A stretch of DNA of 40,089 nucleotides from Candidatus Margulisiibacteriota bacterium (lineage in GTDB: Bacteria > Margulisbacteria > Marinamargulisbacteria > JBHPDY01): contig JBHPDY010000001.1 of NCBI GenBank assembly GCA_042577605.1, positions 1-40,089 on the forward strand, read 5' to 3'. Made by a program: the position numbers and the translations under genes. The notes beneath the pieces were generated by a model. That model was given only the letters and a program-made list of their open reading frames with translations, did not search any database and had not been told where the DNA came from. Each line of letters begins with the position of its first letter. Position 1 is the stretch's first letter. This document shows positions 1-40,089 of this stretch, piece after piece.

Positions 1-207
1 GTATCAGGTATCGGTTTTTGCAAAAGCTTTTTAAACTTGAAAAAATTCCAGAGTGATCTCCCTCTTTTCATGGTTAATTCAGAATTATGATCTAAAGATA
101 AAAATTTGTGCTTATTTAACATCATTTACTTCCCCCATATTATATTATCGGAAAAAATAACGGAAAATTTCAGCTAAATTAAATTTATTTAAAAAAGTTA
201 CATTTTG

Positions 208-699
208 CTATTTATGTTTTTCTATTATTTTATTAATAAGCCCAGTAGTAGAAGCCCCAGGCAAAAAAGGAAGTATGCGCACTTCACCGCCATACCCTTT
301 TACAATAGGATATTCCGGAAGTTCCTCTGGCTTATAATCCCCACCTTTTACATGAATATCAGGCTTTAACTCTGCGATTAAATTATTCGGCCGCAATTCA
401 TCAAATACAACAATCAAATCTATCATCACTAATGAAGATAAGACTATTATTCTTTCTTTTAAACAAGTCAGCGGACGTTTCGGGCCTTTTAAGTTTTGGA
501 TAGATTTATCGGAATTTAATCCCAGAACCAGGTAATCACCTAGGTTTTTAGCCTGTTGCAGATAAGTAACATGCCCGGCATGAATAATATCAAAGCACCC
601 ATTGGTAAAAACAATTTTCTTGTTCTCTTTTCTCCAATTTTCACAAATAGACTTTGCTTTTTCTAAAGAAGCTTCTTTGTTCAGAATATCGTTATTCAT
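208..699 (-). CDS. hldC: D-glycero-beta-D-manno-heptose 1-phosphate adenylyltransferase (stand-alone RfaE domain II type)
   Basis: ORF 208..708. It has the cytidylyltransferase-fold motif FTNGCFDIIHAGH near the N-terminus and is about 160 aa. It lies directly downstream of the heptose kinase gene. The codon at 708 is GTG. The ATG at 699..697 (MNNDIL...) overlaps the kinase stop in an ATGAATAA arrangement, so I prefer it as the start. Confidence 0.85.
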   Translation of the reverse strand: MNNDILNKEASLEKAKSICENWRKENKKIVFTNGCFDIIHAGHVTYLQQAKNLGDYLVLGLNSDKSIQNLKGPKRPLTCLKERIIVLSSLVMIDLIVVFDELRPNNLIAELKPDIHVKGGDYKPEELPEYPIVKGYGGEVRILPFLPGASTTGLINKIIEKHK

Positions 700-1675
700 G
701 TAAAACACTTTCTTTTATTTCTTCAAAAGTTGTGGCCGAGGTCCCGATCTTACCAACTACTATGCCAGCAGCATAATTAGCTAAGAAACTTGCTTTTTCA
801 ATAGACCAGCCCGCTGCAAGCGAAATAGTAAGAACAGATATAAAAGTATCTCCCGCACCTGTAATATCATATACTTCCCTGGCCTTAGTAGGGACATCAA
901 TCTTTTTCCCGGCCTCAGTAATTATGGATACTCCTTTTTCAGACCTGGTCAGCACTAAAGCATGTAATTGTAAACGTTTAATTAGTTTTAAGCCCTCTGT
1001 TAATATTTCTTTTTCATTTAAATCTTGTTTTTTTATTACTGTTTCAAACTCATGTAGATTTGGTGTTAAAACATAAGCGCCTTTATACTTTTTATAATCC
1101 CTTCCTTTAGGATCAATGATGACATGCACACGGTTTTCTTTTGCTGTTTTAATAATTTTCTGTAAAAAACCAGCTGGCAAAAGGCCTTTTAAATAATCAG
1201 AGATCAGCAGAATATCAACCTGGCTTAAACATTCTATGACATTTTTATAAATTTTGTTGGCTGTTTTGCGGTTGATGTTTGAAACTTCTTCGCGGTCTAC
1301 TCTGACCACATGCTGCTGATGGGCAACAATTCTGGACTTTAGAGTTGTAGCCCGGTCTTCTTCCTGTACCACATAATCAGTGTTTATGGCTGAAGCAGCC
1401 AGAACATCCAAGAGCTTTTGTCCGGAACTGTCATTGCCGATTACGCCAATTAAATATGCTATGTTCTTTAATGAACTGATATTCTTGGCAACATTCCCGG
1501 CACCACCCGGAACAAGGGTAGTTTTTCGCACCTTGCATACCGGCACAGGCGCTTCGGGTGAAATCCTTTTTACCGTACACCAGTGGTATTCATCCAGCAT
1601 GATATCTCCGATTACCAGGATTTTTTTGCCCTGGCATTCATTAATATGGTTGATTAATTCCTCTTTATCTATCAT
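692..1675 (-). CDS. hldA: D-glycero-beta-D-manno-heptose 7-phosphate kinase (stand-alone RfaE domain I, PfkB/ribokinase family)
   Basis: 327-aa ORF. It has PfkB-family signatures (VPGGAGNVAKN and DITGAGDTFISV) and the RfaE-like N-terminus ILVIGDIMLDEY. It is translationally coupled to the adenylyltransferase gene. Confidence 0.85.
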   Translation of the reverse strand: MIDKEELINHINECQGKKILVIGDIMLDEYHWCTVKRISPEAPVPVCKVRKTTLVPGGAGNVAKNISSLKNIAYLIGVIGNDSSGQKLLDVLAASAINTDYVVQEEDRATTLKSRIVAHQQHVVRVDREEVSNINRKTANKIYKNVIECLSQVDILLISDYLKGLLPAGFLQKIIKTAKENRVHVIIDPKGRDYKKYKGAYVLTPNLHEFETVIKKQDLNEKEILTEGLKLIKRLQLHALVLTRSEKGVSIITEAGKKIDVPTKAREVYDITGAGDTFISVLTISLAAGWSIEKASFLANYAAGIVVGKIGTSATTFEEIKESVLHE

Positions 1676-1709
1676 TTCTAAATCCTCTTTTCATTTTATC
1701 TGTTTTACA

Positions 1710-1817
1710 AGAGACGTTGCAGTGCAACGTCTTTACTATCTGGTTTTTTCCTTATTTGTCTTTTATGTTTTTTCTTTGAACCATCCAAATCTACCGTCCC
1801 TCTCTTTCAAGAGAGGG
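1710..1817. repeat. Two GC-rich palindromic hairpins in an otherwise AT-rich spacer (REP-like)
   Basis: 1712..1732 is AGACGTTGCA-G-TGCAACGTCT, with perfect 10-nt arms. 1798..1817 is CCCTCTC-TTTCAA-GAGAGGG. Both lie between the phosphoesterase stop (1830) and the hldA start (1675). Neither is followed by a T-tract on either strand. Confidence 0.6.
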
Positions 1818-1829
1818 AACGAGGGTGAG

Positions 1830-2849
1830 TTAAATTCCCCCATTTCCAAGCTCCTCCAACACCTTCACCTTTTTAGTCTTATGATTATACGTTTTTAATG
1901 AATTTTTATCAAAAATAAGCGCTCCGCCAAATCCTCCGTAAACATCTGCCATAGCACAATCAATATTAATTACCCTGTTTTTATAAAAAGATCTAGCCTC
2001 AATATAGGGGTCATGAGAATGCACAATGCGTTTTACTCTAAATTCCTTAAGGATTTTATCCAGTTTCTTTTTAATAAATTTTTTTCTAAATTCTTTTAGT
2101 TCATAATCAACCATAAAACCAGCTTCTTGTTGTTTATTTTGTCTTTTTATGAAATTTTCCTTAACTTCTTCATCAGTTGTTAAATGCTCAAGCCAGTCCC
2201 GTTCCGCCCAGATCACAGATGTGCCGTAAGACAGCCAGCAGGCAGAGCGGTCATCATATTCCAGGGTATAGATTGCGCTGTAGGGAAGATTCCCGCTTTT
2301 AAAATCTTTTTCCATTTCTGTTAATCCTGCTAAACCAACTTTTCCATTATAAGGCTGGAATTTACCGCGAAAATAAGGCAGGCCAGCATGGATAAACAAA
2401 GTATCATTTTCGATATGGAACAATTTTAAATTTTTGCGCATAGCAGAGGCTAATTCTTGGAGCCTTGGGTTTTGAATGATTTTGTGTTGCTTGTATTCTA
2501 AGCCAGTACGAAAGCTAGACAAAGGGCCAAGTTCCGGGAAGACTTTTGCACCGCCGTTACCTATCCAGTCTCTGAACGCAGCTTCATCACCAGCCATAGT
2601 AGCGATAAAGAACATGTCATGGTTGCCGACCAAACCTACTGCTTTGCCATTTTCTATCAGTTCAATTACTTTTTCTGCGGTTTTTATGCTTTGTTTGCCC
2701 CGGTCCATATAGTCGCCTGTAAAAATGTAACGCGAAAACTGTTTATAACGGTCTAAAATCTCCATAAGGCGGTCATAGCTGCCATGTAAATCGCCTATGG
2801 CTAAAAGCGGAGTAAAGGATTTTTGCGCTTTCCTCTTGGTTACAGGCAT
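1830..2849 (-). CDS. PPP-family metallophosphoesterase (Ser/Thr phosphatase / ApaH-like) with an internal Lys-rich insertion
   Basis: 339-aa ORF with the ordered PPP motifs GDLHG (19-23), GDYMDRG (45-51), GNHD (75-78), HAG (154-156) and VHSHD (276-280). The HAG-to-HSH spacing is about 120 aa, clearly longer than in the minimal lambda-phosphatase-type enzymes. The start lies 9 nt after the stop of the upstream orphan gene. Confidence 0.8.
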   Translation of the reverse strand: MPVTKRKAQKSFTPLLAIGDLHGSYDRLMEILDRYKQFSRYIFTGDYMDRGKQSIKTAEKVIELIENGKAVGLVGNHDMFFIATMAGDEAAFRDWIGNGGAKVFPELGPLSSFRTGLEYKQHKIIQNPRLQELASAMRKNLKLFHIENDTLFIHAGLPYFRGKFQPYNGKVGLAGLTEMEKDFKSGNLPYSAIYTLEYDDRSACWLSYGTSVIWAERDWLEHLTTDEEVKENFIKRQNKQQEAGFMVDYELKEFRKKFIKKKLDKILKEFRVKRIVHSHDPYIEARSFYKNRVINIDCAMADVYGGFGGALIFDKNSLKTYNHKTKKVKVLEELGNGGI

Positions 2850-2858
2850 ATTAATAGT

Positions 2859-3965
2859 TTACCTGAAAAAACAGAAGATAGAATAAAAAAATTTATATAA
2901 ACAACTATTCTTTATTTTTTGGCAACCTGTAATAGGCATATCATTATTATCATCGTCTGGATCTGTGGGTATTGTTGTTTTATAACGAGGAATATTTGAT
3001 TGATTTTTCAAGTCATTGGAAGAGCCATGAGGAGAAGGAACAAGTTGAAATTTATAAGGATCTGTACTTTGTAAATTGAATTTGCCATCAGGACCTTTTC
3101 CAGCTTCTTTAAAAAGCTTTTTTAAGGCTGGGTGTAAATCGCGCCTTTCCCAATTTATTACTGGAGCTTTCTTATTTTTACCGGGAATTTTGATTGAAAG
3201 GGTGGAATTTTCAGTGGAAGGATCTTTTTCAACATAAACTGGCTGTTCTTGGCTAGAAAGCATTATAAATGATTTCTTGTGTTTTGTGCGCATTATAGAA
3301 AGCTTATTAATTTTTTTCATTAATAGTTTAAAATAATCAGCTAATTCTGGATAATATTTACATAAGAAAACAGATTTATTAACAGAGTTCCTTGATTTGC
3401 GAGTTTTACCTAGAGCTTCGTTGCAAAAATAATCCAATTTATCAAGTAAAAAATCTTCTATTGTTTTGGCTCTTTTTTTCTTTTTATAGTTCGCTTTAGT
3501 TGTAGTGGAGGCTAGATAAAAATCAGTTGCAAAAAAATACAAATTAAAAATAACTAATAATTTATGGGAGCCATTTTGTATGAGACTAGTTGGTTGAGGT
3601 GTAACTTTATTTGTTTTTTTTCTCTTAGACACGAGAGAAATATTTTCCTTAGAACATCTCTTTTTTATCGTATTTATCTCTTCCCATTTTGATAAAATGT
3701 GACCAAAAATATATTCCCTGTCAGAACTTTTAAAATCAACAAATCCTGGATACAAGATTAATAGTCTGTGGAACGAGACCGGATCTAAGCGGTTAATAGC
3801 ATTAACTATTTGACGAAAATGCTCATCACCAACTTCTTTGGGTGTTTTAGTATATAGCCATGTAATTTTTGGAGTTTGTAAATAAGAATTTCCATTCAAC
3901 GGATAAAATTTATTTTGTAGAAAAGTAACAGATCCTAAATGGTCTGGCAATAATTTTTTATACAT
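2859..3965 (-). CDS. Orphan protein, paralog A of the MxKKLLP...SCLYKFF family
   Basis: 368-aa ORF with clear similarity to the 4191..5444 product. Matching blocks are MYKKLLP/MQKKLLP, REYIFGHILSKW/GEYIFDLILSKY, KLLVIFNLYFFATDFYLAS/KLKIILNLYIFTIDLYMVT, YYPELADYFKLLMKKINKLS/HYPDLKDYFELLMKNIDKLS and NSCLYKFF/HSCLYKFF. Conservation between paralogs supports real coding. Confidence 0.75.
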   Translation of the reverse strand: MYKKLLPDHLGSVTFLQNKFYPLNGNSYLQTPKITWLYTKTPKEVGDEHFRQIVNAINRLDPVSFHRLLILYPGFVDFKSSDREYIFGHILSKWEEINTIKKRCSKENISLVSKRKKTNKVTPQPTSLIQNGSHKLLVIFNLYFFATDFYLASTTTKANYKKKKRAKTIEDFLLDKLDYFCNEALGKTRKSRNSVNKSVFLCKYYPELADYFKLLMKKINKLSIMRTKHKKSFIMLSSQEQPVYVEKDPSTENSTLSIKIPGKNKKAPVINWERRDLHPALKKLFKEAGKGPDGKFNLQSTDPYKFQLVPSPHGSSNDLKNQSNIPRYKTTIPTDPDDDNNDMPITGCQKIKNSCLYKFFYSIFCFFR

Positions 3966-4190
3966 GTTATTTCCGGGTTAAATATTTGCTAAATCCAACA
4001 CCTGGAATAAATATTTTCCCCACTACTTTGAAAATGCACTGTATGTCATCTATAACCATCAGGGGAGTAAAAGACTTCTGGATCTTACTATTAGGCGAGG
4101 GCATATTATTAGTTTACAGGAAAAATAAAAATATCGAAAAGGTGGTTACAACTAAAAATACCTTAAGTACAACAATATAAAATGATTAGT

Positions 4191-5444
4191 TTAGTTAGGT
4201 TGGTCATCACATGAACCAGTGAAGATAAAAAGAAAAAACTTATACAAGCATGAGTGCTTTATCTCTACCAGAGAAGAGAGATCATTATCACCCCTATCAT
4301 TGCCACTGTCGCCAATGGGAGCGGGTGTGGGAGCGGATGTGGGACCGGGTGTAGGTATGTGCTTTTCGGTAACTATCCTGTTAGGTTCTTGTGGCGTTGT
4401 GACTTCTGTGAATTTTTCAGAGGTGGGCTTAGCAGGATCTTTTGGAGATGAGAACATAGGAGGAGGTGATTCATTAGGCGCTATATGTTTCAGTGAAGCT
4501 TGAGCCTCGCGCGCCTTATATATTAGCATATCCTGCTCAAAAACACCTCTGAGGTTATTAGGCAAAGGGAAGCACATTTTTACCCATTTTAATCCTGACA
4601 GTTTCATCCCGAGAAGAATATCAACTAGCTGATCATCACTTAGATGGGTTAGGGAATTATTAGAACTGTGCGTTTGATTTGAATAGTTTTTTATCCTATG
4701 AGTAGATTTCTTTTTAACAGGGGCCGGCTTTTTTTTGATGAAGAGATCTATCAAGTGTTTATATTTTTTATTAGTCACGGAAAGCTTATCAATGTTCTTC
4801 ATTAATAGTTCAAAATAATCCTTCAGGTCCGGATAATGTCTCTGTAAAAATTTGCCAGGTCTAAAATCAGATTTAACAAATGTAGGATCTCTGAGCTTTT
4901 GTTTTTTGAATAGTGTGTCCAACTCTTCAAATAAAAAAGATTTTATCAATGCTTTTTTGTTTTTTTTATATGCAAAATTATTCTTGGTAGTTACCATATA
5001 TAAATCAATTGTAAAAATATATAGATTAAGAATGATTTTTAATTTATCTATTTCATTTGAGGAAGAGTAAGTTGGAGTAAACGGATAGATAGCGTTTTTA
5101 TTTGAAGGGCGAAAACTGAATTTCAAGGGCGTGTTTTTATTAAGTGAGGCATATTTTGATAAAATAAGATCAAAAATATATTCACCTTTATCATTTATAA
5201 AAAGAATAAGTCTTGGACTAATAAATAATGTTTCGTGAAAAGAATTAATGTCTAAGTTATCAATAGCCTTGCTTAGTCTTAAAAAACGCGACCCATCCTT
5301 TCCTTGATGCATAAAAGATTTCTGTTGCAGCGATAACCATGATTTTTCTGCGTTGGATAAAAAATTATTGCAACCTAATAAATAGTATTTCTTTTTGATT
5401 AAATTATCTGAGTTAGTTGTTTGTGGTAATAGTTTTTTTTGCAT
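4191..5444 (-). CDS. Orphan protein, paralog B of the MxKKLLP...SCLYKFF family
   Basis: 417-aa ORF, homologous to paralog A (see its evidence). A Pro/Thr/Ala-rich linker (PTPGPTSAPTPAPIGDSGNDRGDND) precedes the conserved tail IKHSCLYKFFLFIF. Confidence 0.75.
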   Translation of the reverse strand: MQKKLLPQTTNSDNLIKKKYYLLGCNNFLSNAEKSWLSLQQKSFMHQGKDGSRFLRLSKAIDNLDINSFHETLFISPRLILFINDKGEYIFDLILSKYASLNKNTPLKFSFRPSNKNAIYPFTPTYSSSNEIDKLKIILNLYIFTIDLYMVTTKNNFAYKKNKKALIKSFLFEELDTLFKKQKLRDPTFVKSDFRPGKFLQRHYPDLKDYFELLMKNIDKLSVTNKKYKHLIDLFIKKKPAPVKKKSTHRIKNYSNQTHSSNNSLTHLSDDQLVDILLGMKLSGLKWVKMCFPLPNNLRGVFEQDMLIYKAREAQASLKHIAPNESPPPMFSSPKDPAKPTSEKFTEVTTPQEPNRIVTEKHIPTPGPTSAPTPAPIGDSGNDRGDNDLSSLVEIKHSCLYKFFLFIFTGSCDDQPN

Positions 5445-5478
5445 ATATTAAATCCAAAACACTTAGTACTAATATTTC

Positions 5479-6120
5479 TTAGATATCTGAAAAACTTTTT
5501 CTTTCTTCTGTATTTTGCTTAGGTTTTTTTTTGCAGAATGTAATAAAAAACTTAAAAAAGCGATAAAAAAACTTATATTTAACAGGAACAACATTATCGA
5601 TTTTCTCTTTTTTACCTTCCTGTATTATCATAAAAGATTCTTTTACTACCATCCGGATATCAGGCTTAAAAGGATTAGAATCCTGGGGAGAAGATGTAAA
5701 AGTATTCTGATTGGCAGTAATAATAAAACTAATATGACATTTCCTAATCTTGTAAGTCAATTTGATAGTGTTACCTTCTTTGTAATCACTTTTATTCAGA
5801 AAAGGAATAGCTTTTTTAAGCAAGCGTTCCCAGGGTAAAATAGATTTTTTCTGATAGGAGTCCTTTAGTTCTTTATGACCTTTTACACGAAGTTGAAACT
5901 TTTTTTCATTTATTTGAAGATTAACAATTTTTTTAGAACCATAATCAAAATGGTTGCCTAAACTTCTAGATAAGCATTTGGCTATTTGTTCCCAGTCAGC
6001 ATTGTCCAAATCTCCATCAGATTCATCACATTCATAAGATTCATCATATTCATCAGATTCATCAGAAGAAGAGACAGAATAGGAAATATATTGTTCGCAA
6101 GGTATTATTTTTTTGTGCAT
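5479..6120 (-). CDS. Orphan protein, short paralog C of the same family, with an acidic N-terminal tract
   Basis: 213-aa ORF. The N-terminus MHKKIIP matches MxKK[LI][LI]P. It is followed by the acidic tract SSSDESDEYDESYECDESDGD. The block ILPWERLLKK resembles INWERRDLHPALKK in paralog A. The C-terminal tail is VKYKFFYRFFKFFITF. There are only 34 nt to the start of paralog B. Confidence 0.65.
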   Translation of the reverse strand: MHKKIIPCEQYISYSVSSSDESDEYDESYECDESDGDLDNADWEQIAKCLSRSLGNHFDYGSKKIVNLQINEKKFQLRVKGHKELKDSYQKKSILPWERLLKKAIPFLNKSDYKEGNTIKLTYKIRKCHISFIITANQNTFTSSPQDSNPFKPDIRMVVKESFMIIQEGKKEKIDNVVPVKYKFFYRFFKFFITFCKKKPKQNTEERKSFSDI

Positions 6121-6251
6121 GGTGACTCTTTATAAAAAGTATCGGTAAAAAGCTTTTAAAATTGCATTGAAATCTACTGTTAGTTTTTTATTAGGGCAGC
6201 GGTTGCCGTCCTAACTAGAATTTCTATGCTTTTATGCTAAAATCAAATTGC

Positions 6252-8045
6252 ATGAAAAACATCCGCAATTTTTCCATCATTGCCCACATTGATCATGGCA
6301 AATCTACCCTTTCTGACCGTATGATCGAAAAAACCCATACTGTGTCTCATAGGGAAATGAAAGAGCAGCTATTGGATACCATGGATTTGGAAAGAGAACG
6401 TGGCATTACCATAAAACTTCAAGCCGTCCGTATGCAATACAAAGCCAAAGACGGGCATTCATATCAATTGAACCTGATCGATACTCCCGGGCATGTGGAC
6501 TTTACCTATGAAGTTTCCCGCTCCCTGGCTGCCTGTGAAGGTGCCTTGTTGCTGATTGATGCTACCCAAGGGATCGAAGCTCAATCCGTAGCTAACTTCT
6601 ATTTGGCTTTGGAGAATGATCTGGAGATTATTCCTGTCATCAATAAAACCGACCTGCCTTCAGCAGAACCGGAAAATGTTGCCCAAGAGGTAGAACAGGT
6701 CTTTGGCATACCTGCTGATGAGTGTTTGTTTTCCAGCGCTAAAACAGGTGAGGGCATCGAAGATATTTTAGAAGCTGTTGTTGCCAGGGTGCCTCCTCCT
6801 GAATCATCCAATGAAAAAGAATTAAAAGCCCTGATCTTTGATGCTAATTATGATGTTTACCGTGGGGTTGTAAGCTATATACGGGTTTTTAGCGGTGAAA
6901 TCAAAAAAGGCGAAAAAATCCAGTTCATGGCTACCGGAAGAAAAGCAGATGCCTTGGAAGTTGGTTTTTTTAAGCCTCAGATGACACCTGCTGCTTCAAT
7001 CAAAGAAGGGGAAGTAGGTTACTTAATAGCTAATATTAAAGATGTGGGCGATACCAGGGTAGGGGACACTATTACACTGGTTAATGCACCAGCAGCAAAA
7101 CCACTGACTAACTACAAAGAGGCCAAACCAATGGTATTCTGCGGTTTTTATCCTGTGGATACAGATAGATTTAATGACCTTAAGGAAGCCTTAGTGAAAT
7201 TAAAATTAAATGACTCCGCTTTACACTTCATGACTGAAACTTCCGAAGCGTTAGGTTTTGGTTTTAGGTGCGGCTTTTTGGGCCTGCTCCACCTGGAAAT
7301 TATCCAGGAACGTATTGAGCGTGAGTTCAATATTGAGCTGATCGCCACAGCCCCCAATGTCACCTACAGAATAACCAGAACAGACGGCGAGGTCATGATG
7401 GTCGAAAATCCTAATCGTTTCCCCGAAAGCACAAAGATTGAAACAGTCGAAGAACCGTTCATGGGTTTATCCATTATTACGCCCAATACTTATATCGGTG
7501 CGGTAATGGAACTGGCCAGCGAGCACCGGGCGGTCTACAAAAAAGCAGAATTTATCGACGCTCTAAGGCAGATGATCACATTTTCAATTCCTTTAAATGA
7601 GCTGATAGCCAATTTCTTTGACAAACTCAAATCACGTACCCGCGGTTATGCCAGTATGGATTATTGGTTTGAAGAATATACACTTTCCAAGCTTTCAAAA
7701 GTAGATATCCTAATCAATAACGAACCAGTTGACGCCCTTTCATTTATAGCGCATGAAGGCAAGGCCCGTAACATAGCTAAAAAAATGATTGAAAAGCTAA
7801 GAAAACAAATCCCCCGGCAATTATTTGCCATTGTCCTGCAAGGCGCTATTGGCAGCAATATAATCTGCCGTGAAACCATCAGCCCTCTAAAGAAAAACGT
7901 GACAGCCAAATGCTACGGCGGAGATATCACCAGGAAAAGAAAACTACTGGAAAAACAAAAAGCCGGAAAAAAGAAAATGAAAAGCATTGGATCAGTGGAA
8001 GTACCCAAAGATGCATTTATGGCTATACTCAAGATCAGGGATTGA
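6252..8045 (+). CDS. lepA: Elongation factor 4 (translational GTPase LepA)
   Basis: Has the GTPase motifs [14 protein letters not shown] and NKTD, plus the LepA-specific C-terminal region (...[25 protein letters not shown]...). The track ORF starts at 6234, but the [19 protein letters not shown] start at 6252 matches the usual LepA N-terminus. Confidence 0.95.
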
Positions 8046-8869
8046 ACTTGGCCCGCATTTATCCCTATTTTTCTGAAAACTTAAAGATAAAGAAAGAATT
8101 ACCAACAGAGTTTTTTTTAACAAATCCAGGATTTTTATATGGTTATGGTTTGTTTGAGACTATTTTGATCAAGAATTCTAAACCACGCTTGATCGATAAG
8201 CATCTTCAAAGGTTATCAAGTTCAGCCAATACATTGAAAATTCCGTTTGATTTTAATAGAAATGATATTAAAAAGATGATTGAAAATGTAGTTCAAATTA
8301 ATCAAGTAGAAGACGCCCGCCTTAACATCTACCTGACTGCAAAAGATATTAAAGATAATAATGTGGTTTTACTAATAGTTCTAAAAGAATTGCCCCCCAA
8401 AAAGGATTTGGACAAAGCTTTTGCCCTGGACATTAAAAAAGCCTTTTTCCCCAGAACAAATTTAGACAGCCATAAAAGCATGGCCTATTTAAAGAACATT
8501 TGCGAAAAAAGGGCAGCCCAGGATTTTGATGATGTCATTTTATATGACCATGAAAAAAACATACTTGAGACCACGTCTGCCAATATATTTTTCATAAAGG
8601 GAAAAACTGTAATTACGCCCCAATCAAAGGTTATTTTGCCAGGTATAGCCAGAAATTTTGTGATAAACAATTTAGCCAAACTAGATTTGACTATTCAAGA
8701 GAGAAAAGTTCATTTGACTGAGTTGGCAGATTTTGAAGAAGTATTTTTAACAAATTCATTAAGAGGGGTAATTAAAGTTAAAAATATCAAAGGATACCCA
8801 AGGCTATCTTCCGGAAGCATTACAAAAGAAATCTCATTTTTATTTCAATCATCTGCGCCATCTGCGTAA
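8042..8869 (+). CDS. Class IV aminotransferase-fold protein, aminodeoxychorismate lyase (PabC)-like
   Basis: Has [19 protein letters not shown], the candidate catalytic-Lys context [31 protein letters not shown] and [14 protein letters not shown]. There is no in-frame ATG downstream of the lepA stop. The likely start is TTG at 8042 (a TTGA overlap with the lepA stop) or at 8048. The start is therefore uncertain. The last codons (SAPSA) read into the ATCTGCG repeat array. Confidence 0.6.
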
Positions 8870-8885
8870 TCTGCGTTCATCTGCG
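8851..8885. repeat. Four copies of ATCTGCG spaced 9, 9 and 10 bp apart
   Basis: The heptamer starts at 8851, 8860, 8869 and 8879. The array straddles the stop codon (8867..8869) of the PabC-like ORF. Confidence 0.8.
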
Positions 8886-8996
8886 ATCCAGACATAGTAG
8901 GGGGGGATATATGTTTTCCTCTGGCACTTATCATGCACAGGGTCTGACACCTTTTCTTCTCTTCCTCCCAAAAACATTTTTAGCTATAATAGATCC

Positions 8997-10703
8997 ATGC
9001 AATATCTAGAGGTCCAAAAACCAGTCCCCAGAAACAAATCCTTACGAACACATCTTTCAAATATCTCCTGGGATTGGGGATTCGCGAACTTTTTTATGGA
9101 GGAAATCCCATTTTCAGGCAGGACCGGACACCTGTATGCTAAGAAACTAGTGGATCTTTACATTGCTTTGCTCCAAAATGAATTTAGCATAGAACCTCAA
9201 CAAGCTTTTAAGGCAGCAGAGCCCTTTTATGTTTGTGAGTTCGGCGCAGGCATGGCCCTTTTGTCCAAACATTTCCTAGATGTACTAAAAGAAGATTATC
9301 CGGAAGTATATGTCAATACACGTCTGATCATTACAGATTCTTCAGCAGAAATGATGGAAAATCTGCAAAAAATATCTGTTTTTTATAACCATTTTGACCA
9401 GATTGAGTTCCAGGCGCTGGACAGTACTGACTTTGAGGGCTGGCCAGATAAAAAACCAGTTCTTGCTTATAGCTCATATCTGCTTAGCTGTTTTTCCTGC
9501 CGTCACATTGAATATAAACAGGGCAAAATAAATGAATTGTTAGTCAAGACATCAGTTCCCGAAAATGCTATTTTACTTGATACCACATCTTTTCCTTACC
9601 AGGTGATGGATGCCCAACAGATAAAGAAGTGCATTTTAAGTAACGACCGTGACAAACTAAAGGTGCTAGGGGCCCGTATAAAACACTTGTTAAAAGAGGA
9701 AATTATCACCCTTGATCTAAATGAATCGGATTTATCTGCAAATGAAAAGCAGGAATTGACTGGTTTATTAGGTTCAGATGAAATTAAAAACGATGTTTGT
9801 TTTAATTATAATCCCGGGATTAAAGCCCATATAGAAAAGGCCCTGAACAGCCTGCACGAAAAAGGCATATACATTGCCAGTGATTTCGGGTCTGTGGAGT
9901 TTTATCACCCGGACCCTGACAAGCTTACTAAATCCTATGGTAACAGCTTATTCCGTTCCGTAAGCTTTGCCTACATTAAGTCATTTTGCGGTCATAACAA
10001 GATCACTAGTTTCTGTTCTTCACGTCCCAATGATTATGTGCAGGAATGTGTGTTTTCGAACAGCAGCCAAATAAGCCAGACGCTAAAAAAGTCAATGTCC
10101 GGATTCATCAGCAGTGAACCAACTGAAAAATTGCAGTCAGTACTGAGATCATTGGTAGACATTAATCCGTCGGATAACTATTTAACGGATTTTGAACAGG
10201 CGGTAAGTTCGCTTTCCGGAGAAGAACAAAAAGATTATTTCTTTTTAAAAAGCTGTGCTTCATTGCTATTAAGCCAGGGCTTAAATAAGCAGGCGTATGA
10301 ATATGCACTTAAATTATTAAACACCTATGCAGAATTTGCCATAGACGGGTATAGCATCCTGGGTATGATCTGCCAGGCCCAGAATTTTTTTGATGAGGCC
10401 CTGGAGTGTTATGCCACAATCATTAATATTTGCGGACATGATTGGGCTACACATGAAGCATTGGCAAGCGTGAATTATAAATTAAACAACTACCAAAAAG
10501 CAGTGGAGCATTTGGAAAAAGCTATTTATTATGCCCGCACTAATAATATCTGGCCGCTTGTCTATATGCTTAATGCTATTCACGAAAAACTCGGCCAGCC
10601 AGATAAAGCCGATCAGATTGCCGCCAATGTCTTTGACCTGGCAAAAAAACAAAAAGGCCTGATCCCCGAAGAAATCTTAGAAGAATTCCAAAAAAAACAG
10701 TAA
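8997..10703 (+). CDS. Putative SAM-dependent methyltransferase-like protein (MidA/COG1565-like core) with C-terminal TPR repeats
   Basis: 568-aa ORF. It has a glycine-rich VCEFGAGMALL motif followed by ITDSS, and a later IYIASDFG block resembling the MidA-type DYG motif. The C-terminal 150 aa or so have TPR-like periodicity (AYEYALKLL...FDEALECYATII...YQKAVEHLEKAIYYA). The family assignment is by motif only. Confidence 0.45.
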   Translation: MQYLEVQKPVPRNKSLRTHLSNISWDWGFANFFMEEIPFSGRTGHLYAKKLVDLYIALLQNEFSIEPQQAFKAAEPFYVCEFGAGMALLSKHFLDVLKEDYPEVYVNTRLIITDSSAEMMENLQKISVFYNHFDQIEFQALDSTDFEGWPDKKPVLAYSSYLLSCFSCRHIEYKQGKINELLVKTSVPENAILLDTTSFPYQVMDAQQIKKCILSNDRDKLKVLGARIKHLLKEEIITLDLNESDLSANEKQELTGLLGSDEIKNDVCFNYNPGIKAHIEKALNSLHEKGIYIASDFGSVEFYHPDPDKLTKSYGNSLFRSVSFAYIKSFCGHNKITSFCSSRPNDYVQECVFSNSSQISQTLKKSMSGFISSEPTEKLQSVLRSLVDINPSDNYLTDFEQAVSSLSGEEQKDYFFLKSCASLLLSQGLNKQAYEYALKLLNTYAEFAIDGYSILGMICQAQNFFDEALECYATIINICGHDWATHEALASVNYKLNNYQKAVEHLEKAIYYARTNNIWPLVYMLNAIHEKLGQPDKADQIAANVFDLAKKQKGLIPEEILEEFQKKQ

Positions 10704-10704
10704 T

Positions 10705-10829
10705 ATCAAGGCATCTTAAGGGCAAGGCCCTCAAAAAATCTCATTTCCAGGCTATGAAGTGCGCTGCACCATCAAGGGATCTTAAGGGCAAAGCCCTTAA
10801 AAAAACTCTATGAAGTGCGCAGCACTTCA
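10705..10829 (+). repeat. Two tandem copies of a 59-66-nt double-hairpin intergenic repeat (REP-like)
   Basis: Unit 1 spans 10705..10770 and unit 2 spans 10771..10829. Unit 2 contains two perfect hairpins: TTAAGGGC-AAA-GCCCTTAA (10782..10800) and TGAAGTGC-GCA-GCACTTCA (10811..10829). Unit 1 is a degenerate copy with a 10-nt insertion. A third copy is at 34719..34787. Confidence 0.85.
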
Positions 10830-10934
10830 AAAGGAAAAAGTGCAAGTTTTTCCTGTAGGCTTCCGATCTAAATAATAGGGGGTATAATTAAATATATTGG
10901 GATTTAAAGCAGCCTCTTTACTTGCATTAAATAT

Positions 10935-12236
10935 ATGTTCGTTGCACAATACTATTTTGCAACAGGCTCAGCAAGTATAAAGAAAGGAAATAATTTGAAC
11001 TTAAAACCGATTGATAGTGTTTCACATAGAAAAGTTTCCGGATCTTCTAAAACAGAAGAAAGCCAATCCGTAATTAAAGATGTAAGAGCAGCCACTCCAA
11101 AAGAAAAAATTGAACCAACCCCGCATAAAAAAAAGGCCGACACCATGGCCCAGGCACTAAAGCCTGAGAGCTACAGCCGTCCCATTACCCGAGAAGATAT
11201 TATTAACCTCTTAATAAGCATCAAACAGCAGCCATCTGTAAAGAACCAGTTAATTGCCTCCACATTATTACAGCAGGGCCTAGAAGTTTCAGAGAAGAAT
11301 TTTGCCAAAGTAGCAAGGTTTTCTAATATGGAAAACATTCCTAATATCATTAAATCCATCGTGCTTGCCTTAACAAGGGGCCTGGATTCTTTTAAAAGTG
11401 CGGACATGATCTCAAAATTCTTATTGAATGATACTCAGCTGGCATCCCAACTACAAAAAGCAACAGCAGCGCTAAAGAATTATTCTACGATCTTCCAATT
11501 CAGCAGAGAGCTGTTTAATCCGCAGTTGTTTAACAGTTTTGCAGCAGTGATTTCTGAGATGAACGAAGAACTCCAGAAATGGATGAAGCAAAGCGGCAAA
11601 GACAGTAAAAGCCTGAGGCAATTCATTAGTCTTGATAAAGGAAAGATGGTGAGTAGCCTAAAATCCTTTTACGAGCTATTGGGAGGTATCGGCCAAAAAA
11701 TAGCAGACCCTAATATACAGCAGCAGCCAATTGCCCAGTCTTTGTCAGAACAGATCCAGAACCTTAAAAAAGAAATATTATCCACCATTGAAGCTATTAG
11801 TACCCAGGCAGTATTATCAAAAGATTCTATCCTTCATAATGTAAATAATTACTTTTATTTTCAATTCCCAAATCCTGACGCCCAGCCGCCAGGAGACATA
11901 GATTTATTAATCAAAAAATCTAACGGTAAAAAGGCTGGCGCTATCGATCCTGAGAACACAACTTTAATATTAAGACTGGAAACAACTGATCTTGGGGAGA
12001 TATATACAAAAATCGATGTTAAGCCAAACAAAAAAATATCATTTACTTTTCAGACAGATAGAACAGAAGTAAAGCAGGAGATACTTAGCTCAGCCTCAAA
12101 TCTTAAGGAAACTATGGAAGAAATAGGTTATACTATGGTAGGTTTTCATACAGCGCGGATCAAATTAGATGTGAAAAAAGAGATTTTCCCATCTTTTGAT
12201 CTGGATTCTTTTCCGCGTATTAAAACAGAGGTATAG
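10935..12236 (+). CDS. Flagellar hook-length control protein FliK-like
   Basis: 433-aa ORF. The C-terminal region TLILRLETTDLGEIYTKIDVKPNKKISFTFQTDRTEVKQEILSSASNLKETMEEIGYTMVGF fits the FliK Flg_hook pattern (L.L.P..LG.v.v.i.....i.f......r..L......L...L...G). It is immediately followed by an FlhB-C-terminal-domain gene, which is a recurrent gene pair. The N-terminal start is uncertain. Confidence 0.55.
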   Translation: MFVAQYYFATGSASIKKGNNLNLKPIDSVSHRKVSGSSKTEESQSVIKDVRAATPKEKIEPTPHKKKADTMAQALKPESYSRPITREDIINLLISIKQQPSVKNQLIASTLLQQGLEVSEKNFAKVARFSNMENIPNIIKSIVLALTRGLDSFKSADMISKFLLNDTQLASQLQKATAALKNYSTIFQFSRELFNPQLFNSFAAVISEMNEELQKWMKQSGKDSKSLRQFISLDKGKMVSSLKSFYELLGGIGQKIADPNIQQQPIAQSLSEQIQNLKKEILSTIEAISTQAVLSKDSILHNVNNYFYFQFPNPDAQPPGDIDLLIKKSNGKKAGAIDPENTTLILRLETTDLGEIYTKIDVKPNKKISFTFQTDRTEVKQEILSSASNLKETMEEIGYTMVGFHTARIKLDVKKEIFPSFDLDSFPRIKTEV

Positions 12237-12247
12237 GTAAAATATAA

Positions 12248-12646
12248 ATGGCAAGGCAGAAGTCGAGAGCAAAATCAAAATCAAAAGAACTTTTAAAAAA
12301 ATCAAAAAAGCTTAAAAAACATTTGGATGAACTGGACCTGCCCGAACGGGAAAAGCTAAAAGCGGTAGCTATTAAATACAATGTCAAAAAAGACAAAGCG
12401 CCCAAGATCATAGCCGCAGGAAAAGGCGTTATAGCCGAAAGGATTCTGAAAATCGCAGATGAATTCGACATACCATTTTTCGAAGACCAGGCCTTAACAG
12501 AATTACTCTCTAAAATAGATTTAAACGCCAATGTTCCGGCTGAGCTTTTTACCTTGGTTGCCGAGGTATTAGCTTTTGTCTACCAGCTGGACAAAATGGC
12601 GCAGAAAAGAAAAGAACTCCAGGACAAACGTCGTTCCGATAGATAA
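12248..12646 (+). CDS. FlhB C-terminal-domain-like protein (EscU/YscU/HrcU-family soluble domain, YlqH-like), lacking TM region and NPTH site
   Basis: 132 aa. The segment KAVAIKYNVKKDKAPKIIAAGKGVIAERILKIADEFDIPFFEDQALTELLSKIDLNANVPAELFTLVAEVLAFVYQLDK matches the conserved post-cleavage C-terminal domain of FlhB. The N-terminus is a Lys-rich tail. There is no membrane domain and no NPTH motif. Confidence 0.8.
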   Translation: MARQKSRAKSKSKELLKKSKKLKKHLDELDLPEREKLKAVAIKYNVKKDKAPKIIAAGKGVIAERILKIADEFDIPFFEDQALTELLSKIDLNANVPAELFTLVAEVLAFVYQLDKMAQKRKELQDKRRSDR

Positions 12647-12689
12647 TTCCAAAGAGATTTGATCGCTGGCTTCACCAGCTATTAGGGAT

Positions 12690-12708
12690 CCAAAAACTAA
12701 GTTTTTGG
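12690..12708 (+). terminator. Hairpin downstream of the flhB-like gene (weak terminator candidate)
   Basis: CCAAAAAC-TAA-GTTTTTGG, a perfect 8-bp AT-rich stem. A second small hairpin, GCTGG-CTTCA-CCAGC, lies at 12665..12679. There is no clear downstream U-tract. Confidence 0.35.
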
Positions 12709-12787
12709 CTGGCTGTGCCAATGTTATTAACAATCAATCAAACATATGATAAATTATATGAATAATATTAACCGAAAGGAGTAAGGT

Positions 12788-12958
12788 ATGACATATGTAA
12801 TTTCTAACGAATGTACCAACTGCGGCGTATGCGATTCAGAGTGCCCCACAGAAGCCATATCAGAAAAAGGCGACAAAAGAGTAATTAATGCAGATTTATG
12901 CACAGACTGCGGTGTTTGTGTGTCTGTATGTCCAGTTGAAGCCATCAGCGAAGGTTAA
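12788..12958 (+). CDS. 2x[4Fe-4S] clostridial-type ferredoxin (56 aa)
   Basis: My own translation is MTYVISNECTNCGVCDSECPTEAISEKGDKRVINADLCTDCGVCVSVCPVEAISEG, which contains two CxxCxxCxxxCP motifs. An AAGGAG site at 12776..12781 lies 6 nt before the ATG. The gene is below the size cut-off of the supplied ORF track, which lists only the antisense shadow 12754..12945. Confidence 0.9.
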   Translation: MTYVISNECTNCGVCDSECPTEAISEKGDKRVINADLCTDCGVCVSVCPVEAISEG

Positions 12959-12987
12959 TATTTTTTATTTTACAGTCAAACAACAAT

Positions 12988-13016
12988 AAATAATCGTGCC
13001 AAAAGCACGATTATTT
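12988..13016 (+). terminator. Rho-independent terminator-like hairpin after the ferredoxin gene
   Basis: AAATAATCGTGC-CAAAA-GCACGATTATTT, with perfect 12-bp arms. It begins 30 nt after the ferredoxin stop, and its 3' arm is T-rich. Confidence 0.6.
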
Positions 13017-13038
13017 ACTTCATATTAAGGATTAATTT

Positions 13039-15456
13039 ATGGAATATAGACCCTTAGAATTTGAAGAAAAATGGCAGCACACCTGGGAAAAGGACAATAT
13101 CTATTCTGCTGACGACACTTCAGTAAAGCCCAAATATTATATGCTGGAAATGTTCCCTTACCCATCAGGAAAATTACATATGGGACATGTCCGGAACTAT
13201 ACAATCGGTGATACATATGCCAGGTATAAACGTATGCAGGGTTTTAATGTGCTGCATCCAATGGGTTATGATTCCTTGGGACTTCCTGCGGAAAACGCAG
13301 CTAAAGATCGGCACATCCACCCCGAAAACTGGACCCTGGCCAGGGTCTCTGAAATGCAGTCCCAACAAAAAAGGCTGGGTTTTAGCTATGATTGGGAGCG
13401 CCAGGTCATTACCAGCCATCCGGATTATTACCATTGGAACCAGTGGCTTTTTATTAAACTCTATAATAAAGGATTAGCCTACAAGAAAAAGGCGCCTGTA
13501 AACTGGTGCGAATCCTGCCAAACAGTTTTAGCCAATGAACAAGTAGAAGATCATCGCTGCTGGCGCTGCAAAAACCTGGTTATACCTAAAGAGCTTAATC
13601 AATGGTTTTTCAAGATCACTGCTTACGCCGAAGAACTTTTAACCGATATTGCTAAATTACAAGGCTGGCCGGAAAAAGTAAAGCTAATGCAAGAGAACTG
13701 GATAGGAAAGTCATATGGTGTAGAAATAGATTTTCCGGTCAATGGTTCTGATGAAACCATAAAAGTATTTACCACCAGGCCGGATACTGTGTTTGGTATT
13801 ACCTATATGGTACTTGCTCCTGAGAACCCGAAAGTAATGGAATGGGTAAAAGGTACGTCCTACGAAAAACCTGTTCTTGAATATCTTAAAAAGGTCCAGC
13901 AGGAAAACAAGATTGAGCGGACAGATGAAACCAAAGAAAAAGACGGCCTTTTTATAGGCCAATACTTTACCAGCCCGTTTACAGGTCAAAAATATCCGGT
14001 TTGGATCTCGGATTATGTGCTTATGGATTACGGCACAGGCGCTGTAATGGCTGTCCCTGCCCATGACCAGAGGGATTTTGAGTTTGCAAAAAAATTCGGC
14101 CTTGAAATTAAAGTGGTTATCCAACCTAAGGACGAAAAATTGACTCCTGAGACAATGCCGGAAGCTTTTGTTGATCCGGGAATAATGGTTGATTCAGGGG
14201 AATTATCCGGGCTGACCAGTCAGGAATTCAAAGAAAAAATAGCAGATTTTATAGAAAAAAAACAAATAGGCAAAAGGACCGTTAACTATAAACTAAGGGA
14301 CTGGCTGCTCTCCAGGCAGCGTTACTGGGGTACTCCTATTCCAATCATTTACTGCCAGGACTGCGGGCCTGTCACAGTGCCGGAAAAAGACCTCCCTGTA
14401 GAACTCCCAAAAAATGTTTCCTTTCGGGTTAATGGCAATCCTTTGGACCACATAGAAGATTTTGTTAATAGCAAATGTCCAAAATGCGCTAAACCTGCCA
14501 AAAGAGAGACAGACACCATGGACACTTTTGTTGATTCATCCTGGTATTTTCTGCGCTACTGCTCTCCCAAAGAAAAGACACAGCCCTTTAAAAAAGAGCT
14601 TATTCAAAAATGGCTTCCTGTAGATCAATATATCGGCGGGGTAGAGCATGCGGTTATGCATTTATTATATGCCAGGTTCTTCATGAAGGCTTTAAGGGAT
14701 TTAGGCTTGTTTGAGATTTCAGAGCCTTTTGACAGGCTTCTTACCCAGGGAATGGTCCTCAAGGACGGGGCCAAAATGTCCAAGTCTCTGGGCAATACTG
14801 TAGATCCCAGCTTAATAATTGATAAATACGGAGCTGATACTGCCAGGCTCTTTATTCTGTTTGGCGCACCTGTCGAGCGGGACCTGGACTGGTCTGATTC
14901 CGGCGCAGAAGGAGCGTTCAGGTTCCTAAAAAGGGTGTACAAATTATGCTTGAACAGCAAGGATTTTCCATTAGCAGAAGATAAACAGAAAGAACTGGAA
15001 AAACAGGTCCATAAATGCATAAAGAGCGTAACCCAGGATTTAGAACGCTTCAGCTTTAATACTGCCATCAGCCGTATTATGGAATTCTTGAATTTTATGT
15101 ACCATCATGGGACTAGTGAAGAAGCTGTTAAGGCACTGGTGCTCTTGCTTTCTCCTTTTGCCCCTTTTATTTCAGAGGAACTCTGGCATGCTCTTAGTAA
15201 CAAAAAGAGCGTCCATTTACAGGAATGGCCGAAATATGACGAGAAACTAGTGATCGATGAACAGATTACGGTGGTTATCCAGATAAACGGAAAAGTAAGG
15301 GATAGGTTAAATGTTGCCAGGGACATTACCCAGGAACAGATAACAGATTTAGCCATGGGACAGGAAAAGATTCAAAAATACTTAACAGATAACCAGATAG
15401 TAAAATCTTTCTATGTTCCCAATAAACTTCTTAGCCTGGTAGTTAAACAGAAATAA
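13039..15456 (+). CDS. leuS: Leucine--tRNA ligase
   Basis: 805 aa. Has the class I HIGH-type motif ([10 protein letters not shown]), the KMSKS motif ([10 protein letters not shown]), the bacterial LeuS N-terminus ([11 protein letters not shown]...[11 protein letters not shown]) and a CP1 editing region. Confidence 0.97.
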
Positions 15457-15462
15457 TAATTT

Positions 15463-16434
15463 ATGTCAGAACAAAAACTAAAAATAAATAAAGCCTGCCC
15501 GAGTTGTGAAACCAATAAAAGTATCCTTATAGAAAAAAACCGCATTTTTTGCAGTAAGCAGGATTGTAATTTTGAAATTGAATATGCATGCCCGTTATGC
15601 GACCAGGAAATGGACATCAATAGTTATCAAGCTGACTGGCAAAATCCATATTTTTTATGTTCTAAATGTAAAAACAAGATCCATTTAACCAAAATAAAAT
15701 ACCTCATAGAAAACCAGCTGGTCGTAGACCAGGGTAAACGTTGTGCATATTGCAATGGCCCGACCATCCACCGCCCTACGGCAAATCTATCTAACCGCTG
15801 CTTTTATTTCCCTCAATGCTCCGGGCAAGCAGACTTGTTTGCAGATAAAAAGGAATCAATAGTTTTTCTTGATTTTGAGACCACGGGCCTGGAAATCGCT
15901 CGTGATTTTATTATTGAGATCGGGGCTATCAAGCTGGACAGTTTAGGATGTGAACATACTTTTCAGACCTTTGTCTCCGGCCCGGAAAAAATTCCCGAAA
16001 ACATAATCCGTTTAACGGGTATTAATCATGAAATGATAAAAAATGCTCCGGGACTGGCTGTAGGTATGGCTGACTTGATTGCTTTTATTGATGACTCCAC
16101 TATCGTAGTCCATAATGCGGAATTTGACCTGTTATGGTTATTAACAGCTGCTATCAGGCATGATATCAAGACTATAAACAATAAAGTGATCTGCACCATC
16201 CAGTGGGCCAAGAAACAAAATGAACCAAGATGCTCTTTAAAAGCCCTGACCAAAAAATACTCCATCCCGCATAATTCCGCTCACCGCGCTTTGGCTGATG
16301 CGGCTGCTACAAAAGAACTTTTTTTCATCTTCGAAAATCTTAAAGCTGCGCCTAAGCCAGTGGATAAGTTGGATAAATATCTATCTCTTTCGCAAAACTT
16401 AGTGAATAAAAACGCCAACTATTTTCAAAAATAA
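15463..16434 (+). CDS. DnaQ/epsilon-like 3'-5' exonuclease fused to an N-terminal multi-zinc-ribbon region
   Basis: The C-terminal half carries Exo I (FLDFETTGL), Exo II (VVHNAEFDLLWL) and Exo III (HRALADAAAT). The N-terminal 130 aa or so carry at least four CxxC pairs (CPSC, CPLC, CSKC, CAYC) plus FPQC. It starts 6 nt after the leuS stop. Confidence 0.8.
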   Translation: MSEQKLKINKACPSCETNKSILIEKNRIFCSKQDCNFEIEYACPLCDQEMDINSYQADWQNPYFLCSKCKNKIHLTKIKYLIENQLVVDQGKRCAYCNGPTIHRPTANLSNRCFYFPQCSGQADLFADKKESIVFLDFETTGLEIARDFIIEIGAIKLDSLGCEHTFQTFVSGPEKIPENIIRLTGINHEMIKNAPGLAVGMADLIAFIDDSTIVVHNAEFDLLWLLTAAIRHDIKTINNKVICTIQWAKKQNEPRCSLKALTKKYSIPHNSAHRALADAAATKELFFIFENLKAAPKPVDKLDKYLSLSQNLVNKNANYFQK

Positions 16435-16461
16435 AGCTTCCTGAGTAGCATAGCTAAAATC

Positions 16462-16691
16462 GAAAAATTAGGGGTCGGAGCTTAGGTGCCGGAGCCAATA
16501 TTATAGATTGGCGAGTGTGAAGCAAATAATTATTGATAAAAAATGTTACTTTTACACCAGAATTATAAAGAATAGATTATTTATTTATTATCTATGTTAT
16601 TTTTGTGCGCAGAACTATATATATTAGGCAAATCGCTGTGTTATTTGATTCTAAGTTGCTCCGGCACTTAAGCTCCGACCCCTAATTATTC
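16462..16691. repeat. 34-bp inverted repeats (2 mismatches) flanking a 162-bp AT-rich core; MITE-like or structured RNA
   Basis: The left arm at 16462..16495 is GAAAAATTAGGGGTCGGAGCTTAGGTGCCGGAGC. The right arm at 16658..16691 is GCTCCGGCACTTAAGCTCCGACCCCTAATTATTC. The arms are GC-rich and the interior is strongly AT-rich. The element lies between the exonuclease stop and the dapB start. Confidence 0.8.
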
Positions 16692-16750
16692 TTTCAACTA
16701 AAGCTTGAATTTGCTAAACTATACAATCATTTCTGAAAGGACTTAAAAAC

Positions 16751-17488
16751 ATGATAAAAGTTTTAGTAAATGGTGCGCATGGCCGCATGGGAACACACAG
16801 CGTAAATGCCATCAACGATGATCAGGATTTACTTTTAGTTGCCCAGACAGATATCCATGATGATTTGACCCAGGTAATAAAAAAGAAAAAACCAGACGTT
16901 GTTTTGGATTTTACACAGCCTGCAAGCGTTAAAGAAAATACCAAAAAGATCTTAGCAGAAAACTGCCGGGCAGTTATTGGCACGACCGGTCTAAAAGACT
17001 CAGATTTAACAGAAATAAAAAAAATTGCCTACACCAATAAAATTGGTATCCTAGTTGTGCCTAATTTTGCTATTGGCGCAGTTTTGATGATGAAGTTTGC
17101 CACTATTGCCGCCAAATATATGCCGCGGGTAGAGATCATAGAAAAGCATCATGATAAAAAGATTGATGCCCCCTCAGGTACGGCCATTAAAACAGCAGAC
17201 CTGATCAATGAAGCTAATCCGAACATAAATAAGCAGAAGCTGGAGGAAAAAGAATTAATTTCCAAGGTTAGGGGCGGGTTAAAGAATAAGATCCCTATCC
17301 ATTCTGTGCGCTTACCAGGTTTTGTTGCTGCCCAAGAAGTAATCTTTGGCGGATTGTCCCAGGTTCTAACTATAAAACATGATACCCTTGACCGGGAATC
17401 TTTTATGCCAGGCGTGGTTTTAGCCATTAAAAAAGTAATGGACATTAATCGCTTAGTGTATGGCCTGGAAAACATATTGGAGGTATAA
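16751..17488 (+). CDS. dapB: 4-hydroxy-tetrahydrodipicolinate reductase
   Basis: 245 aa. Has the N-terminal NAD(P)-binding motif VLVNGAHGRMG, a GTTG motif, and the signature EKHHDKKIDAPSGTA. Confidence 0.93.
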   Translation: MIKVLVNGAHGRMGTHSVNAINDDQDLLLVAQTDIHDDLTQVIKKKKPDVVLDFTQPASVKENTKKILAENCRAVIGTTGLKDSDLTEIKKIAYTNKIGILVVPNFAIGAVLMMKFATIAAKYMPRVEIIEKHHDKKIDAPSGTAIKTADLINEANPNINKQKLEEKELISKVRGGLKNKIPIHSVRLPGFVAAQEVIFGGLSQVLTIKHDTLDRESFMPGVVLAIKKVMDINRLVYGLENILEV

Positions 17489-17490
17489 GA

Positions 17491-18501
17491 ATGACTGAAT
17501 ATAACGTAGCTGTTGTAGGCGCCACCGGTGTCGTGGGCAAAGAAATTATCAAAGTCTTACAGGAGAGAAAGTTTAAAGTAAAAAAAATAAGTTTACTTGC
17601 CTCCCAACGTTCTTCCGGTATGACAATAATGTTTAACAGGCAGGATATCCAAATAGAAGTCCTGGACAAGAACTCATTTAAAGGAATAGACATTGCCCTT
17701 TTCTCAGCAGGCGGCTCTATTTCCAAGGATTTTGTTCCCATAGCAGTAGAGAGCGGGGCCGTAGCTATTGATAATACTTCGTATTTCCGTATGCACCCGG
17801 AAGTGCCTTTGGTTGTCCCGGAAATAAATCCGCAGGACCTCAAAAAGCACAAAGGCATCATAGCCAACCCTAATTGTTCCACAGCCCAGATGGTCATGGC
17901 TTTAAAACCAATCCATGATTATGCTGTAATCAAAAGGGTAGTGGTAGCTACTTACCAATCAGTTTCAGGCACTGGTAAGGATGCTCTGGAAGAGCTGGAA
18001 GGCCAGTCCCGCAAGAACCTGGCCGGCCAGGAATACCCTGCCAAAGTCTATCCTCATCCAATTGCTTTTAATGTACTGCCGCATATAGATGTCTTCACAG
18101 AGAACGGCTACACCAAAGAAGAAATGAAAATGATCAATGAGACCCAAAAAATAATGGACCCTAATATAGCAGTGACAGCCACAACTGTCAGAGTGCCTGT
18201 TTTTATAGGCCACAGCGAATCCGTAAACATCCAGACCGAAAAAAAGATATCTGCTGAAAAAGCCAGAGAGCTCCTCTCCCAGATGCCGGGCGTAGAGGTA
18301 ATGGACGATCCGGAGAATAATATTTACCCAACTCCAAGAGAAACCGTCGGCCGGAACGAAGTATTTGTAGGCAGGATCAGAGAAGATATTTCCATCCCTA
18401 ACGGCCTGGAACTCTGGTGTGTAGCAGACAATCTAAGAAAAGGCGCCGCCCTGAACGCAGTCCAAATAGCCGAAAAGCTCATTGAAATGGGTTTGAAATA
18501 A
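17491..18501 (+). CDS. asd: Aspartate-semialdehyde dehydrogenase
   Basis: 336 aa. Has VAVVGATGVVG, the active-site context IANPNCSTAQMV, and GHSESV. It starts 2 nt after the dapB stop and is preceded by a GGAGG site. Confidence 0.95.
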   Translation: MTEYNVAVVGATGVVGKEIIKVLQERKFKVKKISLLASQRSSGMTIMFNRQDIQIEVLDKNSFKGIDIALFSAGGSISKDFVPIAVESGAVAIDNTSYFRMHPEVPLVVPEINPQDLKKHKGIIANPNCSTAQMVMALKPIHDYAVIKRVVVATYQSVSGTGKDALEELEGQSRKNLAGQEYPAKVYPHPIAFNVLPHIDVFTENGYTKEEMKMINETQKIMDPNIAVTATTVRVPVFIGHSESVNIQTEKKISAEKARELLSQMPGVEVMDDPENNIYPTPRETVGRNEVFVGRIREDISIPNGLELWCVADNLRKGAALNAVQIAEKLIEMGLK

Positions 18502-18523
18502 AGAGCTAGGTACATAAGCCAGG

Positions 18524-19153
18524 ATGACATTAAATACTAACGAATTTCAACTGGAAAACCAAGAAACAGGCAGGTACTACAGCAGACTGCACTCCCATTA
18601 CGGGGATTCAGTTAAAAGCGCAGGCTGGTTTTCCGAATACACCCAGCGCCAGCGTTTTATGGTAGGGACATTTATTGATGACCTGACAGAGGCAGAGGTC
18701 TTGGACATAGGCTGCGGCCAGGGTGATTTTTTTGCTTATCTTCAGGAGCAGTACAAAAACATAAAGTACGAAGGCCTGGACCTGAGCTCTGAAGCAATCA
18801 AAGCTGCCAAAAAGAAACATCTCAAAGCAGTCTTTATATCCGCCGATTTTTTTGAGCATAGTTTTAAGCGTGATTATGATTTTGTCTTTGCTTCAGGAGC
18901 CTTTAACCATAGGGTCAGGCACCAGCTGAACTACATCAAGACAGCCATTGCCAAGATGTTCACTCTTTGCCGGAAAGGAATATCCTTTAACCTTTTGTCC
19001 GGCTATGCTCCGGAAAAGACCAAATACCATGACCAGTATTATTACTATGATTCTTTGCTTATCCTAAAATTCTGTTTTAGCCTTACCCAGTATGTTGCCC
19101 TTTACCAGCATTATTTGCCTAATGATTTTACAGTCAATATGTATAAGAAGTAG
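18524..19153 (+). CDS. Class I SAM-dependent methyltransferase
   Basis: 209 aa. Has motif I VLDIGCGQGDF, followed by an acidic residue after beta-2 (EGLDLS) and a FASGAFNH block. The substrate is unknown. Confidence 0.7.
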   Translation: MTLNTNEFQLENQETGRYYSRLHSHYGDSVKSAGWFSEYTQRQRFMVGTFIDDLTEAEVLDIGCGQGDFFAYLQEQYKNIKYEGLDLSSEAIKAAKKKHLKAVFISADFFEHSFKRDYDFVFASGAFNHRVRHQLNYIKTAIAKMFTLCRKGISFNLLSGYAPEKTKYHDQYYYYDSLLILKFCFSLTQYVALYQHYLPNDFTVNMYKK

Positions 19154-19160
19154 GTTCTTT

Positions 19161-19188
19161 AATCCCTACGGATGTTATCGTAGGGATT
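19161..19188. terminator. Hairpin between convergent genes (bidirectional terminator candidate)
   Basis: AATCCCTACG-GATGTTAT-CGTAGGGATT, with perfect 10-bp arms. It sits in the 43-nt gap between the methyltransferase stop (19153) and the giant-gene stop (19197). Confidence 0.55.
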
Positions 19189-19196
19189 ACAAAGGA

Positions 19197-22100
19197 TTAC
19201 TCCACAAGCAGCTTTTTATCATCAGTATATTTCTTTGCAATTAGTTCAACAAAAGGAGAGTTATCTCTTAGGAAATTTTCACGTGTCTTTTTTGTTTGTG
19301 TTTTTTCCTCAAAAACATCCTCATCCTCTACTAGCACCTTTGTTTTTACTTTTGATTCGGTTTTTGTGCTGTTTAATATTTTGCTTCTCAAAAATCTCCA
19401 AACATACTCCGCAGTATTTTTCACATCGGAAGCTATATTGGCAGCTTTGTCCTTGCAGATCTTATTAATTATTATCATAAGATGCTTGCGATGAGTGTTG
19501 AGTTGCTGTTCAAATTGCCCGCACAAAAATGTGCTTGTCATAACATAGTTACGTAATTTATGGTACTCTGTTATGCGCTCACGAGGATATTTAACCGCTA
19601 GGTTTGAAAATTTTGTGTTGGTATTAGACCTTAAGTTAGCATTATCAGACTTCGCTGTAACATGCTGACAAAAAACATCCCATACTCGGGGATCAAGTTT
19701 TTTAACTAGCTCAAAATAATCTTGTCCAGCCATAGCTTTTAATAATATCTCAAATAAAATGTCACGGTTGTTTTGTATGGCTAACTTGTCTGATTCATTT
19801 GTATTAGGTAAGCCGAAGTCATTCTTTTCAACAAAATTGTGCAGGAATTTCAGCTCGCTTTTATCAGTTGCATCTCCTCCGGTTGCGTTAAAAGCATTTG
19901 ATACCTGTAGCTGAAGGTCTACTTTGTTAAGGCCCTTAATTTTTCCTTTAATTTCAGCAGAGGTTATGGCAGTATAAGCTATTACCATTTTTGGTTGATC
20001 TCCAGACTTCCAGTCTTTTTTATCTTTTTTATTATTGAAGTGTTGCATATATATTGTTAATTGCTTTTGTTGAATAGCCGGATACTTAAATGCAATTTTT
20101 GTAAAAGTAGATGTATTGTCGTCCCTCATGCTGATGGTGGGTTTTGCAGTAGTGATCTTTTCACAGAATTTTGCCCAGCATCCAGGATCTACTAAGGCTA
20201 TTAGCTCAAGGTACTCCAGATAATTTGTGCCAGCCACAGCTTTAAGCAGGATCTTGTATAAAAGATTTTTATTATAAAGTATTTTTTGCTTATGCGTTTC
20301 CTCAACACCGGTTATACCAAAATTAGTACCGTCAAGCTTAAGCCAGTTAAACAAGAATTCAAGCTCATTTTTGTCATCACCATCACCCATAGTAGCAATT
20401 TTATCTGAAACGGATAATTGTTCATCCAACATCCCATGAGTTTTCAGTAAACCTTTAATTGAATTGGGAAGAGCATTATATTTTCCCAACATCTTAGCCT
20501 GGTCCCCGAATTTCCAATCGGATTTTATTCTGCCTTTAACGTTTTTAGTCAGGTAATGCCTAATATAAATTGCCAGGTCCTCAAGATGCTTTGTGGTTGG
20601 GGTAGTAGTATTAAAAAGTCCTAAGACAGCTTGTAGAAACTTCTGGATATTCAGAACAATTGGATCAGAGGCTGGATTTCCGGCAAAAACACCTGGATAA
20701 ATTTCTTTCAAGAAATCAAACAAGCTCTGGTTTAATTGAAACTGGTTTTGAATTTGAACAGGAACAGTAGCCTCAATTTTTGTTTTCAGGGCATTATTAA
20801 ATTTTGTTAGCACAAGATCATGGTTAGTTCGAATATCAACGGAAGTTGCGGAATTAGTATCCGGAATTTTATTTTTTAGTGTTTCTGTCAGAAGGATTGC
20901 TTCCGGATCGAAAGTTAATCCCAGCGTAGCCAGGTTATAGCGTATTGGCATTGGTAAAGAATGCAGAGCGTTTATCTGTTCTACCGTATACTTGTAATCC
21001 TTAATCAAGGTAGTAGCAGTTAAGAATGCAAGCTCACCTTTAAAGAGAGTTGTAAGGTTCTTTAATACATTAAGCGGAGGTAAACTTAATTCCGGTTTTT
21101 TTTCGCGCTTTTCATAATATTCGTAGCTCGAGCTCGTGCCTTTAATCATCTCTAGATAACTCTTCAAATAGTTTTTAAAGGTATCAACTTTGGCATTTTT
21201 CGCAGTAGCATCAATACCAGCGCCAGCAACAGTAGATAATTTCATTACATTAAGTAAGAAATCAAACACTATCTGACTATTATTAAATTGCTGAGTGATC
21301 GTTCTTTCTGCGTTTTTGTGTATTTTATATTCCTGGCTTGTTAGGTTGCTTTTGTTAGAATTAACTGTATTTATCAGTATGACATTCTGTAGAGCATAAA
21401 TCTCATTTGACATTATGCCGATCTCTTTTGGATCAGTAACCGTGGCGGAGACAGTGTTAAAACCTACCTGGGCATCTTGTATTAATTCAGCCGAAGCTAA
21501 TTTCTTTCGTGTTTCTAAAGGTAATGCCATTATTTTCATTTTGGTTATGTCGCCCAGTTCATGAACAGGTTTGTTAAGCGGCGCGCTTCCATCAATGAAT
21601 TGTTTTACAAGATATGTTATGCATTCTGCGTCAGCCTCACTTATCATTAAATCTTTCAAGCTGACAATAAAATCCTTAAATTTTACAAATTTAGTAAAAT
21701 CTGTTGTTGATAAAGTGTCTGTTGATGAATCTGTATACTTTTTTAACGCATCAAAATATGGCACACAGATCTGTTCCAGACGATTACGTTTGACCAATTT
21801 CTCCTCATTTATAAATAATTTAAGAATAGGCATCATATGAAAGACTACCCTTTGTTCCCTTTGGTGTCTTTTTATATCTGAATCGAAAATGCCAGATTTG
21901 GATTTAATGCTTTTTTGGTTTAGCTCCATTACCTTATTGGCCAAGTTAATAATAGAGGAAGGGATTCTTTCGGAACCCGGATCAGTGAACAGAACCGCCA
22001 TCTTTGCACGCTGGTCACCCATTACTGTTGTATTAGGGTGTAGTTTAAATTTGACATTTAAAAGATTGTGCTTGTGCAGTAGAATTCTAAGTGGAAGCGG

Positions 22101-25100
22101 AAGTTTATAAACCTTTCTATTTACATTATTTGAGGACGGATTTATTTCATATTCTTTTATGAATTTTACCATGTTTGATATGTCGGAGGAACTCATGTTT
22201 TCCGGAAGGTCAGGAAATCCGGTCTGAGAAAGTAGATTTGCTTTTCTTTTCTGAATTTCTAGCAAACAGTCTTTAATCATATTGTTAAATGTGGTTTTAT
22301 CTCCACCATCAATACTGTTATCAGCAAAAGTAAATTCACCAAGCCCCAGCTTTTTAAGCAGAACTCTTAATGCCTTGATAATATGTGTATTGTCACCTGC
22401 GATTCCCCCTGTGGCAAACACTGCTGCCCTAGCGTCATCCAGGAGTTTTTGCAGCCCAAGAATTTCTAGGAACCCAGTTTTGAATAAGGTATTTATACTT
22501 AAAATGCGCTTGATTTTATCTTCACATAAAGCTAGTCTTTTCTCAAATTTGCCCTTATCTCCAGTTGTGATAGTATTATGATCACCAATATCCAGGTCTG
22601 GTATGCCTAATGCTTTACTTAAGGCCTTCAGATTCTTGATAATATCAGCATTGTCACCAGCTGTACCGGTAGTAACAAAGTCATGACCTTTACATGATTG
22701 CAACCAAGAACCGTCATAGATTGTAAGGATTTTAGCCCGGCAGGCATAAATGATCTTATTGAAATTAGCTAGAGAGGCATCATTATCGTCTAAAATGGAA
22801 ACATCTATTACCAATTTGACTCCTAATACTTTTAGCTTGGCTATCACATTAGTGTTATTAGTCCCGGTTGTAGTATCAAATTTGCAATGCTCCCATTCTT
22901 CAAGATTGAATAAATCTTTATTAATTTCATAGGAAGTCTTTAAAGAAGGATCTTTAATTACCAGGGACTTAAAATCACTCCAATATCTAAAATTTAATTT
23001 CCTGTTATCAACACCAGTTTCGGTTGGATTTTTAAGTGAATTTTTTCTCATAAAAGTTAATATGGTTCTTCTGGCCCAAGGATCTAGTTTACTAAACTCA
23101 TTAGGTTCATAAGCTAAGGCATGCACGAATTCAGGCATGCCTATGTAGCCAGCAATCCCCTCCGGAGATAAAAACTTTTTCTGTAATTCGGGAGGAAGTT
23201 GACTAAAATCATCCACGACGGACTTAGTCAATGATTCAATGTTAAAAATAAAGGACGCTTTATCATCTAAGTTTTTCTTTTTTTCATACAGCTTACTTAA
23301 GCTCCTCAAAAAATTAAAGAAAATCACTATTTTATCTTCATTGCCTTTGTTATTTTCGATAAATTCATCAACAAGGGTTTTGAGGTGATTCCCCAATATT
23401 TTAAGTGTGCTCTCATTGAATGTGTCTGGTGTGTTAAAGACTACGTCGTCAAAACGGCCATAACTAATGGTATAAGTCTTTTTTTCTCCTACTTCACTTG
23501 CATATGTCCCCTGTATTTTAAATTTACTAACAAAAGTTTGAAGTTTGGTACCGTTCGCATTCCCTCCGAGTTGTGCTTTGGCATCTACTAAAGTCATATC
23601 CAAGCCAGGAGATTCTTTGGCATAAGTATTTACAACTATGTTGGTGTTGGTTAGGAGTTTAATTATTTCTGAGCGAAAATTGTGGCCGGATGGATCATTT
23701 TCTTCTTTATAAAGAACTTCGCTTAATTTTATTTGTGTTTCAAATATGTTAATTATGCCTGTAAATCTATTTTTTAGTTCAGTTAATTTTAGACTGCGAG
23801 TGTTAAAGCCACCAGCAGTAGTTTTGTTGACATCTCCTATTAACACCTCTAACTGCTTTAACAATGATTTTACGTATTCAAGTTGTTTATTTGCTTGGGT
23901 TATCTTGAATTCACTATATATATTTCTAGATTTAAAAGCGGAGCTGTACATGTTTTTTGTCTTGTTCATTTCTAGGAGCAGGATCAATTCAAAGGCATAT
24001 AGCTGTATTTTTGTTACATTGGCAACACCAATGACATTGTGAGTCTTTCTTTCTCCTGTGTCTGTTTTTGAGCGGATTACTTCTAGAATATCTTTTCGCT
24101 TGGTTTTATTTTCTTTGAGATATTCTGCAAGCATAGATTTGAATATAGGGGAACTCAAAAAACCAGGTGGCAAAGTTCCCGGATTTTTATAATAGTATAC
24201 ATCCAAGAACTTTGTTACTAAGTTTTTCATGCTCTGAATAACGCCAGCATTGATTATCTTTGTAGGCAATACAATTAAGTACATCTCAATAACTTGAAGC
24301 ATTTTATTGCATTTATCCGGCGAGAGTTTATCATTTGCAACATTTCCGCTAGTTGGTATGGCATCCCTGAATTTATTTGAAAATAGGACTGTTAGTCTTG
24401 CCAGGATTTTAACGCTAATTTTATTGGCGTTTGCATATAGCTTGCCTAAATTAGGATAATCTACTCCGGTTACAGCTTTATAATGTAATTTAAAATCTTG
24501 ATATTCGCGATATAGTTTGATTAATTTTTTTAGTGATGGAAGATCAGTTATATGTTTGTCTTCTATTGTTTCAGGTATGCCTTTTGATAATTCTCTGGTC
24601 AGTTTTTCTTTTCTTTTGCTTACTTCATTGAGCATTTTATTATAGGTGCGGGCATATTCTTGGAATATCTTAAAAGCCTCGTAGAGTTTAATATGAGGGA
24701 ACAGTTTTTCCTTTGGCTCTACAGGTCGTTTAAGGATAAAGAGCTCTGGTTTTATTAGTTGGTTATCTGTCAGGACAGAGGCTAAGGTTGCAGTGGTTCC
24801 ACCAGATATGTCTTCGAGCTTAATTTTGTTTGCATCTAGTATTCCTGGATTTCCATTTAATAATATGATCAGTTCACTGATCTTTTTCAAGGCATTCCTG
24901 AAATCGATAGATTGGTGTTTTTTATCATCATATTTAATACCGGATGTTTCTATTTTAGCTTTAGCATCTGTTAGAATAACGCCTTGTGATTTAATACCGC
25001 TCTTTTCCAACTTATCATCCTGGTAGAATTCTTTGGAATACAAATTGATTTTCTTCATTGTGTTGTCTAATTCTTTCTCTAAAACAGTCCAAGCCTTCTT

Positions 25101-28100
25101 ATTTGTATCAATATTGATATATTTCTTTAAAACCATTAATTTTGCATAGAGGCGAACCATTTTGCTGATTTTCTTGGCAGAGGTGTCATCTGAGACAAGA
25201 ATTTTATTAACATTTTCGGCTTTTAAAGTGTTTGTTTGTGTTACTAGATAATGCTGCTGGACAAGTTTAAGCGCATCAAGGTTCTTGCCCTTAATCTGAT
25301 CTTCCGGGCCTAAAGTCGCATTTAGCTTGGACACAGTGAGAATTAATTTATTAAGCTCTTCGAAATTTGTTTCGAAATTACCTGAATACAAGGCATAGTT
25401 GCCTAAATTAGCGTGTATGAGCGGTAAATTCTGTCCATCATATTTAGAATGAACAGTATTGATATTTGATTTAGCAATTCCCGTTTGACGCCCCATAGCT
25501 TTTCCGATCTCTTTTAATGCCTTTCTCAAAGCTTCAAACGCTGCTTTTAGTTTTAATTCAGTTTCTTTGTGTCGGATATTCTGGAGCTCGACTAGTTTAA
25601 GAAATTTATTCCCCTCTTGGATCTTTTTTTTAAAACCCTCCAGATCATTAATATTATTAGTTAATCCCAATGTATCACTGACGGATGTCATCCCTGTTGC
25701 TTTGGATGAAAATAATAGAAAGCTACTTTTACATTCGTCTAATTTAGTATTTAATGATTCTTTTGAGTTTTTAAGATATACATCAGATTTGTATATTGCT
25801 GAAAAAGCAGTTTGAAATACGCTGAAATCTCTTTCCGTGCTTGTGAATTCAGTATGAAAACCGGTTACTAAAGTATGGAGTTCTTCCATTTTCTTAACTA
25901 TCTGGAGGTTCTGATTAACCATCTTGTTATGCTTTATACTTACATCCATGATGGAAGAATGATCTTTTTTCATCTCATTTAGCATCTCAAATTCGGCTTT
26001 CAATATATCACACGCGTAGCGAAGCATATCTAACTGTACAATAACAGGAATAGAAGGATTCCTTTTAGCCAAGCCTTGTTTCTTTAGCGCTTCAATCTTG
26101 TTATCTATATTATATTGAGCATTATAAAAATCATCATCATCCTTAGGCATGAAACCCAGTTCCCTCAAAAGAATAATAACATTTTGGCGGAAGATAAGCT
26201 TGTGATTTGCTCCTGAAAACTTAAACTTAAGCCTATTAAATACCAGGTTCGAATCTTTTGAAAGCCTATACATTGTTGGGTCCCAAATAAGTAAGTATTG
26301 TTGTTTCATTGGAGTATTGATATTGTTCTTCAAATGCTCATTGAAAGAAAAATCAGATAATATAGATTTCATCAACGGCCCTAAAAGAAGATTGTAAGCA
26401 AGTGTTGCCTTTTCCTCTTCATCAGATAGACCTAATTTTATCTTAAGCCCCTTAATACAATCTTCAAATCTTTGGTTAAAATTCGATTTAATAGAATCTG
26501 AATCAAGCATAAGAGGTGGATGCGATATAAATTTGTTCGCAAGCATATTAATATCAGTCACTAACCTGAGTAGTTCTTTTTCATCGGAAGGTAATTTTCC
26601 GGATTTATAAATATCATGACAGGATCGAAAACGGTACATTGTCCTGCAAAAGTTTAAAACATCTTCTTCTTTATTAAGATCAGCAATAAGGCCCCTTTTA
26701 GCAAGATGATCGATCAGCATGACGGATCTTTTTGTGCCTAGTGTTGATCTTGTGACTTTTGGGTTTTTTGCAATCCTAAGTTTAAAAAATTTAGCAATTA
26801 CGCGCTTCTGGCCAGTGTTTATTTTTTTAGTTACTTTTTTTGTCATTCGTTCTATGGACGTTTTCCTAAGGGATTTTCCAGTGTTGAAAAACTTTTTCCA
26901 CACTAGTAGATTTTTTACTAATCCTTTAAATTTATCCTTATTAGTAAGCAACGACTCGAACTTTATACGATATTTAATTTGAAGTTTTTCTTTGCAGCTT
27001 TTGATCGCCGCAAGAAAGACTGGTTTATCAGTGGACTCGTTAGTCATAGAAAATGCCACACGCAATTTCTTGCAAACATATCTAAGCTCTTTAATTGACG
27101 CTGTATTATTTTTTCCTTCAGAATCATCAAATACATGTTTAATAGCAATGTCTAGAGCATCTAATTCTTTTCCCAGCTCAGGATCATCAAATAGATCAAA
27201 TAAGTCTCCGGGTGTTTGGACGTTTTTAACACTTGTTTTATCATTGATTATTTTTTGTATTTCTTCACGGCACTCCTCAATCCTTATCCTAAGTTCAACA
27301 AGTGTACAATTATTTACCAGTTCCGTTTTATTTCCGGAAAACAACAAATTACTTAGCTGATTAATAGAACGGACATCTGTTGTTGAATCTAATTCAAATA
27401 AAGCCTTGAGTTGAGTTAAATAACCGCGCAATTTATCATGAGACCTATCAGAGAAAGATAAAATGAAATCATCAATATTTTCATTTGTTAAAACGCGGGC
27501 TCTTATTTGGATTATCCCGCCTAGTTTATTCTGACATTTTCTTCTTCTTTCTCTAATTTCGCTAGAAGTAGAAATTTCTGTTAACTTTAAGGTTATTGTA
27601 TCTTCAGGAAATAGTATCATGTGCATAGAATTTACAAGCCCTATAGTCTGGACCTTGTTTTTATTTAATGCCTCAGAAGAAAAAGATAATTTCAGATGGC
27701 TTAATAGCGCTACTATAAATTTATCCTCAGCAAAGATATCTTTAAAGTAACTGGCATACAAGGGTTTGAAATCGTCAAGAGCATGAAAATGCGCAAAGAG
27801 CGTACCCTTAGCCACAACCTTTATCTTTTCCAGGATGTCTATGACGGCTGCTCTAGATTCATAAAAACTATTAGGCACCAACGTCTCTAGCTTTGAATCA
27901 ATTTTAAGGGGATGCTTCGGTGCGCATGACATAGGATTGACAAAGGATTTTAAAACTCGTTCAGACTGTAAATGATCATTTTCAAAAACATTCTGATCAC
28001 CAAGCATAAGGCCGCTGCCCCTGAGCGTCTTGTTTGTAAGTGATGTTGCAAAGACCTTATTACTGCTTTTTTGCAGTTTTAATAGCGCTTCAAAATTTAT

Positions 28101-31100
28101 TTCATTACCCCATAGTTTAAAGTCCCTTTTATTATGCTTCAGTATTGTTTTTAAAAAACTGGGAGCCTCACGTTTATGATCAATATGAATAGAATAAGGC
28201 AGATCTGACTTAATCGGCCTTATAATAACAGCGCCTGGATTTGCCATTAATTTATTACGAAAAGCCTCGAATTTTGATAGGTTCCCATTTAAATAATCAG
28301 GAACCTTGCTTTCCCGATTCCGGAACTGACCTGCCTCTAGGATGCTCTGTATTTTAGGTTTAATAGTGGTAATATTAGAAGTGAGCTGTCCTGAAATTGT
28401 AGTAAGATAGTTTGTGTCTGAAGTATTTGTAGATAAATCAGTAATAACAATCTTTTCGCCTGTTACTAATTCATATTGTTCAGCAAAGTCTTTTAAAAAA
28501 TCATTAATAGCTGTGATGAATATTGGTTTATTGGTATCATTCAGTGTTATTAGATAGTCAGAAACCTTTCCTAAAAACTTTAAAATTCCTTCAGGGGTGT
28601 AATAGGAGCTTTCCGGATAATTTTTGTAGTGAGTAGTGAAAACAGCTTTAATATGATTGTTCTTTTTTATATTTTGTCCAATACCTTGTAAAGAATTGCA
28701 GAAAGACTCTACAAGAAAGGTTATTTGATATATAAAATACTCGTTTTTTTGGAGGTCTGTCTTTGCCGTGTCTTTAAACTTTTGCGACAGATCTAAAAAT
28801 AGTTTTGAAGTATTGTTTATATATTTTTTCGTTTTTGCGTAACTTGATTCTGTATCCTCATTTGGGAATCGAAACTTAGTTGTTGCCAATAATACAAAGG
28901 CATCTCGAAGATGAGTAATAGCAGCATGGATATAAGCTATTTTTCTTTCTCTAAGATTTGGCCATTGATAACCGCCTTCTTTTTTAATGAACTTTACACG
29001 ATGAAGCTCTTTTCTTAGCTCAAGGAAGAATCGCCCGATTCTTTCATTAATTTCTTTGAAAGCATTTACAGCAATATTAGTGCCGCCTGATTTATGTCTA
29101 GAAATAAAAGCTTTGATATCAAGATCAATCTTACTCATTCTCTCGTTAACACTTTTAGCTCTTACAGCCAGTTCAGTGAAATCTAGCTTCAGATCAAGAG
29201 GTTTTGTAATAACAGAAGGGACATATGTCTCTAGATTTGATGTGAGATTGGAATAATCATTGAAAAACTTAAGGGATTTTTCAAAAATCTCATTAGAACG
29301 ATAACGTATTTTTTTTAATGATTTTGGTGACAGGCCTTTGACAGATTGCGAGTCAAGGTACCTTTTGCACAGCATAATATAGTGAGGCTGGATTTCATTT
29401 AATTTTATAATTATTGTTTTGATCCGGGCCCGTAGCTCTCTTTTCTCCGGAGAAAGCCCAATTAAAATGGCGAGCTTTATTTTTTTTGTGTTCCATTCAT
29501 TTAATAGTAGGTTCATTTCCTCTAATTTTTGCCTTACTACTTTTTCCATTGATTTCAAATAAGTTGAAATCTTTTTTTCTATTTTAATGCTGCAATACGA
29601 GTTATAATCAGATGAATGGACTTTCCCTTTTACCGTATTAAAATCAAGCTTGATCTTCAGTGCCTTTTTTAATCTTACAGAATTAAATTGATTCGGAAGA
29701 TGAAGAGTTATCATATTAAATAATTTAGTAATCATGTCATTCCACTTATCTTCTTTTTCTATAAGCGAAAAACGTTCGCATAGTGGTATTATCCATTTTG
29801 TAATCTGTTCAACAGATTCCATTTCCCTCATAGTGGTACCTTCGTTAAAACGCACACAATGATCCTTGATGATATTTAAAACTGTTAACACAACATAAGG
29901 GAACCGTTTTTCTTTAGTAGTCGTGCCCCAAGTCTTACTATATGTAGACACCTCGTCGGATGATGGCCTAATCGCATCGTCATAAAGTGCCCCTATGTCA
30001 GTAGGGAAAGTAAGGTTATTGATTTTATCTCCATAGTTCCCAGGAGGCTTTGTTACTACATTGTTATAGTAGGAGCTTAGGATTTCAACGTTTTTTTTAT
30101 GCTGCTCTGGATCTTTCTTTTTTAATAAGGAAACTTTTGGAGGTTTAACAAGCTCAGTTTGGCCTTTGGAAAGGAAATCCAATTGGTTGCAGAGATCAGT
30201 AAATAATATTAAGGATTTGCTAAGCGGTTCAATCTGTTTTAGCGCTGTATTTTCGATATTCTGCAGTTTGCTTGTTAACTCTCGGCCAGGAACCTTAATT
30301 TTAGCGGATATTGTATCTAAAGCAAGAATAGTGGTTTTTATGTTTTTAGGGCTGCAAGGATCATCAGGAATCTCATAATAGCCACCATAATTCTTTAATA
30401 TAAAACAAAATCTTTTAATTTCTTCTTTATCCTTTGCCGAAGCAGTGCTTTTGTCCTCAAGTAACTTTACCCTGGTAATAATGGGGCCTAGGGTATCAGT
30501 GCATAGCTTCTTAATATTAGAGAGCATTCTGGAATCATGTAGGCGCTTTTCTGTTAATGCTTTGCAATTTATCATTAAAGAATGAATTTTCTTAGTAAGA
30601 TCAGAATCCTTTATTTTTCCGGACATCAGGGCTTTTACAAGCGCAGTTAATAAAAAATTAACTTCAAGGCCATGTAATCCTTTTTCTTTTCCTAATTCTA
30701 TAAAACCAATGTTATTCGTGAAATCTAGTGTTTTTTCTATTAATAAAGCTTCATTAAATAATAACTCTTCAAGATATTTAATAATAGTTGAAAGTGTATT
30801 CTTTGAGCTTGGATCTGGCTCCCGATTCTTGATATCCGGGATGAATTTCTTATTTCCAAAAACCTTTGAAACATCACTGTCCAATCCGGTTTCATATTTA
30901 TCAACTCTAAATACCCTTCTTAACTGCTTTTGAGATACTTTACCGGAAACATCAAAAAAATCATTAATGTTAGGGATAATATTCCCAATTAGAAGATCGA
31001 TTTCTTCTTGTGTGAATTTCAGGACTATGTCTGTCCCGATAATACTTACTTCATCATCATTTTTATTGTACCTGACCCCATCTATTGTGAAGAACGGATT

Positions 31101-37900: not shown

Positions 37901-39995
37901 TAAGAACACTTTAATATTAGGATTAACAAACAAAATACAAATAACAACTATTTTTAGCGGAATTGATCAAACTTCAAAAATAGCGAAAAACTATCTTGCA
38001 GAAGCAGAAAGGGTAAGAAAACTGATCTTAGAAAAAGTAATAAAACTAAATTCAAGCAAAGAAGATAAACAAAAGGCCATGAAAAAGTTTATTAAAACTA
38101 TTATAACCCGGTATGGTAAAGATAAAATATTAAAACCAATTACAAGTACTTCACTAGGTGAAGATTATAAAAACTATAAATACGATTTCATAAAGGGTTG
38201 TGGAAAAGCTTTGTTCAAGGCTAATCCTACTAATACAGGAGTAGAGCTTAATGGAATAGATATAGTTCTAGCAAAGAGTTTAATTGATAAGGTAGCCACG
38301 AATTATACAAACTATAATAAGCTAATGAAAATACTTGGCAGAATTAAATTCCAGCCTCTTGAAAAGAACTGTGAAAAGAATTGCCAGCACAAGCATCCGG
38401 ATTGGTATTATGCCTGGATATTCAAGCTAGACTATACAAATGGTATCTATACTCTATCCAGAGAGGAAAAGATTTCTATTATTAAGGGATTAAATAATGA
38501 ACTGGAAAAACTACGAAAACAAATCCAAATCCAGCTAATCCAAAGAAAAATAATCAAAAGAATCCAAAATATTGAGTTCCAAATTAATGATTCACCTATA
38601 ACAAAAGTAAAACCTTTTCAGACTTGGGATGGGACCACGAAATTTACGGGGTTTATTAAAACCATGCCTCACAAAGGCGATCTAGCCATGGCAGGTTTCA
38701 AGGACGCTAAACTTATTCTTAGAATAAAAGGCACTATTGATAACGCAAATAAGGGAACAATCATTAAAAACAATGACTTGAAAAACTATGAATTCCGCAC
38801 AGAATTTCCAGCAAGGTTTGATGAAGCAAAAACAGCCTTGGGATTAGTAAATTTAGATAGCTTAAAATTTGGATTAGATAGTGAAGAAATGATTATCAAC
38901 GCAATGCTGGGAAAAGCTCCTTTTACCTTGAACGGTAAACCGATTTTTGAAATAACCGGAAATGATATTAAGTACAAGAAACTTGAAAAAGGAGTAATAG
39001 ATCCACTAGATCCCACAAAAGAAAAAACCAAAGTATATTATCCCTATCATGTGCCCATATCCGAGATTAAAAAAATGAAAAAGGCATTCAAGAAGGACAG
39101 TGGTTTATTTGGAAAACTCAAAGTAGTAATTGATAAATTGGGTGACAATATAGTTGAAGGAAGGAAAAAAGCGCTTGGTAAACCTTATAAAGATTTTTTT
39201 GAGCTTCCAGAAGATCAGCCGCTAACGAAGGTAACTCTTAAAAATAAATATCAAAACGCCAGTAAAATTGTAACACATTTGGGACAAGCTCATCAGCCGT
39301 GTTTTGTGGCCAATAAATTTGGTACAGTTAATAATATGGGTTTCATAAGAAAAAAAGTGCATCTAGTAATGAGAATGAAATACCAAGAAGCGCAGAAAAC
39401 TGTAGCAAAGCAGGAACTAGAAAAGCAAAAAGGGGAACTCTTAGGAGGCGGGATGCACCAACTATTTACAGTTGACACGAAGACTTTACAAGTAAAGCTA
39501 ACTACTTCTATTAAAAAGAAATTGAAAAGATTATCTTTAGAGAAAGTAAATGAAAATCTTATTGAATTTATCGATAACAAATCCACCGGAGAATATGATA
39601 CATACTTATATCTTCAAGCCTATTTTCTTATTAATAATAATCAAAATGAAAATTTTAAAAGTGGTTTGAAAACATCACATAAACCAGATATCCTATATGA
39701 AAAAATCAAAATATTTAATTCTAAAACAGTTAAAAAAAATATGCTATTGAAACCAAGCGTTAAAACGCAAATAGATAATTTTGATATGGTAAAACCTAGT
39801 GTGATTTATGGTCTTGAGAGTAATATGGAATCAAAATTTCTGCAGGTTGAAACTGGGATCGCATGGGATCCAGAAAAATATAATGGTCTACCAAATGATA
39901 AAGCAAGAATAATTAATTATTATAAAATTAAGACATTGATAGAACTACAGAAATTCGGAAAAGCGTATTATACATATCATTTAACTAAAATCTAA
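34905..39995 (+). CDS. Large orphan protein, 1,696 aa, with a 256-aa tandem module
   Basis: An uninterrupted 5,091-nt frame. AAGGAG lies 6 nt upstream of the ATG. I saw no signal peptide and no recognisable catalytic motif. An internal duplication is anchored on YLGKIN (36981 and 37749). Confidence 0.9.
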   Translation: MNKDPSGLGVSGFGSSSLQNRYRQIIKTGKKNITDKQLDDLYGQNLKYIKQDPAILLVLLPNLVKLLCRISATDTGKQFIVPDIGNKIKLDLTGLKDFVLNIINDNNNKNKSLPKIKEHLLKVMKLKEFYFEEDRKEKLLVELGSHQALIKKKEVSNLFACCEEFKEELYAEVEMIFNDFVKSHNQLKDNFLARFANFCDTGFQPFQWKPETRDMKFTEPNNTPTALETAKKIVLEANTKKKDISDWPTKLQDIKFSDINTSVIADDIGAFNTIFVNEVNKLLKAIRVELTKLTQAESDKWLEIIKKIVKKDEYKIPPTTGAPIFKIKDKAIIFTGEDVSQLDPAKVVVNRFLLPGRTNKLADFKGEYKELKGADIGGDDPKILGVTIPKNDAVGTDKKIREFVLKSLDTFNKNKLGEICKQVDALQAYITLVFNKIKAVGTTNDGTERYIFERDDSNDKLKHVTIQNVLSWLNKKHNNKSSEVIKELNTMKTNLVKLKTDAQLIDAKYKEFQKVGTKLIDDAIQFIEVEVLGSDANKNRINLKKELRTKIIDSFDSSKNVDQIVNPKPGGGTAVQVDAQGSVFKPDNAKKMELGLLDDVKTKFIQYFCNQNGLYPYGPKFTNKEAVLKVFTNIKDDHAWSVNLINEPYSNIPEDQRKSDIKEVNTEANTVLTALKGNVNTELNNIGTKANIYLGKINTKFKTFITGGISFNPLALDGSYELISGKTDMKTLAWELLKVAGGNEVKELELLNNLNTGLTIDIFDELTRSHPLTKIYLDKANKIRIKLHKEIDNIIKLKKATRKKIITAYSSGSELTKYKYYSNLWVEDFKITGHSTIDLFKLLSSSVKKLTLFGPDLINYAKALCENNKAYPGHKDYLQNRETLLKMFTIGDTERDWLIAKLKATNPDCLNIKETVAQIIAEAELELAKVRAAMISEIQTNGLGKTDQYLGKINEHFKKYPDTNLTYNPFKLDNNKQLIPNTGKSLDEIAKDMFNNSTNKNTLILGLTNKIQITTIFSGIDQTSKIAKNYLAEAERVRKLILEKVIKLNSSKEDKQKAMKKFIKTIITRYGKDKILKPITSTSLGEDYKNYKYDFIKGCGKALFKANPTNTGVELNGIDIVLAKSLIDKVATNYTNYNKLMKILGRIKFQPLEKNCEKNCQHKHPDWYYAWIFKLDYTNGIYTLSREEKISIIKGLNNELEKLRKQIQIQLIQRKIIKRIQNIEFQINDSPITKVKPFQTWDGTTKFTGFIKTMPHKGDLAMAGFKDAKLILRIKGTIDNANKGTIIKNNDLKNYEFRTEFPARFDEAKTALGLVNLDSLKFGLDSEEMIINAMLGKAPFTLNGKPIFEITGNDIKYKKLEKGVIDPLDPTKEKTKVYYPYHVPISEIKKMKKAFKKDSGLFGKLKVVIDKLGDNIVEGRKKALGKPYKDFFELPEDQPLTKVTLKNKYQNASKIVTHLGQAHQPCFVANKFGTVNNMGFIRKKVHLVMRMKYQEAQKTVAKQELEKQKGELLGGGMHQLFTVDTKTLQVKLTTSIKKKLKRLSLEKVNENLIEFIDNKSTGEYDTYLYLQAYFLINNNQNENFKSGLKTSHKPDILYEKIKIFNSKTVKKNMLLKPSVKTQIDNFDMVKPSVIYGLESNMESKFLQVETGIAWDPEKYNGLPNDKARIINYYKIKTLIELQKFGKAYYTYHLTKI

Positions 39996-40005
39996 GCTAT
40001 GTAGC

Positions 40006-40031
40006 GGAGCAGGCCCAAAAAGGCCTGTTCC
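40006..40031 (+). terminator. Hairpin 11 nt after the 1,696-aa gene stop (terminator candidate)
   Basis: GGAGCAGGCC-CAAAAA-GGCCTGTTCC, a 10-bp stem with one G-T wobble. There is no clear T-tract afterwards. Confidence 0.4.
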
Positions 40032-40089
40032 AAAGCTAAGATTCCGTGAAAAAAAACAATACTTCGAATTAGCAAAAATATTTTCAAGG

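Follow-up and report, generated by a model that had tools for sequence, protein, structure and literature searches.

Three adjacent genes with shared terminal peptides in a Margulisbacteria genome: a lineage-specific cluster with candidate membrane-binding tails

Introduction

What keeps both ends of a group of proteins alike while the sequence between them diverges? This question is raised by three consecutive minus-strand genes, named here A, B and C, in a stretch of 40,089 nucleotides (the window) from the genome of a Candidatus Margulisiibacteriota bacterium. A first-pass annotation of this DNA had described them as paralogs that start with M-x-K-K-[LI]-[LI]-P and finish with a short aromatic tail, and had proposed that the tail was an amphipathic membrane-binding or sorting tag. 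The explanation that we favour, with a probability of roughly 0.45, is that the locus constitutes a fast-evolving, lineage-specific cluster encoding cytoplasmic proteins in which a helical domain is followed by a disordered linker and by a tail that anchors the protein peripherally to the membrane. The evidence for it and for its alternatives is presented below.

Results

A, B and C are fast-evolving coding genes

The ORF list of the window contained the three ORFs with the claimed lengths of 213, 417 and 368 amino acids (Table 1), and their N-termini are well defined, since an in-frame stop codon lies one to four codons 5′ of each ATG. ORFs of 213 to 417 codons with a GC content of 29-34% (38-43% in the flanking housekeeping genes), a nucleotide identity between A and B that decreases from codon position 2 to 1 to 3, and a dN/dS of about 0.6 for the same pair, at saturated dS, indicate that these are real coding genes that evolve rapidly. 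Repeats were found within them: in the linker of B, a 12-nt unit repeated 3.1 times encodes a Pro/Thr/Ala-rich stretch (PTSAPTPAP), and the acidic Ser/Asp/Glu run of C is encoded by a 9-nt repeat. As read from the sequence, clear Shine-Dalgarno motifs are absent from the three genes.

Table 1. Features of the locus (positions in the window).
Feature	Position	Strand	Description
PPP-family phosphatase gene	1830..2849	-	339 aa; lambda/NinI-like, Shewanella-phosphatase-like, Ser/Thr or Tyr, according to family matches
Gene A	2859..3965	-	368 aa; predicted helical N-domain (residues ~1-235), P/K/S/D-rich linker predicted to be disordered (~236-346), aromatic tail
Tail of A, IKNSCLYKFFYSIFCFFR	2862..2915	-	Residues 351-368; most interfacially hydrophobic 12-mer of A, predicted helical
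N-terminal heptapeptide of A, MYKKLLP	3945..3965	-	Leu codons synonymously different from those of B
Relic of the phosphatase gene 5′ end, MPSPNSKIQKSFTPLMVIDDIQC...	3967..4104	-	Catalytic GDLHG decayed to DDIQC; marks the A/B tandem duplication
Gene B	4191..5444	-	417 aa; A paralog whose linker is longer
Tail of B, IKHSCLYKFFLFIFTGSC	4209..4262	-	Residues 395-412, followed by DDQPN
N-terminal heptapeptide of B, MQKKLLP	5424..5444	-	From motif scan and A-B alignment
Gene C	5479..6120	-	213 aa; body unrelated to A/B, acidic Ser/Asp/Glu run, aromatic tail, then basic extension
Tail of C, VKYKFFYRFFKFFITFC	5533..5583	-	Residues 180-196; strongest amphipathic helix of C, followed by KKKPKQNTEERKSFSDI
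N-terminal heptapeptide of C, MHKKIIP	6100..6120	-	From motif scan

A and B are paralogs produced by tandem duplication, and C shares only their ends

The claim that the three genes are paralogs held for A and B, which aligned with 29% identity (BLASTP, 2e-32) and had in common the internal blocks listed in the annotation, such as DYFxLLMKxIxKLS (11 of 14 residues identical). For C it was an overstatement, as its body had no detectable similarity to the other two. Comparisons of C with A or B outside the ends by BLASTP, HMM and Smith-Waterman yielded nothing significant (interior z = -0.85 and 0.73), and the possibility that its body derives from A or B through a frameshift, or conceals a copy of either, was discarded, as no similarity outside the tail emerged from blastn, from tblastn run in every frame or from HMM and shuffled Smith-Waterman comparisons. 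C shares with A and B the M-x-K-K-[LI]-[LI]-P start and the YKFF-type aromatic tail, and nothing else.

The neighbouring gene, which starts 9 nt past the stop codon of A, encodes a phosphatase with matches to Metallophos in Pfam (1.2e-14), to NinI-like proteins in PHROGs (6.5e-25) and to PP1/PP2A, and also 1v73/2z72, in the PDB. A decayed copy of its start lies between A and B and, when the two junctions were aligned as DNA, none of 500 shuffles reached the score obtained (z = 11.4). The decayed start and the junction homology together demonstrate a tandem duplication, whose unit comprised an ancestral gene X plus the start of the phosphatase gene that lies downstream of it. A third phosphatase relic in the C-terminal extension of C and the C-B junction is not claimed, because the signal was weak (z = 2.0, 27/500 shuffles) and the junction of A compared with C gave z = 0.5; a degenerate second tail 3′ of the B stop codon, hinted at by a MAFFT alignment, was rejected (z < 0). 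Homologs of the phosphatase elsewhere were distant only; they sit in NAD/ADP-ribose islands and none has A/B/C-like neighbours. The 9-nt spacing and the co-duplication suggest that the phosphatase and the A/B/C proteins could be functional partners, the latter acting, speculatively, as for instance a membrane-tethered partner or substrate.

The cluster has no detectable relatives and is a lineage-specific insertion

Searches with a profile of A and B retrieved just the two queries from 5.8 billion proteins (word-indexed), from 1.84 billion representatives scanned exhaustively with HMMER and from genome, metagenome and viral contigs, while C alone, searched against the 5.8 billion proteins, found only itself. 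The family had not been recognised by the first-pass annotation. Matches at E <= 0.1 beyond noise were absent in Pfam, NCBIfam, PHROGs, PADLOC and PDB sequences (the best PDB profile match for A/B/C had E = 0.1). As there are no homologs, the conservation of the tail described below is that of three sequences.

The locus was compared with two metagenomic relatives, L081 and L082, with LepA proteins 69% and 66% identical, respectively. Neither locus carries any of the four genes (phosphatase, A, B or C). In L082, hldA directly adjoins lepA, and in L081 a single aldolase gene lies between them, with the downstream synteny kept. Since the whole block located between hldA and lepA is absent from both relatives, it is, judging from these gene orders, a lineage-specific insertion. 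Direct or inverted repeats of at least 9 nt, as candidate boundaries of a mobile element, did not flank the inserted block. Among GTDB species representatives, the best LepA match had 59% identity, and the matches were spread over several phyla. Look-ups of window proteins by exact sequence, intended to extend the genome beyond the window, returned no record.

Both ends are constrained as peptides

The motif scan located the M-x-K-K-[LI]-[LI]-P start in the three proteins and YKFF inside the last 40 residues of each, as had been described. Using six-frame translations of block-shuffled window DNA to determine chance expectations, the N-terminal motif was seen 4 times against 0.01 expected, with three of the four occurrences at real starts, and YKFF was seen 3 times against 0.65, each in one of the three tails. 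Neither end motif occurred in any of 4,344 ORFs (at least 100 aa) from 160 unrelated loci, and 4-6 out of 2,721 background ORFs had a C-terminal 12-mer comparably aromatic or interfacial without a TM-like segment. The idea that the termini are the most conserved parts was only partly borne out by the A-B comparison: identity reached 6/7 across the first seven residues but 7/14 at the N-terminus as a whole, and the tail, with 11/14, only tied with the internal block DYFxLLMKxIxKLS. Regarding the cysteines, the first one (SC) is conserved in A and B, those two only, in agreement with the annotation, and a second one is found in all three proteins, 8, 11 or 14 residues past the Tyr of YKFF.

When the tails of A and B were compared at the codon level, four of the five SCLYK codons differed synonymously (AGT/TCA, TGT/TGC, TTA/TTG and AAA/AAG). 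Together with the synonymous Leu codons of the heptapeptide, these differences indicate that both ends are constrained as peptide and not as DNA. They also bear on an explanation at the nucleic-acid level, according to which the tail codons overlap a promoter, RBS or RNA structure of the next gene and A-rich early codons aid translation initiation. The proximity of the A tail to the phosphatase start (just 9 nt), the AAA AAA found at codons 3-4 of all three genes and the missing Shine-Dalgarno sequences would agree with it. However, the synonymous changes include a switch of Ser codon family, over 100 nt separate the tail of B from the start codon that comes next, and that of C is followed by 17 further codons. 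In addition, when the tail was considered as a promoter or terminator of the next gene, promoter-like sites were at shuffle level and neither terminators nor Rfam matches were found. Conservation of this kind is thus extremely unlikely.

A different alternative is that the ends have no dedicated function and were left by common descent, or arose by recombination at the termini, in a tandem array that is rapidly decaying or diverging. The locus is turbulent, with a dN/dS of ~0.6, linkers rich in repeats and a phosphatase copy that has become a pseudogene; this turbulence and the absence of homologs are in line with the idea. At most, the tail would act as a degron: proteases such as Lon and Tsp typically recognise aromatic tails exposed at the C-terminus, and a hydrophobic exposed tail would keep protein levels low. 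Nevertheless, the synonymous differences in the A/B ends suggest that purifying selection acts on the peptide, AT-rich DNA free of selection would be very unlikely to retain open frames of 213-417 codons, and a drift that erased the body of C should have also erased its seven N-terminal residues and its tail. That C keeps just both ends fits with the idea that the ends matter, and we consider it distinctly unlikely that they lack a dedicated function.

In each protein, the tail has the strongest preference for a membrane interface

The three proteins lack an export signal. None presents a hydrophobic N-terminal segment, and the residues past MxKKLLP are hydrophilic, which supports the earlier statement that Sec signal peptides are absent. 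In A and B, the tail lies within the last 23 residues, behind the low-complexity linker that had been annotated as Pro/Asp/Ser-rich and that proved to be rich in P, K, S and D (111 residues in A and 159 in B); in C, 17 polar residues follow it. The tail 12-mers contain 5-8 aromatic residues (F or Y) and their Wimley-White interfacial energies (A -7.5, B -6.0 and C -7.2 kcal/mol) are the most favourable of each protein. The hydrophobic moment of the C tail (0.78) is the highest in C, while those of A and B (0.35-0.55) correspond to weakly amphipathic, more uniformly hydrophobic tails that resemble a truncated hydrophobic segment.

The statement that the tail is too short for a standard TM helix was also borne out by the analyses: Lys or Arg residues break its hydrophobic run of 12-14 residues, within the last 40 residues the highest Kyte-Doolittle means over 19 positions were 0.47, 1.11 and 0.82, and the Hessa apparent free energy sums of the best tail 19-mers were +12.0, +8.4 and +11.1 kcal/mol. 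TM-like hydropathy was reached by no 19-residue window of A, B or C; the most hydrophobic window was internal in A and B and coincided with the C-terminal tail in C, and it was never N-terminal. The interrupted run, these values and the polar residues past the C tail argue against true tail-anchored inner-membrane proteins, in which the tail would be a single C-terminal TM segment. The lack of a signal peptide, combined with a hydrophobic stretch at the very end of the chain, would suit such proteins, and E. coli tail anchors need much less hydrophobicity than internal TMDs and, when moderately hydrophobic, can insert unassisted (PMC6794478). Tail-anchored proteins (PMC3087755, PMC6794478) resemble A, B and C in lacking an N-terminal signal and in combining a C-terminal hydrophobic element with a cytoplasmic body, but their strongly predicted C-terminal transmembrane domain (PMC3087755) is missing here, where the run is short and contains internal Lys. 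We therefore regard this alternative as very unlikely.

AlphaFold2 produced models with a mean pLDDT of 38 for A (two-sequence alignment) and 37 for C (single sequence) and, given these values and the lack of a Foldseek match in the PDB at E <= 0.001, the modelled fold was not usable. In these low-confidence models the tails of A and C were helical and the linker of A was unstructured (pLDDT 22-28). Overall, A and B are predicted to comprise an all-helical N-domain of ~230 residues, a disordered, repeat-prone linker and an aromatic/basic, Cys-containing C-terminal helix of 14-18 residues.

The absence of a signal peptide, a tail too short for a TM helix and its condition as the most interface-seeking segment support, on physico-chemical grounds, the membrane-binding half of the tag initially proposed, whereas the other half, sorting or export of a cargo, obtained no positive support. 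We infer that the tail may function as a peripheral in-plane membrane anchor, analogous to the C-terminal membrane-targeting helices of MinD and FtsA, and that the variable body would thereby be held, through the flexible linker, on the cytoplasmic side of the cell membrane. The N-terminal heptapeptide would represent a second feature constrained at the peptide level.

The terminal motifs are restricted to three adjacent genes

The membrane-anchor reading leaves the N-terminal heptapeptide unexplained. Alternatively, heptapeptide and aromatic Cys-containing tail could form a bipartite sorting or secretion signal, with both ends as address labels and the variable middles as cargo, possibly effectors. 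The presence of both ends on the unrelated body of C, their constraint as peptides, the missing Sec signal and the Cys located past the aromatic run in 3/3 proteins would be compatible with such a signal, as would a low-GC lineage-specific insertion, a frequent setting for effector genes. The motifs, however, are confined to three adjacent genes and absent from the other proteins of the 40-kb window, from L081 and L082 and from the 160 unrelated loci, and a local tandem duplication also leaves shared ends. Moreover, no transporter, sortase-like or processing enzyme is adjacent, the linked gene being that of a PPP-family phosphatase, and with no homologs there is no co-occurrence signal. No sortase, exosortase or rhombosortase-type enzyme was noticed among the window ORFs, 10 of which were scanned against Pfam or NCBIfam without a match. 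We consider a sorting signal rather unlikely. Its broadest version, a new bipartite address label for targeting, secretion or lipidation consisting of the heptapeptide and the YKFF-aromatic-Cys tail, carried by more proteins genome-wide and leaving the variable middles as cargo that can be exchanged, is a long shot.

The listed translations of the window ORFs look like housekeeping or unknown proteins. Under the address-label reading, the pathway would belong to a lineage that is uncultivated, flagellated and low in GC and whose proteins include giant orphans. A CaaX prenylation box was considered and rejected as a common feature of the group: the CFFR end of A agrees with it in form only (with aromatic residues as 'a' and Arg as X), the last residues of B are CDDQPN, and the Cys of C is followed by 17 residues.

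Discussion

Weak C-terminal amphipathic helices that bind membranes are established for MinD, FtsA and FlhG (PMC6803595, PMC4252000). The tails of A, B and C are similar to them in being short, located at the extreme C-terminus, preceded by a flexible stretch, composed of hydrophobic/aromatic and Lys/Arg residues, and part of a cytoplasmic host without signal peptide. In contrast, A, B and C have no homology to MinD, ParA or actin-like ATPases (no Pfam match), and their tails are far more aromatic and contain Cys, those of A and B being more uniformly hydrophobic than amphipathic.

The architecture also recalls the Bdr proteins of Borrelia, in which conservation reportedly extends over the N-terminal part, the middle varies and contains repeats with acidic or Ser/Thr-rich motifs, and the C-terminus is a hydrophobic tail. 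Bdr proteins are said to be lineage-restricted, multi-copy and devoid of signal peptides, and their short tail has reportedly been proposed to retain them at the inner membrane. The likeness concerns architecture only and is an analogy: A, B and C have no sequence similarity to Bdr (nothing in Pfam), and Bdr genes are present in many copies on plasmids or prophages, unlike the three chromosomal copies beside a phosphatase gene described here. The function of Bdr has been given as unknown (PMC3303823).

Two further comparisons concern terminal signals. LPXTG, PEP-CTERM and GlyGly-CTERM proteins, which combine a Sec signal peptide with a C-terminal motif, a TM helix of ~20 residues and a basic cluster and which come as many tagged proteins per genome with a cognate sorting enzyme, differ from A, B and C, in which both the Sec signal peptide and the TM helix are missing. 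In type III effectors, unrelated bodies share terminal signal modules ("terminal reassortment", as in the Salmonella WEK(I/M)xxFF N-termini). C relative to A and B likewise shows short conserved terminal modules on otherwise unrelated proteins, but type III effector families number tens of proteins and are served by a secretion system that is known, whereas here the putative signal would be bipartite and is limited to three adjacent genes.

Nothing in these results points to a new export system, and the gene trio is an oddity confined to a single lineage. Should the tail prove to be a membrane anchor, these proteins would be one more case of a familiar design, a soluble body joined through a flexible linker to a C-terminal lipid-binding helix, in a family without relatives. 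Their main use would then lie in annotating this lineage and in supplying a transplantable membrane tag of highly aromatic composition. If both ends marked many proteins genome-wide, the finding would matter more, as it would define a new targeting signal. In either case, the locus illustrates cleanly and on a small scale how genes are born and turn over, as it combines a tandem duplication, the decaying start of a neighbouring gene, repeat-driven linkers and a third gene that shares only its ends.

Gene layout and relation of A, B and C

The three consecutive genes A, B and C lie head-to-tail with a metallophosphatase gene of the PPP family; hldA and hldC come after it on the same strand, and lepA is located on the opposite strand, divergent from C. 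Since an in-frame stop is found 1-4 codons 5′ of the ATG of A, B and C, their N-termini are firmly set. No terminator-like sites were detected within the A-B-C array. The start of lepA is probably not 6234 but the ATG at 6252 (MKNIRNF...), corresponding to the lepA start in L081 and L082, the two metagenomic contigs nearest to the window by LepA. The aminodeoxychorismate-lyase-like ORF listed at 7910-8869 probably begins at a more downstream position, since with these coordinates it overlaps the end of lepA.

Features of the A-B-C array and the adjoining phosphatase gene
Feature	Position	Strand	Description
Metallophosphatase gene	1830-2849	minus	339 aa; start 9 nt past the A stop
A	2859-3965	minus	ORF, 368 aa
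Phosphatase 5′-end relic	3967-4104	minus	46 codons, between B and A
B	4191-5444	minus	ORF, 417 aa
12 nt x 3.1 repeat	4316-4352		in the B linker; encodes PTSAPTPAP
C	5479-6120	minus	ORF, 213 aa
9 nt x 5.8 repeat	6015-6066		in C; encodes the acidic run SSSDESDEYDESYECDESDGD

The first-pass annotation had described A, B and C as three paralogs. A and B are full-length paralogs (BLASTP 2e-32, 29% identity), but the body of C showed no detectable similarity to them: BLASTP gave E values of at least 1.7, an HMM built from A and B scored -4.2 bits on C, and the interior of C yielded shuffled Smith-Waterman z values of -0.85 and 0.73 against A and B. Neither the other reading frames nor the DNA revealed any similarity, except for about 34 nt of the tail. 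C has in common with A/B only the N-terminal heptapeptide M-x-K-K-[LI]-[LI]-P and the YKFF-centred aromatic tail at the C-terminus, its last 45 residues aligning with a z of about 3.5. The array consists of two paralogs and one gene with only the ends in common, and is not a three-member family.

These two end features are real and not due to chance. In six frames, the heptapeptide motif was observed four times when 0.01 were expected from block-shuffled window DNA, and three of the four occurrences were real gene starts; likewise, YKFF was found three times, once per tail, against 0.65 expected from the same shuffles. The heptapeptide and the YKFF tail feature were both absent from all 4,344 ORFs taken from 160 unrelated loci. 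Such a tail was present only in A, B and C within the window, and a comparable one in only 4-6 of 2,721 background ORFs, mostly spurious antisense ORFs. The shared start and aromatic tail noticed at first sight thus exist beyond chance.

That the ends would be the most conserved parts held only partially. The A and B tails (IK.SCLYKFF..IF, 11 of 14 residues identical) are at the top of the conservation, but the internal block DYF.LLMK.I.KLS equals them (11/14); residues 1-7 share six of seven. By part, identity was 35% in the N-domain, 21% in the linker (the P/K/S/D-rich stretch that precedes the tail and is predicted to be disordered in A) and 57% in the tail. Four of the five SCLYK codons differ synonymously between A and B (AGT/TCA, TGT/TGC, TTA/TTG and AAA/AAG), as do both heptapeptide Leu codons, indicating a constraint on the peptide and not on overlapping DNA signals. 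Promoter-like sites were at shuffle level and an Rfam search returned no match. Only A and B have the cysteine of SC; all three proteins carry a Cys past the aromatic run, 8, 11 and 14 residues after the YKFF Tyr.

Duplication history and evolutionary rate

The relic between B and A reads MPSPNSKIQKSFTPLMVIDDIQC, its counterpart in the intact phosphatase gene being MPVTKRKAQKSFTPLLAIGDLHG, and its catalytic GDLHG motif has been destroyed, decaying to DDIQC. When the DNA from tail end to phosphatase start was aligned between the two units, z reached 11.4. Together, the relic and this junction alignment show that A and B stem from a tandem duplication; the duplicated unit comprised an ancestral gene X plus the phosphatase start, and the relic is the footprint of this event. 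A third phosphatase relic behind C was unsupported (z = 2.0 and 0.5).

A and B are real, fast-evolving genes: dN/dS was about 0.6 with saturated dS, and their nucleotide identity peaked at codon position 2. Short in-frame tandem repeats occur in the linkers and variable regions, and the 9-nt and 12-nt repeats are possibly length-variable tracts.

Lineage restriction and insertion of the block

A, B and C are orphans confined to one lineage. No homolog of A/B or C was found in a 5.8-billion-protein collection, among 1.84 billion cluster representatives scanned exhaustively with HMMER, or in scans of genomes, metagenomes and viral contigs. Against GTDB species representatives, LepA reached at most 59% identity, compared with 69% in L081 and 66% in L082. 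L081 shares with the window the downstream order of aminodeoxychorismate-lyase-like, methyltransferase-TPR, FliK-like and FlhB-C-like genes. In L082 hldA directly adjoins lepA, and in L081 a single aldolase gene separates them; the phosphatase, A, B and C are all absent from both contigs. By this arrangement, the 4.3-kb block at 1830-6120 is an insertion into the hldA-lepA spacer. The GC content of A, B and C is 29-34% versus 38-43% in the flanking housekeeping genes, and no flanking repeats marking a mobile element were found around the block.

Elsewhere in the compared regions, the methyltransferase-TPR gene is single in the window (8997-10703) and has two tandem copies in L081 (10967-14378). 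At 10935-12646 the window encodes a FliK-like protein with a Flg_hook domain and, after it, a small protein resembling only the FlhB C-terminal domain (TIGR00789); the pair is kept in L081 (15157-16821), where flagellar rod genes come next. The window also holds two giant ORFs with a GC content of about 33-34%, at 19197-34403 (minus, 5,068 aa) and 34905-39995 (plus, 1,696 aa); neither matched Pfam, and the 1,696-aa ORF was also without an NCBIfam match.

Properties of the tail and possible roles

By Wimley-White interfacial energy, the tail is the best 12-mer of A, B and C alike (-7.5, -6.0 and -7.2 kcal/mol) and contains 5-8 aromatic residues. A classical transmembrane helix is ruled out because the highest Kyte-Doolittle mean of any 19-residue window within the C-terminal 40 residues was 0.47-1.11 and the summed translocon-scale energy +8 to +12 kcal/mol. 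A true tail anchor, that is, C-terminal transmembrane insertion, is therefore less likely, even though E. coli accepts tail anchors of low hydrophobicity (PMC6794478, PMC3087755). The C tail is the most amphipathic helix of C (hydrophobic moment 0.78); the A and B tails, with moments of 0.35-0.55, show a more uniform hydrophobicity. AlphaFold2 models of A and C were of low confidence (mean pLDDT 38 and 37); in them the tail is helical in both proteins, and A is all-helical at residues 45-240 and without structure at 240-346. As expected from such models, Foldseek gave no match. All three proteins are basic, A and B strongly (net charge +30 and +22) and C mildly (+8).

The mechanism with the best support is a membrane-surface C-terminal helix on a flexible linker: a cytoplasmic protein would be held at the membrane surface by an in-plane aromatic and basic helix, to which the linker would join the body. 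The membrane-targeting sequences of MinD, FtsA and FlhG have the same C-terminal helix design (PMC6803595, PMC4252000), a functional analogy and not family membership. Of the earlier proposal of a membrane-binding or sorting tag, the membrane half is plausible, given the interfacial character of the tails, and the export half is unsupported. A sorting signal formed by the ends would explain why C keeps only these, but neither further tagged proteins nor any machinery was found in the 40 kb examined, and it is quite improbable that heptapeptide and tail constitute a new bipartite address label.

By its sequence, the phosphatase is a divergent member of the PPP family, with a match to the cold-active phosphatase of Shewanella (1v73, 2z72) across residues 254-318. 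Its relatives are distant (27-30% identity over 45% of the length) and lie in unrelated genomic contexts. Two GC-rich hairpins, both perfect, lie in the phosphatase-hldA spacer (1676-1829), CCCTCTCTT..AGAGAGGG and GACGTTGCA..TGCAACGTC, with an RNA fold z of -3.4; they have no trailing T-runs and were not scored as terminators. Altogether, the finding on A, B and C overturns no expectation and opens no long-standing question; their tight coupling to the phosphatase and their Ser/Thr/Pro-rich or acidic Ser-rich variable regions suggest that they may be its partners or substrates.

Follow-up and report, generated by a model that had tools for sequence, protein, structure and literature searches.

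The contig of a Candidatus Margulisiibacteriota metagenome-assembled genome (MAG) that we analyzed carries a real, native-looking, translatable, and intact gene for a giant protein of 5,068 aa (19197..34403, minus strand; MFC1770261.1, locus tag ACFLZV_00090; ~575 kDa, pI 9.4, net charge +193), which is free of known domains and has no homologs within the databases searched. The analyzed stretch of DNA (the window) has 40,089 nt and is the complete NCBI contig. We tentatively read the gene as native to the chromosome and maintained by selection in a deep-branching lineage of Margulisiibacteriota, and its product would be a soluble, non-enzymatic, helical scaffold. An Omnitrophota origin, raised as a possibility in a first-pass annotation of the same DNA, does not hold given the source lineage. 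Margulisbacteria are the sister lineage of Cyanobacteria.

The ORF runs for 5,068 codons from an ATG to a TAA and occupies 15,207 of the 40,089 bases of the window (37.9%), so the coordinates, length, and 38 percent share given in the first-pass annotation were correct, the strand having been left unstated. The ATG (34403..34401) is preceded, at a spacer of 5 nt, by the Shine-Dalgarno (SD) sequence AAGGAG (34409..34414, minus strand), which had been described as canonical and which, compared with the other SD sites of the contig, is one of the strongest. An in-frame TAA lies seven codons upstream of the ATG (34422..34424, minus strand), and the start and N-terminus are thus bounded. The longest other ORFs within 19197..34403 encode only 110, 122, and 127 aa, in agreement with the earlier statement that no competing frame exceeds 127 codons, and stops number 147–626 per frame in the five other frames. 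With a stop probability of 0.077 per codon, the chance of 5,068 stop-free codons is ~1e-176; the claim that chance does not explain the frame is therefore upheld, and selection against stops is needed to account for 15.2 kb of uninterrupted frame. A recoded genetic code was considered and rejected because TAA, TAG, and TGA all serve as stops on the contig.

Base composition along the ORF follows a coding pattern (GC1 > GC3 > GC2), and GC and codon usage are uniform from end to end. Codon usage in 500-codon chunks of the gene was correlated with that of the housekeeping genes at r = 0.52–0.77, the leave-one-out range among the housekeeping genes of the contig being r = 0.40–0.74. Recent horizontal transfer was rejected given this codon usage within the housekeeping range. 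The ORF might also be an artifact or a dying gene, i.e., the result of chimeric assembly or of fused genes read through as one frame, or else a pseudogene that is still uninterrupted; it is present on one MAG contig, with no second observation, and giants that lack both Pfam domains and homologs have been flagged as possible prediction artifacts (PMC11573180). However, the ORF contains no tandem array, and DNA repeats within it do not exceed ~25 nt, so that repeat-driven misassembly is unlikely, and the length of the frame, its homogeneous GC and codon usage, the bounded start with a strong SD site, and the NCBI annotation of a single CDS all argue against such an origin, which we regard as extremely improbable.

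A search with the giant through a word index of 5.8 billion clusters retrieved only the giant itself, as did an exhaustive HMMER search with aa 801–2000 against 1.84 billion representatives (aa 1–800 and 2001–5068 were covered by the word index). No significant match was found in Pfam, NCBIfam, PHROGs, PADLOC, or PDB sequences, and scans of plasmid, phage, viral, and metagenome sequences returned no relative. When the protein was cut more finely for Pfam, into 33 tiles of 300 aa, the search produced only sub-threshold, chance-level echoes of helical families (HEAT_DAAF5, ING, GAT, and NleF), and the best PADLOC scores (Csm2: E = 0.0048; Cas2: E = 0.023) fell on short stretches at chance level. 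The first-pass annotation had judged by inspection that the protein lacks the hallmarks of known bacterial giants and that its function is open, and had recommended profile searches; the Pfam search, with no domain at threshold, and the other searches now back that judgment.

The description of the protein as an orphan stands insofar as no homolog was found by any route searched, but it is confounded by sparse sampling of the organism, which has been sequenced once and for which the giant is a single observation. At 90% identity, LeuRS, LepA, and Asd encoded on the contig are likewise singletons; the closest relatives reach 69% identity in Asd, 59% in DapB, and 38–40% in the methyltransferase. 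Because housekeeping proteins are singletons and the nearest Asd is only 69% identical, the orphan label in part reflects this sampling. Relatives share the DapB-Asd-methyltransferase block, and the search for homologs and synteny proposed in the first-pass annotation yielded the giant alone, with no homolog of it in any of 80 loci.

We therefore weighed an explanation in which the giant is not a true orphan and would belong, as a very fast-evolving member, to a family of large helical proteins present throughout Margulisbacteria, its relatives having diverged beyond detection by sequence or being missing from fragmentary MAGs. The single sampling of the organism and its singleton housekeeping proteins fit this explanation, as does the low identity that a moderately constrained methyltransferase already shows in its nearest relatives. 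Margulisbacteria are, moreover, among the phyla enriched in proteins >5,000 aa with no COGs (PMC11573180) and have a high incidence of very large genes (bioRxiv 10.1101/2023.11.21.568195), and one relative (L002, UBP8_UBA817) has a Pfam-less ORF of >1,214 aa directly after the DapB-Asd-methyltransferase block. That ORF, however, has the opposite relative orientation, and its similarity to the giant is neither significant nor collinear (best E = 0.64); in the two Marinamargulisbacteria loci, genes of ordinary size occupy this position. A query of 5,068 aa also gives very high detection power, yet no relative emerged from the 5.8 billion clusters or from HMMER with aa 801–2000. A hidden family is possible but, on this evidence, somewhat unlikely.

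The composition of the giant (K 12.4%, L 11.6%, I 8.2%, N 7.1%, T 6.9%, S 6.5%, and E 6.1%) bears out its earlier description as Lys/Asn/Ile/Leu/Glu-rich, and sequence entropy is evenly high along the protein (3.8–4.1 bits). A motif scan found no Walker A, HExxH, GGxGxD, GxSxG, GxGxxG, Fic, PLD, or LPXTG motif; together with the empty Pfam and NCBIfam results, this agrees with the reported lack of Walker A, HExxH, RTX, and NRPS/PKS hallmarks. No signal-peptide-like segment is present at the N-terminus, and the most hydrophobic 19-mer (KD 1.85) includes K and D, which leaves the protein without a credible transmembrane (TM) helix; both absences had been noted by eye. The basic charge was considered as a sign of nucleic-acid binding, a suggestion rejected because pI >9 is common among the proteins of the contig.

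The product had also been called predominantly helical, a description to which three observations lend some weight. In an AF2 single-sequence model of aa 3869–5068 (1,200 of the 5,068 residues), which is of low confidence and unusable for fold search (pLDDT 36.5), DSSP assigned ~61% helix and essentially no strand. Hydrophobicity along the giant is periodic at 3.4–3.9 residues, and the alpha-type hydrophobic moment is above shuffle level in all of its 500-aa segments. These results weakly suggest that the giant may be all-alpha; no solenoid periodicity of 34–47 residues was found in it.

The same results bear on whether the giant might be a surface adhesin or an S-layer-like envelope protein. 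Surface attachment is the second-largest class of bacterial proteins >5,000 aa (PMC11573180), and the presence on the contig of split HldE-like genes indicates an envelope with LPS. The giant, however, lacks a signal peptide and a TM anchor as well as LPXTG and RTX motifs; Ig, cadherin, hemagglutinin, and beta-helix domains were undetected in it; and its models contain essentially no beta strand. With short-period tandem repeats absent from the protein and type I secretion genes absent from its vicinity, an adhesin is already largely refuted and very improbable.

The first-pass annotation had seen no short-period repeats, which is correct for tandem repeats of that kind, but it had missed two small, diverged internal duplications, one of ~75 aa in four copies (RepB) and the other of ~175 aa in two (RepA). 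The first RepB copy is isolated (aa 2426–2501; 26901..27128, minus strand; E = 1.4e-5 before its inclusion in the model), and the remaining three are in tandem (aa 3843–3913, 3911–3988, and 3998–4078; 22170..22877, minus strand); N8, I12, L15, L22, F43, and C50 are invariant. The second RepA copy (aa 4772–4945; 19569..20090, minus strand) is 38% identical to the first (aa 4600–4780; 20064..20606, minus strand), with two Trp, a Cys, an Asp-Pro pair, and a Lys-Tyr-Pro triplet invariant across both. The residues conserved between the RepA copies are of the core type (W, C, P, G, and hydrophobic), which points to constraint on a fold. AF2 modeled the RepA unit as a bundle of ~10 helices (pLDDT 60, pTM 0.52), and Foldseek with this model returned no match among PDB and viral folds. 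A RepA profile run against the 5.8-billion-cluster database also returned nothing, a negative that is unreliable because the profile missed its own parent protein. Two further candidates were rejected: a “GDN-helix” motif common to RepA and RepB (the RepB model scored at or below shuffle level on RepA; hhalign 0.2%), and a third or further RepA copy (“LPLPxR” recurrences at aa ~4100–4500, unsupported by iterative HMM).

Beyond an AT-rich intergenic region of 501 bp (34404..34904) lies a divergent gene for an orphan protein of 1,696 aa (34905..39995, plus strand; MFC1770262.1), which has a TAAGGAG SD site and an internal duplication of its own (~255 aa); the contig ends 94 nt past it. The codon usage of the two genes is correlated (r = 0.77), both have strong SD sites, and both are AT-richer than the housekeeping genes. 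That the two are paralogs was rejected (borderline BLAST/HMM E = 0.2; hhalign probability 0.1%), and the neighbor is a possible functional partner of the giant. In the intergenic region, Rfam detected no riboswitch or other RNA, and promoter-like hexamers were not more frequent than expected by chance. A sigma-28 promoter candidate upstream of the 1,696-aa gene (34668..34694) was rejected as not above chance (84 matches vs. 63 ± 8 expected, with 3 mismatches). At its other end, the giant’s stop is separated by 43 nt (19154..19196) from the convergent methyltransferase gene; this spacer has no detected intrinsic terminator and is too short to accommodate a downstream ORF of the immunity type. 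The 40-kb contig contains no secretion-system, mobile-element, or immunity gene; its genes are housekeeping genes and include DapB, Asd, and an ADP-heptose-type pair, as well as flagellar export-related genes (FliK-like and FlhB-C-like).

This neighborhood bears on a different explanation, in which the giant would leave the cell by a non-classical route and act as an effector or cell-contact factor on a host, prey, or partner cell, with the secretion system encoded elsewhere and the 1,696-aa neighbor serving as co-effector or translocator. Large proteins that evolve fast, have no domains, and are confined to one lineage are typical of effectors. The AT-richness of both genes relative to housekeeping genes and the flagellar export-related genes on the contig are consistent with such a role; within Margulisbacteria, Ca. 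Ruthmannia eludens lives as a symbiont inside the cells of Trichoplax and Ca. Termititenax is linked in the literature to the term “ectosymbiont”; and huge bacterial proteins have been tied to host association (PMC11573180). However, no secretion-system, chaperone, or immunity gene is adjacent, the giant has no recognizable secretion signal or eukaryote-like domain, its codon usage is native rather than island-like, and the retention of DapB, Asd, and the ADP-heptose-type pair does not resemble the profile of a reduced symbiont. An effector is in our assessment unlikely.

We thus return to the helical scaffold as the reading that we tentatively favor. Given that no nucleotide-binding or catalytic signature, membrane anchor, or export signal was found, the giant is most likely a non-enzymatic interaction scaffold. 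It would be a soluble, basic protein of ~575 kDa, predicted to be almost wholly alpha-helical, in which short helices (roughly 8–25 residues) are joined by loops, the sequence is of high complexity and mostly unique, and two duplicated helical modules lie near the C-terminus. Such helices might form bundles in an irregular array, or a structure resembling an alpha-solenoid, that would offer a large binding surface. The protein probably acts intracellularly and may work together with the divergent 1,696-aa orphan. Export by a type I, III, IV, VI, or flagellar route may nevertheless occur despite the lack of a recognizable signal, and a catalytic domain too diverged for profiles could lie within the 3,868 residues outside the AF2 model. 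That the two genes are the founders of a previously unseen two-component system, in the form of a cytoskeleton-like or organelle-scale scaffold or a contact apparatus with helical folds that have no PDB counterpart, seems quite improbable.

If the giant is as it appears, ~575 kDa of ordered, selectively maintained sequence has given no lead to the sequence methods or structural comparisons that were run. Pfam-less giants are already a recognized minority (~3,200–3,500 of the ~41,000 proteins >5,000 aa have neither Pfam domains nor homologs; PMC11573180), and the enrichment of Margulisbacteria has already been listed. The helical content, the internal duplications, and the unrelated 1,696-aa orphan neighbor are new from this analysis. 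With a single observation, and no relatives of the protein found in the searches run, practical value is limited for now; the giant is a genuine curiosity and not demonstrably a new kind of machine. It provides a concrete, vetted example of the poorly characterized Margulisbacteria giants flagged by two surveys, and it is helical, TM-less, and domain-less, whereas described giants are beta-rich adhesins, megasynthases, or the TM- and SecA-bearing proteins of Omnitrophota.

In comparison with known classes, the giant differs from RTX adhesins and toxins in having no GGxGxD nonapeptide by regex and no Pfam match, and type I secretion genes (ABC transporter, MFP, and TolC) are absent from the 40-kb contig. 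Ig-like, cadherin, and hemagglutinin adhesins are set apart by their Pfam domains, tandem periodic repeats, signal peptide, and LPXTG, none of which was found in the giant, and by the ~0% strand in its models. Condensation, adenylation, KS, AT, and carrier domains of NRPS/PKS megasynthases are absent from every tile (Pfam and NCBIfam). Polymorphic toxins of the Rhs/CDI/MafB type differ in their Rhs/YD or filamentous-hemagglutinin repeats and C-terminal toxin domain, absent here by Pfam, and no immunity gene follows the giant within the 43 nt available. The TcA/VRP1 and SpvB/Rhs domains of the Tc toxin complex are missing from both the giant and the 1,696-aa protein (Pfam). PHROGs, phage tblastn, and a viral-contig scan were all negative for phage tape-measure or virion giants, and the neighboring genes are housekeeping genes; no PADLOC model of anti-phage defense matched the giant. 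Large orphan effectors of host-associated bacteria are similar in being lineage-restricted, domain-free, AT-rich relative to core genes, and devoid of a classical signal peptide, but the contig shows neither a secretion system or chaperone nor a eukaryote-like domain or the signature of an island.

The Archaeovorin/Dockerin giants of Omnitrophota reach 85,804 aa and have numerous TM helices, and most of them also carry SecA-DEAD domains, beta-helices, and domains that are carbohydrate-active or serve attachment; type II secretion genes are found nearby (bioRxiv 10.1101/2023.11.21.568195). The present gene is likewise a very large single ORF from an uncultivated bacterium, mostly invisible to HMM annotation, but its product is much smaller and has no TM segment, SecA, beta-helix, or any Pfam domain. 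HEAT/ARM/TPR alpha-solenoids stack all-alpha hairpin or three-helix units into a superhelix; the giant resembles them in its apparently all-alpha character and short helices with loops (both from low-confidence models), large size, solubility, and the lack of a catalytic motif. They differ in their 34–47-residue periodicity, which was not found in the giant; its modeled unit has no Foldseek match, and the best Pfam score (HEAT_DAAF5, E = 0.005–0.011) is 15.9 bits against a cutoff of 31.9, so that this is a class resemblance and not membership. The giant is also like the huge UniProtKB proteins of a statistical catalogue that gives no architectures (PMC11573180), being >5,000 aa, without Pfam or COG assignment, a singleton, and from an enriched phylum; beyond that catalogue, its gene model, codon usage, helicity, duplications, and genomic context have been examined here, and arguments against a prediction artifact have been given.

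The giant gene (protein MFC1770261.1, recorded at NCBI as 'hypothetical protein ACFLZV_00090 [Candidatus Margulisiibacteriota bacterium]') occupies 19197..34403 of the minus strand and runs from ATG to TAA over 5,068 codons. With the local base composition, one codon in 13 should be a stop, so that the probability of such a frame arising by chance is ~1e-176. The five remaining frames across the span contain 147-626 stop codons, and the longest other ORF inside it is 127 aa, in agreement with the first-pass annotation, which had described a genuine open frame with no competitor above 127 codons. GC by codon position (0.41/0.30/0.31) follows a coding pattern, 500-codon chunks correlate with the codon usage of the contig's housekeeping genes (r = 0.52-0.77), and the codon usage of the gene falls within the housekeeping leave-one-out range (r = 0.40-0.74; frame-shifted control: 0.27). 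The start is well defined, with an in-frame TAA 7 codons 5′ of the ATG; the canonical AAGGAG Shine-Dalgarno site reported earlier is indeed present, 5 nt 5′ of the ATG, and is among the two best on the contig. All three stop codons end genes on the contig, so the genetic code is standard. The ORF contains no DNA repeats longer than ~25 nt and no tandem arrays, and its GC is even. The ORF is confirmed, and an artefact or pseudogene is highly improbable against this evidence; nothing in the sequence suggests misassembly.

The window corresponds to one complete NCBI contig of 40,089 bp. The genes flanking the giant are ordinary chromosomal genes. The contig carries a split HldE-like pair, a metallophosphatase, LepA, a class IV aminotransferase, and a TPR/methyltransferase protein; a FliK-like protein and a small protein with the FlhB C-terminal domain only; and LeuRS, a DnaQ-like exonuclease, DapB, Asd, and a SAM methyltransferase. 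With Asd as the anchor, the best species-representative genomes were a Marinamargulisbacteria MAG and UBP8_UBA817 (both 69% identity). The DapB-Asd-methyltransferase order is kept in these two and in a Saganbacteria MAG, and this shared order confirms the phylum; judged from its genes, the contig does not come from Omnitrophota.

The FliK-like hook-length-control protein (10935-12236, +) and the 132-aa protein with the FlhB/YscU C-terminal domain alone (12248-12646, +) stand isolated among housekeeping genes, the contig carrying no other flagellar genes. A perfect palindrome with a 13-bp stem (TAAATAATCGTGC-CAAAA-GCACGATTATTTA, 12987-13017) ends 22 nt 5′ of the LeuRS start codon; it has no Rfam match and could either terminate transcription of the gene upstream or serve as a regulatory hairpin. 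The mechanically called aminotransferase ORF overlaps the LepA 3′ end by 136 nt (7910-8045), so translation probably begins at a codon further along. A PfkB-family kinase and a cytidylyltransferase-like protein, overlapping by 17 nt (208-1675, -), look like a split HldE (ADP-heptose synthesis), which implies an LPS-type outer membrane. Three Pfam-less hypothetical proteins of 368, 417, and 213 aa (2859-3965, 4191-5444, and 5479-6120, all -; GC 0.29-0.34, pI > 9) are nearer in codon usage to the giant (r = 0.66-0.83) than to housekeeping genes (0.57-0.59), and the contig's lineage-specific genes are systematically AT-richer than its conserved ones.

The giant protein (~575 kDa, pI 9.4, net charge +193) has uniformly high sequence complexity (3.8-4.1 bits per 200-aa window); its basic pI is common on the contig and therefore not a specific clue. 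Scans along the whole protein found no signal peptide or TM-grade hydrophobic segment, and no Walker A, GxGxxG, HExxH, GxSxG, Fic, PLD, HNH, GGDEF, RTX, or LPXTG motif, which bears out the earlier impression by eye that a Sec signal, TM segments, RTX, Walker A, and HExxH are lacking. Neither Pfam nor NCBIfam matched any of six 1,000-aa tiles, so none of the Ig/cadherin and NRPS/PKS features that had been thought absent was detected, and an adhesin is very unlikely.

Prediction with AF2 without an alignment (aa 3869-5068; pLDDT 36.5, unreliable as a fold and used for secondary structure) gave 61% helix in 53 mostly short helices and virtually no strand. Hydrophobicity has a period of 3.4-3.9 residues; a solenoid period of 34-47 residues is lacking, and in each of the ten 500-aa segments the alpha-type hydrophobic moment lies above the shuffle level. 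The helix content and periodicity lend weak support to the predominantly helical character proposed at first reading, and the protein may be essentially all-alpha, with many short helices. Short-period repeats are absent, as had been claimed, but two internal duplications had been overlooked. RepB (~75 aa) occurs in four copies, one isolated (aa 2426-2501, E = 1.4e-5 before joining the model) and three in tandem (aa 3843-4078), with invariant N, I, L, L, F, and C. RepA (~175 aa) occurs twice (aa 4600-4780 and 4772-4945; 38% identity, E = 1e-23 to 1e-30), and its fold is apparently maintained, since W, C, P, G, and hydrophobic positions are conserved between the copies. The AF2 model of RepA from the two-row alignment is a compact bundle of ~10 helices (pLDDT 60, pTM 0.52) that Foldseek did not match (best E = 3.1 in PDB and 1.5 in BFVD, query-normalised TM-score ≤ 0.31). 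Kinship between RepA and RepB was ruled out by profile comparison.

The profile, BLAST, and tblastn searches returned only the giant itself or nothing, as its description as an orphan had predicted. Only self was recovered with aa 1-4998 from 5.8 billion clusters (word-indexed, then HMMER) and with aa 801-2000 from 1.84 billion representatives (exhaustive HMMER). No match was obtained above threshold from Pfam on 33 tiles of 300 aa, from PADLOC or PHROGs, or from PDB sequences compared with the full giant and both repeat profiles; the sub-threshold Pfam echoes (ING, HEAT_DAAF5, GAT, NleF, dynein coiled coil) are at chance level for the tile number and mirror helical composition only. Nothing was found by tblastn against 72,556 plasmids, 50,697 phage records, and 80 Asd-anchored loci, or by pattern-plus-tblastn scans of viral contigs and, with the N- and C-terminal 1,200 aa, of JGI metagenomes. 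The two-copy RepA profile matched nothing at E ≤ 10 in the 5.8-billion-cluster database, its parent protein included, and this result was not counted; evidently, when the query is a short profile, genuine matches can be lost at the word-prefilter stage.

LeuRS, LepA, Asd, the methyltransferase, and the other contig proteins checked are each, among ~15 billion sequences, the sole member of their 90%-identity cluster, so the organism has been sampled only once, and the closest relatives it has are remote (Asd 69%, DapB 57-60%, methyltransferase 37-40% identity). The lack of a homologue therefore means none outside a lineage sequenced by nobody else. It is still notable, since detection power is very high for a query 5,068 aa long and the databases include the relatives' proteomes. 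The gene either belongs to a fast-evolving Margulisbacteria family beyond detection, which we consider possible though doubtful, or is truly lineage-specific. The syntenic position holds ordinary-sized genes in two Marinamargulisbacteria genomes. In UBP8_UBA817 (CAMDGG010000014.1) it holds a different Pfam-less ORF of >1,214 aa (12812-16455, +), which lies ~1.3 kb downstream of the conserved DapB-Asd-methyltransferase block, is on the other relative strand, runs off the contig, and has no significant similarity to the giant (best E = 0.64). This neighbourhood, or the phylum, may repeatedly carry large ORFs that resist annotation. The same locus encodes a 1,241-aa E/Q-rich protein of ~36-aa tandem repeats (350-4072, +).

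Divergent from the giant, across a 501-bp AT-rich spacer, lies a 1,696-aa gene (34905..39995, +) with a strong TAAGGAG Shine-Dalgarno site; the contig ends 94 nt past its stop. It resembles the giant in composition and codon usage (r = 0.77), has no Pfam or NCBIfam match, found itself alone in 5.8 billion clusters, and carries its own ~255-aa duplication (aa 539-820 and 793-1093). The two proteins are not related in sequence, and kinship was rejected. The spacer contains no Rfam family, and its promoter-like hexamers are no commoner than chance. A sigma-28-like site upstream of the neighbour (GAAA-N15-ACCGATAT, 34668-34694, +) was given no weight, since matches to the consensus at 3 mismatches are not enriched (84 vs. 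63 ± 8 in shuffles). The convergent methyltransferase gene lies only 43 nt from the giant's stop, so no immunity-type ORF follows the giant.

The giant gene is real, looks native, can be translated, and encodes a very large soluble protein without known domain. Because catalytic, NTP-binding, membrane, export, adhesin-repeat, and toxin/immunity features are absent and the context is housekeeping, we tentatively favor, as the most likely function, a non-enzymatic helical interaction scaffold, which would probably act in the cytoplasm and possibly together with the 1,696-aa neighbour. The main rival, a non-classically exported effector or contact factor, would suit a phylum that includes host-associated members and a giant and neighbour that are both lineage-restricted and AT-rich, but the contig carries no secretion or island feature, and we regard this rival as rather unlikely.

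Full-length giant genes of Omnitrophota are all reported to encode numerous TM regions; most also carry SecA-DEAD domains, together with beta-helical and carbohydrate-active modules, and type II secretion genes are found close by (bioRxiv 10.1101/2023.11.21.568195). In contrast, the Margulisiibacteriota giant has none of these modules, no TM region, and no type II secretion genes nearby, and it could not be assigned to any of the named families tested. It is a real gene opaque to every method tried, and sequence alone yields no testable mechanism as yet for this single observation from an otherwise unsampled lineage. The category is nevertheless a recognised one: two surveys include Margulisbacteria in the phyla that are enriched for proteins >5,000 aa (PMC11573180; bioRxiv 10.1101/2023.11.21.568195), those of Margulisbacteria have no COG assigned, and, among ~41,000 proteins of this size, ~3,500 are Pfam-less and ~3,200 have neither a homologue in the dataset nor a COG (PMC11573180), so the class to which the giant belongs is already known.
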